DNA of 52,894 nt from an uncultured Ruminococcus sp. GTDB taxonomy: Bacteria > Bacillota > Clostridia > Oscillospirales > Ruminococcaceae. The stretch is from positions 1 through 52,894 of the forward strand of contig CAZUDC010000001.1 of the NCBI GenBank assembly GCA_964619105.1, read 5' to 3'. The notes beneath the pieces were generated by a model that was not told the origin of the DNA, did no database searches, and saw only the letters and a list, made by a program, of their open reading frames with translations. The translations under genes and the position numbers were made by a program. This document shows positions 1 through 52,894 of this stretch, one piece after another. Numbering within the stretch: position 1 is the stretch's first letter; each line of letters begins with the position of its first letter.

Positions 1-510
1 TACAGGCAGGAAGCCGTTGAGCATGAGAAAATTTCCGAAATCGTAAATGCAGGAAATATGGCTGCAAAAGCAGGCAAAGTTTTTTTCAATGTTGTTACTG
101 ACAGTGATACATTGAACGAATGGTCTGCGGCAGGACGTATGGTAATGCAGAATTCAGGAAACGAATTTCTGATGAAGGTGTCCGCAAATCCAAATTACAG
201 TCCGATTTACAATGCACCTGTTGCAGTAATAGTTTCTGCCGAAAAGTCCTCTGACCCATATGCCCGGTCAATGGCGGCTGCAAACACAGCTTGTGCCGCA
301 GAAAATATGCTTCTCGCTGCTACGGAGCTTGGACTTGGTTCTTGCTATCTTGTTTCCGCAACGCTTGCATTGAACATTCCCGAATTAGCTGCTAAAGTGA
401 AATTAGGCTCGGAACTGCACCCATATGCGGTTGTAGTGTTTGGATATACAGACGATACAACACCCCACGCAGCTCGCTCTGAAACTTCTGACAACATTGT
501 TTACGCTTAA
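1..510 (+). CDS. Nitroreductase-family protein, 5' end cut by the window edge
   Basis: Frame 1 is open from base 1 into the listed ORF 58..510. The C-terminal sequence (AAENMLLAATELGLGSCYL ... VVVFGYTD) resembles FMN nitroreductase-fold proteins. A terminator hairpin follows directly. Confidence 0.6.
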   Translation, partial: YRQEAVEHEKISEIVNAGNMAAKAGKVFFNVVTDSDTLNEWSAAGRMVMQNSGNEFLMKVSANPNYSPIYNAPVAVIVSAEKSSDPYARSMAAANTACAAENMLLAATELGLGSCYLVSATLALNIPELAAKVKLGSELHPYAVVVFGYTDDTTPHAARSETSDNIVYA

Positions 511-532
511 AATATCTGAAAGCTTTGAAAAA

Positions 533-566
533 ACGGTTGTGGAGCAAATCACAGCCGTCTTTTTTA
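533..566 (+). terminator. Rho-independent terminator after the nitroreductase gene
   Basis: ACGGTTGTG (533-541) pairs with CACAGCCGT (550-558) with one G-U pair and an 8-nt loop, followed by CTTTTTTAT. Confidence 0.7.
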
Positions 567-738
567 TGCCCCAAAACAGTTTACAAAATATTCAGGTACA
601 AAAATTCTGTGAACTTCCGATGAATATACCCGTAATATTCTTCATTTTAGGTGATGTTTGAGAACGTTTCGCAGCGTTTGGCGCACTTTGGCGACGTTTC
701 CACTCCGTAAAAAGCTGACGATTTTGGAAAATCGAATG

Positions 739-747
739 TGATATAAT
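739..747 (+). promoter_or_regulatory. Extended -10 element TGATATAAT upstream of the first transfer-block gene
   Basis: TGA+TATAAT lies at 739-747, about 30 nt before the RBS ACGGAGGA (766-773) and the ATG at 780. No good -35 element was found. Confidence 0.4.
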
Positions 748-779
748 GGAATTACAGAAAAATAACGGAGGACACCGAG

Positions 780-1664
780 ATGAAGAATAAAGCACTTGCG
801 GCACTTGCAATTTTGCCGCTCATATTCACCGGCTGTATGCAGAGCAATGAACCGGAGCTTACCCCCGAAGAGCAAGAGCATAATGCTCTTGTGGATTGGT
901 TTGAAAACGGAATAGGCAACGAGGACAAATTCCCCGACCTTCCCGATTACCGCTACTATGCAAGGACTGTCGGATTGGATAAGGACGGTCTTATTCAGCC
1001 CGAAATGTGGGAGATCTTCTACAATGAGGACATAAACATAAACCGTGAGATCGACGGCAGGGCGATTTATCTCATAAGGCTTGACCCCAATAAGCTTATG
1101 GAGGTTTGGACGGAAAGCAGCGGTCTGATCGCCGAGGAGATGTGCGGAAAGATCGGAACAACTTCCGAAGAACTGTACTATAATTTCGGTCACACATCAA
1201 ACTCAATAAACTATGCAAAGGACCATAAAAACGGAAAGGTCAGCTATTCGGATATCGAGAATGAAATATTCGGAGAGGATAACGGCGAGGACAGGAGCAT
1301 TGTTTTCGGAACGCACTTTCTGTATATTGATACATCAAGATACAAGGTCACTTATGAAAGCGAAAATGAGGATCTTTCAGTCAGACAGCGGGATATTCTG
1401 AAAGCAACTTCCGAGGTATCGCATAATTATTCCGACTATACTTATGATGAACTGCACCCGGGATATTTTCTTGATAATGTGGGAATACAGCGTGTGCTGA
1501 AGCTGAATATCCCGAACCTTTGGAGCAAATCGGTTGAAAAGGATATTGATACGGACGCATCACTGATGTTCAATATGTCACCGTATTCATACGGCTGCAC
1601 AAAATCGGATATTATTGACCTTTATCCCGAAACAGAGATTACCGAAAGCGAGGTGTCCGAGTAA
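780..1664 (+). CDS. Putative lipoprotein
   Basis: The N-terminus MKNKALAALAILPLIFTGC has a signal peptide plus lipobox cysteine. An RBS GGAGGA sits 7 nt upstream. Confidence 0.65.
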   Translation: MKNKALAALAILPLIFTGCMQSNEPELTPEEQEHNALVDWFENGIGNEDKFPDLPDYRYYARTVGLDKDGLIQPEMWEIFYNEDININREIDGRAIYLIRLDPNKLMEVWTESSGLIAEEMCGKIGTTSEELYYNFGHTSNSINYAKDHKNGKVSYSDIENEIFGEDNGEDRSIVFGTHFLYIDTSRYKVTYESENEDLSVRQRDILKATSEVSHNYSDYTYDELHPGYFLDNVGIQRVLKLNIPNLWSKSVEKDIDTDASLMFNMSPYSYGCTKSDIIDLYPETEITESEVSE

Positions 1665-1831
1665 TGATCGGTGATGATGCCTGCTCGGTATGCGCTTCAC
1701 TTATTCAGAAGCTGCTTGAATTTATAACGAATATGGAGCGCAACCGACAGTATAAAAAGGACGCAAGACCGCCGAAGCAACCTAAAATTAAGATTGGAAA
1801 GTTGTCAAAAAAATGCTTCAATAAGCTCTAA
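1664..1831 (+). CDS. Small 55-aa ORF (MIGDDACSVCASLIQKLLEF...), not in the ORF track because it is under 60 aa
   Basis: Its ATG overlaps the lipoprotein stop as TAATG, which suggests translational coupling. It fills the otherwise empty 1665-1840 gap. No homology was recognised. Confidence 0.3.
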   Translation: MIGDDACSVCASLIQKLLEFITNMERNRQYKKDARPPKQPKIKIGKLSKKCFNKL

Positions 1832-1840
1832 CAGGCAGGA

Positions 1841-2545
1841 ATGAGCTTTGAATATATGCCTGTCCCCAAAGAACTTATGCCGCAGTTTGAAGCTGCAATG
1901 AAGAAAATGGGCGGAACATTTTTCACAGGCGGCATTGAGGATAACAACAATATTTTTGTGGCAATCCCAGCAAGTCAGAGAAATCTTTCTGCACTTGCCG
2001 CACAGCATATGCTTTCAAAGGAAATTGAAAAATCTCCCGACGCATTTATTCTGAAAGACGGCAATAACAAGATAAGCGAGGAAGAAATGCGGATAACTTC
2101 CGATGTGATGAACGCTTATGACATTCCGATGTTCGCATTTAAGACCGATGACGGAAAGTATATGACTGTTGTTCCCAAGGAGTTTGAGGGGCAGTACAGC
2201 AAGGCAATGGAAGAGGTTAAGCAGCAGCTTAAAGCAATCAATAACATTGATGTTGTGCGCTTTGAGCAGACTTCGCCGCTTGATAACCCTGAATATTCGG
2301 CATTTATCGTGACCGACGAAGAGGCACGGGAGCTTGCAAAATTTGATGAGCTTGACATTAAGTTTGCCAAGACCGAGCAGGGGACAGTAGCTTTCTGCAA
2401 CTCGGATATTTCGGACAAAATCGGTGCGGCACGAGATGAATACAAAGCTTCTCTTTCCGAAAGCGAGAAATATCTTATTGACGTTACGGACAATACAATT
2501 TCAATGGATATGAAAAATCTGCTTGTACCCGAGCTGTCCGACTAA
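1841..2545 (+). CDS. Hypothetical conjugative-element protein (234 aa) with three weak internal repeats
   Basis: This is a long ORF in the transfer block. It shows three helix-strand-helix-like repeats (e.g. ELDIKFAKTEQGTVAF) that loosely resemble the IKFS module of the giant protein. Confidence 0.55.
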   Translation: MSFEYMPVPKELMPQFEAAMKKMGGTFFTGGIEDNNNIFVAIPASQRNLSALAAQHMLSKEIEKSPDAFILKDGNNKISEEEMRITSDVMNAYDIPMFAFKTDDGKYMTVVPKEFEGQYSKAMEEVKQQLKAINNIDVVRFEQTSPLDNPEYSAFIVTDEEARELAKFDELDIKFAKTEQGTVAFCNSDISDKIGAARDEYKASLSESEKYLIDVTDNTISMDMKNLLVPELSD

Positions 2546-2563
2546 AATACATATTTCCTGAGA

Positions 2564-3856
2564 GTGCCGAACACATCGGGCAGGGACTATATCCGACTTG
2601 ACAGATCGGACTGCGAGATCATCAACGGCGGCAAATCCGTTAAGACCGAGCTTGATATGAAAAGGTCATATTCCATATATGACAGCACAGGAAATATAAA
2701 GCAGGAACGCAGCGGAGAAGAACTGGCAAAGTCATATAACACCCGTCACCCTCACGCAGCGAAAGGCACAAAGGTGTATGAACACGGTCAGGGTATGGAA
2801 CGTGTAAATCTTTTCAATAAGGAAAAGAATGAGATCATCAGCGTGAAGCTTGATAATGCCGAGGTTATGAGAACTGCGCTCAAAGAGCACGGAATTACGG
2901 GAAAAACGGCGGATATTCTTATGGAGGACATAAATAAAAAGCTGTCCGAACCGCAGAAAGAAATTTTCGGATTTTCAAGGGAAAAGACCGAGGTCGTTTA
3001 TGCGGATATTCCCAACATCGGAGAATATCTTGCACAGTCGCAGCTGTCGCAGTCCATTGTGGGAAAGGTTTGTATGACGGGCGAGATACCCAAGGACTGC
3101 GGCTCAAAATGCTGCATTATGGATAGAAACACAAACAGCTTTGCGGTACTGCCCGTAATGCCTGTCAAGGAAGTGCAGGCGGCACTTTCGCAGCTGGGAT
3201 ATTCGGAAATGTCCGCAAAAGAGATAGCGGATAAAATAGTCAGAAGTTATCGTGACGGAGATATTTCCGAGCCTGAGCAGACAAAAGAAATATCAGGCAA
3301 GCGTGTAACGCCATTTGAAACATCAAATGCGGAGCTTCGGGACTGCGGTTACTGCAAGACCAATGACGGGATAATGCTTATCCGTGAGAGCGAGGACGCA
3401 TACAAGTATATGTCGGTTGACAGGAACAGCTCACTTGCAGACGTTGAAAAAGCTTTGCACGATAAATTCGGACTTGTGGACGATATATCCGCAGCGGTAG
3501 TTATGAAAACTCTTATAGCCAATGAAATTGTGAAAACAGCCGAGCCGAAAACTATCGGTGACGATGTGACGGTATCTCAGCTTACAAGCAGATATGCGGA
3601 GATAAGCTATAACGGAAAATCCGAAATGATGCCGCTTGACAAGCCTGATACCGATAAGCTTCTTGCAATGGGTATTTCCGAAAAGGTCATAGGGGATATT
3701 CGTAAGTCATTTGACAAGGCGGAGCAGGAAGCTCTCCACCCCGAAAAGCAGACACTTTCGGGACTCATTTCAGGTGCAAAAAATATGCTTGAAAAGATCA
3801 AAGCAGGCGGAGAAAAAGCTGCGGAAACGATCAAAAATATTGGACAGGAGCGTTGA
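2564..3856 (+). CDS. Hypothetical conjugative-element protein (430 aa, GTG start)
   Basis: The ORF sits immediately upstream of the coupling-protein gene. It has four loosely repeated segments of the type ALKEHGITGKTADIL / ALSQLGYSEMSAKEIADKI. No catalytic motif was recognised. Confidence 0.5.
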   Translation: MPNTSGRDYIRLDRSDCEIINGGKSVKTELDMKRSYSIYDSTGNIKQERSGEELAKSYNTRHPHAAKGTKVYEHGQGMERVNLFNKEKNEIISVKLDNAEVMRTALKEHGITGKTADILMEDINKKLSEPQKEIFGFSREKTEVVYADIPNIGEYLAQSQLSQSIVGKVCMTGEIPKDCGSKCCIMDRNTNSFAVLPVMPVKEVQAALSQLGYSEMSAKEIADKIVRSYRDGDISEPEQTKEISGKRVTPFETSNAELRDCGYCKTNDGIMLIRESEDAYKYMSVDRNSSLADVEKALHDKFGLVDDISAAVVMKTLIANEIVKTAEPKTIGDDVTVSQLTSRYAEISYNGKSEMMPLDKPDTDKLLAMGISEKVIGDIRKSFDKAEQEALHPEKQTLSGLISGAKNMLEKIKAGGEKAAETIKNIGQER

Positions 3857-3859
3857 TGT

Positions 3860-5992
3860 ATGGCTGATATTGGTGCTCCCGAAAAGAAAATCTCACCGTA
3901 TTTTTATGCCGTGGTTATCGGCTGTATAGCTGCTATGCCCATAGTGATGTTTATGGGATATATGCTTGATCTGTCATCGGGGGATAACGGGCAGATACGG
4001 ATTTTTGAGCTGCTTGCACATTCGGAGGATTATCTGAATGAAGCATCGGTAAATGGATTTTTCCATTCTTTAAGTGGCGGCATAACAGCAAAATCTGCGA
4101 TTCTCGGATTTTTTGCAAGCCTTATCCTCATAATGTATGTTCTTATGGGAAACGGCAAGCGTTTTCACAGAAAAGGCAGCGAACACGGTTCGGCACGTTG
4201 GGGCAGCAAAGCCGAAAAAGAGATAATTGCAGATACCAATGATTTTTACAACAACGTTATCTGTGCATCGGATATTATGCTTGTTCTTGACAGAAAAAAA
4301 CGTGAAAAAAATGAAGCGGCGGCTATGAAAAAGTCGGATAAAAAGAAAAAGTCCAAGCCCGAAAAGGAGAAAAAATCGGCTGCTCCTCACGATACAAATA
4401 TAAAAGTATCGGTAAAGGATATTGTTTCGCAGAGCAAGGAAACAGGTAAAATAAAGCCTATGCTCAATCTCAATCAGGTCATTCTCGGCGGTTCGGGTAC
4501 GGGTAAATCAAGATTCTTCGTGAAGCCCAATCTGCTGATGTGCAACACATCGTACATTGTTACCGACCCTTCGGGTGAGCTTGTTCAGGCTTGCGGAAAA
4601 ATGCTTATGAATCACGGGTATAAGATAAAAGTCTTTAATCTGAATGATATGAAGCACAGCAGTAATTACAACCCGTTTCATTATCTCCGTGACTACAACG
4701 GTGAGATCAACGCAAACAACGTCATAAAGATGATAAATGTTTTTATGATGAACACCAAGGCAGAGGGTGCAGGCGGCGGAGATCCCTTCTGGGACGATGC
4801 AACAAGGCTGCTTCTTTCATCGTTATGTTTTTTGCTCATAGAAACGGGAACAGAGGAAGAACAGAATTTTGCAGGCGTTCTTGACCTTATCCATAAGGCG
4901 AAAGTTATTGAGGGCAAGGAAGAAGAAAAATCCGAACTTGACCTCATATTTGACCAGCGAAAAGAAGCAGATCCGAAAACATTATCGGTGCAATATTACG
5001 ACGAGTTTAAACAGGCAGCGGGCAAAACTATGCAGTCAATTCTCATAAGTACAACTACAAAACTGCAATATTTCAAGCTGCCCGATGTGCGAAATCTGAC
5101 CTGCACGGACAATATCCACCTTGAAGAAGTGGGCGATGAGTACACGGCGCTTTTCATTGTTATTCCGTCATCTGATACCACATACAATTTCCTTGCGGCG
5201 ATGATGTACACGCAGCTTTTCGATACCTTGTATGACAGAGCAATAAATCTGTATAAGGGCAGGCTGCCCGTTCACGTCCGTTTTATGCTCGATGAGTTCG
5301 CAAATCTCGGTAAAATTCCCGAGTTTGAAAAGATACTTGCGACCTGCCGAAAGTTTGAAATATCGGCGCAGGTCATTTTGCAAAATATCTCGCAGTTGAA
5401 GAGGCTTTATGAGAAATCGTGGGAGGAGCTGCCGGGTAACTGCGACACTATGATATATCTGGGTGGAAAAGACCAGTTCACAAATGAGTATCTCAGCAAG
5501 GAGCTTGGCAAGGAAACTATCGACCAGCAGAGCATAAATCAGACCAAAGGCAAGCAGGGCAGTTCATCATACAATAACGCAATCCTCGGACGGGAGCTTG
5601 CAACTATTGATGAGCTTTCCACAATGGATAACAATGACTGCATCGTTATGGTGCGTGGTCTGCACCCGTTTTTGACGGCAAAATTTGATATTGCCAATCA
5701 CCCCAGATATGCGGAGCTTGGCGAGCATTGGAAACCGTCCGAGGGGCAGAACGACAGGGACAATCCGTACATATATATTCTCGAGGATAATATGTTTACG
5801 ATGCCCGAAACGGAATATATTGAGCTGGGTGATTTTATAGACACGGGAATTGCCGATGATTCAAACATTGTTGAAGTTCGGTGTGTATTTTCGGAAGAAC
5901 CAGCGGTCACGGAAGAAGAGCTTATGGCGGATATCCCTTACGAAATACGGGAAAAATTCAGAAACTGCACAGAAATATATACTGTTGCATAG
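3860..5992 (+). CDS. Type IV coupling protein (VirD4/TraG family ATPase)
   Basis: It has N-terminal TM helices, a Walker A motif ILGGSGTGKS (about 4486-4509) and a Walker B-like motif FMLDEFANLG. The downstream QNISQLKRLY region is typical of TraG/VirD4. Confidence 0.9.
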   Translation: MADIGAPEKKISPYFYAVVIGCIAAMPIVMFMGYMLDLSSGDNGQIRIFELLAHSEDYLNEASVNGFFHSLSGGITAKSAILGFFASLILIMYVLMGNGKRFHRKGSEHGSARWGSKAEKEIIADTNDFYNNVICASDIMLVLDRKKREKNEAAAMKKSDKKKKSKPEKEKKSAAPHDTNIKVSVKDIVSQSKETGKIKPMLNLNQVILGGSGTGKSRFFVKPNLLMCNTSYIVTDPSGELVQACGKMLMNHGYKIKVFNLNDMKHSSNYNPFHYLRDYNGEINANNVIKMINVFMMNTKAEGAGGGDPFWDDATRLLLSSLCFLLIETGTEEEQNFAGVLDLIHKAKVIEGKEEEKSELDLIFDQRKEADPKTLSVQYYDEFKQAAGKTMQSILISTTTKLQYFKLPDVRNLTCTDNIHLEEVGDEYTALFIVIPSSDTTYNFLAAMMYTQLFDTLYDRAINLYKGRLPVHVRFMLDEFANLGKIPEFEKILATCRKFEISAQVILQNISQLKRLYEKSWEELPGNCDTMIYLGGKDQFTNEYLSKELGKETIDQQSINQTKGKQGSSSYNNAILGRELATIDELSTMDNNDCIVMVRGLHPFLTAKFDIANHPRYAELGEHWKPSEGQNDRDNPYIYILEDNMFTMPETEYIELGDFIDTGIADDSNIVEVRCVFSEEPAVTEEELMADIPYEIREKFRNCTEIYTVA

Positions 5993-6004
5993 CAAGAAGG
6001 AGAG

Positions 6005-6232
6005 ATGAGAAATGATATGAGCAATAACTGCAAAGGCTGTTTTGCGGATAATGATAAATGTGGTGAGGGCTGTATTGCCCTTAAAGAACGGATAGAAACG
6101 AACTGCCCGTTTTATCGGGAAAGGGAAAAATATCTTGAAGATCAGGACTATTACAGAGATCTTCTCCGTGAAAACAAGCCGTCTGTATATGCACATTACT
6201 ATGGAAAGGAGAAAACAAGTGCTTACCGATGA
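6005..6232 (+). CDS. Small Cys-rich protein (75 aa)
   Basis: The ORF directly follows the T4CP gene. It has CxxC ... CxxxC ... C spacing. Function is unknown. Confidence 0.4.
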   Translation: MRNDMSNNCKGCFADNDKCGEGCIALKERIETNCPFYREREKYLEDQDYYRDLLRENKPSVYAHYYGKEKTSAYR

Positions 6233-6347
6233 ACAGATGAAACGCATATCGGAGCTTCTGAAAAAGGGCAATGATGTTGTTCTTAAAATGGTCAAGGACA
6301 AGATCACTATCGTGTATCAGAAGCCGCATATTTTGAAAATCGAATAG
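6219..6347 (+). CDS. Small 42-aa ORF (VLTDEQMKRISELLKKGNDVV...)
   Basis: A GTG start is preceded by AAGGAG and overlaps the end of the previous ORF. I trimmed it from the listed ORF 6135..6347. Confidence 0.25.
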   Translation: MLTDEQMKRISELLKKGNDVVLKMVKDKITIVYQKPHILKIE

Positions 6348-6374
6348 GCATATTCAAGGGAATATGTAACAGTC

Positions 6375-6426
6375 AAGGGACTTTGAGCTGTACGGAAACG
6401 TATGGATTGAAGTCCCTTTTTTATTT
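6375..6426 (+). terminator. Terminator-like hairpin after the T4CP sub-operon
   Basis: AAGGGACTT (6375-6383) pairs with AAGTCCCTT (6410-6418). The loop has an inner TACG/CGTA pairing. TTTTTATTT follows. Confidence 0.5.
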
Positions 6427-6548
6427 GCATTCAAAGGAAATCGGCTGACCTCTCGCAAAGAAAAGTAATGAAAACGTGCTGAATGTCGGCTGAGAGTATG
6501 TTGTTTATATATATATCCAATCAAAAATTTTTATGGAGGTGTTCTTAA

Positions 6549-6959
6549 ATGAACAAGATCAGAACAGCAATCGAAAAAGCACAGGACGCAGTTACGGACG
6601 TTGGTGCAAAGGCAATGGTAACGGCAGCAAATATGGCAGGCAGGGCGATGAACACAAAGCTCGGAAGAGCGGCACTTGTTCTTCCTGCGGCGGTTTCAAT
6701 GTGTACCCTCAACGTTCACGCAGCAGGTGACGGTGCGGACGCACAGGGAATGATCGACGCAATTATGGGTGTACTCGGTCCGGGTGTTATCGCACTCGGC
6801 TCTCTTGTTGCGGTGGTCGGCGGCATACAGACAGGTGTAGGCTTCAAGGACGATAACGCAGACGGCAAGACGAGAGGATTTCAGACCCTTATCGGCGGTG
6901 CAATCATTGCGGCGGTAGGTGCTATTATTCCCGCATCTCTTTCAATCGGCGGAAACTGA
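6549..6959 (+). CDS. Maff2-family / VirB2-like small membrane protein with a long leader
   Basis: An RBS GGAGGTG precedes the start. A signal-like segment ends in VHA/AG. Two hydrophobic helices are separated by GFKDDNADGKTRG, the same layout as Maff2 and VirB2 pilin-like proteins. Confidence 0.5.
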   Translation: MNKIRTAIEKAQDAVTDVGAKAMVTAANMAGRAMNTKLGRAALVLPAAVSMCTLNVHAAGDGADAQGMIDAIMGVLGPGVIALGSLVAVVGGIQTGVGFKDDNADGKTRGFQTLIGGAIIAAVGAIIPASLSIGGN

Positions 6960-7037
6960 TACGAAAATCGAACCACAATCCGAGGCAGAGATCGTTTTTA
7001 CGGACTCTGTTTCGGAATATGAGAGGAGGAAGATGCT

Positions 7038-7868
7038 ATGGCGGAGCCAAGCTTCTGGGAAACGGCATTTACCGAAGCACAGGAGCTGTTACAGACAGAA
7101 TCGGACGGCTTTGCGGCGGTAATACAGACAATTTCGGGGTTTGATGTTCTTTCAAACTGCGGAACGGCGATAAATATTTTTGAAGCGGCAGGAACGGCGC
7201 TGCTCACGCTGTTCTTTTGTATGGAAGCGTTCACATATTGTGCGAATATTGACTTTCACGGCGGAATAGAGGGTGCGCTGAGGATAGCGATGAAGCTGGT
7301 CATAAGCGCACTTATCGTTCAGAATGTGGATAACATTGTGGGTGCGGTTTCGGGACTGCTGAAACAGTCGGTGGATTTTTCATCGGCATTTTCAAACATA
7401 AGCTCGTCCTTTGGAGCGGCAGCAACGGCAGGAACGATAGATCCGGGAACGCTGGACATCAACTATATCTGTATGAGCTTCATACTGCTGATACTCATAA
7501 TTCTGATGTTTGTAATGTATTCCCTTATCGTAATTTCAATGCTGGGAGTTGTGTTTGAAACTGCGATTCTCACGGCAATTTCGCCTGTTGCACTGTCAAC
7601 GCTGGTGAACAGTCAGGCACGTTCCACGGGGATTTCTTTCATAAAGAATTTCGCAGCCGTGTCAATGCAGTGGGGAGTGCTTGCGATATGCTTTGAAGCA
7701 TTCAACGCAATATCCAATAATCTTACCCTTGATTTTTCAAGCGGACTTACAAGCGAAGGCTTGCTTATGCACATGATGCAGTATGCAACGCCTGTTTTAT
7801 GTGTAATTATGCTTGCGATCACGGTTTCAAAGGCAAGCGAAATAACAAAGAGAGCTTTAGGAGGTTAA
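7038..7868 (+). CDS. Polytopic membrane protein, VirB6/TrbL-like
   Basis: It has at least five hydrophobic helices and sits between the pilin-like and VirB3/VirB4-like genes. Confidence 0.55.
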   Translation: MAEPSFWETAFTEAQELLQTESDGFAAVIQTISGFDVLSNCGTAINIFEAAGTALLTLFFCMEAFTYCANIDFHGGIEGALRIAMKLVISALIVQNVDNIVGAVSGLLKQSVDFSSAFSNISSSFGAAATAGTIDPGTLDINYICMSFILLILIILMFVMYSLIVISMLGVVFETAILTAISPVALSTLVNSQARSTGISFIKNFAAVSMQWGVLAICFEAFNAISNNLTLDFSSGLTSEGLLMHMMQYATPVLCVIMLAITVSKASEITKRALGG

Positions 7869-7873
7869 TAATT

Positions 7874-8119
7874 ATGGTTTCAATGAAAGCACTTATGTCC
7901 CTTTCACAGTACGATATGGGCGTACTGGACGGTATTGCAAAGGTGAAGGATATGCTTCAGGAGAACAACTCCTGCAACGGCAAGATCGCAAGGCTTATCG
8001 AGCATTATCACAGCAATACACAGGCTGAGATGGTAGGTATCAAGACCGAAACTGCACCTACAGTTTCTGATGATACAGATGAGTCTGAACAGTTGGAATT
8101 TGGTGATACCGATGATTAA
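7874..8119 (+). CDS. Small acidic protein (81 aa)
   Basis: The ATG at 7874 is preceded by GGAGG. I trimmed it from the listed ORF 7799..8119. The C-terminus is acidic (SDDTDESEQLEFGDTDD). Confidence 0.5.
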   Translation: MVSMKALMSLSQYDMGVLDGIAKVKDMLQENNSCNGKIARLIEHYHSNTQAEMVGIKTETAPTVSDDTDESEQLEFGDTDD

Positions 8120-8510
8120 AGCCGATGTACCACAGGACGTAACCGAGTACAAGGAGCAGTTTTTCTTCGGAATGAACAGCCGACAGCTTATCTGCTCCGT
8201 ACTTATGATAGCTCTTGCGGTCCTCACATTTCTTGTGGGCAGCAAATTCATTTCCACGGACATTCTTGTGTATATAACTATTTTTGAGATCGCACCGCTT
8301 GCTGCGGTGGGATTTCTGAAATACAACGGAATGGGATTTGAGAAAATTGCAGCCACGGTCATGGATTTTTATGTTTCCAATCAGCGCAGAAGAATGGAGT
8401 ATCTTCCCGAAGAAATGCAGATACACGATGCTGTCAGGGAAATATATATCCGTCGGCTTGAAGAGGATCGCAGAGCTGAAAAGAAAAATATGAAACGAAA
8501 GAAGAGGTGA
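8112..8510 (+). CDS. PrgI-family (VirB3-like) membrane protein
   Basis: The start overlaps the previous stop (ATGATTAA). The sequence FFFGMNSRQLICSVLMIALAVL plus a second TM helix is the PrgI signature as I recall it. The gene lies directly upstream of VirB4. Confidence 0.65.
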   Translation: MIKADVPQDVTEYKEQFFFGMNSRQLICSVLMIALAVLTFLVGSKFISTDILVYITIFEIAPLAAVGFLKYNGMGFEKIAATVMDFYVSNQRRRMEYLPEEMQIHDAVREIYIRRLEEDRRAEKKNMKRKKR

Positions 8511-11500
8511 ACCCTTTGAACGAAAATGAAACAGTAACGGGAACAACGGCTCTTACGGAAAGCGTTACCGCTGTACCTGTCAGTGAAGTTGATGAAAATG
8601 CAGTTTCTGACACAGATGAAATGACGAAAGAAGCAATCACGGAAACCGAAAGTGTGGAAACCTCTCTTTCACTTCCCGAAGGCATTGATGCCGAAGCACT
8701 TGTATCGAGCATAGCTGCCGAGGGAGTATCGGAGGTAATGAGTGAGATCGATATCACGGAAGAAATTACTGTTGAAACCGAGGCAGTAACACAGCCTGTT
8801 GTTACAGAAGCGGCTGTTGTTACCGAGCAAATTTTATCGGAAACGGAGATTTCGGAAACTGCTGAAATTGAAGCAGAGAAAATAACCGAGGTTGAAGAAA
8901 CGGCTATTGAGGTGGCTGATGTTACGGAAGTTGTTGCAGTTCCCGAAACTCCGAATGGGGTAATGGGATTTGTGCAGAATAATCCCGCTGTTGTGGGTGT
9001 TCCTGCTGCCATAATCGCATTGGCAGCTGCTTTTCTTGCCATAACCCGCAGAACAAGACCCAAGCGTGGCATTATCGAAAATAACGATGATGTCAGGGAA
9101 AATATGAACGCCCGAGAGCGTGATGCGGCGAGGCTTGAAGCCAATAAGCCTAAGAAAAAGGACAAGCGCAGTCAGAAGGTGGCAAAGGAAAAGGAGAAGA
9201 AGGATTTTGCGAAAAAAGTCCTGAACACTATTCCTTACAAGAAAATCCTTGTCGATGATATATTTTTTCTCGGCAGGAAAATGTACTCCAAGGCTTACAC
9301 CTTTGATGATATAAACTTCAATCTTTCGGACGAAGAGCAGCAGTATATGTACCTTGAAAGATACATTGAATTTCTGTCAATTCTCGATGATACCGTTGAC
9401 TGTCAGATCTGCTGCTGGAACAGCCGCATAAACATTGACGATTTCAAGAAGAAAACCCTGCTCCCTCAGAAGGCAGATGACCTTTTTGAATATCGGTATG
9501 AGTTCAATTCGAGAGTGCTTGAAGAAAAAATCCGCAAGGGTCAAAACGCAATTCAGAAGCATATGTACATAACTCTGACTATCAAAGCACCCGATGAGGA
9601 AACAGCAAGACGCAGATTCAAGTCGCTGGATATAACTGCAACGAACACTTTTAATCGTATCGGGAATACAAATATGCGTGTTCTCACTTCTCAGGAGCGT
9701 GTGGAAATGCTCAAGGACTTTTTTGTTGGAACGGACGATATGCCTGTTCCGCAGCTTACCGAAAAGGATTTTGCAAAGGGCATTGACAAGCTGTACTGCG
9801 CTCCCGATTATTTTGACTTCAAAAAAGACTATTTCATGTTCAACAACACTTATGCCAAGACCATATATATTCGTGAATATCCGAGTACGGCAACCTCGGA
9901 AATTCTGACCGAGCTTCTTGCAACGGGCATTGAAATTATGGTGACGACCAACATCGAAACCTATGACAGCGCCGAAGCCCGTAAACTTGTTCAGCATCAG
10001 ATAACGGCTATTGATACGGATATGGCCAAGCGTGAGGTCAAGGCGGCGCAGCACGGTAATTTCAGCAATCAGATGCCCCAGCGCATAAAAAATCAGCGTG
10101 ATGCAATGGTGTCGGTTTATGACAAGATCACAATGAAGGACCAGAAGCTTTTTATGACCAATATGCAGATACTTATCAAGGCGGAATCCTATGAGGAGCT
10201 TAACAATAACCTTGAAATTATCGAAAGCACTCTGAAAAGAAGCGGCTGCATAAAGGGCGAAATGGCGTGGGAGCAGGAGCACGGAATGTGTGACTGTTTA
10301 CCTGTGGGCTATCAGAGAAAATTCGACTGGCTGCGTACAATGCCCTCGGAATCGGTGGCGATATTCATTCCTTTCAACGTTAAGGAAATGCAGATGGAGA
10401 ACAGCGTGTACTACGGTCTGAATATGCTGTCCCACAACATTATTCTTTTCGACCGTATGAAAGGGCTTGTAAATCCATCGGGATTTGTTCTTGCCTGCCC
10501 GGGTTCGGGTAAGTCATTCACGGTCAAGCGAGAGATCGTCAATGTTTTCCTCGGCTATGAGGACGCAGACATTCTTGTAATTGACCCCGAGCGTGAATAT
10601 TGGAAGCTGGCGGAGGCATTCGGCGGTGAGGTAGTCAAGTTCAGCAACGGTTCCAAGAATCATATCAACCCATTTGATTTTGACTTCCGACTTCTTGAAG
10701 ATGAAGAGATCGACATTATTGCCGACAAGTGCCAGCTGCTCACATCATTCATTTCGTGTATGGACAGCAAGCACCCACTGAACGCACAGGAAAAATCCTT
10801 TGTTGACCGCTGCGTTCGTAAGGCTTATGCAAAATCCAATGTTCTTACAACCCTTGATCCTGCGGATATGCCTACTCTGGGAACATTCCTTGAATGTATG
10901 AAAGAAGAGACTGAGAACATCAATCAAGATATGAAAGACAAGCTGATAATTACCGTAGATATGTACGTTAATGGTTCGGCAAAGTATTTCGACAATCAGA
11001 CCAATGTCAATACAAAGAGCAGATTTATTGCTTATGACATTCGTGACCTTAACGGAAATCTGAAAACGCAGTCAATGCTGCTTATCCTTGATTACTTCTG
11101 GAACAGGCTTTCCGAGAACAGAGATAAGGGCAGAAAGACATACATCTATTTCGATGAAGCACACCTGTTGTTCCAGGACGAGTATTCACTTGATTATCTG
11201 AGAATGCTTTGGAAACGTGCGAGAAAGTACGGCGGTGTATTGACGGGCATTACGCAGAATGTTGAAGATCTGCTGAAAGATGATAAGTCACGTTCAATGC
11301 TCAGTAACTCAGAATTTCTTGTGCTTTTAAAGCAGAACCCCACAGTTGCGGCAAAGCTTCAGGACATTCTTCATTTCACAGATTCTGAAATTCAGTATGT
11401 GAATGATACACCTGAGGGACACGGAATTTTGGTGCTGGGCGGAAAGACAAAGATTCCGTTCTATGATGAGTTCCCCAAGGATACCAAGCTTTATTCGATG

Positions 11501-11575
11501 ATGACCACCAATTTCAGCGAGACCGCAAAAATGCTTCAGGAAGAGCAGGCACAAAAGGAAGCGGAAGCTTCATAA
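8507..11575 (+). CDS. VirB4-like conjugal-transfer ATPase with an extra roughly 200-aa acidic N-terminal region and a TM helix
   Basis: A Walker A motif CPGSGKSF lies at 10502-10516. FDEAHLLF serves as Walker B. The TM helix AVVGVPAAIIALAAAFLAIT (8986-9045) is followed by RRTRPKRG. A basic stretch (KKKDKRSQK...) resembling the usual VirB4 N-terminus follows an in-frame ATG at 9104. Confidence 0.85.
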   Translation: MNPLNENETVTGTTALTESVTAVPVSEVDENAVSDTDEMTKEAITETESVETSLSLPEGIDAEALVSSIAAEGVSEVMSEIDITEEITVETEAVTQPVVTEAAVVTEQILSETEISETAEIEAEKITEVEETAIEVADVTEVVAVPETPNGVMGFVQNNPAVVGVPAAIIALAAAFLAITRRTRPKRGIIENNDDVRENMNARERDAARLEANKPKKKDKRSQKVAKEKEKKDFAKKVLNTIPYKKILVDDIFFLGRKMYSKAYTFDDINFNLSDEEQQYMYLERYIEFLSILDDTVDCQICCWNSRINIDDFKKKTLLPQKADDLFEYRYEFNSRVLEEKIRKGQNAIQKHMYITLTIKAPDEETARRRFKSLDITATNTFNRIGNTNMRVLTSQERVEMLKDFFVGTDDMPVPQLTEKDFAKGIDKLYCAPDYFDFKKDYFMFNNTYAKTIYIREYPSTATSEILTELLATGIEIMVTTNIETYDSAEARKLVQHQITAIDTDMAKREVKAAQHGNFSNQMPQRIKNQRDAMVSVYDKITMKDQKLFMTNMQILIKAESYEELNNNLEIIESTLKRSGCIKGEMAWEQEHGMCDCLPVGYQRKFDWLRTMPSESVAIFIPFNVKEMQMENSVYYGLNMLSHNIILFDRMKGLVNPSGFVLACPGSGKSFTVKREIVNVFLGYEDADILVIDPEREYWKLAEAFGGEVVKFSNGSKNHINPFDFDFRLLEDEEIDIIADKCQLLTSFISCMDSKHPLNAQEKSFVDRCVRKAYAKSNVLTTLDPADMPTLGTFLECMKEETENINQDMKDKLIITVDMYVNGSAKYFDNQTNVNTKSRFIAYDIRDLNGNLKTQSMLLILDYFWNRLSENRDKGRKTYIYFDEAHLLFQDEYSLDYLRMLWKRARKYGGVLTGITQNVEDLLKDDKSRSMLSNSEFLVLLKQNPTVAAKLQDILHFTDSEIQYVNDTPEGHGILVLGGKTKIPFYDEFPKDTKLYSMMTTNFSETAKMLQEEQAQKEAEAS

Positions 11576-11596
11576 CGAAAGAGAGGGAGATGTTTT

Positions 11597-14218
11597 ATGC
11601 CAACAGTTGACCGCAAAAATGATACTGATGAAAAGCACTCCCTTTCCTCTTTTGATAAGAGAAAGGTGCAGAGCGTGACCTTTGGGGCAAGGCAGATTGA
11701 CAGGAAAAAGTACAGAGTTGTGAAGCACGGGTACGGTACTGTCGCAGCGCAAAATGTGAGTGCTTCGTTGGTGAATAATACAAACTCGGACGAACCTACA
11801 ACTTTTAAGAATAATTCCGCAAAACCTGATATTCACAATTTTATACATCAAGGAAATGCTGAAAGCAAGGCTAATACGAGCAATTCGGTTATTCCTTCCG
11901 AAGCCGCACAGCGTATGCAGAGGGCAGAGTATATTCGTCAGATGAATAATGAGAGTATTTCTCGTAATATTTCTTCGGCAAAATATTTTTCGGAAGAAGA
12001 AACCGTTTCAACCGAAAATGCAAAATCTGTTGAAATGAATTTATGTTCAGACTGTGAAAAAAAGGGCAACACAATTCCTTTGGAAAAGCGATCTGAAATA
12101 CCCGAACATCAAAACGACATTTCTCCCGAAACAGCTCTCCGAATGAAACGTGCGGCATTCCTTGCACAGCAGAATAAAGAAGCCATAATGCTGAATACGG
12201 CAACGGTGATTTCCGATGAAACCGAAACGGAAAAAACGTCTGAAATTCCTGCTGATGTATTTTCTGAAAATAAGGAGAACAAACCCGAAAACAGGGAACC
12301 TTCTTTTGAAAGCCGTTTTACTGGCAATTCGGAAAATATTTCTGTCGGTGAAAAATCCGATGAACGGCACAGCTTTGCTGTAAACCAAGCTTACGAAAAG
12401 CACAGGGAAAATGTCCGCAGAAAGCAGCACGAAAATGCCGAAAAGAGCAGTGTTCTTGATAACATTTCTCAGACTGCGGATATTGCGGGAAAGCTTGCGC
12501 ACGGTGAGGTTGGCAAGGTTGCTGCGGATATTGTTGTGAGAAATGCGCTTTCCGAAAATGGATTGCGTGATACAGCACAGACTATCGGAAATGCTGTCAG
12601 CGGTTCGGCTTCCGTCGAATCGGCTGTTCCCGATGTTTCAGCAACTCTTGCCGCTGTCGAAGCCAAGAAATTTGTTGCAAAAATTATGAAAGGCGAGAGT
12701 TCCGAAAAGGACAAAAGGTTCGTTGAAGAACACAAAGCCAATGGCAGAACAAAATATGTTGATCCCGACAAGGAACGGCACAGGGTCGAACACCGCATTT
12801 CGGATAATGAGGAAATTTCGGAAGATATGTCCCGTGAGGAGCGCAGAAATTTTCTGCATAATAAGCGAGTTGCGGAAAAGCAGAAGTCATTTTATGCGGA
12901 CCGTATGCAGACCAAGCGTAAAAACAAGCAGAAGGAAATGTTTCTTGAATTTAACAGGGACAATCCCGAGCTTGTTTCAAATTCCGCAAAGGGTGCGGGA
13001 AAGCGTTATGTGAAGAAAAAAGCGGCAAAGGCTCTTATAGGCGGCGGTGCGGCTGCGGCAGCATTTCCAATCATTATTGTTATCATAATTTTTGCTGTAA
13101 TTGCAGCATTTTTCGGCTGGCTCTCGCCCTTTGATTACACTCTTGCAGGTGATGAGGGTGAGGAAGATGACAGAAAATATACTGCCGAAAGCAACGCAGA
13201 GGTCATTGACGGCTACACAAAAATGATAAAAAACTTTATGGACGTTTCCCAGGCATATTACTATCTGAATTACGGTGACTGGTACGGCGGTACATACGAT
13301 TATCCTGCACCCGATCTGAGCTTCTCGGAATTCTTCAGCGAATACTGTCAAAATATAGTCAGCGAGATCCGGTCGCAGTTTTCCGCAAGTATGGCGGCGG
13401 CTAAAAATGACAGGGAACGTGCTGCGATAGCTCAGGCAATGAGCAGGGCAATATCCGAAGCCATTGATGCGGCAATGCCGCAGGCTCTTGCAGAGTATAA
13501 CGCACTTATGGAAAGCCTTGATGATTCAATGTCCGCCGAAACAAAGCGGCAGCATTATGAAACCAAGAATAAAGGCGGCACAAACGGCTGTGCAGACTCG
13601 GCAGAATTTACGGGAATGCCCATAGTTGGAACAAATCAATTCGGAAATGTTGAGATAAACAGCTCATTATCCGCAGAGGAGCTTCTTGCTTATATTGCGC
13701 TTTATAAATCAATGAACATAATAGCTCCAGATGAAAATGATCCCGATGCGGAGCAGATACTTAACATCACTCCGCAGGATATAATGAATTTCCTTAAGGA
13801 AACGGAGTTCATAAAGATAACCTCGGAGGTCACGCACCATAATTTTTGCGGCGGACAAAACTGCAAGCGTCGGCTTGTCGATAAGTCCTGGGAGTATTAC
13901 TGTGACGGAGATCACGACAATCTGACCGGTGAGATAGGCGATTGCCTGACGGCAGATGAGCTTCGGAAAAAGATTATGGAAATAACCGATTCGGAAGCCA
14001 ACGGCGTTGATGAGAAGAGCTTTAAAAAGCTTATTGAGGAATATATGAAGCTCATAAAAAAGGAGCTGGATATTACCGAAGCCGATTTCCGAAAATTCGG
14101 TGCTTCGGATAATGCAAAAGCGTGGGAGTTTTATCAGAAGCTTATTGACAGCGGAGAGATACCCAACAATTACTGGAGCGTAAGTACGCCGATAGGCGGG
14201 GAGGAGAGCAATGAATAA
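11597..14218 (+). CDS. Large TM-anchored transfer protein (873 aa); no hydrolase domain recognised
   Basis: The RBS is GAGGGAG. A central TM segment is GGGAAAAAFPIIIVIIIFAVIAAFFGW. A Cys/His cluster is HHNFCGGQNCKRR...YYCDGDHD. It sits after VirB4, where Firmicutes ICEs usually carry a TM-anchored cell-wall hydrolase. Confidence 0.6.
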   Translation: MPTVDRKNDTDEKHSLSSFDKRKVQSVTFGARQIDRKKYRVVKHGYGTVAAQNVSASLVNNTNSDEPTTFKNNSAKPDIHNFIHQGNAESKANTSNSVIPSEAAQRMQRAEYIRQMNNESISRNISSAKYFSEEETVSTENAKSVEMNLCSDCEKKGNTIPLEKRSEIPEHQNDISPETALRMKRAAFLAQQNKEAIMLNTATVISDETETEKTSEIPADVFSENKENKPENREPSFESRFTGNSENISVGEKSDERHSFAVNQAYEKHRENVRRKQHENAEKSSVLDNISQTADIAGKLAHGEVGKVAADIVVRNALSENGLRDTAQTIGNAVSGSASVESAVPDVSATLAAVEAKKFVAKIMKGESSEKDKRFVEEHKANGRTKYVDPDKERHRVEHRISDNEEISEDMSREERRNFLHNKRVAEKQKSFYADRMQTKRKNKQKEMFLEFNRDNPELVSNSAKGAGKRYVKKKAAKALIGGGAAAAAFPIIIVIIIFAVIAAFFGWLSPFDYTLAGDEGEEDDRKYTAESNAEVIDGYTKMIKNFMDVSQAYYYLNYGDWYGGTYDYPAPDLSFSEFFSEYCQNIVSEIRSQFSASMAAAKNDRERAAIAQAMSRAISEAIDAAMPQALAEYNALMESLDDSMSAETKRQHYETKNKGGTNGCADSAEFTGMPIVGTNQFGNVEINSSLSAEELLAYIALYKSMNIIAPDENDPDAEQILNITPQDIMNFLKETEFIKITSEVTHHNFCGGQNCKRRLVDKSWEYYCDGDHDNLTGEIGDCLTADELRKKIMEITDSEANGVDEKSFKKLIEEYMKLIKKELDITEADFRKFGASDNAKAWEFYQKLIDSGEIPNNYWSVSTPIGGEESNE

Positions 14219-14525
14219 TCCGTTTGGAAAAGTGAAAGTATGGATAGGTAAAAATAAAAAGGAAGAGTGGTTTAAGCCCGTGCTTGCAATTATTATTCTG
14301 ACCGTACTGGCATTCGGTGCGGTCAGCTGGCGCAGGTGGCAGGACGAAAAAGAAAATACGCCTGAACGGTCTGAGACCGAACAGGCGGAAGAATCTCTTA
14401 TTGAGGAAATATGGGACGACAGCAAGCTGCATCTTGCGATGTTTGTATCGCTTTCCGCTGCCTTGCTTGCGGTGGAGCATAGTAAGAACAGGCTGAAACA
14501 GACTGGCGGGAGAAAAGAAAAGTAA
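14211..14525 (+). CDS. Small single-pass membrane protein (104 aa)
   Basis: The ATG overlaps the end of the upstream gene, and the RBS GGGGAGGAG lies inside that gene. A TM helix is PVLAIIILTVLAFGAV. Confidence 0.5.
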   Translation: MNNPFGKVKVWIGKNKKEEWFKPVLAIIILTVLAFGAVSWRRWQDEKENTPERSETEQAEESLIEEIWDDSKLHLAMFVSLSAALLAVEHSKNRLKQTGGRKEK

Positions 14526-14575
14526 TCTGATTATCTGTCAAGAGGCAAATAAACATTCAAGAAAGGACTGATTCT

Positions 14576-16912
14576 ATGCAGCTAATCATAAGCGAAAAGC
14601 CGTCCACAGCCAAAACAATAGCAGAAGTTGTGGGCGCAAACGAGAAAGAATATGACGGAAAGGAGTTCTGCTATAAATGCAATGGATATTACGTTGTCAA
14701 TGCCCGAGGACATCTTTACAGTTTGGGAATGCCCGAGGATTACGGGTACAGCAAGGCTTACAAACTGGACGAGCTGCCGATGTTCCCAACATTTGAGCTT
14801 TTCCCCGAATGTGTCAGTACAAACGGACTTCGCAGAATAATTGCAAAGCTCATAAATCTTCCCGAAGTGGAGTCAATAATCTGCGCAACGGACGCAGGGC
14901 GTGAGGGTGAGCTTATCTTCCGTCACATTTATCATGCGAATAAATGCACCAAGCCCGTTTATCGTCTTTGGTGCAATTCAATGACCGATGAAGCAATCAG
15001 AAAGTGTATGGAAAATCTTATGCCCGACAGCAATTTTGACGGTGAGTATGAAGCTGCATTTGCGAGGGAGCAGTCGGACTGGCTTATCGGTATGAATTTA
15101 TCCCGCCTTTACGGTGTAATGGATAACTACCCTCACAGAGTAGGAAGAGTGAAAACTCCCGTGCTTTCAATTATTGCCCAGAGAGATAATGAAATTGAAA
15201 AGTTTTCAAAATCCACATTATACCGTCTTGAAACAGATAACGGTGCGGTTTCCGAACAGGTATTTGCATCAAAGGACGAAGCGGAAAAGATGCTTGCGGC
15301 AAGCAAGGGTACAGATATGAATGTTCAGTCTGCCGTTACGGAAAATAAGAGCAAAAACCGACCGCTTCTCCATAGTCTGACTACCTTGCAGCAGGAAGCG
15401 AACAGGGTGTACGGATATACCGCAAAGGAAGTCCTTGAAGCGGCGCAGAGCCTTTATGAAAAGAAATTTACAACATATCCCCGAACCGACTGTAACTACA
15501 TTTCCGAGGATATGCGTGGAAAGATAATTACTGTTGTCAGCAAAATGGTTGAGCGTGAGGAATATTCCGAGCGCAGCCGAAAGCTTTTGGGACAGGCTCT
15601 CAATTTTGACAGTAGGATCATCAATGACAAGGCAATGGAGGGTCACGATCATCACGCCATTATCCCCGAAGAAAATACGGACAGCCTTGACAGACTTACC
15701 GAGCGTGAGAGAAATATTTATCATCTCGTAGTCAATCGTCTGCTTTGCGCTTTGGATAAGCCATACTCATACGAAGAAACAAGCTATGAATTTTGGTGCA
15801 ATGATATTACATACAAGTTGAAAACTATCAAACCTTTGGAGCTTGGTTGGAAAGCATACGATACCGAAGCCAATGAAGCAAATGCTTCCGAATTATCATT
15901 CGCCGAGGGCAGTACATTCATTCCCAAAGATATTCATATCAAGGTGTGTGAAACTCAGCCGCCAAAACACTATACCGATGCCAGTTTGCTTTCGGTAATG
16001 AACAATATCGACAACCGCATTGATGATGAGCTTCTGAAAACTGCGGTCAAGGGAAAAGGTATCGGAACGGAAGCCACAAGAGCAGATGTTATTGAACAGC
16101 TTATCGAAGTGGGCTATGCGGAGAGAAAAGGAAAGAATATCGTTTCAACTCCATTGGGCAGAGATTTTGTAAATTCGCTGCCCGAAAGTCTTAAATCCCT
16201 TGAAAGAACTGCGGAGTGGGAGCAGACCTTTAATAATATCAAGGAAAAGGGCTTTGATTCGGCAAAATTTCTTGATGAAATAAAGGCGTTTGTTACGTCT
16301 GTTGTAAATTATGAAAAAAATCCTTCAAGGCACAGAGAACCGCTGAAATACTGTAATCCAAATAGGCGTGAGCCTGGCGGTGTTTGCCCACGATGCGGAA
16401 AGAATATTTTCGAGGGTGAGAAGAATTTCTACTGCGAATCGGGTAAGGACGGCTGCGGTTTTACTGTCTGGAAGAATGACAAATTCATTGAGGACAACAT
16501 TTCGGCAGACAATATGAAAAATCTGCTTATCGGAAAGTCTGTAAAGCTCAGAGCAAGATCCAAGGACGGAAAGCTCTACACATCTGAATATGTGCTTGAT
16601 GACACAGGAAAATATGTCAATCTGAAAAGAGTTCAGACAGAGAAAATCTCTCTCGGCAAATGCCCGAAATGCGGCGGTGATGTATATGAGGGCGAAAAGA
16701 ATTTCTATTGCAGCGCAGGCAGGGATAAATGCGATTTTTCCATTTGGAAGGAAGATAGATTCAATTCCATAACCATAACTGCTGCCAATGTAAAAGACGT
16801 ACTTGAGGGCAAGCCTTTCTACAAGGTCAGGAAACAGGTGGGCGGCAATCCGATGAAAATAAAGTATGTTATGAGCATAAACGGAAAGTACGTTAATTTT
16901 CGGGAGGCATAA
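14576..16912 (+). CDS. topB: DNA topoisomerase III with two C-terminal zinc-ribbon repeats
   Basis: The Toprim start is MQLIISEKPS with ATDAGREGELIF. The active-site region is TYPRTDCNYIS. There are two copies of CP(R/K)CG..(F/Y)EGEKNFYC....C.F..WK. Confidence 0.9.
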   Translation: MQLIISEKPSTAKTIAEVVGANEKEYDGKEFCYKCNGYYVVNARGHLYSLGMPEDYGYSKAYKLDELPMFPTFELFPECVSTNGLRRIIAKLINLPEVESIICATDAGREGELIFRHIYHANKCTKPVYRLWCNSMTDEAIRKCMENLMPDSNFDGEYEAAFAREQSDWLIGMNLSRLYGVMDNYPHRVGRVKTPVLSIIAQRDNEIEKFSKSTLYRLETDNGAVSEQVFASKDEAEKMLAASKGTDMNVQSAVTENKSKNRPLLHSLTTLQQEANRVYGYTAKEVLEAAQSLYEKKFTTYPRTDCNYISEDMRGKIITVVSKMVEREEYSERSRKLLGQALNFDSRIINDKAMEGHDHHAIIPEENTDSLDRLTERERNIYHLVVNRLLCALDKPYSYEETSYEFWCNDITYKLKTIKPLELGWKAYDTEANEANASELSFAEGSTFIPKDIHIKVCETQPPKHYTDASLLSVMNNIDNRIDDELLKTAVKGKGIGTEATRADVIEQLIEVGYAERKGKNIVSTPLGRDFVNSLPESLKSLERTAEWEQTFNNIKEKGFDSAKFLDEIKAFVTSVVNYEKNPSRHREPLKYCNPNRREPGGVCPRCGKNIFEGEKNFYCESGKDGCGFTVWKNDKFIEDNISADNMKNLLIGKSVKLRARSKDGKLYTSEYVLDDTGKYVNLKRVQTEKISLGKCPKCGGDVYEGEKNFYCSAGRDKCDFSIWKEDRFNSITITAANVKDVLEGKPFYKVRKQVGGNPMKIKYVMSINGKYVNFREA

Positions 16913-17014
16913 CAAAAAATCAAAGATTTTTTTGCTCCGAGTTTTGCTTCTTCGGCTGTCGCCTCGATTTGCTTCACAAACCGCAAAACTCTAACAGAAA
17001 GGAATGATGATTTG

Positions 17015-18499
17015 ATGAAAGAAGTCAATCTGTACAAATACTGCGGCTCTTCTCAGATGAAAGAAAAGCTTTGGCGGGATATGTTCATTGCCCACATTTT
17101 CGGTGTGGATATGCCCGAAAACATAGAAGTCCGCAGACTTCCCGAAAACATAAAGACGGGAATTGCTTCAAAGGAGTTTTCTCCTGCTCTCGCTTCGCTG
17201 CTTATCCTTTACGGCGGCGGATATATTGATGATGATTCCTTTATCCGCATAATGTCTGACTGCGACAATTACGCCGATGAGATCGCAGAGGTCGAAAATA
17301 TTCTTGTTGAGCAGGGCAATGACGAAAACGAAGATAAATTCAACGGGAATATCATCAGGAATGTTCTTATGTGCGCTGTAAATTCAAAGAAATATGACGA
17401 GATCCAGCAGATAGATATTCGGTCTGCGCTGGCTCTTTATGACAGCCAATACACGGTTATCATTGACGGATTTGTTCATCTGAAAGACAAGGAATATCTT
17501 GCGATGCTGACCGAAAACAATATGGAATTTGCGGCTGTTACGGAAGAAAACAAAACATATTCTCTTGAAAAGCTCAGGAAAGAGGATCTGACCAATGCGC
17601 TTGAAAGCGGAGATTTCAATGATCTGAAAGAGTTTACCGAAAAGCTTCTCAGGGGTGAAAAGCCGCAGAAGTATTCAATAAAGGAATGTGTTTTGCTTGA
17701 TATAAAGGACATTGCATATCTTACGGCGGTGTACAAAAAGCCGTATTACAAGGATTTTCTGAAATATGTCCGGTCGGAGAATATACCCTTTGACGGCGAT
17801 TTTATCAATGCTTATGAGGAATATATCCATAGGTGTAAAATGAAATTCACAATAAGGGTATATCCACGCAGACGGAGAATATGTACGAAATTTTCCTGCT
17901 GGTTTGACTATAATGTTCCCGAAAACACGGCACTTGAAACCTTTGAAGATGACCTCACCGAGGTTGTCGGAAAAGATGCCGAATATGATGAAGTCAAGCT
18001 CACAAATCTTTCGTTGGGAAGATACCTTCGTGACAGGGCTATGATCCCCGAAACGGTTCTGGAGGTCACACATGGGGACAATGTATATTTCTTCATTATG
18101 AAAAACGACAGGGATTATGATCGGCTTGATAATGATACTTTCCGCAGGATACCTTTTGATTTTGATAATATCTGGACTACGATTTCCGAGTGGTCAAGGG
18201 ATAAAAAGCTGCGCAAGGAGCTTGTTGACGGCAAGGCGAAAATTATCGTGACACCCGAATCCGAGTGGGAAAAGATCGAACCGCAGGACAGGGAATATGC
18301 CAAGCGGCTTATTGAAGAGCAGATACGGCTCAAAGAGGAACAGCTCAACAAAAATAAATTTATGCAGAAGCTTTGCGAGTTGAAAAGCAATGCACAGACC
18401 GAGCTTAAAAACAAGCAGGTGCAGGCAGAAGAAATGAAGCGGAAAAAGGCTGATTTCAAGAACAGCCAAAACAACAGAAAGGACGGTGTTAATGCCTGA
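17015..18499 (+). CDS. Hypothetical protein (494 aa) with a C-terminal coiled coil
   Basis: A long ORF in the transfer block with an ATG at 17015, one codon after the listed TTG. No motif was recognised. Confidence 0.5.
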   Translation: MKEVNLYKYCGSSQMKEKLWRDMFIAHIFGVDMPENIEVRRLPENIKTGIASKEFSPALASLLILYGGGYIDDDSFIRIMSDCDNYADEIAEVENILVEQGNDENEDKFNGNIIRNVLMCAVNSKKYDEIQQIDIRSALALYDSQYTVIIDGFVHLKDKEYLAMLTENNMEFAAVTEENKTYSLEKLRKEDLTNALESGDFNDLKEFTEKLLRGEKPQKYSIKECVLLDIKDIAYLTAVYKKPYYKDFLKYVRSENIPFDGDFINAYEEYIHRCKMKFTIRVYPRRRRICTKFSCWFDYNVPENTALETFEDDLTEVVGKDAEYDEVKLTNLSLGRYLRDRAMIPETVLEVTHGDNVYFFIMKNDRDYDRLDNDTFRRIPFDFDNIWTTISEWSRDKKLRKELVDGKAKIIVTPESEWEKIEPQDREYAKRLIEEQIRLKEEQLNKNKFMQKLCELKSNAQTELKNKQVQAEEMKRKKADFKNSQNNRKDGVNA

Positions 18500-18810
18500 T
18501 GAAATTATTCATTCTTGAAGAAAAGCGCAATGTGCATATCCGCATTTACGGCATTGGCGGAGAGCAGCGGACAAAGGAATTTTTTGATGCTGTTTTTGTG
18601 AATATGCCTTGTATCTATCCCACTGCCGATGATGAAAAATCGGCTTACGGAACAGATGCGGAATACACCTTTGAAAGCAGGGCGGCATTCGATAAATTCT
18701 GCGAGTTTCTTGAACCGCTTCAGGAAACACTTGATAAAATTGCCGAAGCAATTATCGAGGGGGACGCTGCGGAGGAATACAGCTTTGAATATGAAAATTA
18801 CATTGTCTGA
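18499..18810 (+). CDS. Small acidic hypothetical protein (103 aa)
   Basis: The start overlaps the upstream stop as TGATG. The composition is D/E-rich. Confidence 0.5.
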   Translation: MKLFILEEKRNVHIRIYGIGGEQRTKEFFDAVFVNMPCIYPTADDEKSAYGTDAEYTFESRAAFDKFCEFLEPLQETLDKIAEAIIEGDAAEEYSFEYENYIV

Positions 18811-18824
18811 ACGGAGGAACATAA

Positions 18825-20423
18825 ATGAGCGAACAGGAATTACGGGCGCTGCTTGCGAGAGTGGCTGCCCTTGAAACAAAAAATGCCGAGCTTGAAAGCA
18901 AGTTCGGGGAGCTTGAAAATCAGATCGACACGGTGAACAAGTTCATTTCGGCAATCACAGAGAGCCAGTCACTTGAAAACACTATGAACGAGATCGAATC
19001 GGTCACGAAGCAGCTTACTGACTGCGACAAGGCAACATTTTACTGCTATGACAGCACCAATGACAAATTTTTTTCGCACGGAGATTACCGCAGTTGGCAG
19101 GACGAACAGAGTGCAGAGAAGCTGAAAAATGCTTTTGAAAGCAAAGACACTTTCAGCGACGGAAAAGAAGCGGTCATTCCCCTTGTATCATCGGGCGGAA
19201 AGTCAGTGGGCGTTATTGTTGCGGAAAAGTCGGAGGGCTTTACTCCTGCCGATTACAACAATTTCCGTCAGGGCTGTCAGATAGTTAATACCGTTGAGCT
19301 TGCTCTGAAAAAGGAATTTGAGCATCAGGGCAGGATCACAGACGAGCTTACACATCTGAAAAACCGTCAGGGTCTGAACGAGTATCTTTCCAATACAATG
19401 TGCGGCAGCCTTAATGACGGAAAGACGGTCAACATCGTTATGTGCGACATTGACCACTTCAAAAATATAAATGATACATACGGTCATGATGCGGGAGATA
19501 TTATCCTCAAAGGCGTTGCCGATGTTTTGCAGGAGGGCACAAGAGCAGGTGCGGATTGTGCTTTCCGAATGGGCGGCGAGGAAATGGTTTGCATTATAAA
19601 TTCCGAACCCGAAATCGCATTGGATATTGCCGAAAGGCTCAGGGAAACCGTTGAAAACAAGGTCCACAGCATTGTGAATGACGGTAAGCCCGTAGATGTC
19701 AAGGTAACTGTATCAATGGGTGTTCACACAATGGCTCCGCAGGAAGAAGTTACGCCCGAAAATGCAAGAAAGGTTTTCAATGAGGAGTTCAAACACGCTG
19801 ACAAGGCGGTTTATGATGCAAAGGAAAGCGGCAGAAATAAGGTTGTAAGCAACAACGAGCAGATAAATCTCAAATACCTTGCTCTGAAAGCTGCGGAGAT
19901 CATGTGCGGCGGTGACAGGTCGCTTGTGAATGAAATGAAAGAATTTGCTGTAAGCTGTCTTATAAATGAAAAACCCGATCAGAACCACAACACCGTTATT
20001 GAAGCGTTAAAGGGGACTGCTGAACAGAGTCCCGCTATTGCGGAGGCGGCAAACAAAATTGCTGATAGGATCGCAGAAAAATTTCACGATGTCGGAAATG
20101 CTCCCGAAAAAGCTACCGAAAAGTCTGTAAAATTTTTCAATAAAAATGAGTACGGGAAAATTCAAAACAAGGCATTCATAAACACAGATTCCAAAACGGG
20201 ATTCAATATCACTCAGAAAGCACAGAAAGAGGGAGTGACCGTTTCCGCAAAGTTTTCCGAGGGTAAGGCAACGATCACTCTTGATGCGGTCAGGGACAAG
20301 GCATTTATTGATGCTGTAGAAAATATCGGGAAATGGGCTGAAAAGGTTCAGATAAAGTATGCCGAAAAGCACCCCGACAAAACACAGGAAAACAACAAAA
20401 ATAAAGATAACAATGCGAGATAA
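18825..20423 (+). CDS. Coiled-coil + GAF + GGDEF diguanylate cyclase with a roughly 190-aa C-terminal extension
   Basis: The RBS is GGAGGA. The GGDEF domain contains DIDHFKNINDTYGHDAGD and RMGGEEM (19572-19586). A GAF-like region lies at about 18945-19320. The C-terminal part carries the INTD...KFS...ATIT module at 20172-20327. Confidence 0.8.
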   Translation: MSEQELRALLARVAALETKNAELESKFGELENQIDTVNKFISAITESQSLENTMNEIESVTKQLTDCDKATFYCYDSTNDKFFSHGDYRSWQDEQSAEKLKNAFESKDTFSDGKEAVIPLVSSGGKSVGVIVAEKSEGFTPADYNNFRQGCQIVNTVELALKKEFEHQGRITDELTHLKNRQGLNEYLSNTMCGSLNDGKTVNIVMCDIDHFKNINDTYGHDAGDIILKGVADVLQEGTRAGADCAFRMGGEEMVCIINSEPEIALDIAERLRETVENKVHSIVNDGKPVDVKVTVSMGVHTMAPQEEVTPENARKVFNEEFKHADKAVYDAKESGRNKVVSNNEQINLKYLALKAAEIMCGGDRSLVNEMKEFAVSCLINEKPDQNHNTVIEALKGTAEQSPAIAEAANKIADRIAEKFHDVGNAPEKATEKSVKFFNKNEYGKIQNKAFINTDSKTGFNITQKAQKEGVTVSAKFSEGKATITLDAVRDKAFIDAVENIGKWAEKVQIKYAEKHPDKTQENNKNKDNNAR

Positions 20424-20445
20424 CGCAGAAATAGGAGGAGTTATT

Positions 20446-20820
20446 ATGAACAACGTAAATATAATGGGCAGGATCGCAACAGATCTTACACTCAGACCCG
20501 TAAGAAGTGCGGCGGGTTTTGCAGTCAATTTCAAGGTAGCTGTTGAAAGATTTTCGGGCGGCGGAAAGATAACGGATTTTATCCGCTGCACAGTCTGGGG
20601 CAAAACAGCCGAAAGAATTTGCAAGCACCTTTCAAAGGGCAATATGATCGCAATAAACGGCAGTCTTGTTACGGGGGATTATGTTGACAGAAAAGGGATA
20701 AGAAGAACAACGACCGATGTTTGTGTCAGAGAGTTTTATTTTACGGGTGACAAATACCGCAGAAATAAGGAGCAGGACAAAGCTGTTTTTGATGATCTCG
20801 GCGGCTTTGAGGAAGTATGA
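20446..20820 (+). CDS. ssb: Single-stranded DNA-binding protein (124 aa)
   Basis: The ATG at 20446 is preceded by AGGAGGAG. I trimmed it from the listed ORF 20359..20820. The OB-fold start is MNNVNIMGRIATDLTLR with TDFIRCTVWGKTAE. The tail is acidic (FDDLGGFEEV). Confidence 0.85.
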   Translation: MNNVNIMGRIATDLTLRPVRSAAGFAVNFKVAVERFSGGGKITDFIRCTVWGKTAERICKHLSKGNMIAINGSLVTGDYVDRKGIRRTTTDVCVREFYFTGDKYRRNKEQDKAVFDDLGGFEEV

Positions 20821-20831
20821 CGGGGTGACTT

Positions 20832-21200
20832 ATGATGAATGAATTTATGAAAGAAAATGAGGTCGGAAATTCGGCAGAAAATGTTGTTTCAGCCGATGAA
20901 AAGCACGAACCAAAGAAAGAAACTGCACCCGTTGATCGTATGGATAAGCTTTTCGAAAAGCGTGAACTTCTGAAAGAGAAGCTTGCAAAGTCCATTGAAA
21001 ATGAGAAGTCCGTTGCCAACAGAACGAAACTCATTGAAGCTCAAATTGCAAAGGTTGAAAAGGAAATTCATGCAGAAGAGGTCGCAAAAATGGACAAGTT
21101 CTGTTCGGAAAGAAATTTCACCTATGATGATATTATGGGATATTTTAAGCGGTTTTCCAAAGATGCAACAATGGAAGATATTTCAGCTATGACACAATAA
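20832..21200 (+). CDS. Coiled-coil hypothetical protein (122 aa)
   Basis: The ORF lies between ssb and the giant gene. It has a heptad-like K/E-rich core. Confidence 0.45.
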   Translation: MMNEFMKENEVGNSAENVVSADEKHEPKKETAPVDRMDKLFEKRELLKEKLAKSIENEKSVANRTKLIEAQIAKVEKEIHAEEVAKMDKFCSERNFTYDDIMGYFKRFSKDATMEDISAMTQ

Positions 21201-21218
21201 AAGACAGGAGGAAAAAAT

Positions 21219-24200
21219 ATGCCCGAATACATAAACAAGGAATATTACAGACAGCTTGCGCCCAATGACAGAACCTTTCTTAATCTTACGGCACAGAGCG
21301 TTAAGGCTGTTATGGACAGGCTTACTGCCGAAAATATCAAGTTTTCCGCTACTGTCGGCTACAAAAATACTATTACCGTGAGCAAGGCGGACAGCGAGCG
21401 TGCTATGGACATAGTGAAGTCATTTGCCGACAAAAACAGAAGCAGCGAAAGAATTATCGGAAATACTCAGTACAAGGACCTGCCGCCCTCCGAGAGAAAA
21501 TATATCAATACCGATCCCGAAACAGCATTGCAGGCAGCCAATATCCTTGCGGGAGATTCGGCTATAAAATTTTCTGGAAGAATAAATGCCAACAGCGCAA
21601 CAATAACGGTTGCGGGGGATAGCAACGCAGCCTTTGTCCGCAGGATAATTGATAACATTCAGAATATGGATCTTGTGAATGAGCTGCGTGAAAAGGGATA
21701 TGAGCGCATTGCCGACACCAACGGATTTGTGAATATCCGCAATATGCAGACAGGGGAAACCGCAGGCTTTGAAAGTCTTGGTGAAGCAAGAAATATGTTT
21801 CTTGACCACGACAATGAGTTTTTTCACCCCACGGAAATGCGTATTGAGGATAATTCGCTTTATCGTATCGTTTCCGATGAGGAAAATGCCGACTATTACA
21901 TTTCCGAATATGACCCCGAAACAGGTGAGGAAAGAGCTGTTTATCTTGATGATGAGGGACATTGCCCCACATTCGGAAATGTCAATGATGCCATTGCTTA
22001 TGCCGATGAGCATGACATAGGTTACACAAATACCACAGGGCAACTTATGGAGTGGATAACAAATGATGAAGAACGTGCTGCCGACAGGGAGATGTATGAA
22101 AGAAACATTATTGCTCAGACACGGTTCCCTCATGTGGATAATCGTTATCCCAATGATATAACCTACAATCCTGACAGCAAAGCATTTTCATTGGTATATT
22201 TCAATGAAGAGGGTGACGGCGGCGACGGTGAATTTATTGACATTACTGTTACGGAAGATGATGTTCTTGCAGCATATAACTCCGATGATTTTATGGAATA
22301 TATCTATCGGAATTGCAGGCAGAATGTGATAGATACACATTCGGGATATTTTGAGGATTACGCCAAGGCATATATAGACAAGCCCGAAAATGTTGTCAGA
22401 AGATATGATGATATTGCCGTCAGCACATATCTTGAAAAGAACACACCAATTATTCAGAAAGCAATCAAAGATGAGATAACCGCCGACAGCGCTTCACTCA
22501 TAATTGACGGCTATGAGGGGACTTGGTATGTGGTCGATACCGAAAATATTGACGGCAGGGAGCTTTTTCTGCTTGAAAGCGAAAATTACGGCGATGAAGC
22601 TGCGGGCATTATTATTGATAAGGACAGAAATGTTATTATGGGCGATGTTTGGAACGGCTTTTCGGACTATCACGAAAAGTATGATAACATCACTCCCGAA
22701 GAAAAGCTTGCCGACAAGGTCGAAGCCGAGTGGAAAGCTTTTCTTGAAAATATGAAAAAGGAAACTCCTGCGGTGCTTATTGAGTCGGCGTATGAAATAA
22801 GCACAAAGGACAACATTCAGACTTACATCACGGAGGAAAAGCTTGACCTGACGGAAGAGCAGATAAATGCGCTGCTTTCCTCAAGAAATATTCTGTCGGA
22901 GCTGTATGATGACTGGTTAAGTGATGAATATCTCAACAGTTATTCAGATGTTGCAGAGCTTCTGAAACTTACAGCCGACAAAATCAATGAAACCATTGAA
23001 AGAGAAAACATTGCATTGTTCCGAAAGGAAAATCTTGCGTGTGCTCATGATATTGATGCTTTTCTGAGCAAGCATTACAATGATAACACTCTTGACAGTA
23101 ATGCCGCATTGACAGAGCTTTTGGAGAGATATTCCCTTGAAAGAATACAGGTGGTTGTTGCTGCGAATCTTTACAAGAAAGATTTTGACGGACGTATTTC
23201 AAAGGAAAACTATAACTGGGGAAATGAGGTCATAGGTAAGCTCTCCGAAAATATGCGTATGGGCATAAATGCAAATTACCTTACAGCACACCCCGGACTG
23301 CTTAATCTGTTTGCAAATACTGTTCGTGAATATGAAGAAAAGAGCCTTGAAAAAGAGCAGGCTGCCCCCGAAAGAACAGCCGAGGATATTGCCGTCGGTG
23401 ATAGATACAGATACAAGGGTGCTGATGTTGAAGTTGTATCAATGAAGGGCATTTATCCCGATGATGTGGGTATTTCCAAAAAGGAACGTTCAGGCAGCAC
23501 AGTATATGCCGTTACATCTAATGTGGATAAGTATGAGTTGCACAGGAACGGGATTTATCTCGGAAACGGTGAAAAAACGGTTGTATCCGAGCTTGATACA
23601 GCTAAAAAATATATCGAGGATTTTCTTGATTCGGAGTATTCAAGTACAGCGGATTTTTCTGATATGCAGCACATTTCTATCGGTTATACGGAAATTGGTT
23701 CGGAGGAGCAGGGAGATCACAGCTTGCAGGTCGAAGCCGACCTTGAAAACTTTTCCGTATCATATTTCATTGATGATGAGCTTGCAAAAACAGAAAAATA
23801 TGATTCTCTTGAACAGATGAACCGTGAGCATTTGTCGGCTCTGAGTTTTGAGGATATGCTTAACGTCGGCACGACAGAGCTTGACCGAATTTTAGAAGAG
23901 AAAAATGCACAGGTCAAGGCTGTTCTTGCGGTATCTCAATACGACACAAACAGATACTATATTGCAAATGATGTTACCGAAGAATCTGTCAGAAATGCGA
24001 TAAAAAATTTCGACAGGCTTTTTATGGATCTCTGCACTCTCGGCGGAACTCAGATAACCGAAGCGGAGTTTGCGCAGTATTCGCAGACTGACGGAGTTAC
24101 TGCCATTGACGTAAATATCGACGAGCAGACAATGCACATTTACGGTGCGGAAAATCCCATAACATCTTTTGCGGAGATAAAGGGTATTGATGAAATATCG

Positions 24201-27200
24201 GCGCACCTTGACCTTGATAATAACACGATCAACTTTTCTGTTATAACGATTGATGATGAAGAACCTTTTGTGACCGGTCAGTATGTCGGAAAAGATGATA
24301 TAACCGCACTTGAGGAATATCAGGAATACATTGCCGATACGGGGAAGCAGTTTGCCGATGTTACTGTTGAGTATTATCAGCTGGGCGGCGATAATGAATC
24401 ATATAATGCCGATGATGACGAGCTTGAATATATTTCCGAACATCTTGAAGATGTGCTGAGGAATAAATCTGCACTCTGCCTTGAATCGGAAACATATTCG
24501 GTAACTGCTCCCACGGAGCTTCTCGAAACGGAAGAATCCGAGCAGGAAGAACCCGAACACGAATCGGAAATTATCTGGACACCAATTCCCGAAACTTCTG
24601 ACGATAACGGTGCTCCCACAAGCTACTTTGCAAAATATAACGATGAAACATTCTGGATATCCGAAAATTTCAATGGAAAATTCGATATTGAGGAACAGGA
24701 CAGTCAGGGCAATTTTGCTCCGATAAATGATGATTTCAGTGGATTTATGCGCAGAGGAGAAGCCGAGAAATATTTTGAAGAGCATATTTCGGAATATATA
24801 GCCGAGCGTGACGAAGCTATCCTTGATGCCATTGTTGGAAATATCACCGAGCCAACAGCAGAGAAACGTGAAGAATTTGCACGAAAGAACAACACTCTTA
24901 ACAACTTTTTTAATAATAATCCGCTGGCTGTTTTCCGTGAGATCATCAAGTCGGCAGGAATTGAACCTACCGAGGATATTACCGTCAGTGAAACAAAGAA
25001 AATATTCAATTCTCTGAAAAGCACCGAAATTTCTCTTATGGGATATACCTACACCCTTGAATTTGAGCCGCACGATAACAGTCTTTCCGTCAGGGACACG
25101 GCATCAGACCGTGAAGCAAATTTTGTGTGGGGACACGCAAAGGAGCTTATGTATCTCATTGCCAACGAGAATAATATTTCCCGTGAAAATCTCATACACA
25201 ACGAGGTCATGCGTGGCACAGGCTTTCAGGACGGTAAATTCAGGGTTGCCGATTTTTATGAAACATCACCCTCAAAGAAAGATTTTGCGGATTTCTTAAA
25301 GAAAGAGTTCGGCATTGGCGGTCACAGCGGTGACGGACCCGTAAAATTCACAAATTATGATTCCAAAGGAATTGAGATCGAAACAACAGCGGGCAAGGAA
25401 AATTTCACATGGTCTGAGGTCGCAAATGTAATATCCAATCTTATGGATAAGGGTGAATACATTACTCAGAAAGATATAGATAACCGAATCCGTAATGCAC
25501 AGTGGATCATCAACAATGCAAATGAGAATACGGACTTCACACGGCTTGTTTATGCTCACGAAATTTTGCAGAAATACGGTATTGAAAAGCCTGCACCCGA
25601 TAATGAATACAAGATATATCAGCTGAAAAATAATGCCGAAAATCACGCTATACGCTTTGAGAGCTTCACTGATGCCGAGCGTTACGGCGAAGCTGCCAAA
25701 CCCGAAAATTATGAGCTTGTATATACGGGCAGCCTTGATGATTTCGAGGACAGCAACAAGCTTGAAGCAATATATACGAAATTCAACCTTGACCGTCCCG
25801 AAGATTTCAAGGGACATTCTCTTTCCGTCAGCGACATTATCGTGCTGAACAATGAAGCAAATTATGTAGATACATACGGTTTTGTTGATGTTTCCGACAG
25901 ATTTTTGGGCAGGGAAAAAGAGAAAATCAATTTGAATGATTATGAAAATATCCGTCTTGTCCGCAGAACCGAGTGGAACGATAAAGATCTCAGTAATGCC
26001 GAAAATCCTGCTTTTGAGGAAATAACCGAAAGCTACACTCCCGATGAGGACGGCTCATTTGTTAAGTATGCTCACAATACGACCAACAGCATTTTTGTTG
26101 ATGTTTGGGAGAATGAAAACAGCGTCTCTTCCGATGATATGATTGCAGATATTGCAAAGCATCTTGAAAATATGAGTAATGGCGTATCGAGCGAGGATTA
26201 TCGCATAGAGCTTACCGAAAAAGACGGTAATGTGCGTAAACTTGACAACAACTATTTTGATTTTGTGATTGAGAAGAGCAAGGTCATTGCTGAAACAATG
26301 GATTTTCCCGAAATTCCTGTTGATGAAATGAGCACGGCTGTTGATGCCGAAAACAGCAGAACGGATTACGGATATGAGCCTGCTATCGGGGATATTCTTG
26401 AGAATGACAGCGGACTTTTCCGCATTTCCGATATTTCGGAAAACATGATAACTCTTGAAGAAACATCGAGCTTGTTTCACGATTCAGAAAGAATGACCCT
26501 TGCCGATTTTATAAACCGTGGATATTCGCTTGTGGAAAAGGCAGAACCAATCGAAAAAGTCAAGTCTCCACTGGATACTTTGGAGAATATTCATTCCGAT
26601 GAGGTCAAGTCTCCGGTGGATACTCACAGCAATAATTTTGTGATTACCGATGAAAATCTCGGAGTAAACGGACCAAAGGCAAGGTTTAATGCAAATATTG
26701 CTGCGGTGGAAACTCTGAAAAACATTGAAGCAGAGGGCAGAGCCGCAACTCCCGATGAACAGAAGATACTTTCGGGCTATACGGGCTGGGGAGCTATCCC
26801 GCAGGCATTTGACCCGAATAATTCCGACTGGAAGAACGAGTATGAGAAGCTGAAAACTGTTCTTGACGATGCAGAATACTCCGAAGCAAGGCGTTCTACC
26901 CTTAATGCGCACTATACCTCTCCTATTGTAATAAACGCAATATATGAGGGACTTGCCAACATTGGCTTTGAAAAGGGAAAGATTTTAGAGCCTGCAATGG
27001 GCATCGGCAATTTCTTTGGAGCTATGCCCGAAAATATGCGTGAAAGTGAGCTTCACGGCGTTGAGCTTGATGATCTGACGGGAAGAATTGCAAAGCAGCT
27101 CTATCCCGATGCGGATATTCAGATAAAGGGTTTTGAAAAGACCGCTTTTGAGAATAACAGCTTTGATGTGGTGGTGGGTAACGTTCCCTTCGGAAATTAC

Positions 27201-30200
27201 AAGGTGAATGACAAGGACTACAACAAGAATAATTTCCTTATCCACGATTATTTTATAGCAAAATCTCTCGACAAGGTACACCCCGGAGGAGTGGTAGCAG
27301 TTATTACCTCAAAGGGAACAATGGATAAGGAAAATGACGATATCCGCAAATATATTGCACAGAGAGCAGAGCTTTTAGGTGCTATCCGTTTGCCCGACAC
27401 AGCTTTCAAGGCAAATGCGGGAACGGAAGTCGTATCGGATATTCTGTTTTTACAGAAGCGTGAAATACCTATTGAGATAGATCCCGACAAGGAGGGCTGG
27501 ATAAAGCTCAGTGTATCTGCCGACGGCTTTGATGTTAATAACTATTTTGCTGAGCACCCCGAAATGGTAATGGGTGATTTCAAGGAGGTAAGCGGCAGAT
27601 TCGGTAACGAAGTGACCGTAAAGCTTGATGATCCGTCTATGCTGAAGAGCTTGCTTTCCGAAGCTGTACAGAACATAAAGGGCGAATACAAGGCTGCATC
27701 TGTTATGAAAAATGTTGAGGAGATAAATGCCGATGTTATTCCCGCACCTGCCGAATCCCGTAAATTCAGTTATCAGGCGGTAAACGGCGAACTCTATTAC
27801 AGAGAAGCGGGGGACACTATGGAAAAGGTTCCTGTCAAAGGTAAGGGCAAGGACAAAATCGCCCGTGCTGTTGCTATGGTTGAACTTCGTGATACGGTCA
27901 GAGAGCTGCTTGATTTGCAGATGAACAATTACGACAGCTCCCTTGATGAAAGCATTTCCGAAAGCAGAGTCAAGCTCAACAAGGTATATGACGCGTTCGT
28001 TGCAAAGTACGGTTTTGTTTCCGATAAAAAGAACAGGGACGCATTTAAGGGTGACGATGATTACCAGCTCCTTTCCGCACTTGAAACCGAAAACAAGGAG
28101 ACAGGTACATACACCAAGGCTGACATTTTTGAGCATAACACGGTAAAGCCCAAGACCATTGCCGAACACGTTGAAACAGCACAGGAAGCGCTTATCATAT
28201 CCGTATCGGAAAAAGCAAAGGTGAATTTCGACTTTATGTCCGAGCTTTGCGGTATGGATAAGAACAGAATGATAGCCGACCTAAAAGGACAGATTTTCAG
28301 ACTTCCGCAGGCGGAGGAAAAGTATGTGACCGCAGACGAATATTTGACGGGTAATATCCGCAGGAAAATTGCAGAGCTGAACAATGCTCCCGAGGGTATG
28401 GACGTTTCGGAAAACAGGGCGGCTCTTGAAAAAGCAATCCCGACGAGAGTTGAAGCAAAGGACATTTCCGTAAAGCTGGGTTCTCATTGGATCGCTCCCG
28501 AATATATACGGCAGTTTATCTGCGAAAAATTCAATCCCGATTGGACAGGCAGGAATGAAATGACTGTTCAGTACAGCAAGGCGGCAGGCGAGTGGAAAAT
28601 CGAAGATGTCAATGGTGCTTCAAAGAAAAATTACACCGCAACAAATGTATTCGGAACGCACAGAATGAACGCATACAAGATTTTGGAGGGTATCCTTAAC
28701 AACAGCGATTTGCAGGTTAAGGACCGCAAGAAGGACGAGAACGGTTATGAAATGCGTGACGAAAAGGGCAACTATATCCTTGTGGTAAATCAGGAGGAAA
28801 CCAAGGCGGTACGTCAGGTTGCCAATCTCATTAAGTCCGAATTTCAGGACTGGATTTTTAAAGATCCCGAAAGACGTGAAGATTTGGTTCAGACCTACAA
28901 TGAAATGTACAACTCAATACGTCCGAGAGAATATGACGGCAGTCACCTTAATTTCGTTGGAATGAACACTGATATTACTCTGAAAGAACATCAGAAAAAC
29001 GCCGTTGCAAGAGCTTTATACGGCGGCAATACGCTGCTTGCGCACGCTGTCGGCGCTGGAAAAAGCTATGAGATGATAGCAATAGCTATGGAGGGAAAAA
29101 GGTTGGGACTGCATAATAAATCCCTTTTTGCCGTTCCCAACAGCCTTACTGAGCAAATGGGCAATGATTTCAGAAAGCTTTATCCCAATGCGAATATTCT
29201 TGTTGCCACAAAGAAAGATTTTGAAAAGGCAAACCGCCTGAAATTGTTTGCAAAGATCGCAGCCAACGACTGGGACGCTGTTATCGTCGGTCACACACAG
29301 TTTGACCGAATGGGTCTATCTCCCGAAAGAGAGCAGCAGTACATAACGGAAGAGCTTGCAAAGCTTCGTGAGGAGCTGGAGTATGCCGCAGAATTTGGCG
29401 AAAAGAGCTTTTCTGTCAAGAAGATTGAAAACGCCATTGCAAGCTATGAGGACAGGCTGAACAAGCTCAATGATGCACAGGTCAAGGACGATTTCATTGA
29501 TTTTGAAAAGCTGGGCTTTGACAAGCTGTTCATCGACGAGTGCCATATGTATAAGAACCTCGCCACAGCAACAAAAATGCACAATGTATCGGGCCTCGGC
29601 AGCGGAGGTGCAGCACGTTCCTTTAATCTGCTTATGAAGTCAAGATATATGGACGAGATCACGGGCGGTAAGGGGCAGACTTATGCCAGCGGAACGCCTA
29701 TCTCGAATTCAATGTGCGAGCTTTATACTATGATGCGTTATTTGCAGGCGGATATACTGAAAGACTGCAATATCAATCATTTCGATGAATGGGCTGCGGA
29801 TTTCGGCGATGTCAAGACCGATTACGAATTAAAACCGGAGAGTGACGGCAAATATCAGCTGAAAACACGATTTGCAAAGTTTACGAACCTGCCTGAGCTT
29901 ATGGGTATGTTCAAGGAATGTGCAGATATACGAACTGCCGATACCCTTGACCTTGAAAAGCCAAAAGCACACTATCATGAAGTAGTGGCAGAGCCTTCAA
30001 AGACGCAGAAAAAGCTGATAAAATCTCTTTCCAAGAGAGCTACGGCTATCCGTGACGGAAAGGTCGATCCCCGTGATGATAATATGCTTGTCATTACCAA
30101 TGATGGCAGAAAAATAGGACTTGACCAGAGATTGATAAATTCAACTCTGCCCGATGAAAAGGGGTCAAAGGTTAATCTCTGCATTGATAATGTTTTTGAC

Positions 30201-32171
30201 ATTTACAGCAAAACGGCTGACAAACGCAGTACGCAGTGCATTTTCTGCGATATGTCCACTCCAAAGTCCGACTCCCGACAGGACAGATTTGAGGTTTACA
30301 GACCTAACAGCAGCAAGGAGCTTGACTATGAGCTTCTCCGCAAGAAAATAGGTCTTGGCAATGGTGATGAGGATAATCCAAAGAACATAAATACCTTTGT
30401 TGATGTAAAAAGCTACATTGACAAGCATTCTCCCGAGAAGTCCGACAAGCTGAGTGAGGGTGACATTGTAGTTATCCGAAAGCCTAATTTGGACGATGGA
30501 AAGATGTATTCACAGGCAGCAATATTTGAAAACGGCAGGCTTAATGATGCCGATTCTCCCGAACTTCTTGAAAAGTTTTTTATGTCAGATATTGAAGATA
30601 TTCCGCCAAAGGAATTTAACGTGTATGATGATATTAAGAGCAAGCTTATGGACAGGGGAGTGCCTGAGAATGAAATTGCATTTATCCATGATTATGATAC
30701 TGCGGAAAAGAAGCAGAAGCTTTTTGATAAGATGAACACAGGTGATATTCGTATTCTGTTAGGTTCGACTGCAAAGTGCGGTGCGGGAATGAATGCACAG
30801 AAAAAAATGATTGCTCTGCATCATCTGGACTGTCCGCTGCGTCCGTCTGATATGCAGCAGCGTAATGGTCGAATCGAACGTCAGGGCAATGAAAATTCAG
30901 AAGTCGATATATTCCGTTACGTTACAAATAAATCATTCGACAGTTATTTGTTCCAGATCCTTGAGAACAAGCAGAAGTTCATTTCACAGGTAATGACAAG
31001 CAAGACACCTGAAAGAACCTGTGCTGATATGGACGAAACAGCCCTTGACTATGCGGAGGTAAAGGCACTCTGCGCAGGCAATCCCTTGATAAAAAAGGAA
31101 ATGGAGCTACAAGCCCTTATAAAGGACCTGAAAATGGAAAAATCACGATATTCTGAGTATATCTATGAATTGCAGGATAATATCCGTGTGAAGATACCGG
31201 AAAAGCTTCGTACCAATGAGCTTGTCATTGAGCATCTCCAAAAAGATATGGATACTGCAAATAAGGCTCCGAAGTTTGTTGACGAGGACGGCAAGGAGAC
31301 ACACCCTGTCACTATTATGGGTACAGTGTATAATGACCGCAAGGAAGCAGGCACGAAGCTGAAATCGCTCATTTCCGCAAATGCTGCAAAGATAGCGGAG
31401 GGGAAGATGTTTGATGTGGGAGAATACAGAGGTTTCAAGCTGTCGGTATTCTTTGATGTTCTCTCAAAGCACGTTAAGGCTTGCCTTGACGGTGAAAAGC
31501 ATCATTACTGCGACCTCAATCCCGAAACCGACACAGGCAATCTTATCCGACTGGATAACTGTATCAACAACATACAGAAAAGCATTGAAGATCTCAAAAG
31601 TTCCAATGAAACTATGAGGTCAGAGCTTAAACAAATGGAGGCTGATGTGGACAAGCCGTTCTCAAAGGCGGAAGAGCTTTTGAAAGCAGAAACCGAAATA
31701 GAGGAGGTTCATCTCCAGCTGACGAAATTTGAAATGACAGATGATACGCTGCAAAAGGAAGTCTTTGAACATCTTGCTGATATGTTTCCGCAGGTGCTTG
31801 AGGGTGACAGCGAATATGTGAAATTCAGCGTAAATGGCGGAGAAGATCTTCATGTGGAAATGAACGGTGATGTCCTCACGATCTGTCAGATCTATGAGCA
31901 GAACGGTGACCTTATGTATGACCCAAGAATTGACCTCAGGGTTGATTATGACAATCAGAAGGTAATTCCGTTAAACTATGAAAACAGCGGAATGGGAGTG
32001 TATGAGGAGTATGACTCTGAATTAACACCCGAAACCGCAAAGCAGATGAATGATTTGCTTGATTTTATGGACAGCACTATGCTTGAAAATATTGAAGCAG
32101 CAGGTTATGAGCCTATGGAGATAGAATCTGACAGAGATAGAAATGTCCGTGAAAATGATATGAGCAGATAA
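21219..32171 (+). CDS. Giant polyvalent protein (3650 aa): N-terminal repeat modules, YodL-like domain, N6-adenine DNA methyltransferase, SNF2-type helicase
   Basis: This is a single 10,953-nt ORF. MTase motif I is EPAMGIGNFF (26988-27020) and motif IV is GNVPFG (27177-27194). The helicase has Walker A GAGKS (29052-29066), DECH (29535-29546) and QQRNGRIERQGN (30855-30890). A YodL-like segment IYQLK...SLSVSDIIVL lies at about 25608-25895. Confidence 0.9.
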   Translation: MPEYINKEYYRQLAPNDRTFLNLTAQSVKAVMDRLTAENIKFSATVGYKNTITVSKADSERAMDIVKSFADKNRSSERIIGNTQYKDLPPSERKYINTDPETALQAANILAGDSAIKFSGRINANSATITVAGDSNAAFVRRIIDNIQNMDLVNELREKGYERIADTNGFVNIRNMQTGETAGFESLGEARNMFLDHDNEFFHPTEMRIEDNSLYRIVSDEENADYYISEYDPETGEERAVYLDDEGHCPTFGNVNDAIAYADEHDIGYTNTTGQLMEWITNDEERAADREMYERNIIAQTRFPHVDNRYPNDITYNPDSKAFSLVYFNEEGDGGDGEFIDITVTEDDVLAAYNSDDFMEYIYRNCRQNVIDTHSGYFEDYAKAYIDKPENVVRRYDDIAVSTYLEKNTPIIQKAIKDEITADSASLIIDGYEGTWYVVDTENIDGRELFLLESENYGDEAAGIIIDKDRNVIMGDVWNGFSDYHEKYDNITPEEKLADKVEAEWKAFLENMKKETPAVLIESAYEISTKDNIQTYITEEKLDLTEEQINALLSSRNILSELYDDWLSDEYLNSYSDVAELLKLTADKINETIERENIALFRKENLACAHDIDAFLSKHYNDNTLDSNAALTELLERYSLERIQVVVAANLYKKDFDGRISKENYNWGNEVIGKLSENMRMGINANYLTAHPGLLNLFANTVREYEEKSLEKEQAAPERTAEDIAVGDRYRYKGADVEVVSMKGIYPDDVGISKKERSGSTVYAVTSNVDKYELHRNGIYLGNGEKTVVSELDTAKKYIEDFLDSEYSSTADFSDMQHISIGYTEIGSEEQGDHSLQVEADLENFSVSYFIDDELAKTEKYDSLEQMNREHLSALSFEDMLNVGTTELDRILEEKNAQVKAVLAVSQYDTNRYYIANDVTEESVRNAIKNFDRLFMDLCTLGGTQITEAEFAQYSQTDGVTAIDVNIDEQTMHIYGAENPITSFAEIKGIDEISAHLDLDNNTINFSVITIDDEEPFVTGQYVGKDDITALEEYQEYIADTGKQFADVTVEYYQLGGDNESYNADDDELEYISEHLEDVLRNKSALCLESETYSVTAPTELLETEESEQEEPEHESEIIWTPIPETSDDNGAPTSYFAKYNDETFWISENFNGKFDIEEQDSQGNFAPINDDFSGFMRRGEAEKYFEEHISEYIAERDEAILDAIVGNITEPTAEKREEFARKNNTLNNFFNNNPLAVFREIIKSAGIEPTEDITVSETKKIFNSLKSTEISLMGYTYTLEFEPHDNSLSVRDTASDREANFVWGHAKELMYLIANENNISRENLIHNEVMRGTGFQDGKFRVADFYETSPSKKDFADFLKKEFGIGGHSGDGPVKFTNYDSKGIEIETTAGKENFTWSEVANVISNLMDKGEYITQKDIDNRIRNAQWIINNANENTDFTRLVYAHEILQKYGIEKPAPDNEYKIYQLKNNAENHAIRFESFTDAERYGEAAKPENYELVYTGSLDDFEDSNKLEAIYTKFNLDRPEDFKGHSLSVSDIIVLNNEANYVDTYGFVDVSDRFLGREKEKINLNDYENIRLVRRTEWNDKDLSNAENPAFEEITESYTPDEDGSFVKYAHNTTNSIFVDVWENENSVSSDDMIADIAKHLENMSNGVSSEDYRIELTEKDGNVRKLDNNYFDFVIEKSKVIAETMDFPEIPVDEMSTAVDAENSRTDYGYEPAIGDILENDSGLFRISDISENMITLEETSSLFHDSERMTLADFINRGYSLVEKAEPIEKVKSPLDTLENIHSDEVKSPVDTHSNNFVITDENLGVNGPKARFNANIAAVETLKNIEAEGRAATPDEQKILSGYTGWGAIPQAFDPNNSDWKNEYEKLKTVLDDAEYSEARRSTLNAHYTSPIVINAIYEGLANIGFEKGKILEPAMGIGNFFGAMPENMRESELHGVELDDLTGRIAKQLYPDADIQIKGFEKTAFENNSFDVVVGNVPFGNYKVNDKDYNKNNFLIHDYFIAKSLDKVHPGGVVAVITSKGTMDKENDDIRKYIAQRAELLGAIRLPDTAFKANAGTEVVSDILFLQKREIPIEIDPDKEGWIKLSVSADGFDVNNYFAEHPEMVMGDFKEVSGRFGNEVTVKLDDPSMLKSLLSEAVQNIKGEYKAASVMKNVEEINADVIPAPAESRKFSYQAVNGELYYREAGDTMEKVPVKGKGKDKIARAVAMVELRDTVRELLDLQMNNYDSSLDESISESRVKLNKVYDAFVAKYGFVSDKKNRDAFKGDDDYQLLSALETENKETGTYTKADIFEHNTVKPKTIAEHVETAQEALIISVSEKAKVNFDFMSELCGMDKNRMIADLKGQIFRLPQAEEKYVTADEYLTGNIRRKIAELNNAPEGMDVSENRAALEKAIPTRVEAKDISVKLGSHWIAPEYIRQFICEKFNPDWTGRNEMTVQYSKAAGEWKIEDVNGASKKNYTATNVFGTHRMNAYKILEGILNNSDLQVKDRKKDENGYEMRDEKGNYILVVNQEETKAVRQVANLIKSEFQDWIFKDPERREDLVQTYNEMYNSIRPREYDGSHLNFVGMNTDITLKEHQKNAVARALYGGNTLLAHAVGAGKSYEMIAIAMEGKRLGLHNKSLFAVPNSLTEQMGNDFRKLYPNANILVATKKDFEKANRLKLFAKIAANDWDAVIVGHTQFDRMGLSPEREQQYITEELAKLREELEYAAEFGEKSFSVKKIENAIASYEDRLNKLNDAQVKDDFIDFEKLGFDKLFIDECHMYKNLATATKMHNVSGLGSGGAARSFNLLMKSRYMDEITGGKGQTYASGTPISNSMCELYTMMRYLQADILKDCNINHFDEWAADFGDVKTDYELKPESDGKYQLKTRFAKFTNLPELMGMFKECADIRTADTLDLEKPKAHYHEVVAEPSKTQKKLIKSLSKRATAIRDGKVDPRDDNMLVITNDGRKIGLDQRLINSTLPDEKGSKVNLCIDNVFDIYSKTADKRSTQCIFCDMSTPKSDSRQDRFEVYRPNSSKELDYELLRKKIGLGNGDEDNPKNINTFVDVKSYIDKHSPEKSDKLSEGDIVVIRKPNLDDGKMYSQAAIFENGRLNDADSPELLEKFFMSDIEDIPPKEFNVYDDIKSKLMDRGVPENEIAFIHDYDTAEKKQKLFDKMNTGDIRILLGSTAKCGAGMNAQKKMIALHHLDCPLRPSDMQQRNGRIERQGNENSEVDIFRYVTNKSFDSYLFQILENKQKFISQVMTSKTPERTCADMDETALDYAEVKALCAGNPLIKKEMELQALIKDLKMEKSRYSEYIYELQDNIRVKIPEKLRTNELVIEHLQKDMDTANKAPKFVDEDGKETHPVTIMGTVYNDRKEAGTKLKSLISANAAKIAEGKMFDVGEYRGFKLSVFFDVLSKHVKACLDGEKHHYCDLNPETDTGNLIRLDNCINNIQKSIEDLKSSNETMRSELKQMEADVDKPFSKAEELLKAETEIEEVHLQLTKFEMTDDTLQKEVFEHLADMFPQVLEGDSEYVKFSVNGGEDLHVEMNGDVLTICQIYEQNGDLMYDPRIDLRVDYDNQKVIPLNYENSGMGVYEEYDSELTPETAKQMNDLLDFMDSTMLENIEAAGYEPMEIESDRDRNVRENDMSR

Positions 32172-32192
32172 ATTATATATGGATATATAAAA

Positions 32193-32222
32193 ATCCGCCT
32201 GTACCAAATGGTATGGGCGGAT
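32193..32222 (-). terminator. Terminator of the minus-strand gene 32660..32241, between convergent genes
   Basis: ATCCGCC TGTAC (32193-32204) pairs with GTATG GGCGGAT (32211-32222). On the minus strand it is followed by TTTTTATATAT. There is no U-tract on the plus strand. Confidence 0.65.
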
Positions 32223-32240
32223 CTGTATATAGGGGATAAA

Positions 32241-32660
32241 TCAAAGCTCAATAAAAGCCCCGTCAGCGTTTCCGTTTATAACATAGTAAGCCCTAAGACC
32301 GTCATTTTCAGCCTTTACATAAACATCGCAGGATTTAATGTGCTTGCGAGTACCGTTTCTGTATGCAGCCTTGCAAAGCTCAACAATATCATCATTGGTG
32401 TAGTCCTTGCCGTTGCTCTGAATAAGGAAAACATCATTCTTTTTAACTTCTTCCTTTTTAGCAGCAGGCTTTTTCTTTGCGGCAGGCTTGGATTCCTTGA
32501 CTTCCGCAGCAGTAGTTTCAACAGTGGGTGCAGATTCAGCTGCAACAGGAGCGGCTTCTGTTTTTGCTTCTTCAACAGTTGAAGTCTTTTCAATAACAGT
32601 TGCAGCAGGTGCGGCGGTTGTGTTTGATACTGCAAATTTATTTGATTTTTTACGCTTCAT
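32241..32660 (-). CDS. Lys/Ala-rich protein with a conserved C-terminal domain (DUF6465-like, from memory)
   Basis: An RBS GGAGG lies 7 nt upstream. The N-terminal half is low complexity (A/K/E/T). The C-terminus VFLIQSNGKDYTNDDIVELCK...YYVINGNADGAFIEL matches my recollection of DUF6465 proteins of Clostridia. Confidence 0.5.
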   Translation of the reverse strand: MKRKKSNKFAVSNTTAAPAATVIEKTSTVEEAKTEAAPVAAESAPTVETTAAEVKESKPAAKKKPAAKKEEVKKNDVFLIQSNGKDYTNDDIVELCKAAYRNGTRKHIKSCDVYVKAENDGLRAYYVINGNADGAFIEL

Positions 32661-32748
32661 AGTATTATCCTCCGATAGTGTTTTTCTTTCAGTATATCAA
32701 ATATGACTGGGTTTGTCAAATTATAGCAGAGAAAATAGCAGTTAATAC

Positions 32749-32777
32749 TTGATAGAATCCTCCAATTATGGTATAAT
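32749..32777 (+). promoter_or_regulatory. Sigma-A-type promoter: TTGATA, 17-nt spacer ending in the extended -10 TGG, TATAAT
   Basis: The -35 is at 32749-32754 and the extended -10 at 32769-32777. This lies 35 nt upstream of the ATG at 32812. Confidence 0.6.
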
Positions 32778-32811
32778 CAATTAGAAAATATTGAGAGGAA
32801 CAATCATAATT

Positions 32812-33342
32812 ATGGAATATGCAAGCATAATTGCTTCACATAATGATACTATCAGCAGCGATATATCATACAGTGACCCCGTTGTGGACTATATCGTGTA
32901 TTGCGAGCTGGACTTTTACGGAGTTGCGGAAGATGACGATGATGCCTGCGATAATACGGATAAGCGGACTTATCTCGGCAGCATAAAAGGCTATCTGATA
33001 CTGACACATCTTATGGAGCTTATGGGCGAGAGCGCATATAAGGTATGCGCCGATCACAGCAGAGAGCTTGAAACGATAATGTCAATCATTACAAAGCAGG
33101 AAAAGCGTGAGCTTGATGATGATGTGCTGTATATCACCGAAGCAGATATTCCCGATGATGTGTTCGGAACGATAATGATGGCACTTCCGAAAGTTGTGAT
33201 GAAGCATTACCACAGCTATCCTGAACTTATCGTGTATTATCCCAAGCCGTCAAAGAACAAGGCTGAATTTGAGCGCTTTGAAAACGTCGGCTTTCATAAA
33301 ATGGCAGATACATGTCTGCTGTATCTGGGTTCTTGGCTTTAA
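32812..33342 (+). CDS. Hypothetical acidic protein (176 aa)
   Basis: The ATG at 32812 follows the RBS GAGAGGA. I trimmed it from the listed TTG start at 32791. No motif was recognised. Confidence 0.5.
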   Translation: MEYASIIASHNDTISSDISYSDPVVDYIVYCELDFYGVAEDDDDACDNTDKRTYLGSIKGYLILTHLMELMGESAYKVCADHSRELETIMSIITKQEKRELDDDVLYITEADIPDDVFGTIMMALPKVVMKHYHSYPELIVYYPKPSKNKAEFERFENVGFHKMADTCLLYLGSWL

Positions 33343-33347
33343 TAAGG

Positions 33348-33397
33348 AAAAGCTGCGTTTACATTGGTCTGAAATCACCTTTATAAACGCAGCTTTT
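33348..33397. terminator. Bidirectional terminator between convergent genes
   Basis: A perfect 14-bp stem is formed by AAAAGCTGCGTTTA (33348-33361) and TAAACGCAGCTTTT (33384-33397). T-tracts are present on both strands. Confidence 0.75.
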
Positions 33398-33412
33398 GTT
33401 ATCTGTAAAATG

Positions 33413-34249
33413 TTATATAACCTGAAACAAAACCACACCCGACACGCAAAGAATACTTCCTATAATGCTTTCAGCCGAACCCCGTTCTTTTCGTATTAGC
33501 CCGATTATGAACAAGCTGACAAGTATCATCGGCTGAATAAACGAGTAATCCGTAAGGCTGACCGAGATAACGGCATTTTCAAGCAGCATTCCCAAGGTGT
33601 TCGGTATTCGTGCGAGAATGATCGCCGTTGCACCCTTTCTGTTCTTCCGAATGATCTCCTGCGGACGTATTCGGAACAGCATAATTACAGCAATTATCGC
33701 AAGTGCGGGCAAAAGCTGCATTGTCGGCGATATGTAAGGCGTAAATGCCTTTATTGCAAGTCCGTAGCCGAATTTTGCTCCGAGATATAACACGAGCGGT
33801 ACGGCGATTTTTTTGTATTCGATCCTGCTTTCTTTCCCTGACCTTGCGATAAATACAAGCCCTGCGACCGTGACAGCAATGCAGAGAAGTTTCAATATAC
33901 GAAGCTTTTCGCCGCAGAAAACATCGGTAATATATGAAGCAAAAAGAGTTACTCCGAGCCACGCTTTCAGCTCAAATGCAGTAAGCTGTTTCAGCACTAA
34001 TGCACTCATCTGCATTTCAAAAAATTTACATAGCGCAATAAGCCCTATCGCCGCAAAAGCCTGCCACGAAATATGAAAATAAAGCTTCTGAAACGGCAGG
34101 GAGAACAGCAGAAATACCGACATTGACGAGCATATCAGAAATGTAAATTCATCTCCCGAAAATTTTGCGTTGGAAACAGCGTATTTGTCGCTTAAAGAGG
34201 ATATCGTGTAACAGAGCGTAACTCCGAGCATAAGCATAACAGCATTCAT
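33413..34249 (-). CDS. DMT-superfamily (EamA-like) transporter
   Basis: It has about ten hydrophobic helices in two similar halves. The start is taken at MNAVMLMLGV (34249), trimmed from the listed 34288. Confidence 0.6.
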   Translation of the reverse strand: MNAVMLMLGVTLCYTISSLSDKYAVSNAKFSGDEFTFLICSSMSVFLLFSLPFQKLYFHISWQAFAAIGLIALCKFFEMQMSALVLKQLTAFELKAWLGVTLFASYITDVFCGEKLRILKLLCIAVTVAGLVFIARSGKESRIEYKKIAVPLVLYLGAKFGYGLAIKAFTPYISPTMQLLPALAIIAVIMLFRIRPQEIIRKNRKGATAIILARIPNTLGMLLENAVISVSLTDYSFIQPMILVSLFIIGLIRKERGSAESIIGSILCVSGVVLFQVI

Positions 34250-34318
34250 ATCACCAGCGCACCTTCCACCGCTCACGAAGCACATCAAGGCTTTCGATGT
34301 GTGAAGCGTGAGCGGTTT

Positions 34319-35431
34319 TTATTTTTTTGAGGTCTGCTCCTTTTCGCATTGTTCTTTCAGATATTTTTCAAAAAGTGCTTCATCGGACGGGAGATTTACC
34401 CAGTCATCTGTCCAGGCGGAAAGATATGCCGCATTTGAGATAGAAAGCGAGTTAAGCCCCTCTCTGCCGTCTGCGATCATAGGAGTACCGTTAAGTATCG
34501 CCTGCGCAAAGGCTTCAAGCACTTCAGGGTGTCCATCGGGCGCAGGTGCGGTGAACTCCTCATAAGTGCTTTCGGGTGTGACAAACCCCTCCTTTGAGGT
34601 GAAACAGAATTCACGTTCGGGAACGGCAAGCTTCTGTAAGCAGAGCTTTCCGTGTTCAATTACTATCTTGCCTCTGTCACCTGTTATTTCAAGACGGTTC
34701 GTTCCGCAGGCATCTCCCGTAGTTGTGATGAAAGCTGCGGTAGCACCGTTTTCATATTCGCCGTAAATAGTCACATCGTCCTCAACGTCAATGTTATGGT
34801 ATTTTCCGAAAGCGCAGAAAGCACGGACTCTTTTCGGCATACCGAATATCCATTGCCACAGGTCAAGATTATGCGGTGCTTGATTGAGAAGAACTCCGCC
34901 GCCCTCACCGTTCCAGGTCGCTCTCCAACTGCCCGAATCGTAGTAAGCCTGCGTTCTGTACCAGTTTGTGATTATCCATACCATACGCTTCAATTCGCCG
35001 AGCTGTCCGCTCTGCACTATCTCACGAGCCTTTGCATACAGCGGATTGGTGCGCTGATTGAACATAATGCCGAATTTTACGCCCGCTTTGTCGGCAGCTT
35101 CATTCATCTCACGAACCTGCCTTGTGTAAACGCCCGCAGGCTTTTCCGTAAGAACGTTGAACTTACGCTTGAAAGCTTCTATTGCAATTTTGGGGTGATC
35201 GTAGTGCGGTACAGCTATAAGTACAGCCTCAACAAGCCCGCTGTCAAGCAGCTCCGATGAATTTTCAAAACGTGCAATATCAGAATATTCCTTTGCTTTT
35301 TCAAGCTTTGCAGGGTCAATGTCACATACAGCCGTTACCTCGACAGAGGGGCATTTTCCGTCGAGAACATTGTAAAAATGTCCGCTGCCCATATTGCCAA
35401 GTCCGATTATTCCAAGTCGTATTTTTTCCAT
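34319..35431 (-). CDS. Gfo/Idh/MocA-family NAD(P)-dependent oxidoreductase
   Basis: The N-terminal Rossmann motif is LGIIGLGNMGSGH. The LTEKPAG motif and the length and C-terminal alpha/beta domain are typical of the family. Confidence 0.85.
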   Translation of the reverse strand: MEKIRLGIIGLGNMGSGHFYNVLDGKCPSVEVTAVCDIDPAKLEKAKEYSDIARFENSSELLDSGLVEAVLIAVPHYDHPKIAIEAFKRKFNVLTEKPAGVYTRQVREMNEAADKAGVKFGIMFNQRTNPLYAKAREIVQSGQLGELKRMVWIITNWYRTQAYYDSGSWRATWNGEGGGVLLNQAPHNLDLWQWIFGMPKRVRAFCAFGKYHNIDVEDDVTIYGEYENGATAAFITTTGDACGTNRLEITGDRGKIVIEHGKLCLQKLAVPEREFCFTSKEGFVTPESTYEEFTAPAPDGHPEVLEAFAQAILNGTPMIADGREGLNSLSISNAAYLSAWTDDWVNLPSDEALFEKYLKEQCEKEQTSKK

Positions 35432-35444
35432 AAGATCCTCTCCC

Positions 35445-36260
35445 TTACAGCAATTCTTTAAGTGAGTTTACCGCAGCTTCAAATGCAGCCCGTGCCGACG
35501 GATAGCAGTAATTCATCTTTGATTTTTCCGAAGCTTCAAGCTTGTCAAAGCCGTCAAAAACGGACAAATGCGGTTCTATCGTAAGCACCTCGCCTTTGTA
35601 TCGTTCAAGAATATACGGTATATTTCCGCTGCCTTTTCCCGCAGGAACAACAGAACCGTCCGCAAGAGCGTCCTTGATGTGCATATATTCAACATTGTCC
35701 GAAAGCATATTCCAAGCTTCAACGGTATCCTGTCCGCACTGAATAAAATTCGCAGGGTCAAATACTGCCTTTATTTGCGGAAATGCCTTGTGAATTTCTG
35801 AACAGCGAACAGCATTGTCACCGTAAATCCCTTTTTCGTTTTCGTGGCAAAGTGTTATTCCGCTACCCTTTGCAGCTTCGCAAAATCGTCCGAGCCGTTC
35901 AAAAACCTCATCTTTGCATTGCTCCTTTTCGCTTGACGGAACATAAAAGCTGAACAGACGGATATGCTTTGCTCCGAGAATATCCGCAAGCTCCAGACCG
36001 TGACGAAACTTATCAAGGTGAGCGGCAAAATCATCTCTGATACTGATCTTGCCGTAAGGTGAACCCAGTGACCAAACGGAAAGTCCGCTGTTTTCAAGCC
36101 GTCTGCGTATCTCCCGTGCTTTTTCTGCGGAAATATCGGCGATGTTCTGACCGTCAACACCTCTTATTTCAAGATAACGTATGCCGTTTTCGGTCATTGC
36201 TTTTATCTGACCGTCAAGGCTGCCGTCCGCTTCATCTGCAAATGCCGCTAATTTATACAT
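35445..36260 (-). CDS. Sugar phosphate isomerase/epimerase (xylose isomerase-like TIM barrel)
   Basis: The start MYKLAAFADEA at 36260 is preceded by AAAGGAG. Motifs HIRLFSF, LCHENEKG and HIKDA are typical of this family. Confidence 0.75.
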   Translation of the reverse strand: MYKLAAFADEADGSLDGQIKAMTENGIRYLEIRGVDGQNIADISAEKAREIRRRLENSGLSVWSLGSPYGKISIRDDFAAHLDKFRHGLELADILGAKHIRLFSFYVPSSEKEQCKDEVFERLGRFCEAAKGSGITLCHENEKGIYGDNAVRCSEIHKAFPQIKAVFDPANFIQCGQDTVEAWNMLSDNVEYMHIKDALADGSVVPAGKGSGNIPYILERYKGEVLTIEPHLSVFDGFDKLEASEKSKMNYCYPSARAAFEAAVNSLKELL

Positions 36261-36392
36261 TCCAAACACTCCTTTGCTTTTGCTGTTGAATAAATTATAT
36301 ACCGTCTTAAATAACATTGAAATTGTTAAAATGCGCAATTTATATTGCAAATTCACGCATATTATGCTATATTATATTCGGGAGGGACTTAT

Positions 36393-37196
36393 ATGCTGAA
36401 CGAGTATTCTTCGGGTGAGATGTACATAAGATATGCGGTCGATGATATGCCCGATGATAAGGATTTTAATATGCACATTCACGATAAATGTGAGATTTAT
36501 CTTTTTATTTTGGGAGATGTTGAGTATCTTGTGGAGGGCTCGGTTTATCCGCTCAAAGGCAGCAGCCTTATGATAATGCGCCCAGCCGAAGCGCACAGAG
36601 CAAAGATAAAAAGCTGCGAAAGATACAAACGCTATGCGGTGAATTTTCCCGTGTCGATGTTTAGTGAAACAGACCCCGAAAGCAGGCTTTTAAAGCCGTT
36701 TTTTGACCGTGATATCGGCACGGACAACATTCTTACTGCTGATGATATTGATATGAAGATCGTAACAAAGCTTTTTTCGCAGATGTGTGAAAATGCCGAT
36801 GATTACGGAAGAAAGCTTACGCTGACAACGCATATTTTTGCACTTGCCGATATGATAAGCAGAGCATTTTCGGTAAAAGGCGATAACGGGAATACAGCTC
36901 GGACAGCGGCACAGGAAATCATTATGTATGTGAATGAGAATATTTTCGGGGATATTTCCGTGCCGAACCTTGCACAGCATTTTTATTTGAGCACGTCGCA
37001 GTTCAGCCGTGTTTTCAAAAAGGCAACGGGTGCTGCTCCGTGGGAATACATAACACAGAAGCGTCTGACCGCCGCAAAAGAAAAGATCCGCAGCGGCGTT
37101 ACGGCATATTCTGCCTGCGAGCAATGCGGATTCAGCGATTATTCTGCTTTTTACAGAGCGTATGTCAAGCATTTCGGCTGTGCGCCGAAAGGGTGA
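36393..37196 (+). CDS. AraC-family transcriptional regulator (cupin N-domain plus C-terminal double HTH)
   Basis: The ATG at 36393 follows GGGAGGGA. The C-terminus is LAQHFYLSTSQFSRVFKK...GFSDYSAFYRAYVKHFG. It is divergent from the isomerase/oxidoreductase/DMT operon. Confidence 0.85.
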   Translation: MLNEYSSGEMYIRYAVDDMPDDKDFNMHIHDKCEIYLFILGDVEYLVEGSVYPLKGSSLMIMRPAEAHRAKIKSCERYKRYAVNFPVSMFSETDPESRLLKPFFDRDIGTDNILTADDIDMKIVTKLFSQMCENADDYGRKLTLTTHIFALADMISRAFSVKGDNGNTARTAAQEIIMYVNENIFGDISVPNLAQHFYLSTSQFSRVFKKATGAAPWEYITQKRLTAAKEKIRSGVTAYSACEQCGFSDYSAFYRAYVKHFGCAPKG

Positions 37197-37228
37197 ATTT
37201 ATAATGATATTATTGTAATTATACAGCA

Positions 37229-37270
37229 AGAAGAGCTGCATTCACAAGACCCTGTGAGTGCAGCTCTTCT
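37229..37270. terminator. Strong hairpin between convergent genes (terminator-like, no clear U-tract)
   Basis: A perfect 12-bp stem is formed by AGAAGAGCTGCA (37229-37240) and TGCAGCTCTTCT (37259-37270). The loop has an inner TCACA/TGTGA pairing. Confidence 0.5.
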
Positions 37271-37288
37271 ATACTTTATAAGTAATTG

Positions 37289-37564
37289 TTATTTTACATT
37301 GTTGATAATATTGTCGGGGAAAAGTGAAGCAGTAAGCAAGTCAGACGGCGAAACATCGAGCGCATCGGCTATATTATAGAAAACTTCCATAGAAAAACAA
37401 TGTGCAATATTCGGTGCTTCAATTACGCTGAGCAGAGAACGGCTTATGCCTGCTTTATCTGCAAGCTTTTCCTGTGATAAACCTCTGATTTTCCTCAATG
37501 ATGATATTGCAACGCCCAACTGAATAAAGCGGTCGTGATTCTTGAATGATACTTCTTTACTCAT
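37289..37564 (-). CDS. XRE-family HTH transcriptional regulator (91 aa)
   Basis: LRKIRGLSQEKLADKAGISRSLLSVIE is a classic Cro/CI-type HTH. The gene is divergent from the nuclease gene. Confidence 0.8.
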   Translation of the reverse strand: MSKEVSFKNHDRFIQLGVAISSLRKIRGLSQEKLADKAGISRSLLSVIEAPNIAHCFSMEVFYNIADALDVSPSDLLTASLFPDNIINNVK

Positions 37565-37801
37565 ATCTGCGCCCTCGCTTAATAATTATACTCTGAATAT
37601 AATTATATCCTGAGATAGAAAATTATTCAGTAATAAACAGTCAGCTATTGACTGTATTAGTGAGCAAGTATATAATATTATTAAGCATAAGTTTGATTTG
37701 GTTTGCTGAAATGCTAAATACCGGTTGTCCGTATTTTTACACAGCTGTTCTGATATAATGAAAGTATAAGCCAAACTTATTACATTGAGGAGGACTTTTT
37801 T

Positions 37802-38926
37802 ATGAAAAAGAAGAGTGTATTTCTATGCCTGCTGCTGGCATTGAGCCTTGTATGCAATCTGTCGGTGATGTCGGCATCGGCGGCAAAAGAGAAAATCACG
37901 CTGAATAATCTGCCCGATTATTCAGGCGAAGCCTATGTTGAGCTGAACGATAATGTACCGGATTTCAGTAAAAAGGATATGACCTCAAAAGCATTTGAGA
38001 AGTACAGTGAGCTTGATGATCTCGGTCGGTGCGGTGTGGCTTATGCCAATGTCTGCACGGAAACAATGCCTACGGAGGAACGTGGAAATATCGGAATGAT
38101 AAAGCCGTCAGGCTGGCATACGGTCAAGTATGACAATGTTGACGGAAAGTATCTGTACAACCGCTGCCATTTGATAGGTTATCAGCTTACAGCCGAAAAT
38201 GCAAACGAGAAGAACCTTATCACTGGAACGAGATATCTTAACGTTGAGGGTTTGCTTCCGTTTGAAAATATGGTCGCTGACTATGTTGAAGAAACCGATA
38301 ATCACGTTTTGTATCGTGTAACGCCTATATTCAAGGGGGATAATCTGCTTGCAAGCGGTGTGCAGATTGAAGCTTACTCCGTTGAGGACACGGGAAAAGG
38401 TGTATCATTCAATGTGTATTGCTATAATGTTCAGCCGGGGATAACGATCGACTATACGAACGGTGACAGCAAGCTTTCTGACGGCACTATTGCTTCAATC
38501 ACGCTTAACTATACCAAATATGCTCTTGAAGTCGGACAGTCCAAAATGCTTGTTGCAGTGACCTCACCCGAATCAGCTGTAAAGTCTGTGACCTGGTATT
38601 CAAGCAACAATAAAATCGCAACAGTTAGTAAGAACGGCAAAGTCACAGCAGTAAAGGCAGGAACGGTGACAATTACGGCAAAGACCTCTAACGGCTTGAA
38701 AGCGACCTGCAAGGTTACGGTCAAAGAAAAATCCGATACAACTGTTATAAACGGCACAGCTAACGGGAATATAACCTATGTTCTTAACACAAATACGAAG
38801 AAATTTCATCTTCCGAGCTGTTCGAGCGTTAAGGATATGAAAGATAAGAATAAGCATGAAGTCACTTGCTCCCGTGATGAGGTTATTGATATGGGGTATG
38901 TGCCTTGTAAGAGGTGTGAGCCGTAA
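37802..38926 (+). CDS. Secreted non-specific DNA/RNA endonuclease (EndA/DNA-entry-nuclease-like) with a Big_2 domain and a C-terminal Cys4 motif
   Basis: The signal peptide is MKKKSVFLCLLLALSLVCNLSVMSASA. The nuclease core is DDLGRCGVAYA...YNRCHLIGYQL...NLITGTRYLN. The Ig-like segment is VTWYSSNNKIATVSKNGKVTAVKAGTVTITAK. The C-terminus is KKFHLPSCSSV...PCKRCEP. Confidence 0.75.
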   Translation: MKKKSVFLCLLLALSLVCNLSVMSASAAKEKITLNNLPDYSGEAYVELNDNVPDFSKKDMTSKAFEKYSELDDLGRCGVAYANVCTETMPTEERGNIGMIKPSGWHTVKYDNVDGKYLYNRCHLIGYQLTAENANEKNLITGTRYLNVEGLLPFENMVADYVEETDNHVLYRVTPIFKGDNLLASGVQIEAYSVEDTGKGVSFNVYCYNVQPGITIDYTNGDSKLSDGTIASITLNYTKYALEVGQSKMLVAVTSPESAVKSVTWYSSNNKIATVSKNGKVTAVKAGTVTITAKTSNGLKATCKVTVKEKSDTTVINGTANGNITYVLNTNTKKFHLPSCSSVKDMKDKNKHEVTCSRDEVIDMGYVPCKRCEP

Positions 38927-39041
38927 TATTTCATTCCTAATTTGACTCATGAAAATTTTACGGAAAATATTTTGATGGTCGATATTTTAATGTGTCTCAC
39001 GATGATGTCACGACTGCTTATTCGCCCACAATTATAAAAAA

Positions 39042-39098
39042 TGTCGCTGTTAAGGTTGTTTTCATCATTCGCTTTAACCTTGACAGCAACATTTTATT
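39042..39098. terminator. Bidirectional terminator between the nuclease gene and the minus-strand cassette
   Basis: A 16-bp stem is formed by TGTCGCTGTTAAGGTT (39042-39057) and AACCTTGACAGCAACA (39076-39091), with one mismatch and one G-U pair. AAAAAA lies upstream and TTTTATT downstream. Confidence 0.7.
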
Positions 39099-39254
39099 GT
39101 AAAATTACAGAGCAGTTGATGCGCTTTTTTGATATTCAAAGTTTGAAAATCAGTTCTTCGTTGCCTATGACGCTCTATTGTTTCATTTTATCCTTTGAAA
39201 ACTGTTCAATTTTTTTGTGTGCAGAAAATTGATATATAAAGGAATCGTATATTT

Positions 39255-39605
39255 TCAATCTTGACCCAGCAACTCTGTATTATCATCCATAATGACATCT
39301 TTAAAAGGAGTATTGTTAATTACCGTTGAACGGAGCACTTCATCCATTGTTGCATATTCTCCCAACAAAGTGTATTCGTGATTTTCGGCATCTAACACAG
39401 TATTTTTTCTATATATACCAAAGACAGCAGTCTTTCCATCGGGAAGAATTGTATCGCTTCTATTGTACATAGAGCCTGTGTTAAAGCGATATTCTACACC
39501 ATTGTATGAAAAATCCAATCCATACCAATGTCCGTCAGAAGGTGCCCATTCGCCAATATACTGAGATGTAAACTCTTCAATACAATTATATTCATTGATT
39601 CTCAT
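39255..39605 (-). CDS. Small acidic cytoplasmic protein (116 aa), immunity/antidote-like partner
   Basis: The start overlaps the upstream stop as ATGA. There is no signal peptide or TM helix. It is the last gene of the cassette. Confidence 0.55.
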   Translation of the reverse strand: MRINEYNCIEEFTSQYIGEWAPSDGHWYGLDFSYNGVEYRFNTGSMYNRSDTILPDGKTAVFGIYRKNTVLDAENHEYTLLGEYATMDEVLRSTVINNTPFKDVIMDDNTELLGQD

Positions 39606-39991
39606 AATAAGTTAAACTCCTTTTTTACCTTTTTTATAAGTTCCATTTCCGCATCAGTTGGAGGAATGCCTGGATCGTTCTTGTTATGCTGCAAATAAAC
39701 GTGACGATGTGGTTTTACCCCATTATGTTCGTGTGCCAGATCAATGCTGACTGCTTGATTATGATTTTCATCATAATATGCCAAATGCTTAAGAATCCCA
39801 TCTTTTACAATGGCGTATATTCTTCCCGGAGTGTGGGAATACTCGGGAGCTTTTACATTATTTGAATCCTGAATGATTACCTTAACATTAGGCTCACCTT
39901 TAAGAATACCAAGAGATTTGTAATGTTGTCCTCCTTCCTTAAACGTAAAATCCCCTATATTTACATCAACAAATGCACCTCTTGAACCCAT
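39602..39991 (-). CDS. 129-aa protein with a His cluster (LAHEHNGVKPHRHVY); function unknown, candidate effector
   Basis: The RBS AGGAGGG lies inside the end of the DUF4417 gene, with a 2-nt gap to the upstream stop. It is translationally coupled to the downstream 116-aa gene. Confidence 0.55.
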   Translation of the reverse strand: MGSRGAFVDVNIGDFTFKEGGQHYKSLGILKGEPNVKVIIQDSNNVKAPEYSHTPGRIYAIVKDGILKHLAYYDENHNQAVSIDLAHEHNGVKPHRHVYLQHNKNDPGIPPTDAEMELIKKVKKEFNLL

Positions 39992-39993
39992 AG

Positions 39994-40683
39994 TTAATTA
40001 CCCTCCTTGATTGTAAAGATATTTGATATGCCCTCAAACTTTAATTGCTCATACGTAGTTACAAACCCATCTACATATTTATAGTTTATAAATGTACCTG
40101 TCATTCCCGGCAACATATCACCAACCACAATAACGATAGGTGGATTTATACGCTTTTTCATTTCTTCAAATCCATTAAGGAACTCGTTAACATAATTGCT
40201 GCAACCCAGCGTAGATATAATTACGACCGAACCTGTTTCAATAGATCCCAAGCAAAGATCGTATGTATCAGGCAATGCCCAACCTACGGTCGGAATGACA
40301 TTGCATCCATAGGATTGCCAAGTCTTTCCCAACCAACGTGACATAAATATATTATGCCTTATTTCATTATAATTCATTGAAGGATAAAGGCTAAAATCGG
40401 GCGTTGCAACGGCAGCGTATGTCTGAAAGATAGGAATCTTCTTTAAAGGCGAATTCCATAATGATAATAACCTTTTATCGTAATTGAACATTGTTAAAAG
40501 AGTGTTGCGGTTATTATTCCTTACAGACATATTCTGCATACCTCTTATACCGAGTGTATCCCAATTGATTTTACTGTAGTCAGCTCGATTTAAAATCGGC
40601 ATATTATTTTGGTCATAGGATACATCGCCGAAGAGCGGACGTATTACCTTGTAGACATCATATTCGGATAAACCTTTATTCAT
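39994..40683 (-). CDS. DUF4417-domain protein (229 aa)
   Basis: The ATG at 40683 follows AGGAGGAA. I trimmed it from the listed TTG at 40728. The core TPDFSLYPSMNYNEIRHNIFMSRWLGKTWQSYGCNVIPTVGW matches my recollection of the DUF4417 signature. Confidence 0.6.
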   Translation of the reverse strand: MNKGLSEYDVYKVIRPLFGDVSYDQNNMPILNRADYSKINWDTLGIRGMQNMSVRNNNRNTLLTMFNYDKRLLSLWNSPLKKIPIFQTYAAVATPDFSLYPSMNYNEIRHNIFMSRWLGKTWQSYGCNVIPTVGWALPDTYDLCLGSIETGSVVIISTLGCSNYVNEFLNGFEEMKKRINPPIVIVVGDMLPGMTGTFINYKYVDGFVTTYEQLKFEGISNIFTIKEGN

Positions 40684-40699
40684 TAATATTCCTCCTAAC

Positions 40700-40728
40700 A
40701 TTTTACCATATTTATGCCATGATTTCAA
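40700..40728 (-). promoter_or_regulatory. Promoter of the DUF4417 cassette: TTGAAA, 17-nt spacer ending in the extended -10 TGG, TAAAAT (minus strand)
   Basis: The -35 is at 40728-40723 and the -10 at 40705-40700, with TGG immediately upstream. It would give a very short leader carrying the SD. Confidence 0.5.
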
Positions 40729-40743
40729 TATGTAATATATATG

Positions 40744-40765
40744 CTTGTTCGCTGATTTCTAACAA
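40744..40765 (-). promoter_or_regulatory. 22-nt conserved box, copy 1 (minus-strand reading TTGTTAGAAATCAGCGAACAAG)
   Basis: It is 20/22 identical to the box at 41915-41936. It lies between the post-immA hairpin and the cassette promoter. Confidence 0.6.
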
Positions 40766-40769
40766 ACTG

Positions 40770-40811
40770 TACATAATATCAAGGAACGTTTCCGTTCCTT
40801 GATATTATGTA
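40770..40811 (-). terminator. Perfect 19-bp hairpin covering the immA-like stop codon (terminator or attenuator)
   Basis: 40770-40788 pairs with 40793-40811 around a 4-nt loop. On the minus strand it is followed by CAGTTTGTT. Confidence 0.55.
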
Positions 40812-41503
40812 TTTTTACCGTTATCAATAAGATTTAACTGTTGTAAACGGTACTTCATCGGATTGAAATTCACTCCGAACGCCTTAGCCAACTTTGAAAT
40901 ATGCGGATTTATCCATCTTTCAAATCGTAATGGTTTTTCCGGAACGCCTTTCATTTTAAGAGAAGCGACAAATGCTTGACTAACAGCTGTTCTCGGCATC
41001 TGAAATGCTGCTGCGCAATAATTTGCCTGATATTCGATGATTTCCAGTGCAGTCATTTTGGGACGTTCTCTGCTCCATGGATTGAAATTTTCCTTTTTAC
41101 AATATTGTCCCATACCGTCAGAGTTTTTAAAGCATCTTGGGTGAAGCAAATAATGAAAGCACTCATGTGTGACGATAAAGCGCTCACGTTCTTCCTCTTT
41201 GGAATCAATTACTGTTCTATCAATAAGAATAGTGCCTTTGGGGACAAGTATTCTTTTAGGAACCATGCCTTTTTCAAAATATGGTGCATTCCATTCATAC
41301 CAAATCATATTCTCAAAAGCAACCATGCCAAGAATCGCCTGGTTAGGCGTTATATAAATCCAATCTGTTCGTGCTCCGATATGATCAATTAGATCGTAAG
41401 GGTCAAAATGCTTAGGCACTCCAAGCCTTTCAGGATCGAATTCTTGATTCAGTTTGTCTGCATAGGTCTCTAACTGTGTCTTTGATAAGTTGTAATATAT
41501 CAA
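40805..41503 (-). CDS. ImmA/IrrE-family (COG2856) zinc metallopeptidase
   Basis: The HEXXH motif is HECFH, within FIVTHECFHYLLH. The TTG start is preceded by AAGGAG and overlaps the xre stop (TTGA). Confidence 0.8.
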   Translation of the reverse strand: MIYYNLSKTQLETYADKLNQEFDPERLGVPKHFDPYDLIDHIGARTDWIYITPNQAILGMVAFENMIWYEWNAPYFEKGMVPKRILVPKGTILIDRTVIDSKEEERERFIVTHECFHYLLHPRCFKNSDGMGQYCKKENFNPWSRERPKMTALEIIEYQANYCAAAFQMPRTAVSQAFVASLKMKGVPEKPLRFERWINPHISKLAKAFGVNFNPMKYRLQQLNLIDNGKNT

Positions 41504-41889
41504 GGGTTATCTCCTTCTTCCTTTTTGGCTTCAAGCATTTTAATGACCTTTAGCCAGTCTTCATCATCTGCATTGAGATCACGGGCCATTCGCAGAGCTA
41601 CTCGTGCATTGTCGGTTCCCATAATATATTCAGGGAGATCCGGTGAAACACTGTTCTCTTTTTCGTTTGCAGCAAGATCAAACAAGGTATTGGTTTCATC
41701 TTCTGACAGTTCGAGAGCAGAAGCTATCTTATATATTTTCTCTTTATCGGGTGGATAACGTCTGTTGTTTTCAATGTCGGACATATAAGCAGGAACAATA
41801 CCGATAATCTCGGCAAGTTTTCTTAAATTGATTTTTTTTTCAAGGCGTTTCTCCCTTACAAAGTCACCGAATCGTTTGTTTATTTCCAT
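41500..41889 (-). CDS. XRE-family HTH repressor (129 aa), partner of the ImmA-like protease
   Basis: The HTH is LRKLAEIIGIVPAYMSDIENNRRYP, with a C-terminal extension. The RBS is GGAGGA. Confidence 0.85.
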   Translation of the reverse strand: MEINKRFGDFVREKRLEKKINLRKLAEIIGIVPAYMSDIENNRRYPPDKEKIYKIASALELSEDETNTLFDLAANEKENSVSPDLPEYIMGTDNARVALRMARDLNADDEDWLKVIKMLEAKKEEGDNP

Positions 41890-41914
41890 ATTATATCCTC
41901 CTGTCAGAATTTCG

Positions 41915-41936
41915 CTTGTTCGCTAATTCCTAACAA
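41915..41936 (-). promoter_or_regulatory. 22-nt conserved box, copy 2 (minus-strand reading TTGTTAGGAATTAGCGAACAAG), overlapping the predicted xre transcription start
   Basis: It starts 2 nt downstream of the xre -10 element. It is 20/22 identical to copy 1. Confidence 0.6.
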
Positions 41937-41938
41937 TG

Positions 41939-41967
41939 ATTTTATCACATATTTCATGGCTTGTCAA
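41939..41967 (-). promoter_or_regulatory. xre promoter: TTGACA, 17-nt spacer ending in the extended -10 TGA, TAAAAT (minus strand)
   Basis: The -35 is at 41967-41962 and the -10 at 41944-41939, with an exact 17-nt spacer. Confidence 0.65.
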
Positions 41968-42027
41968 GTATTTTTTTGTATTTTTTCAAAATGTTTTATA
42001 AAAACTCTTTTAATTGATTCTTTGATG

Positions 42028-42036
42028 TGCTATAAT
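42028..42036 (+). promoter_or_regulatory. Extended -10 (TGCTATAAT) for the hsdM operon
   Basis: It lies about 40 nt upstream of the hsdM start. Only a weak -35 (TTTTAA) is present. Confidence 0.45.
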
Positions 42037-42075
42037 TATTATGAATAAGTATGTATCTATTAAGGAGAAGTGCCA

Positions 42076-44265
42076 ATGGATAAGAACAATTTCGGACAGC
42101 TTGTTTCATTCATATTCGGAATAGCGAATGACTGTCTTGTTGATGTATATGATGTGGGGGATTATCGTAAAATAATTCTTCCTATGATTGTAATAAGAAG
42201 ATTTGATGCAATACTTGAACCTACAAAGCAAGATGTTCTGGAAATGAAGAAAAAGCTTGATGAAAATAATATAGTATCACAAGATGCTGCTCTGAATGCT
42301 GCCGCAGGAAATCTTTCGTTTTCTAATTCCTCAGATTACACCCTCAGCGACCTTAAATCCCGTACAAATCAGCAGCAGCTTAAACAGGATTTTATTACAT
42401 ATCTCGATGGTTTTACCCAGAATGTTCAGGATATTATAAACAAATTTGAGTTCAGGAAACAGATAGACAAACTGTCCGAACATGATATTCTCGGATTACT
42501 TATATCCAAATTTACCGATCCGTCAATAAATTTATCTTCACACGAAGTAACAAATGCAGCAGGGGTAACCCTCCCCGCACTGGATAATCATACAATGGGA
42601 ACGGTATTTGAAGAAGTTATCCGAAAGTTTAATGAAGAAACTAACATAACTGATGCAGGACGTCATTTTACTCCCCGTGACATTGTTGAGCTTATTACCG
42701 ACCTTGCATTTGTTCCCATAAAGGAAAAAATTCAAAGTACAACATACAGCATATATGACGGTGCCTGCGGTACAGGCGGTATGCTTACTGTTGCGGAAGA
42801 ACATATCAAAACAATAGCCAAGCAATACGGAAAAGATGTATCAATAAATCTGTTTGGTCAGGAAAATGCTGATGAAACCTACGCTATTGCCCGTTCCGAT
42901 ATGCTTTTAAAAGGTGAGGGAGTGCAGGCACAAAATATATTTTTTGGTTCGACCATTTCAAATGACGGATTTTCAGACAGAACATTTGATTTTATGCTGA
43001 GTAATCCACCCTTTGGCACGCCATGGAAAACCGATCTTAAAGCATGGGGAGATATAAAAAAAGAAGAGATAACTGATACAAGATTTACGGTTAACTACAA
43101 TGATGAGCCGCTTTCGCTTATTCCCGATATTGGAGATCCGCAGATGCTTTTTCTTGCAAACAATATCAGCAAAATGAAGAAAGATACTGAACTTGGCAGC
43201 CGTATCGTCGAAGTACATAATGGTTCATCGCTTTTCACGGGAAAAGCAGGTCAGGGTCCTTCAAATCTCCGCAGATATATTATTGAGCAGGATCTGCTTG
43301 AAGCAATTGTTGCTCTTCCCGAAAAAATGTTTTACAATACTGGTATCGGAACATTTTTGTGGGTTATTACCAATAAAAAAGAAAAACGCAGAAAAGGCAA
43401 GGTACAGCTCATTGACGCTACATCTTTCAAATCTTCTCTTCGCAAAAATCTTGGTGAGAAAAACACAGAGATAACTTACGAAATACGTAATAAAATTCTC
43501 AATCTGCTTATGGCATTTGATGAAGCTGACAGCACATACAGCAAGGTGTTCGACAATAGTGAATTTGGCTATTGGGAAGTACCCGTATTCCGACCTCTCC
43601 GTCAGAAAGTGACTATTACTCTTGAAACAATAAAGGAAACGCTTGCAATGTTTAAGAGTTATGATATTGATTTCGGAAAAAGCGACGGGATTCCGGAAGT
43701 AAGTGCAGATGAAGTGCTTGCTTTCAACGAGAATAATCCAACAGTCCGAAAGATAAAACTGCCTAAAACAAGGGGACAGATCAATGCGGAAGAAATGCTC
43801 GGAAATTTCATGAGAGTTATTATTGATCTTATGTCCGAAGAACCTTATATGGATATGCAAAAATTTGTAAAATTATTTGAAAGTCATTCTATATCAAAAA
43901 AATATGGCTTTAAGTATAAGAATTACAGCCAGTTCATGACCTATCTCGTTTCAAAGGACAGCAATGCTGAGATAGTTTATGATAAAGGCAAGCCTGTTAT
44001 TGATAACGACCTTACGGAAAAGGAAATAGTTCCTTTCAATTATAAGGGAGGAATACAGGCATTTATTGAAAATGAGATCAGACCCTATGCTCATGATGCA
44101 TTTGCATATGAAGAATCTGCTGTTGTGGGATATGAATTATCTTTTACAAAGTATTTTTATCAGCCTGTTAAGCTCCGTACTCTTGAAGAAATCACTGCCG
44201 ATATTTGTGCTGTTGAAGCAGAAATAGACGGTTTGCTTGATGAGATCATCGGAGGAGCAGTATGA
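42076..44265 (+). CDS. hsdM: Type I restriction-modification system, methyltransferase subunit M
   Basis: The SAM motif is YDGACGTGGML and the catalytic motif is SNPPFG. The RBS is AAGGAGAAG. The stop overlaps the hsdS start. Confidence 0.9.
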   Translation: MDKNNFGQLVSFIFGIANDCLVDVYDVGDYRKIILPMIVIRRFDAILEPTKQDVLEMKKKLDENNIVSQDAALNAAAGNLSFSNSSDYTLSDLKSRTNQQQLKQDFITYLDGFTQNVQDIINKFEFRKQIDKLSEHDILGLLISKFTDPSINLSSHEVTNAAGVTLPALDNHTMGTVFEEVIRKFNEETNITDAGRHFTPRDIVELITDLAFVPIKEKIQSTTYSIYDGACGTGGMLTVAEEHIKTIAKQYGKDVSINLFGQENADETYAIARSDMLLKGEGVQAQNIFFGSTISNDGFSDRTFDFMLSNPPFGTPWKTDLKAWGDIKKEEITDTRFTVNYNDEPLSLIPDIGDPQMLFLANNISKMKKDTELGSRIVEVHNGSSLFTGKAGQGPSNLRRYIIEQDLLEAIVALPEKMFYNTGIGTFLWVITNKKEKRRKGKVQLIDATSFKSSLRKNLGEKNTEITYEIRNKILNLLMAFDEADSTYSKVFDNSEFGYWEVPVFRPLRQKVTITLETIKETLAMFKSYDIDFGKSDGIPEVSADEVLAFNENNPTVRKIKLPKTRGQINAEEMLGNFMRVIIDLMSEEPYMDMQKFVKLFESHSISKKYGFKYKNYSQFMTYLVSKDSNAEIVYDKGKPVIDNDLTEKEIVPFNYKGGIQAFIENEIRPYAHDAFAYEESAVVGYELSFTKYFYQPVKLRTLEEITADICAVEAEIDGLLDEIIGGAV

Positions 44266-45614
44266 AAAGATATGAAAAATTCAAAGATACAAACCAAATT
44301 TGGCTGCCGGGTCTACCTAACCATTGGGATACCATTAAAATAAAATACCAATTTGAAGAAATTTCTGATAAAAACCACGCTGATGAAGTGCTACTTGTGG
44401 CATCACAGCATAAGGGTGTTGTCCCAAAATCAATTTATGGATTACGCACTGTTGAAGCAACAAAAGGTTTGGAGTTATTCAAACGTGTAATGGTGGGTGA
44501 TTTTGTTATTAGTCTTCGTTCTTTTCAAGGAGGTTTAGAATATGCATATTATCAAGGCATAATCAGCCCTGCCTATACAATTTTGCGTTGTAAAAACAAA
44601 GAGTTTAATCAATATTATCGTTATTTGTTTAAATCGGCTATGTTTATAAAACTTTTAACATTGTGTGTTACAGGTATAAGAGAGGGTCAAAATATTGATT
44701 ATTCTACATTAAAGAAATTTTCCATTCCTGTTCCACCACGTTCCGAGCAAGACCAGATCGTCCGCTACCTCGATTGGCAGACTTCAAGGATAAATAAACT
44801 TATCAATGGATATAAACGGCAGATTGAGTTGCTGGAGGAGAGGAAAAGAACGGTCACTTTCTATTCTGTTGTATATGGATTAAATCATAACATAGAAATG
44901 AAAGACAGCATTATACCTTGGATAGATCATATTCCTGCTCATTGGTCAGTAAAAAACTTAGCACAACTTTTCACACAAGTAAAATGCAAAAATACGAACT
45001 TGTATGAAAAGAATTTATTATCATTAAGTTATGGGAAAATTAAAAGAAGAAATATAGATGCAACGGGAGGATTACTTCCCGAAAGTTTTGAAGGATACAA
45101 TATCATTGAAAAAGATGATATTGTATTACGACTAACAGATTTACAAAATGACCATAAAAGTTTACGAACAGGGATAGCGACCGAAAAAGGTATTGTTACC
45201 TCAGCTTACGTTACCATTAGAAATTTCAGTGAAAACAATCCGCAGTATTTGCATTATTATCTTCATGCATTTGACCTGAATAAAGGCTTTTACAATGTAG
45301 GTGCATCAGGAGTAAGGCAAAGTTTGAACTGGGATAATATCAGAACATTGTCAATACTTTTGCCACCACTTGACGAACAAAATCAAATAGTAGATCATAT
45401 TAATAGGACAGCATTAAAAATGGATGAAGCTAAAAATATGTATGAGAAAAAAATCAAGTTGTTTCATGAATACCGCACCCGTTTGATCTCTGATGTTGTT
45501 ACAGGGCAGATTGATGTGCGTGACATAGATATACCCGAATACGTTTCCGAAGAAGAATATAATGACGATTTACAGGACAATAATAACGATATGGAAGGTG
45601 ATATAAATGAGTGA
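44262..45614 (+). CDS. hsdS: Type I R-M specificity subunit S (two target-recognition domains)
   Basis: Two conserved spacer helices are present: PPRSEQDQIVRYLD...QIELLEERK and PPLDEQNQIVDHIN...KIKLFHEYR. Each follows a variable region. Confidence 0.9.
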   Translation: MKRYEKFKDTNQIWLPGLPNHWDTIKIKYQFEEISDKNHADEVLLVASQHKGVVPKSIYGLRTVEATKGLELFKRVMVGDFVISLRSFQGGLEYAYYQGIISPAYTILRCKNKEFNQYYRYLFKSAMFIKLLTLCVTGIREGQNIDYSTLKKFSIPVPPRSEQDQIVRYLDWQTSRINKLINGYKRQIELLEERKRTVTFYSVVYGLNHNIEMKDSIIPWIDHIPAHWSVKNLAQLFTQVKCKNTNLYEKNLLSLSYGKIKRRNIDATGGLLPESFEGYNIIEKDDIVLRLTDLQNDHKSLRTGIATEKGIVTSAYVTIRNFSENNPQYLHYYLHAFDLNKGFYNVGASGVRQSLNWDNIRTLSILLPPLDEQNQIVDHINRTALKMDEAKNMYEKKIKLFHEYRTRLISDVVTGQIDVRDIDIPEYVSEEEYNDDLQDNNNDMEGDINE

Positions 45615-46977
45615 TATTCTGCGGGAGTCGAATATTATTGAGCTTAAATCAGAACTTAATGATAAACTGGAAAAGGAGATCGTCGCATTTTTGAATTATC
45701 GTGAAGGCGGTGATTTCTATATCGGTGTCAATGACGACGGAGAAGCATTGGAACTTGATAATATAGACGGTATCCAATGTGCTGCCGCTGACCGTATCAA
45801 GAAGAATATCCAGCCGTCAACGCTTGGCCTTTTTGATATTGTCAAAGAGAAATATCAAGGTAAAAATATTATACACATTATCATATCAAGCGGACCTGAA
45901 AAGCCATACTATATAAAACGTCAGGGAATGTCCGAAACAGGCTGCTATATCAGAATAGGCACATCATCTCAGCCTATGAGTCAGGCGATGATTGATGATC
46001 TGTACGCAAGAAGAACACACAATTCACTCAGCAGAATCGTATCACCGAGAAATAATCTTACATTTGAGCAGCTTCAGATATATTATCAGTCGAAAGGTTT
46101 GACGTTAAATGAAAAGTTCCCGGAAAACCTTGATCTGCTGACAGCTGACGGAAAATATAACTACATTGCTTATCTTCTTGCAGACAGTAACGGAACATCA
46201 ATAAAAATTGCAAAGTATTCGGGAACAGACAAAACCGATCTTATAGAAAATGAAGAGTATGGTTATTGTTCACTTATTAAGGCGGCAAAAAGTGTTCTGG
46301 ACCGTCTTGAAATAGAAAATAAAACGCTTGCAAGGATCACAAGCAAGGAGCGGTTGGAAAGAAGATTGGTCGATCCAATTGCTTTGCGTGAGGCGGTTAT
46401 TAATGCAATCGTTCATAATGATTATTCAAGAGAAGTGCCGCCTGTGTTTGAAATATTTTCGGACAGAATACAGATAACATCGTATGGTGGACTTCCGATG
46501 GGCTTGTCGGAAGATGATTTCTTTAATTGCCGTTCTATGTCAAGAAATCGTGAATTAATGCGTATTTTTAAAGATATAGGTCTTGTTGAACAGCTTGGCT
46601 CTGGTATGAGCAGAATACTGAAAGTTTATGACCGAACAGCTTTTGAAATATCAGACCATTTTCTTGTTGTTACATTCAAGTTTCCGAAAGGCAGCACATC
46701 CCAAGTGACACCCCAAGTCAAGCCCCAAGTGACACCCCAAGTCATAATCCAAGATGATTTGCCGAATAGAATACTGGAATTTTGCATAACCGCCAGATCA
46801 AAACAGGAAATGGCATCGCATTTTGGATATAAGGATGCCAAAGGTTTTGCAAAACGTTATATTTCCCCACTTGTTGAGCAAAAGAAATTAGTGTTGACTA
46901 TACCTGATAAACCTACAAGCAGCAAACAGAAGTATATTACATCAGAGTTTGAAGAGGTGAGTGACGATGCCGACTAA
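45607..46977 (+). CDS. AlbA_2 (Schlafen-like) + HATPase_c_4 (RecG-C-like) + wHTH protein embedded in the R-M operon
   Basis: The N-terminus ESNIIELKSELNDKLEKEIVAFLNYREGGDFYIGVND is AlbA_2-like. LREAVINAIVHNDYS...VEQLGSGMSRIL is HATPase_c_4-like. A PQV(T/K) repeat and then a winged-helix-like tail follow. It overlaps both neighbours. Confidence 0.7.
   Translation: MSDILRESNIIELKSELNDKLEKEIVAFLNYREGGDFYIGVNDDGEALELDNIDGIQCAAADRIKKNIQPSTLGLFDIVKEKYQGKNIIHIIISSGPEKPYYIKRQGMSETGCYIRIGTSSQPMSQAMIDDLYARRTHNSLSRIVSPRNNLTFEQLQIYYQSKGLTLNEKFPENLDLLTADGKYNYIAYLLADSNGTSIKIAKYSGTDKTDLIENEEYGYCSLIKAAKSVLDRLEIENKTLARITSKERLERRLVDPIALREAVINAIVHNDYSREVPPVFEIFSDRIQITSYGGLPMGLSEDDFFNCRSMSRNRELMRIFKDIGLVEQLGSGMSRILKVYDRTAFEISDHFLVVTFKFPKGSTSQVTPQVKPQVTPQVIIQDDLPNRILEFCITARSKQEMASHFGYKDAKGFAKRYISPLVEQKKLVLTIPDKPTSSKQKYITSEFEEVSDDAD
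46699..46746 (+). repeat. Four tandem 12-nt units (CCCCAAGTNANN) encoding (P/S)QV(T/K/I) x4
   Basis: The sequence reads ...TCCCAAGTGACA CCCCAAGTCAAG CCCCAAGTGACA CCCCAAGTCATA... Confidence 0.85.
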
Positions 46978-49957
46978 TCTTAGCGAAAACGGACTTGAAA
47001 CACTTATTGTTGAATATCTTGTCAACTCAAATAAATATGAGCAGGGTTGCAATTCCACATATAACAAGGAATATGCTCTTGACGAAGAAAGGCTGTTTCG
47101 CTTTCTCAATGATACTCAGAAGGCTAAAATGGACGAGCTGCATATCCTTGATAATGACCTTGAAAAAGATCGCTTCTTTAAACAGCTTGACAGAAAGCTA
47201 AAGAGCGACGGAGTTATTGAGATACTGAGAAAAGGCATCCGTTATAAGCATCTTCACCTTGATATGCTGTACGTTCGTCCAACTTTCGGTAATGCTGCCG
47301 CTGCGGAACTGTACTCAAAGAACATTTTCAGCGTTACAAGACAATTAAATTACTCAAAGCAGAATCCAAAGCTTGCACTTGATCTTTGTATTTTTCTTAA
47401 TGGTCTGCCTATTATGACATTTGAACTGAAAAATCAGCTTACAAAGCAGAATGTCAATGATGCCGTAATACAATATAAACGTGATCGCAGTCCCTCGGAA
47501 CTGCTTTTCAGCTTTAAACGCTGCATTGTCCATTTTGCTGTTGATGATAATGAAGTAAAGATGTGTACAGAGCTGAAAGGAGAAAAATCATGGTTTCTTC
47601 CTTTTAACAAGGGAAACAATGACGGCGCAGGAAATCCTGTTAATCCTAATGGTCTGAAAACAGAATATCTTTGGAAAAATATCCTTAATAAAGATGAAAT
47701 ATCCAACATAATTGAAAATTATGCTCAGATCATTTCTGAGAAAGACGAGGACACAGGCATAACCAAATACAAGCAGATATTCCCACGTTATCATCAGCTT
47801 TATCTTGTTAAATCATTGCTCGAAGATGCCAAACGTGACGGTGTGGGCCATAGATATCTTATTCAGCATAGTGCAGGATCGGGCAAATCCAATTCCATAG
47901 CCTGGCTTGCTCACCAGCTTGTAACGCTTACGGACAGTAATTCAAAAAATATATTTGATACGGTCATTGTAGTAACCGATCGTGTAAACCTGGATAAACA
48001 GATAAGAGATACTATTAAACAGTTTATGCAGGTGTCAGCAACCGTGGGGTGGGCAAGCGCTTCGGGTGAACTGAAAAAACTTCTTGATGAAGGAAAGAAA
48101 ATAGTTATTACCACTGTTCATAAATTTCAGTTTATTCTCAAGGATATTTCAGATGTTTATAAAAATAACAGCTTTGCTATCTTAATTGATGAAGCACATT
48201 CAAGTCAGAATGGAAATCTGTCTGCAAAAATGAATATTGTTCTTTCCGGAAACGTTTATGAAGATGATGACGATTTAGAGGATAAGATCAACAGTATTAT
48301 TGAAGGCAGAAAAATGGTCAAAAATGCAAGCTATTTTGCATTTACAGCCACGCCCAAAAATAAGACACTTGAAATGTTCGGTAAGAAAGAGCGTCTGCCT
48401 GACGGAACTACACAGCCTTGCCCTCATTATGTATATACAATGAAGCAAGCTATCGAAGAAGGCTTCATTATGGATGTTCTTCGTTATTATACGCCGATTC
48501 AGAGTTATTATAAGCTGGCAAAATCAATAGAAGACAATCCGCAGTTTGATAAGAAAAAGGCTCAGAAATTGCTGCGATATTACGTTGAATCCAACAGTTA
48601 TGCAATAAAAGAAAAAGCCAAAATAATTGTTGAGCATTTTCATAGTCAGGTTATTTCCAAAGGCAAGATAGGCGGAAAAGCAAGAGCAATGGTTGTTACA
48701 AGCAAAATTGCTCGGGCAGTTGATTATTACAAGGCAATAACTGAATTGCTTGAAGAACGCAAAAGCCCGTATAAAGCTATTATAGCGTATTCCGGCACTG
48801 CTGAATACTATGGAAAGCAAGTGACCGAGGATGAAATAAATGGTTTCCCAAGCTCACAGATTGAGAAAACGTTCCGCTCCGATCCATACCGTATTCTTAT
48901 AGTTGCCCAAAAATTTCAGACAGGATATGATGAGCCGCTTTTACATACAATGTATGTAGATACAAAATTATCAGATATAAAGGCGGTACAAACACTCTCA
49001 CGTCTGAACAGAAGCCACCCCGATAAAAAAGATACATTTATTCTTGACTTTATAAATGATGTTTCAGTGATTAAGGCTGCATTTGACAGATACTATAAAA
49101 CTACAATTCTTTCGGGTGAAACAGACGTAAACAAGCTGAATGACCTTATTGATACAATGGAAACCATTCAGGTCTATACAGTCGAAGATATAGATAGCTT
49201 TGTGAGTCTTTGTCTTAATAATGCTTCGAGAGAACAGCTTGATCCTATACTTGATAAATGTGTTGAAGTCTATAACGATCTTGCGGTTGAAGATCAGATA
49301 GAATTTAAAAGCAGTGCAAAATCATTTGTTCGCACATACAATTTCCTTGCCTCAGTTCTTCCTTATGGCAGTTCCGATTGGGAAAAGTTGTCGATTTTCC
49401 TTAATCAACTTATTGCAAAGCTTCCATCTCCCCAAGGCAACGGTTTTTCTGAAGATCTGCTTGAAGATATTGATCTTGAATACTATCGTACCACTCAAAT
49501 GGACACTGTTAAGATTGTTCTTGATGACAAAAATGGTGAGGTGAATCCTATTCCTGTCAGCACTGATGTTGGCATTGAAGTTCCTGAAATGGACAGCTTA
49601 TCAGCAATTTTGCAGGAATTTAATGATCTTTTCGGTGATATTGAATGGTCTGATACTGATAAAGTCAGAAAACAGATATTTGATTTTCCCGATATTGTAA
49701 GTCAGGATATACGTTATCAAAATGCGATGAAACGATCAGACAAACAGAATGCCAAGGATGAAAGTGATCGTGCAACGTATGATGCAGTAATAGCTGCTAT
49801 GAATACTAACCTTGAAATATATAAACGCTTTATGGACGATCCACATTTTGCAGATACGTTAAAGAAGTTTATTTTTAATCGTACATATATACCAAAAGAT
49901 AATCATTCTTCCAAAACAGCAAAAGATACTATAAATGATACACGATCGAATGTATGA
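46967..49957 (+). CDS. hsdR: Type I restriction endonuclease subunit R
   Basis: The PD-(D/E)xK-like motif is LDLCIFLNGLPIMTFELKN. Walker A is QHSAGSGKS and the DEAH box is LIDEAHSSQ. The helicase C motifs are QKFQTGYDEP...QTLSRLNR. Confidence 0.9.
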   Translation: MPTNLSENGLETLIVEYLVNSNKYEQGCNSTYNKEYALDEERLFRFLNDTQKAKMDELHILDNDLEKDRFFKQLDRKLKSDGVIEILRKGIRYKHLHLDMLYVRPTFGNAAAAELYSKNIFSVTRQLNYSKQNPKLALDLCIFLNGLPIMTFELKNQLTKQNVNDAVIQYKRDRSPSELLFSFKRCIVHFAVDDNEVKMCTELKGEKSWFLPFNKGNNDGAGNPVNPNGLKTEYLWKNILNKDEISNIIENYAQIISEKDEDTGITKYKQIFPRYHQLYLVKSLLEDAKRDGVGHRYLIQHSAGSGKSNSIAWLAHQLVTLTDSNSKNIFDTVIVVTDRVNLDKQIRDTIKQFMQVSATVGWASASGELKKLLDEGKKIVITTVHKFQFILKDISDVYKNNSFAILIDEAHSSQNGNLSAKMNIVLSGNVYEDDDDLEDKINSIIEGRKMVKNASYFAFTATPKNKTLEMFGKKERLPDGTTQPCPHYVYTMKQAIEEGFIMDVLRYYTPIQSYYKLAKSIEDNPQFDKKKAQKLLRYYVESNSYAIKEKAKIIVEHFHSQVISKGKIGGKARAMVVTSKIARAVDYYKAITELLEERKSPYKAIIAYSGTAEYYGKQVTEDEINGFPSSQIEKTFRSDPYRILIVAQKFQTGYDEPLLHTMYVDTKLSDIKAVQTLSRLNRSHPDKKDTFILDFINDVSVIKAAFDRYYKTTILSGETDVNKLNDLIDTMETIQVYTVEDIDSFVSLCLNNASREQLDPILDKCVEVYNDLAVEDQIEFKSSAKSFVRTYNFLASVLPYGSSDWEKLSIFLNQLIAKLPSPQGNGFSEDLLEDIDLEYYRTTQMDTVKIVLDDKNGEVNPIPVSTDVGIEVPEMDSLSAILQEFNDLFGDIEWSDTDKVRKQIFDFPDIVSQDIRYQNAMKRSDKQNAKDESDRATYDAVIAAMNTNLEIYKRFMDDPHFADTLKKFIFNRTYIPKDNHSSKTAKDTINDTRSNV

Positions 49958-49960
49958 TAA

Positions 49961-50015
49961 AATCCACCGATGAACAGATACTAAATCTGATATCGGTGGA
50001 TTCATTTCGTTTTTA
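49961..50015 (+). terminator. Rho-independent terminator of hsdR
   Basis: A perfect 11-bp stem is formed by AATCCACCGAT (49961-49971) and ATCGGTGGATT (49992-50002), followed by CATTTCGTTTTTA. Confidence 0.7.
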
Positions 50016-50139
50016 TATGTCTCATAATTATTGATGATAGAATTGTAATTGCAATAAGTGTTTATATTGAGGCTGCTCACTAAAATTGACAACATAATCG
50101 TGTTTTTGACACGCTTCGACAAAATTCGACCCAATAAAG

Positions 50140-50236
50140 TGGTATAATATTTTATATGTTTTATGTAGTAATACACTATGTATTACATCGTCAGGAGTAA
50201 AAGCACCCGAATTTTAAGTTTGGGTGCTTTTAGTTT
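50140..50236 (+). ncRNA. Candidate short non-coding transcript: orphan extended -10 promoter, 8-bp hairpin, then a strong terminator
   Basis: The promoter element is TGGTATAAT (50140-50148). The hairpin is GTAATACA/TGTATTAC (50168-50186). The terminator is AAAAGCACCC/GGGTGCTTTT (50199-50231) plus TAGTTT. No SD-preceded ORF lies between them. Confidence 0.2.
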
Positions 50237-50323
50237 ATGTATAACATTGTATTTTATTGTGATTTTATGTCTTTTTGTGCAGTTTGCAATAAAGCAGGTT
50301 GATAAAATCTACAAAAGTCACAG

Positions 50324-50339
50324 TTGCGTCTTTACGCAA
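50324..50339. promoter_or_regulatory. Palindrome TTGCGT-CTTT-ACGCAA
   Basis: It is a perfect 6-bp-arm palindrome. A related copy, TTGCGT-ATAT-ACGC, lies at 50412-50425. Confidence 0.4.
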
Positions 50340-50411
50340 TTATCGAATGTCATTTTTAGGACTTTTTCAAATGATATTATGGCAAAATGGCGTAAATGCG
50401 ATTTTTTCTTG

Positions 50412-50455
50412 TTGCGTATATACGCTTTGGAATTAATGTGTAATTGTGTTACAAT
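50412..50455 (+). promoter_or_regulatory. Palindrome TTGCGTATATACGC abutting the promoter TTGGAA, 17-nt spacer ending in the extended -10 TGT, TACAAT of the HTH gene
   Basis: The palindrome is at 50412-50425, the -35 at 50427-50432 and the -10 at 50450-50455, with TGT just upstream. Confidence 0.5.
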
Positions 50456-50502
50456 GTGTATGTAAAAAACGTTACTATAAAATATAAAGGAGAATTGCTT
50501 AT

Positions 50503-50913
50503 GTGGATACGAGAATTATGAAAAATAAATGTTTGCAAACCAATGTTATGGTTACTGAAAAACTTGCTGATGATGATTTTGGCATTGTTCTGTTGCGATA
50601 TATGGGCGACGGAAACATAAATACAGACGAATTGGCAGAATTTATTTCTGTAGACAAAAGCACAATATTCCGATACAGAAAAAATGAAATCAAGCCCTCC
50701 TTAAAGTGCCTAATGAAAATATGTATTGCTTTAAGATTATATAGGGAACGTTCTGATTATCTTTTTGAGTTAAGAGGGATTGCTCTGGGACATAACAGAA
50801 CGCACCTTTTGTATAAAGCAATATTATCAGATGTTTTTTTGAGCAGCCGGACTATAAGTGATTATAATGATTTTTTAAGAGTAAATGGAGTTGGTGAAGA
50901 GGAACTTTTATGA
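50503..50913 (+). CDS. HTH (XRE-like) DNA-binding protein (about 131-136 aa)
   Basis: INTDELAEFISVDKSTIFRYRKNEIKPS is HTH-like. The start is either the GTG at 50503 (RBS AAAGGAGAA) or the ATG at 50518. Confidence 0.6.
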   Translation: MDTRIMKNKCLQTNVMVTEKLADDDFGIVLLRYMGDGNINTDELAEFISVDKSTIFRYRKNEIKPSLKCLMKICIALRLYRERSDYLFELRGIALGHNRTHLLYKAILSDVFLSSRTISDYNDFLRVNGVGEEELL

Positions 50914-50946
50914 TATAGGCAAATAATTTATAATGGGAGTTCTATT

Positions 50947-51108
50947 ATGAAAGAGAAAAAAATCAAGTGTACTATTGTAATTGAAAGAGCTTTTTCTGAG
51001 GCAGGAAATGATCTCGAGGGTATATACATAGATTTTATTGCAAAGAAAATAGCTGAAATGGTAAATAGTATGAGAGCTGAGGCTTTTGAGAATAGTATAT
51101 GTGAGTAA
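50947..51108 (+). CDS. Small 53-aa ORF (MKEKKIKCTIVIERAFSEAGNDLEGIYIDF...) upstream of the recombinase, not in the ORF track
   Basis: The RBS GGGAG lies 8 nt upstream. It fills the gap between the HTH and recombinase genes. No homology was recognised. Confidence 0.3.
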   Translation: MKEKKIKCTIVIERAFSEAGNDLEGIYIDFIAKKIAEMVNSMRAEAFENSICE

Positions 51109-51116
51109 AATTTGTA

Positions 51117-51145
51117 TTGACATTGCCGCTTTACTATGGTAAAAT
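51117..51145 (+). promoter_or_regulatory. Near-consensus promoter TTGACA, 17-nt spacer ending in the extended -10 TGG, TAAAAT for the recombinase gene
   Basis: The -35 is at 51117-51122 and the -10 at 51140-51145, with an exact 17-nt spacer. Confidence 0.6.
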
Positions 51146-51192
51146 GTAATTGCAAATATCACTCGCTGTACCATAATGAAAGGAATTTGATT

Positions 51193-52794
51193 ATGGAACA
51201 GAGAATATTAAAAGCAGCTTGTTATTGCAGATTATCGGAAGATGATCTTAACGATGGTACAAGCATATCAATCGAAACGCAGATCACTATCGCAAAGCAG
51301 TATTGTAAAACCAATCGCATAGAAATTGTGGACTTCTATTGTGATGACGGTTACACCGGTACTAATTTTGAGCGTCCTGCGTTCAAGCGAATGATAGGTG
51401 ACATTGAGAAAGGCAAGGTCGATACGGTAGTTGTCAAGGACCTGTCAAGGTTCGGCAGAGAATCAATAAAGGTCAATTATTATACGCAGATGTTTTTCCC
51501 CGAAAACAACATCAACTTTATAATAATTGCCGATAACACCGTAATTACCGCAAACAGCACATATGACTTTATGCTCACCATTAAAAGTGCAATCAATGAG
51601 ATATATCCTGCGGAGGTATCTCAGAAGGTCAGACAGGCATTCAAGGCAAAGTCGATGAATGGGGAGTTCCTTCACCCATATCTTCCGTATGGTTACGTAA
51701 AATCCACTACGGAAAGAAACCATCTTGTCGTTGATAAAAAGAATGCCGATGTTGTCAGAGACATCTTTGAAATGGTGGCGTACAAGGGAATGGGTATGAA
51801 GAAAATTTCCGATTATCTGTTGGAAAACAAAATACTCAGTCCTGCTGCTCTGAGAGATTACTCAAGAGGGGATTACAGTGACCCGAATCCTTACAGCTGG
51901 AATAAGTCCTCGATCAACAATCTTCTGCATAATGAGGTTTATCTTGGACGTATTATTTATGGTAAACGGAGAAAGGTCAATTTCAAAAGTCAGAAGATAG
52001 TGACTACTGCCCGTGATGAGTGGATCATATGCGAAAATGCACATGAAGCCATTATAAGTCAGGAGTTATGGGATGCAGCTCACCAAAGGCTTGACGGACG
52101 CAGACGGGAACGCAAGACGGAATGTGTGGATAACATGTATCGCAGCATTTTGGTATGTGCGGACTGCGGCGGGACAATGTGGATAACAGCACCGCCGAAA
52201 AAGAGCACATTTTTTGTTTGCGGAAACAGCAGGGGCAGAAAAGCCGGTGTTGAGAGATGTACAACACACAATATCAGGCTTGATGATCTCAATGAAGCAG
52301 TGCTTGCTGATATAAATTCATTGCTTTGTGACTGTTGTACTGATTCGGAATCGTTCAGAGAAAAAGTCATGCATAAGGTAGTGGAACAGCTGCCCGATGT
52401 TAATCAGCTTCAGTTTGAGCTTGATGAGCTTGACAGGAAAATCGAACGGGAGAGCCGTAAGTATAAGCAGCTATATGATGATTATTATGATGGCGTAATA
52501 AAAAATGCAATGCTTTTTGAGCAGATGTCAACTGAATGCAATAATCGCATTGAAAGTTATACGGCACAAAAAGAGAAACTGCAATCGGATCTGAAATCAA
52601 CTACCGAACATTTTGACAGTGTGGATAAATTTATCGGGCTTATGCAGCGCTTTAAAAAGGTTGAGAGTCTTAACAAAGAAATCCTTAATACACTGGTGGA
52701 TAAGATAGAGGTCGGAGAGAGGACAAATACGGCGGCAGGGGAATACATACAAAATGTCAGAATAAAATACAAATTCATCGGTCAGCTGAATTGA
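51193..52794 (+). CDS. Large serine recombinase (resolvase domain, recombinase domain, zinc ribbon, coiled coil)
   Basis: The start MEQRILKAACYCRLSEDD carries the catalytic Ser. VVVKDLSRFGRE is present. The zinc ribbon is CADCGG...FFVCGNS...CTTH, followed by a C-terminal coiled coil. I trimmed it from the listed start at 51136. Confidence 0.9.
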   Translation: MEQRILKAACYCRLSEDDLNDGTSISIETQITIAKQYCKTNRIEIVDFYCDDGYTGTNFERPAFKRMIGDIEKGKVDTVVVKDLSRFGRESIKVNYYTQMFFPENNINFIIIADNTVITANSTYDFMLTIKSAINEIYPAEVSQKVRQAFKAKSMNGEFLHPYLPYGYVKSTTERNHLVVDKKNADVVRDIFEMVAYKGMGMKKISDYLLENKILSPAALRDYSRGDYSDPNPYSWNKSSINNLLHNEVYLGRIIYGKRRKVNFKSQKIVTTARDEWIICENAHEAIISQELWDAAHQRLDGRRRERKTECVDNMYRSILVCADCGGTMWITAPPKKSTFFVCGNSRGRKAGVERCTTHNIRLDDLNEAVLADINSLLCDCCTDSESFREKVMHKVVEQLPDVNQLQFELDELDRKIERESRKYKQLYDDYYDGVIKNAMLFEQMSTECNNRIESYTAQKEKLQSDLKSTTEHFDSVDKFIGLMQRFKKVESLNKEILNTLVDKIEVGERTNTAAGEYIQNVRIKYKFIGQLN

Positions 52795-52894
52795 CTTGAT
52801 GAATAAATTGTTAAAGGTGGGTAGTGCTAAGATTTACTTGGGGAGCCAAAGCCGACACATACAAACCGTTTTGATAATAAAAGGATGTATGATC

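Follow-up and report, generated by a model that had tools for sequence, protein, structure and literature searches.

A tandem-forming module shared by a predicted diguanylate cyclase and a giant polyvalent protein of a Ruminococcus element, a candidate docking tag

Bartonella Bep effectors and alphaproteobacterial relaxases carry a bipartite VirB/VirD4 T4SS signal that consists of the BID domain, a helical bundle, and a basic tail. [quoted passage not shown] For ArdC, transmission in the course of invasion has been described (PMC6222260). In Iyer et al. (PMC5512222), GGDEF already figures among the domains of polyvalent proteins, and the transfer of these proteins through Gram-positive T4SSs is put forward by inference only.

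Three copies of one domain in two proteins

The window analysed, a stretch of 52,894 nucleotides from an uncultured Ruminococcus sp., contains, as parts of a conjugative element of gut Clostridia, a cyclase gene and a gene for a giant polyvalent protein. An earlier note had pointed to a module of about 55 aa shared by the C-terminus of the first and, twice, by the N-terminus of the second; the segments it quoted (cyclase aa 450-501, giant protein aa 94-147 and aa 3-66) are exact in coordinates and sequence. The three copies, C, M1 and M2 (Table 1), are indeed homologous, and the same portable domain thus stands on otherwise unrelated proteins of one element, as had been proposed. In Smith-Waterman comparisons, similarity was far above chance, with z = 7.3 for M1-M2 and z = 5.9 for cyclase-M2 (0/2000 shuffles as good in both cases), and z = 4.0 for cyclase-M1 (9/2000). 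Alignment of family profiles with hhalign gave P = 1.2e-8, 4.8e-8 and 3.9e-5, respectively. An independent profile, for which 131 copies of the module in other proteins were used and none from the window's two families, recognised all three copies. That they belong to one real domain family, tied to polyvalent effectors, we hold as close to certain.

Table 1. Position of the features discussed and the evidence for each
Feature	Position	Strand	Evidence
VirD4/TraG-type coupling protein, 710 aa	3860..5992	+	Pfam T4SS-DNA_transf E = 2.1e-67, TraG-D_C E = 1.5e-33
Diguanylate-cyclase gene, 532 aa	18825..20423	+	Pfam GGDEF E = 1.9e-36; NCBIfam TIGR00254 E = 1.1e-39; family alignment
Predicted active-site motif GGEEM, aa 250-254	19572..19586	+	sequence; family alignment
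Module copy C, cyclase aa 435-511, VKFFNKNEYGKIQNKAFINTDSKTGFNITQKAQKEGVTVSAKFSEGKATITLDAVRDKAFIDAVENIGKWAEKVQIK	20127..20357	+	HMM envelope 435-511; independent profile E = 4.9e-11 (aa 436-501)
Conserved cap and tail following the final module, 'GKWAEKVQIK...NNAR'	20328..20420	+	family alignment; AF2
SSB gene, between cyclase and giant genes	20359..20820	+	Pfam SSB E = 1.6e-18
Giant polyvalent protein, 3650 aa	21219..32171	+	Pfam; translation
Module copy M1, giant aa 1-72	21219..21434	+	hmmsearch i-E = 2.1e-26; independent profile 1.6e-17; AF2
Module copy M2, giant aa 77-150	21447..21668	+	hmmsearch i-E = 9.9e-29; independent profile 2.6e-16; AF2
Third conserved giant N-terminal domain, aa 150-202	21666..21824	+	alignment; AF2

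The real length of the module is 72-77 aa rather than 55, as it starts about 15 residues before 'YINTD' with a strand and a turn, and carries the N-terminal signature (I/Y)(I/F)(G/N)(N/K)xxY (start segments 'RIIGNTQYKDL' in M2, 'KFFNKNEYGKI' in the cyclase and 'EYINKEYYRQL' in M1). The earlier note had rightly seen a module in M1, but in the wrong register, pairing 'EYINKEYY' with 'KYINTD'; the true equivalent of 'YINTD' is 'FLNLT' (aa 20-24). The family consensus reads IIGNTxYKxIxDKxYxKxxxExAxxxAxxLxxxGIKFSGRxxGDxTTLTVSKAD. A search of the window's six-frame ORFs with the independent profile found no fourth copy, the next best E-value being 0.12. Weaker repeats of similar pattern had been suggested for a 234-aa protein (1841-2545), a suggestion that finds no support: hmmsearch (E = 7.1 and 0.76), hhalign (P = 0.23 with the single sequence; P = 0.019 and 2.5% probability with the family profile) and shuffles (z-scores -0.06 to 2.1) gave no significant match.

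The predicted fold is ferredoxin-like alpha/beta, a short N-terminal strand and turn being followed by beta-alpha-beta-beta-alpha. The AF2 model of cyclase aa 431-515 (pLDDT 79.8) has, in model numbering (add 430), a strand at 5-7, a helix at 9-14, a strand at 18-24, a helix at 25-38, strands at 42-47 and 50-56, a helix at 61-71 and a strand at 78-81; giant aa 1-202 were modelled with pLDDT 87.5. Foldseek matches, to de novo ferredoxins and to domains of the ACT and PII-like kinds, had E-values of at least 0.02 and TM-scores of about 0.5-0.57; the c-di-AMP receptor PstA and ACT domains were among the best neighbours (0.56-0.57). As modelled, this fold is generic and gives no functional clue, which counts against a docking role. 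The near-invariant residues are Y, S, T and one K/R. Aromatic and basic residues are conserved at column 12 (Y/F in 78/78 copies), column 20 (K/R in 77/78), column 26 (Y/F in 62/78) and column 50 (F/Y in 70/78). The net charge is close to neutral (median +1, 5th-95th percentile -3 to +5).

Carriers, domain partners and gene neighbourhood

The cyclase is composed of a coiled coil and a GAF-like N-terminus (Pfam matches to GAF_3 and DUF3369 were below threshold only), a GGDEF domain (aa 172-339), a helical linker, one module and a polar tail. Its GGEEM motif, a variant of GG(D/E)EF, is invariant throughout the cyclase-plus-module family. The canonical I-site, RxxD five residues before the GG motif, is absent, as read from the sequence. 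The protein appears to be a stand-alone member of the effector set, combining a GAF-like sensor, a predicted GGEEM cyclase and a module; as GGDEF is listed by Iyer et al. (PMC5512222), its place among polyvalent-protein effectors is plausible. In the segment that follows the module, the cyclase family keeps W504, A505 and K507 without exception, and the extra strand that AF2 models in 'VQIK' (model residues 78-81, about aa 508-511) may mimic the strand with which a further module would begin.

The giant protein begins with the two modules and a further conserved domain, modelled as a helix, three strands and a helix and without a Pfam match, then LPD18, DUF3848, DUF3849 and YodL; an Eco57I-type adenine methylase, a SNF2/ResIII helicase and DUF6908 make up the remainder. 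The SSB ORF overlaps the end of the cyclase gene, its OB domain starting from ORF residue 30. This ssb neighbour and the methylase-helicase would also suit a leading-region model, with proteins made in the recipient and not injected.

An exhaustive search recovered 355 representative protein clusters at E <= 1e-3 (165 at E <= 1e-10), with 1 to 7 module copies per protein; 88 of the 147 carriers listed bear the module twice and 44 three times, and the median linker is 6 aa. No membrane segment was detected in these 147 carriers (hydrophobic 19-mer, Kyte-Doolittle mean of at least 1.6), which are predicted to be soluble and cytoplasmic. Pfam, NCBIfam and PHROGs hold no model for the module, and the database names of carriers derive from their other domains. 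Among 65 mid-size carriers, the partners were DUF4316 (26), ArdC-N (19), MuF_C (16), zincin peptidases (16, 14 and 5), YodL (13), DUF3849 (12) and GGDEF (7), along with primase and TopoIII; SNF2-methylase is a further partner in the family. All are mobile-element or polyvalent-protein domains, and the module was not found in the housekeeping contexts that the earlier note had considered. Two observations count against a docking tag: no relaxase domain was present in the 65 carriers scanned, and in carriers of at least 350 aa the module is C-terminal (52), N-terminal (32) or internal (29), with copies midway along giant proteins as well, and is therefore not confined to termini.

In 22 loci, a GGEEM cyclase bears 1-4 modules at its C-terminus. 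Seventeen of them had enough downstream sequence to be evaluated, and in all 17 a giant ORF with two N-terminal modules lies downstream. Elsewhere, a module-only protein of 271 aa (three modules) adjoins the start of a module-bearing giant gene, three tagged proteins stand side by side (L004), and an ArdC-peptidase with 3 modules accompanies a DnaG-type primase with one (L005). Two to three module-bearing proteins are adjacent in L004, L005, L026-L028 and those cyclase loci whose sequence extends far enough; a 24 kb R. albus stretch (L003) had only one. Multiple tagged proteins in each element are thus the rule. From its distribution, partners and synteny, we therefore conclude that the module belongs, as an accessory and non-catalytic domain, to the polyvalent-protein effector set of Clostridia conjugative elements.

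Possible roles of the module

Of the roles considered, some form of shared docking tag is the most likely, and we give it about an even chance. The module, joined to several separately encoded effector-type enzymes and mostly as a 2-3-copy tandem, would be a common address gathering different enzymes at one shared partner, several copies adding avidity. The preferred partner would be the transfer machinery, i.e. the hexameric T4SS coupling protein, and tagged proteins, the cyclase included, may be recruited either to be exported to the transferred DNA or to act together with it. We infer the VirD4/TraG-type protein of the window as a candidate docking partner; that the module binds a coupling protein is possible, if doubtful, and the explanation as a whole is tentative. 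The earlier interpretation is partly supported: since the module is real and in related elements marks several separately encoded effector-type proteins, it is a testable candidate docking or delivery tag. Protein transfer and early expression in the recipient are equally compatible with these results. Under the latter, tagged proteins would be made from the entering DNA without being injected, and the module would localise them there or be a solubility or spacer unit. The neighbourhood of TopoIII, ssb and an anti-restriction-type methylase-helicase, which we take to resemble plasmid leading regions, fits this improbable alternative, but its spacer version accounts poorly for some 10 near-invariant positions kept across 355 clusters and for a stand-alone, widely conserved 271-aa module protein.

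Modules of separately encoded proteins might also bind each other, in a non-covalent polyvalency: cyclase, module-only protein, ArdC and primase would dock on the module pair of the giant and act or travel as a complex, possibly by strand complementation, where the N-terminal 'IIGN' strand could complete a neighbour's sheet. The constant cyclase-giant pairing, the adjacency of carriers in several loci (L003 apart) and the three-module protein abutting a giant gene agree with this, as do the AF2 models: an additional strand stands behind the final helix of the cyclase module, in the place that the opening strand of M2 takes behind the final helix of M1 in the tandem. Tandem packing in cis explains the same strands, however, and the purpose of the complex is left unexplained; we consider such assembly unlikely. 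Equally little weight goes to a ssDNA-binding repeat, whose RRM-like tandems, by analogy with ArdC-N or topoisomerase C-terminal repeats, would tether enzymes to the incoming strand or nucleoid. It would suit the ferredoxin-like fold, the tandem arrays with short linkers, the conserved aromatic and basic positions (columns 12, 20, 26, 50), partners such as ArdC-N, primase, TopoIII and SNF2-methylase, and the ssb gene between the two carrier genes. Against it stand the near-neutral charge, the absence of RNP-type motifs from the module and of any specific nucleic-acid-binding match by Foldseek; the conserved aromatics are perhaps just core residues, and it is hard to see what a diguanylate cyclase, MuF_C or YodL would gain from being tethered to DNA. 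Finally, a small-molecule sensor of ACT/PII type, for example for c-di-GMP or another nucleotide, would couple both genes, since the modules of both proteins would read the product of the cyclase. The ACT and PstA neighbours, the strict co-location of the two genes and the missing I-site are in its favour, but the structural matches are non-specific, no conserved charged pocket-type motif is present, and the module is common where the sequence examined has no cyclase gene (L005, L026), so that we judge it very improbable.

Comparison with described systems

The module resembles ACT, PII/PstA and RRM domains in its predicted beta-alpha-beta-beta-alpha(-beta) order and, for ACT and PstA, in Foldseek scores, but has no sequence relationship to them and possesses an extra N-terminal strand and turn; RNP motifs and ACT ligand-site signatures are both absent. 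Like the SXT/R391 ICEs with DgcK and DgcL, the element encodes its own GGDEF enzyme, which differs in its position in an effector/anti-restriction block and in combining GGEEM, a GAF-like sensor and an effector-set module. The SXT enzymes are not known to carry such a module.

Sog (ColIb) and TraC (RP4) are conjugatively transferred primases (Rees and Wilkins 1990, cited in PMC6222260), and a DnaG-type primase is among the module carriers (L005); theirs are Gram-negative systems, with transfer determinants that differ from the module. As with the domains of Iyer et al. (PMC5512222), the module is globular, not unifiable with known families, and found both in giants with ArdC-N, zincin MPTase, YodL and the SNF2-methylase dyad and in 'solo' proteins beside T4SS genes. 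It differs from them in being repeated in tandem, up to 7 times, and no Pfam LPD model matches it, in Pfam scans where only some of the paper's 40 LPDs came up. Its presence on several separate proteins of one element is a property not found in the passages of that paper used here.

The BID domain and its basic tail offer a parallel in usage, as a folded portable domain present in 1-4+ copies on unrelated effectors of one T4SS. The two are not homologous, the module being alpha/beta; BID is shared with relaxases, whereas no relaxase partner of the module was seen in the 65 carriers scanned, and the host system here is Gram-positive. As a portable tag on T4SS effectors, BID provides a functional precedent for reading the module as a docking tag.

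Homology, extent and predicted fold of the module

The module found at the C-terminus of the GGDEF cyclase, and twice at the N-terminus of the 3650-aa polyvalent protein (the giant), is a conserved domain, cytoplasmic and non-catalytic, which occurs in tandem and recurs on heterogeneous effector-type proteins within a single class of conjugative elements. The three peptides on which the earlier note had based the resemblance were exactly placed. BLASTP alone gave a weak signal, with E = 0.002 for the cyclase copy against the second giant copy (M2, aa 77-150) and no match between M2 and the first copy (M1, aa 1-72). When Smith-Waterman scores were compared with those of 2000 shuffles, the pairs M1-M2 (z = 7.3) and cyclase-M2 (z = 5.9) were above all shuffles, and cyclase-M1 (z = 4.0) above all but 9. 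Homologue profiles of the three segments matched each other (P = 1.2e-8, 4.8e-8 and 3.9e-5). An independent profile of 131 module copies, all from proteins outside the two families of the window, found M1 (1.6e-17), M2 (2.6e-16) and the cyclase copy (4.9e-11), and gave no other match better than E = 0.12 in the six-frame translation of the window. The signal was thus weak by BLASTP and clear once correct boundaries and family information were used.

The alignment gives a unit of 72-77 residues, in place of the roughly 55 first proposed. It opens with a conserved strand-turn element, (I/Y)(I/F)(G/N)(N/K)xxY(K/R)xI, about 15 residues ahead of 'YINTD'. The 'EYINKEYY' of copy 1, formerly read as an anchor, belongs to this N-terminal strand/turn element, and the counterpart of 'YINTD' in that copy is 'FLNLT'. 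Weak repeats had also been noticed in a 234-aa ORF (1841-2545); they received no support from hmmsearch, from hhalign with single or family profiles, or from shuffling. Residues 77-134 of this ORF align by hhalign with the helix-hairpin-helix part of the module, but at a probability of 2.5%, and we rejected it as a weak carrier.

The module consensus is IIGNTxYKxIxDKxYxKxxxExAxxxAxxLxxxGIKFSGRxxGDxTTLTVSKAD. Near-invariant positions are an aromatic Y/F (78/78), a K/R (77/78), the S of 'FSG' (77/78) and the second T of 'TxTV' (76/78); the columns contain no catalytic-looking constellation, and the net charge is close to neutral. AlphaFold2 gave confident models both of giant aa 1-202 (pLDDT 87.5) and of the cyclase copy (pLDDT 79.8). 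They share one topology, strand, short helix, strand, helix, strand, strand, helix, the cyclase model having a further strand ('VQIK') after the last helix. No structural family emerged from Foldseek searches of PDB and BFVD with the 202-aa two-module and the single-module models. Only generic folds were returned, namely de novo ferredoxins, ACT, PII-like PstA and BMC (TM 0.5-0.57, E at least 0.02 throughout), and at these scores the predicted topology would fit the beta-alpha-beta-beta-alpha-beta order of ACT and PII only with the strand that follows helix 2 included. The column statistics show no conserved loop, Gly-rich or charged, of the kind that would suggest an ACT/PII-type ligand-loop signature. 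Profile matches to PDB sequences were all to framework 3 of antibody lambda light chains, a look-alike beta-hairpin of 20-30 residues: the central hairpin of the module, 'RFSGRI..ATITVSG', resembles 'RFSGS.SGN.ATLTISG' of lambda FR3 (dozens of matches, best E = 7e-4). In our judgement, this likeness arose by convergence on a stable hairpin.

Whether the query was the module itself, a module-only protein or a carrier, scans against Pfam, NCBIfam and PHROGs returned no model that covers the module. Public sources call the carriers 'GGDEF', 'DUF3849', 'DUF4316' or 'YodL domain-containing', that is, by their other domains. DUF4316 (PF14195, a 43-position Pfam model), an initial candidate, was rejected as the module: it is a short, distinct motif that immediately precedes the modules in some carriers (in one of them, P0110, DUF4316 lies at aa 282-313 and the modules at aa 329-577), and has no Pfam match in the window proteins. 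Nor does any Pfam model of an LPD, the accessory domains of polyvalent proteins, match the module; LPD18 matches the giant elsewhere. Literature searches on DUF4316 and on ICE cyclases in recipients found no mention of the module.

The conjugative element and its cyclase

The window is a conjugative element of Firmicutes type, whose nearest relatives are gut Oscillospiraceae and Ruminococcus MAGs. Its principal genes are collected in the table. The right part contains sugar-metabolism genes, a secreted nuclease, a type I restriction-modification system and a large serine recombinase. The latter, at the right end, is probably the integrase of the element, which would then cover most of the window.

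Features of the window, with coordinates on the forward strand
Feature	Coordinates	Domains or remarks
Interrupted gene (+)	1665-3856	in-frame TAA at 1829-1831 and 2543-2545
VirD4/TraG coupling protein	3860-5992	
PrgI	8070-8510	
VirB4-like ATPase	8507-11575	
Topoisomerase III	14576-16912	
GGDEF protein (cyclase)	18825-20423	Pfam and NCBIfam
SSB	20359-20820	
3650-aa polyvalent protein (giant)	21219-32171	LPD18, DUF3848, DUF3849, YodL, Eco57I-type methylase, SNF2/ResIII helicase, DUF6908
Third N-terminal domain of the giant (aa 150-202)	21666-21824	
Non-specific DNA/RNA endonuclease fused to Big_2 domain	37802-38926	
Type I R-M locus	42070-49957	hsdM, hsdS, hsdR
Gene between hsdS and hsdR	45607-46977	Schlafen/AlbA_2, HATPase_c_4, Fic-like_C
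Large serine recombinase	51136-52794	Resolvase, Recombinase, Zn_ribbon_recom, DUF4368

Several loci deserve separate mention. A longer gene, immediately upstream of the coupling protein gene, has the 234-aa ORF as its middle part; its homologues (73-95% identical) continue through 'KLQQAG(M/T)SFEY' and 'PELSDENTYFLRV' and have Q and E, respectively, at the two stop codons. The interruption might mark a pseudogene, arise from a sequencing error or reflect recoding. As listed, the SSB ORF shares 65 nt (20359-20423) with the end of the cyclase gene, and its OB domain begins only at ORF residue 30, so that the true start is probably at a downstream codon. Close to the endonuclease-Big_2 gene, on the opposite strand, lie a DUF4417 gene and an M78/HTH pair, and these genes, the endonuclease included, look like cargo or defence. 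After both modules, all relatives of the giant have a third conserved N-terminal domain, 'LVNELREKGYERIADTNGFVNIRN..GE..GF', which was modelled with confidence and has no family match.

The GGDEF domain of the cyclase (aa 172-339) matches PF00990 (E = 1.9e-36) and TIGR00254 (E = 1.1e-39). Scanning 185,579 species genomes gave 20 loci where a GGEEM protein carries the module at its C-terminus, to which two metagenomic contigs add, for a total of 22 (L001-L002 and L006-L025). GGEEM (19572-19586 in the window), with Met where the GG(D/E)EF active-site motif has Phe, is found throughout this cyclase-plus-module family, and is invariant in the 8 members aligned. The inhibitory site of such enzymes is defined as RxxD, five residues upstream of the GG motif; it is absent from the family, the window sequence TRAGADCAFRMGGEEM having RxxxD spacing. 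The N and D of 'KNINDTYGHDAGD', which we take to specify guanine, are retained. In the alignment with the window protein, the family keeps one order of parts: a coiled coil and a GAF-like region come first, then the GGEEM cyclase, a helical linker and the modules, and last a polar tail preceded by an invariant W-A-x-K cap. Module number on the cyclase differs between lineages: it is one in the window protein and in close relatives, at 84-92% identity over module and tail, and two to four in relatives at 42-53% identity (L017-L024, against window 20127-20357). Cyclase-type modules form a subfamily of their own, 40-50% identical among themselves and 11-26% to other modules; the sharing with the giant is therefore ancient and not a recent duplication within the element. 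A giant ORF with two N-terminal modules begins 0.6-5 kb downstream in each of the 17 loci whose downstream sequence is long enough.

Among genomes, the cyclase tail has its closest relative (L006, CAVBUH010000089.1, 92% identity) in a bin labelled Selenomonadaceae (Negativicutes), all other cyclase loci being Oscillospiraceae, Ruminococcus or unclassified Clostridia; the label reflects either mis-binning or cross-class transfer. In two loci (L020, 11085-12392, and L024, 6019-7311), a 431-436-aa ORF directly follows the cyclase gene, ahead of the giant gene; its single module match is weak (E = 5e-5 to 9e-5), and it may be a degenerate carrier.

Distribution of the module among effector-type proteins

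The module is more widely spread than the earlier note had seen, besides the correction of its boundaries and of one sub-claim. When 1.84 billion representative proteins were searched exhaustively with the HMM, 355 clusters (50% identity) matched at E <= 1e-3, 165 of them at E <= 1e-10. Among the 147 carriers listed, there are one to seven copies per protein (two in 88, three in 44), separated by linkers of median length 6 residues. In listed carriers of at least 350 aa the module is C-terminal (52), N-terminal (32) or internal (29). A cell-surface or membrane role was rejected, since none of the 147 listed carriers has a membrane-type hydrophobic segment.

Partner domains were counted by a Pfam scan of 65 mid-size carriers. 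DUF4316 was present in 26, ArdC-N in 19, MuF_C in 16, Peptidase_M78, DUF6782 and MPTase-PolyVal in 16, 14 and 5, YodL in 13, DUF3849 in 12, and LPD25, LPD26, a DUF3991/Toprim primase and TopoIII in one each; no relaxase family was among them. Each of the 7 GGDEF proteins in this set carries two C-terminal modules, and GGEEM replaces GG(D/E)EF in every one. Giant carriers measure 2000-3800 aa. Most of these partners are domains described for polyvalent proteins by Iyer et al. 2017 (PMC5512222), where GGDEF is also listed. The module is the only feature found to be common to five or more different effector types.

The elements examined encode two or three module-bearing proteins each, except for a 24-kb Ruminococcus albus stretch (L003), which has one. 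In one element (L005), three modules sit on an ArdC-peptidase and one on a DnaG-type primase; another (L004) has three adjacent tagged proteins, one with DUF4316 and two with MuF_C. A widely distributed 271-aa protein consists of three modules only, and adjoins the start of a gene for a 2655-aa giant with further modules. The context is conjugative in L005 and L026 (VirB4/TraG P-loop, CD1107-like and TopoIII genes), and pRUMAL02 of R. albus 7, a conjugative megaplasmid, has the module in a 'YodL domain-containing protein'. Curated collections of plasmids and phages contain almost no members of the family: a tblastn search of annotated plasmids and phages, with four tandem modules as queries, matched one plasmid, pRUMAL02, and two unannotated faecal 'Bacteriophage sp.' contigs.

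A candidate docking tag and its relation to known systems

The earlier note had read the module as a possible recognition domain for the type IV secretion system (T4SS) or its coupling protein, or as a DNA or relaxosome docking domain, with the cyclase as a possible transferred effector. This interpretation is partly supported, in that the module is a common tag on proteins of the effector set. We favour the reading that it would serve as a shared docking tag, for which the most economical partner would be the transfer apparatus, in the form of the hexameric coupling protein. That partner is most economical because the tagged set includes a primase and ArdC, kinds of proteins linked to transfer, and because delivery is the sole need that all tagged proteins would share. 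The primases Sog and TraC are transferred in Gram-negative systems. ArdC is described as transmitted during invasion (PMC6222260). Two other readings fit almost as well: modules might bind each other and assemble split effectors onto the giant, or they might tether the tagged proteins to single-stranded DNA. Early expression in the recipient, instead of protein transfer, is also compatible with the data.

A bolder form of the docking-tag reading is that the module is a folded translocation domain of Gram-positive conjugative T4SSs, analogous in function to BID, the T4SS signal domain of Bartonella, and marking a whole protein set for injection into the recipient. The set would comprise the primase, the ArdC-peptidase, the methylase-helicase giant, the MuF_C proteins and the GAF-GGEEM diguanylate cyclase. 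We regard this as unlikely. If it were true, the element would inject a c-di-GMP synthase, resetting the second-messenger state of its new host on entry. We know of no equivalent folded translocation domain in Gram-positive systems, where, to our knowledge, the choice of protein substrates by conjugative T4SSs is not understood. The module provides a concrete handle on this choice, and on the possible delivery to recipients of the giant polyvalent proteins of Clostridia elements; it is compact, and suited to reporter fusion, deletion and use as bait. The 355-cluster family is new to the libraries searched, and many of its gut-Clostridia carriers are now named by other domains alone. The mobile-element diguanylate cyclase is thereby placed in the effector set, and not among the cargo genes.

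The BID domain, found on Bartonella effectors and relaxases, is a precedent for a shared docking tag. It is a helical bundle, whereas the module is predicted by AlphaFold2 to be alpha/beta, ferredoxin-like; and BID is on effectors and relaxases of one T4SS lineage, whereas no relaxase was among the partners of the 65 carriers. Given these differences in fold and in relaxase linkage, the module is not a member of the BID family. The module agrees with LPD-type domains (Iyer et al. 2017) on several counts. Like them, it is globular and without match to known families (Pfam, NCBIfam, PHROGs), occurs in large multi-domain proteins that join disparate enzymes (MPTase, ArdC-N, SNF2-methylase), and belongs to conjugative elements, beside T4SS genes (the window has those for the coupling protein, PrgI and VirB4, as well as TopoIII), a solo version, the 271-aa protein, also being present. 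It may be one of the published LPD families, and in kind adds one more accessory domain to the polyvalent-protein system already known.

What the first reader, a model, noticed from the sequence alone, without database searches (positions are those of the whole stretch)
39255..41967. XRE/ImmA switch plus a three-gene cassette (DUF4417, His-rich 129 aa, acidic 116 aa) next to the type I R-M: candidate uncharacterised inducible defence or toxin-immunity system
Seen in the sequence:
- Five co-oriented minus-strand genes. xre (41889-41500) and the immA-like gene (41503-40805, HECFH motif) overlap by 4 nt.
- A perfect 19-bp hairpin (40770-40811) covers the immA stop codon.
- A strong promoter (40700-40728) then drives DUF4417 (40683-39994), a 129-aa protein with the His cluster LAHEHNGVKPHRHVY (39991-39602) and a 116-aa acidic protein (39605-39255).
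- These three genes are separated by a 2-nt gap and an ATGA overlap, with an SD embedded in the upstream gene, so they look translationally coupled.
- The same 22-nt box sits at the xre transcription start and upstream of the cassette promoter.

Established knowledge: XRE repressor plus ImmA/IrrE (COG2856) protease pairs act as damage- or infection-responsive derepression switches. Examples are ImmR/ImmA of ICEBs1, DdrO/IrrE, and CapH/CapP controlling CBASS.

Inference: the switch here controls three proteins with no assignable function. They lie in an AT-rich island between a nuclease gene and a type I R-M operon. That is the context expected for a novel defence, abortive-infection or toxin-antidote module. 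The tightly coupled 129/116-aa pair is the candidate effector and immunity pair.
Basis: partly seen in the sequence, partly recalled or inferred. Interest (0 to 1): 0.85.

Follow-up and report, generated by a model that had tools for sequence, protein, structure and literature searches.

The report
Switch-controlled phage-type toxin–immunity cassette
This is a mobile five-gene cassette of gut and rumen bacteria in which a repressor/protease switch sits upstream of an unstudied enzyme-like protein (DUF4417), a small toxin-like protein and its probable antidote; the first two payload genes turn out to be a gene pair that phages carry by the thousand next to their DNA-packaging genes, and nobody seems to have described it.

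Summary
In detail: five co-oriented genes, 19-bp hairpin, two extended -10 promoters and a 23-nt box (21/23 identical) at both.

The cassette recurs as a unit in about 80 species, mostly Clostridia but also rumen Gammaproteobacteria. It lies in unrelated contexts, some purely housekeeping. Payload proteins are 58-73% identical between cassettes; switch proteins only 20-30%.

In phages, DUF4417 plus a homologue of the 129-aa protein form an adjacent pair just upstream of terminase.

The gene after DUF4417 nearly always starts MGGRG[A/S], or has a Prp-type leader (..NLQFF|GGRG..). Both give a mature N-terminal Gly-Gly-Arg-Gly. Its C-terminal domain varies: Ntox24-like, glutamine deamidase, ADP-ribosyltransferase, HExxH peptidase.

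The 116-aa gene behaves like an immunity gene, with orphan copies, tandem arrays, and intact copies behind truncated 129-aa remnants.

Best reading: an inducible polymorphic toxin-immunity cassette of phage-effector ancestry. A defence role is not shown. DUF4417's chemistry is unknown, with no PDB neighbour. I found no prior description.

The parts
41939..41967 (-). Promoter P1 of xre-immA (TTGACA-17-TAAAAT with TG extension)
   Evidence: 11/12 match; position checked against the sequence
41914..41936 (-). Box copy 1 (candidate XRE operator), about -4 to +19 relative to the predicted P1 start site
   Evidence: family D3: 23 nt, 21/23 identical to copy 2; contains TTGTT...AACAA inverted half-sites
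41500..41889 (-). XRE-family HTH repressor, CapH-like, 129 aa
   Evidence: HTH_3 1.5e-9; PADLOC capH 9.7e-12 over residues 3-126
40805..41503 (-). ImmA/IrrE-type M78 zinc metallopeptidase, 232 aa, HECFH motif, TTG start overlapping the xre stop by 4 nt
   Evidence: Peptidase_M78 1.1e-8; capP 7.3e-9; phrog_4031 2.7e-16
40770..40811 (.). Perfect 19-bp hairpin with 4-nt loop over the immA stop codon; separates the switch transcript from the payload promoter
   Evidence: (I1)
40743..40765 (-). Box copy 2, ending 14 nt upstream of the P2 -35 hexamer
   Evidence: family D3
40700..40728 (-). Promoter P2 of the payload (TTGAAA-17-TAAAAT with TG extension)
   Evidence: 10/12 match
39994..40683 (-). DUF4417 protein, 229 aa; alpha/beta, enzyme-like; the constant partner of proteins with a GGRG N-terminus
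   Evidence: 113.6 bits; AF2 pLDDT 88.4, pTM 0.87; no PDB neighbour; conserved D69, TPDFS, N111, Q123, IPT..W, IST.G, E174, R178
39602..39991 (-). 129-aa effector/toxin candidate: N-terminus MGSRGAF, all-beta core, invariant ID..HxH....PHxH....H
   Evidence: conservation; Ntox24 below threshold in 6/12 members, best 2.9e-4; pLDDT 86.4; fold resembles part of a phage 'minor capsid protein', E 8e-3
39255..39605 (-). 116-aa acidic protein, candidate cognate immunity protein; always ends ..GQD; ATGA overlap with the 129-aa gene
   Evidence: family restricted to this cassette type; orphan copies, tandem arrays, intact copies behind truncated 129-aa remnants

Best explanation
The locus is an inducible toxin-immunity cassette built from a phage-type polymorphic effector module. 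It is carried here as cargo of a mobile region.

Proposed mechanism, with the status of each step:
1. The XRE repressor binds the 23-nt box at its own promoter and next to the payload promoter, and keeps the locus quiet. This is inferred from the box geometry and the family.
2. A damage or infection signal activates the M78 peptidase, which cleaves the repressor, as in ImmR/ImmA, DdrO/IrrE and CapH/CapP. This is inferred by homology only.
3. P2 then drives three translationally coupled genes. The coupling is shown by the sequence.
4. The 129-aa protein is the effector. After removal of the initiator Met it exposes the N-terminus Gly-Ser-Arg-Gly, followed by an Ntox24-like all-beta, His-rich domain.
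5. DUF4417 is the obligatory partner of every protein with this kind of N-terminus. It probably recognises, modifies or loads the effector through that N-terminus. The genetic linkage is shown; the chemistry is unknown.
6. The 116-aa protein neutralises the effector in the producer cell. This is inferred from population-genetic patterns.

Whether the effector acts inside the producer (abortive infection or addiction) or is delivered to other cells is open. In phages the same module sits by the head-packaging genes.

The orphan and displaced immunity modules favour delivery to other cells.
For: Conserved unit. The same five genes occur in the window and in seven other contexts (L001, L007, L014, L020, L023, L024, L184-189). 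A profile of the 116-aa protein found 78 loci in genomes that each represent one species.

Switch linkage. 26 of 31 full-payload loci have an XRE/M78 regulator upstream. In Succinivibrionaceae it is fused into one protein. Mean pairwise identity among six cassettes is XRE 30%, M78 20%, DUF4417 58%, 129-aa 73%, 116-aa 63%. Different switches have therefore been kept on one payload.

Phage ancestry. DUF4417 and a 129-aa homologue overlap and lie directly before terS/terL in Streptococcus phage Javan23, Roseburia phage Jekyll and Dorea phage DO134P1.

N-terminal motif.
- 48 of 80 ORFs downstream of DUF4417 in IMG/VR loci carry G[GSK]R[GS][AGS] in their first 40 residues, against 56 of 1656 other ORFs.
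- Reciprocally, 49 of 60 ORFs that start MGGRGA and have enough flank have DUF4417 within 1.5 kb upstream.
- Arg is encoded by both CGT and AGA, so selection acts on the protein.
- Some versions carry an ..(D/N)LQ(F/L)F|GGRG leader that matches the Prp cleavage motif of L27 (PMC9405229).

Polymorphic toxin heads. C-terminal domains include Gln_amidase papain-fold toxin (1.6e-14), ADPrib_exo_Tox (7e-19, mycobacteriophage ArcherNM gp2 next to gp1 = DUF4417) and HExxH peptidase-like. The 129-aa family gives Ntox24 hits below threshold.

Immunity behaviour.
- About 25 orphan 116-aa genes.
- Tandem copies in L135 (three) and L132 (two).
- XRE-M78-116 without the two middle genes in L117 and L123.
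- 5'-truncated 129-aa remnants with variable breakpoints, each followed by an intact 116-aa gene.
- In L152/L153, a different MGGRGTFA toxin plus a different 95-aa gene has been inserted ahead of such a displaced remnant-plus-116 module.

Against: - No toxicity, cleavage or induction has been measured.
- The Ntox24 match is below Pfam's threshold (16.7 bits against 24).
- The 116-aa protein matches no known immunity family.
- Neither AF2 model has a significant PDB neighbour.
- At P2 the box sits upstream of the -35, a position that could equally mean activation or nothing.
- A shared box was not found in six other cassettes.
- Five of 31 full-payload loci lack an obvious switch.
- Most phage copies have no immunity gene after the 129-aa homologue, so that domain may not be harmful to the cell that makes it.
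- No export or delivery machinery is encoded in the cassette.
Confidence: 0.55

Rival explanations
1. Abortive-infection defence system. Phage infection or DNA damage derepresses the payload. DUF4417 activates the 129-aa toxin, or the labile 116-aa antitoxin is outrun, and the infected cell dies or arrests before phage release.
For: - The switch proteins hit the capH and capP models, and CapH/CapP-like pairs control many immune operons.
- The cassette is often in variable, defence-rich neighbourhoods: type I R-M in the window and L007; HEPN_Apea, Fic and HxsD/radical-SAM in L014-19; NERD and Nmad4 in L001; DUF4357/RAMA in L143.
Against: - The payload has no hit in PADLOC, which includes candidate systems.
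- Several cassettes sit between housekeeping genes (L020, L023, L024).
- Toxin and immunity are co-transcribed and translationally coupled, which by itself neutralises the toxin.
- Immunity arrays and displaced toxin-remnant/immunity modules are typical of delivered polymorphic toxins rather than of abortive-infection systems.
- The payload's closest relatives are phage genes, not host genes.
Confidence: 0.2
2. Addiction or stabilisation module (type II TA-like) of the mobile element that carries it. The pair stabilises the ICE or satellite, and the XRE/M78 pair ties expression to the element's life cycle.
For: - In the window the cassette lies in a region with T4SS genes, a polyvalent protein and a large serine recombinase.
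- In L001-L006 it lies inside a small element with two serine recombinases, a capsid gene, Terminase_4 and a DUF3987 primase.
- Zhang et al. report Ntox24 in TA systems (PMC3482391).
Against: - Many copies have no mobile-element genes nearby.
- The gene order is toxin then immunity, and the 116-aa protein has no DNA-binding domain, unlike classical type II TA.
- This reading gives no role to DUF4417, which is always present.
Confidence: 0.1
3. The XRE/ImmA pair is simply the immunity repressor and anti-repressor of the surrounding ICE or prophage (ImmR/ImmA sense). The three downstream genes are unrelated late or cargo genes, or the locus is a decaying prophage fragment.
For: - ImmR/ImmA-type pairs control prophages and ICEs.
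- Two of the three payload genes are of phage type.
- Conjugation genes and a recombinase are in the window.
Against: - The five genes travel together without any other phage or ICE genes in several genomes.
- The payload is under strong purifying selection across phyla: the 129-aa protein is 70-94% identical among its 120 closest cluster representatives, nearly all exactly 129 aa long.
- The same payload is kept with at least five different switch classes.
Confidence: 0.07

Closest known systems
CapH/CapP, ImmR/ImmA and DdrO/IrrE: an XRE repressor paired with an M78 metallopeptidase as a derepression switch
   Same: - A small HTH repressor followed by a COG2856/M78 peptidase with HExxH.
- HMM hits to capH and capP.
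- A candidate operator at its own promoter.
- A fused repressor-peptidase version exists (L140), as reported for DISARM-associated CapH-CapP fusions.
   Different: - The switch is co-oriented with its payload and separated from it by a hairpin and a second promoter. CapH/CapP pairs are described as divergent from their operon.
- The regulated genes are not a known immune system.
- Cleavage and the activating signal are untested.
Polymorphic toxin systems, especially phage MuF-type toxins and Ntox24 (Zhang et al. 2012, PMC3482391)
   Same: - A constant N-terminal part with variable C-terminal toxin domains: deamidase, ADP-ribosyltransferase, peptidase, Ntox24-like.
- An immunity gene immediately downstream in the cellular cassettes.
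- Orphan immunity genes, immunity arrays, and displaced toxin-fragment/immunity modules.
- A phage association.
   Different: - The constant part is only a short processed N-terminus (GGRG[A/S] plus a Gly/Ser-rich linker), not a MuF, LXG, RHS or PAAR domain.
- It is tied to a separate protein, DUF4417.
- The proteins are small (about 50-260 aa).
- No secretion system is linked.
- The Ntox24 match is below threshold.
Colicin-type SOS-induced bacteriocin operons
   Same: A damage-responsive repressor controls a toxin gene followed by its immunity gene. The cassette is mobile, and immunity-only copies exist in the community.
   Different: - There is no LexA box, no lysis gene and no receptor-binding or translocation domain.
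- The switch works by proteolysis through a dedicated peptidase.
- An extra enzyme-like gene (DUF4417) is present.
ParB-CTPase-DUF4417 fusion proteins of phages (bioRxiv 10.1101/2025.10.10.680097)
   Same: The same DUF4417 domain. Those authors found the fusions enriched in prophages and suggested a role in anti-defence or phage-host interaction. Javan23_0032 is such a fusion.
   Different: The window protein has no ParB domain. It has a cassette-specific N-terminal extension instead. The link to downstream genes with a GGRG N-terminus is not mentioned in that paper.

Membership tests
DUF4417 (PF14386) | Match to the Pfam model above the gathering score | tested here: met
   113.6 bits against 28.9, residues 51-191. 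Conserved FxxD, TPDFS and IPT..W motifs are shared with phage members.
XRE/M78 derepression switch (CapH/CapP, ImmR/ImmA) | HTH XRE-family repressor adjacent to an M78 peptidase with HExxH | tested here: met
   HTH_3 1.5e-9; Peptidase_M78 1.1e-8; HECFH motif; capH 9.7e-12; capP 7.3e-9.
XRE/M78 derepression switch (CapH/CapP, ImmR/ImmA) | The pair lies upstream of, and divergent from, the regulated operon (CapH/CapP arrangement) | tested here: not met
   All five genes are on the minus strand, and the payload has its own promoter behind a hairpin. The divergent arrangement is described.
XRE/M78 derepression switch (CapH/CapP, ImmR/ImmA) | Repressor operator in the regulated promoter | tested here: inconclusive
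   A 23-nt box (21/23) is at both promoters in the window. At P2 it lies upstream of the -35. No shared box was detected in six other cassettes.
XRE/M78 derepression switch (CapH/CapP, ImmR/ImmA) | Signal-dependent cleavage of the repressor by the peptidase | not testable with these tools
   Needs biochemistry.
Polymorphic toxin-immunity system | Constant N-terminal region joined to variable C-terminal toxin domains | tested here: met
   A GGRG[A/S] N-terminus is found with Gln_amidase, ADPrib_exo_Tox, HExxH and Ntox24-like domains, among others.
Polymorphic toxin-immunity system | Cognate immunity gene immediately downstream; orphan immunity genes and displaced toxin-fragment/immunity modules | tested here: met
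   ATGA overlap in the window and the same 4-nt overlap in every full cassette whose gene coordinates were checked. Orphans, tandem arrays and remnant-plus-116 modules were found, including L152/L153. Most phage copies lack an immunity gene.
Polymorphic toxin-immunity system | Linked export or delivery apparatus | tested here: not met
   None is encoded in the cassette. In phages the module lies next to the terminase, portal and MuF genes.
Ntox24 (PF15529) | Match to the Pfam model above the gathering score; all-beta fold with conserved Y, H, H | tested here: inconclusive
   16.7 bits against 24; 6 of 12 family members hit, best E 2.9e-4. The AF2 model is all-beta plus one helix, with invariant Y59 and His residues.
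Known anti-phage defence systems (PADLOC-DB 2.0) | Payload proteins match a defence-system model | tested here: not met
   No family at E <= 0.1 for any of the three payload proteins.
Type II toxin-antitoxin | Antitoxin with a DNA-binding domain that autoregulates; antitoxin usually upstream of the toxin | tested here: not met
   The 116-aa protein is downstream of the toxin candidate and has no Pfam, NCBIfam or PDB match.

The most novel reading that the evidence does not exclude
DUF4417 defines an undescribed handling route for polymorphic effectors. It recognises, or chemically uses, the free N-terminal Gly-Gly/Ser-Arg-Gly that Met removal or Prp cleavage exposes. By doing so it loads or activates a changeable set of toxin domains, in phages most likely for packaging into the head and injection with the DNA.

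On this reading the cellular cassette is a 'hitch-hiking bacteriocin'. It is induced by the same damage signal as resident prophages, exported in or with their particles, and countered in the community by the widespread orphan 116-aa immunity genes.
Probability: 0.2. Interest if true: 0.9.

Novelty: new variant of a known kind. Interest (0 to 1): 0.72.

Why it matters
DUF4417 is a large family: 6,518 protein clusters scored at E <= 1e-5 among 8,000 candidates. It is common in phages of Streptococcus, Mycobacterium, Gordonia and gut Clostridia, and no function is known for it.

Linking it to a positionally fixed N-terminal motif on a changeable set of toxin domains gives it a testable role. It also identifies a new class of phage-borne effectors, and it explains a conserved cassette found in many gut and rumen bacteria.

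If the cassette is a damage-induced toxin-immunity weapon or an abortive-infection module, it adds a new payload type to the XRE/M78-regulated systems. It would also add a new immunity family that appears to spread across phyla in the rumen. The MAG taxonomy behind that last point needs checking.

Tried and rejected
- **PDB sequence search.** DUF4417 gave only spurious designer-PPR hits with no stretch passing on its own. The 129-aa and 116-aa proteins gave nothing credible.
- **Foldseek against PDB.** Two good AF2 models gave no hit at E <= 0.001. DUF4417's best hits were weak EAL/TIM-barrel-like matches (TM about 0.3). For the 129-aa protein the best E was 0.5. No enzymatic class could be assigned.
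- **Operator co-variation.** I looked for a box shared between the xre promoter and the payload promoter in six other cassettes. Only the window has a clear one.
- **L017.** I suspected that the 1102-aa ORF upstream of a 116-aa homologue was a large polymorphic toxin ending in the 129-aa domain. It is an unrelated protein that replaced the cassette's 5' part, leaving a 92-codon remnant.
- **Large toxins carrying the 129-aa domain.** A search of 1.84 billion representative proteins found 235 clusters, almost all stand-alone proteins of 110-145 aa.
- **Imm50/Imm53.** These are the immunity families that Zhang et al. link to Ntox24. They did not match the 116-aa family.
- **NCBIfam** added nothing for the payload.
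- **The GGRG motif as a DNA-level signal such as a pac site.** Rejected, because Arg is encoded by both CGT and AGA and the Gly codons vary.

Full report
**1. Observation**

The ORF list and the minus-strand sequence show the five genes exactly as described.
- xre, 41889-41500.
- An M78 peptidase gene, 41503-40805, with a TTG start in a TTGA overlap and an HECFH motif.
- DUF4417, 40683-39994. The ATG preceded by AGGAGG is the start, not the upstream TTG.
- A 129-aa gene, 39991-39602.
- A 116-aa gene, 39605-39255.

The last three are joined by a 2-nt gap and an ATGA overlap.

The repeat and consensus scans confirm four features.
- The perfect 19-bp hairpin at 40770-40811.
- A TG-extended promoter at 41967-41939.
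- A TG-extended promoter at 40728-40700.
- A 23-nt box present twice (41914-41936 and 40743-40765), 21/23 identical.

Base composition drops from 41-47% to 35-39% GC at about 39000 and stays low to the end of the window.

Two cautions apply. Promoter-like sites as a class are no more frequent than in shuffles. The box overlaps the start site at P1 but lies upstream of the -35 at P2.

**2. Family assignments**

- The switch proteins are an XRE HTH protein and an M78 peptidase. They hit the PADLOC capH and capP models.
- The third protein is a clear DUF4417 (113.6 bits).
- The 129-aa protein matches phrog_9479 (2e-13) and, below threshold, Pfam Ntox24.
- The 116-aa protein matches nothing.
- To the right lie a type I R-M operon with an embedded SLFN/AlbA_2 gene, an HTH gene and a large serine recombinase.
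- The left 32 kb of the window carries conjugation genes: a T4SS coupling protein, a VirB4-like ATPase, a topoisomerase and a 3650-aa polyvalent protein.

The cassette is therefore cargo of a mobile region.

**3. The cassette is a conserved, self-contained unit**

The 129-aa protein has 364 cluster representatives. The 120 best are 70-94% identical, and nearly all are exactly 129 aa long. The 116-aa protein has 146, at 50-91% identity.

Look-ups of encoding contigs show the same five genes in unrelated places.
- Inside a small element with two serine recombinases, a capsid gene, Terminase_4 and a DUF3987 primase (L001-6).
- Next to another type I R-M (L007).
- Between Fic genes near HEPN_Apea and HxsD/radical-SAM genes (L014-19).
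- Between purely housekeeping genes (L020, L023).
- In L024, deposited as 'Bacteriophage sp.' but flanked by ORFs that look like phosphate-ABC (pst) genes from their translations.

A scan of one genome per species found 78 loci.
- Most are Lachnospiraceae, Oscillospiraceae, Ruminococcus, Christensenellaceae and Erysipelotrichaceae.
- Negativicutes are also represented.
- So are rumen Gammaproteobacteria: Succinimonas amylolytica DSM 2873 (two copies) and Ruminobacter.

Of the 31 loci with the full payload and enough upstream DNA, 26 have an XRE/M78 regulator.
- 21 are split pairs found by the HExxH scan.
- 2 more split pairs were found by eye.
- 3 are fused HTH-M78 proteins of 361-388 aa.

Among six cassettes the mean pairwise identity is XRE 30%, M78 20%, DUF4417 58%, 129-aa 73% and 116-aa 63%. 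The payload is conserved, while the switch is exchanged or evolves fast. That argues that some switch of this type is needed for the payload.

**4. The payload is of phage type**

A tblastn search of annotated phage genomes finds homologues of the 129-aa protein (28-35% identity, full length) in Streptococcus Javan prophages, A25/Str01-like phages, Roseburia phage Jekyll and Dorea phage DO134P1. It finds DUF4417 in 492 phage records.

In three annotated genomes the two genes are adjacent or one small gene apart. In Javan23 and DO134P1 they overlap by 11 nt; in Jekyll a 90-aa ORF lies between them. They sit immediately before the terminase genes.

In Javan23 the DUF4417 protein carries an N-terminal ParB domain. 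Such ParB-CTPase-DUF4417 fusions were recently noted as phage-enriched, with unknown role.

In mycobacteriophage ArcherNM, gene 1 is DUF4417. The overlapping gene 2 is an ADP-ribosyltransferase toxin that begins MGKRGGSGGGGG.

**5. A fixed N-terminus on variable heads**

The alignment of cassette and phage homologues shows an invariant M1-G2-x-R4-G5.

*Forward survey.* I examined 80 IMG/VR loci found with a DUF4417 profile.
- In 48 of them the ORF just downstream carries G[GSK]R[GS][AGS] within its first 40 residues, and in 34 the motif directly follows the initiator Met.
- The background is 56 of 1656 other ORFs in the same loci.
- Several others have a short leader such as MIKLDLQFF|GGRGASSG, MNLQYF|GGRGSSSG or MNKMKLNLQLF|GGRGAGSG.
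- These leaders match the L27/phage-capsid cleavage motif of the Prp cysteine protease, [MLxx(D/N)LQ(F/L)F'A(S/H)KK] (PMC9405229; PMC5744158).

Methionine aminopeptidase removes Met before Gly; this is established knowledge. Both designs should therefore give the same mature N-terminus, G-G/S-R-G-A/S.

*Reciprocal test.* A DNA pattern encoding MGGRGA was scanned against viral contigs. Of the 60 hits that start an ORF of at least 50 aa and have at least 700 nt of upstream sequence, 49 have DUF4417 within 1.5 kb upstream. Several of the remaining hits are internal Met codons of longer ORFs, that is, chance matches.

Arg is encoded by CGT or AGA, so the conservation is at the protein level.

*Variable C-terminal parts*.
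- Ntox24-like.
- 'Papain fold toxin 1, glutamine deamidase' (1.6e-14).
- ADP-ribosyltransferase (7e-19).
- HEMGH/HEIGH peptidase-like.
- At least eight further unrelated types.

Phages often carry two or three such genes in a row after one DUF4417. The deamidase genes are followed by a small 76-89 aa ORF, and then come terS and terL.

I found no paper that mentions this link.

**6. The 116-aa protein behaves like an immunity protein**

It is absent from the phage genomes inspected. The 78 species-level loci show these patterns.
- About 25 have the 116-aa gene without DUF4417 or the 129-aa gene.
- L135 has three tandem copies and L132 has two.
- L117 and L123 have XRE-M78-116 only.
- L125, L147, L161, L167, L170, L122 and L017 keep an intact 116-aa gene behind a 5'-truncated 129-aa remnant. 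The breakpoints range from about residue 34 to beyond residue 100.

In L152/L153 (Erysipelotrichaceae) the order of genes is as follows.
- A DUF4417 gene.
- A divergent MGGRGTFA protein of 123 aa.
- A different 95-aa gene.
- A stop-disrupted remnant of the canonical 129-aa gene.
- An intact 116-aa gene.

This is the 'displaced toxin fragment plus orphan immunity' pattern known from CDI and Rhs loci; that comparison rests on my own knowledge. Together with the conserved ATGA coupling, it is the main evidence that the 129-aa and 116-aa proteins are a toxin and its antidote.

**7. Structures**

- DUF4417: AF2 gives pLDDT 88.4 and pTM 0.87. The fold is alpha/beta, and the conserved polar residues (D69, T94-P-D-F-S98, N111, Q123, T132, S157, E174, R178) lie mostly at or just after the predicted strands. 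That is enzyme-like by inference. Foldseek against PDB gives nothing better than E 0.028 and TM 0.29.
- 129-aa protein: pLDDT 86.4, all-beta plus a C-terminal helix, with no PDB neighbour. In BFVD its best matches (probability 1.0, E 1e-3 to 9e-3, TM about 0.45) include part of a 406-aa 'minor capsid protein'.

Ntox24 is reported on MuF phage-head proteins; the BFVD match is modest support for that link.

**8. Interpretation**

Shown:
- The anatomy of the locus.
- Conservation of the unit.
- The linkage between DUF4417 and proteins with a GGRG N-terminus.
- The variety of toxin-type heads.
- The immunity-like population genetics of the 116-aa gene.

Inferred:
- Repression by the XRE protein and its relief by the M78 peptidase.
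- Toxicity of the 129-aa protein.
- What DUF4417 does.

I commit to an inducible polymorphic toxin-immunity cassette of phage-effector ancestry (confidence 0.55).

The most likely alternative is an abortive-infection defence (0.2). It shares the same parts but differs in where the toxin acts.

The orphan and displaced modules, the Prp-type leaders shared with head proteins and the position next to the packaging genes point to delivery with phage particles. For a cassette without its own capsid genes this remains speculative (0.2).

**9. Novelty**

The switch and the toxin-immunity logic are known kinds. Three things are undescribed in the literature I could search:
- the payload;
- the DUF4417/GGRG pairing;
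- the 116-aa immunity family.

I rate it a new variant of a known kind, with interest 0.72.

Noticed in passing
window 3860-32171: The left part of the window carries conjugative-element genes: a T4SS coupling protein (3860-5992), a VirB4/TraG-like ATPase (8507-11575), a topoisomerase (14576-16912), a GGDEF protein (18825-20423) and a 3650-aa polyvalent protein with YodL, LPD18, DUF3848/3849, Eco57I-methylase and ResIII domains (21219-32171). With the DUF4368 serine recombinase at 51136-52794, much of the window may be one ICE.
   Followed up: partly
window 45607-46977: A SLFN/AlbA_2 + HATPase_c_4 + Fic-like_C gene is nested between hsdS and hsdR of the type I R-M operon and overlaps both neighbours.
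   Followed up: no
window 37289-38926; L184-L189: A secreted-looking Endonuclea_NS_2 + Big_2 protein with an Ada-like zinc C-terminus (37802-38926) and a small HTH gene (37289-37564) travel with the cassette and the R-M operon in related strains. The DNA beyond them differs: AraC and AP_endonuc_2 in some contigs, MerR and aldo-keto reductase in others. The island therefore probably starts near 37250, not 39000.
   Followed up: partly
L001:9084-9317, L014:8740-8937, L020:8569-8926, L024 (reverse strand), L022:3058-3237: In other cassettes the spacer between the M78 and DUF4417 genes is 140-330 nt (121 nt in the window). In most of them it begins, right after the M78 stop, with a GGTGAT-like (Shine-Dalgarno-like) stretch followed by a start codon. 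A 59-aa gene was called there in L022. This may be a small ORF or an RNA element that the window lacks.
   Followed up: no
L001-L006 (for example L001:5600-19157): One carrier of the cassette looks like a phage satellite or integrative mobilisable element. It has NERD, Nmad4 and DUF4314/DUF5049 genes, then the cassette, two large serine recombinases, a SHOCT gene, Phage_capsid, Terminase_4, a DUF3987 primase and an HTH_17 gene. It is inserted at different chromosomal sites.
   Followed up: partly
L037, L039, L081, L089, L043, L045, L087, L096: Phage loci carry arrays of two or three consecutive genes with a GGRG N-terminus after a single DUF4417 gene. The two glutamine-deamidase versions are each followed by a related 76-89 aa ORF, likely their own immunity gene, before terS/terL.
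   Followed up: partly
P0477, P0445, P0415: Some database proteins join a ParB N-terminal domain, or the first half of DUF4417, directly to the C-terminal half of the 129-aa family. These may be deletion hybrids or frameshifted gene calls rather than real architectures.
   Followed up: no
L111, L135, L151, L163, L176: Cassette or 116-aa genes occur in MAGs labelled Paludibacteraceae, Planctomycetia, Dehalococcoidales and Bacteroidaceae. These could be real cross-phylum transfers or binning errors. The Succinimonas and Ruminobacter isolate genomes show that at least the jump to Gammaproteobacteria is real.
   Followed up: no
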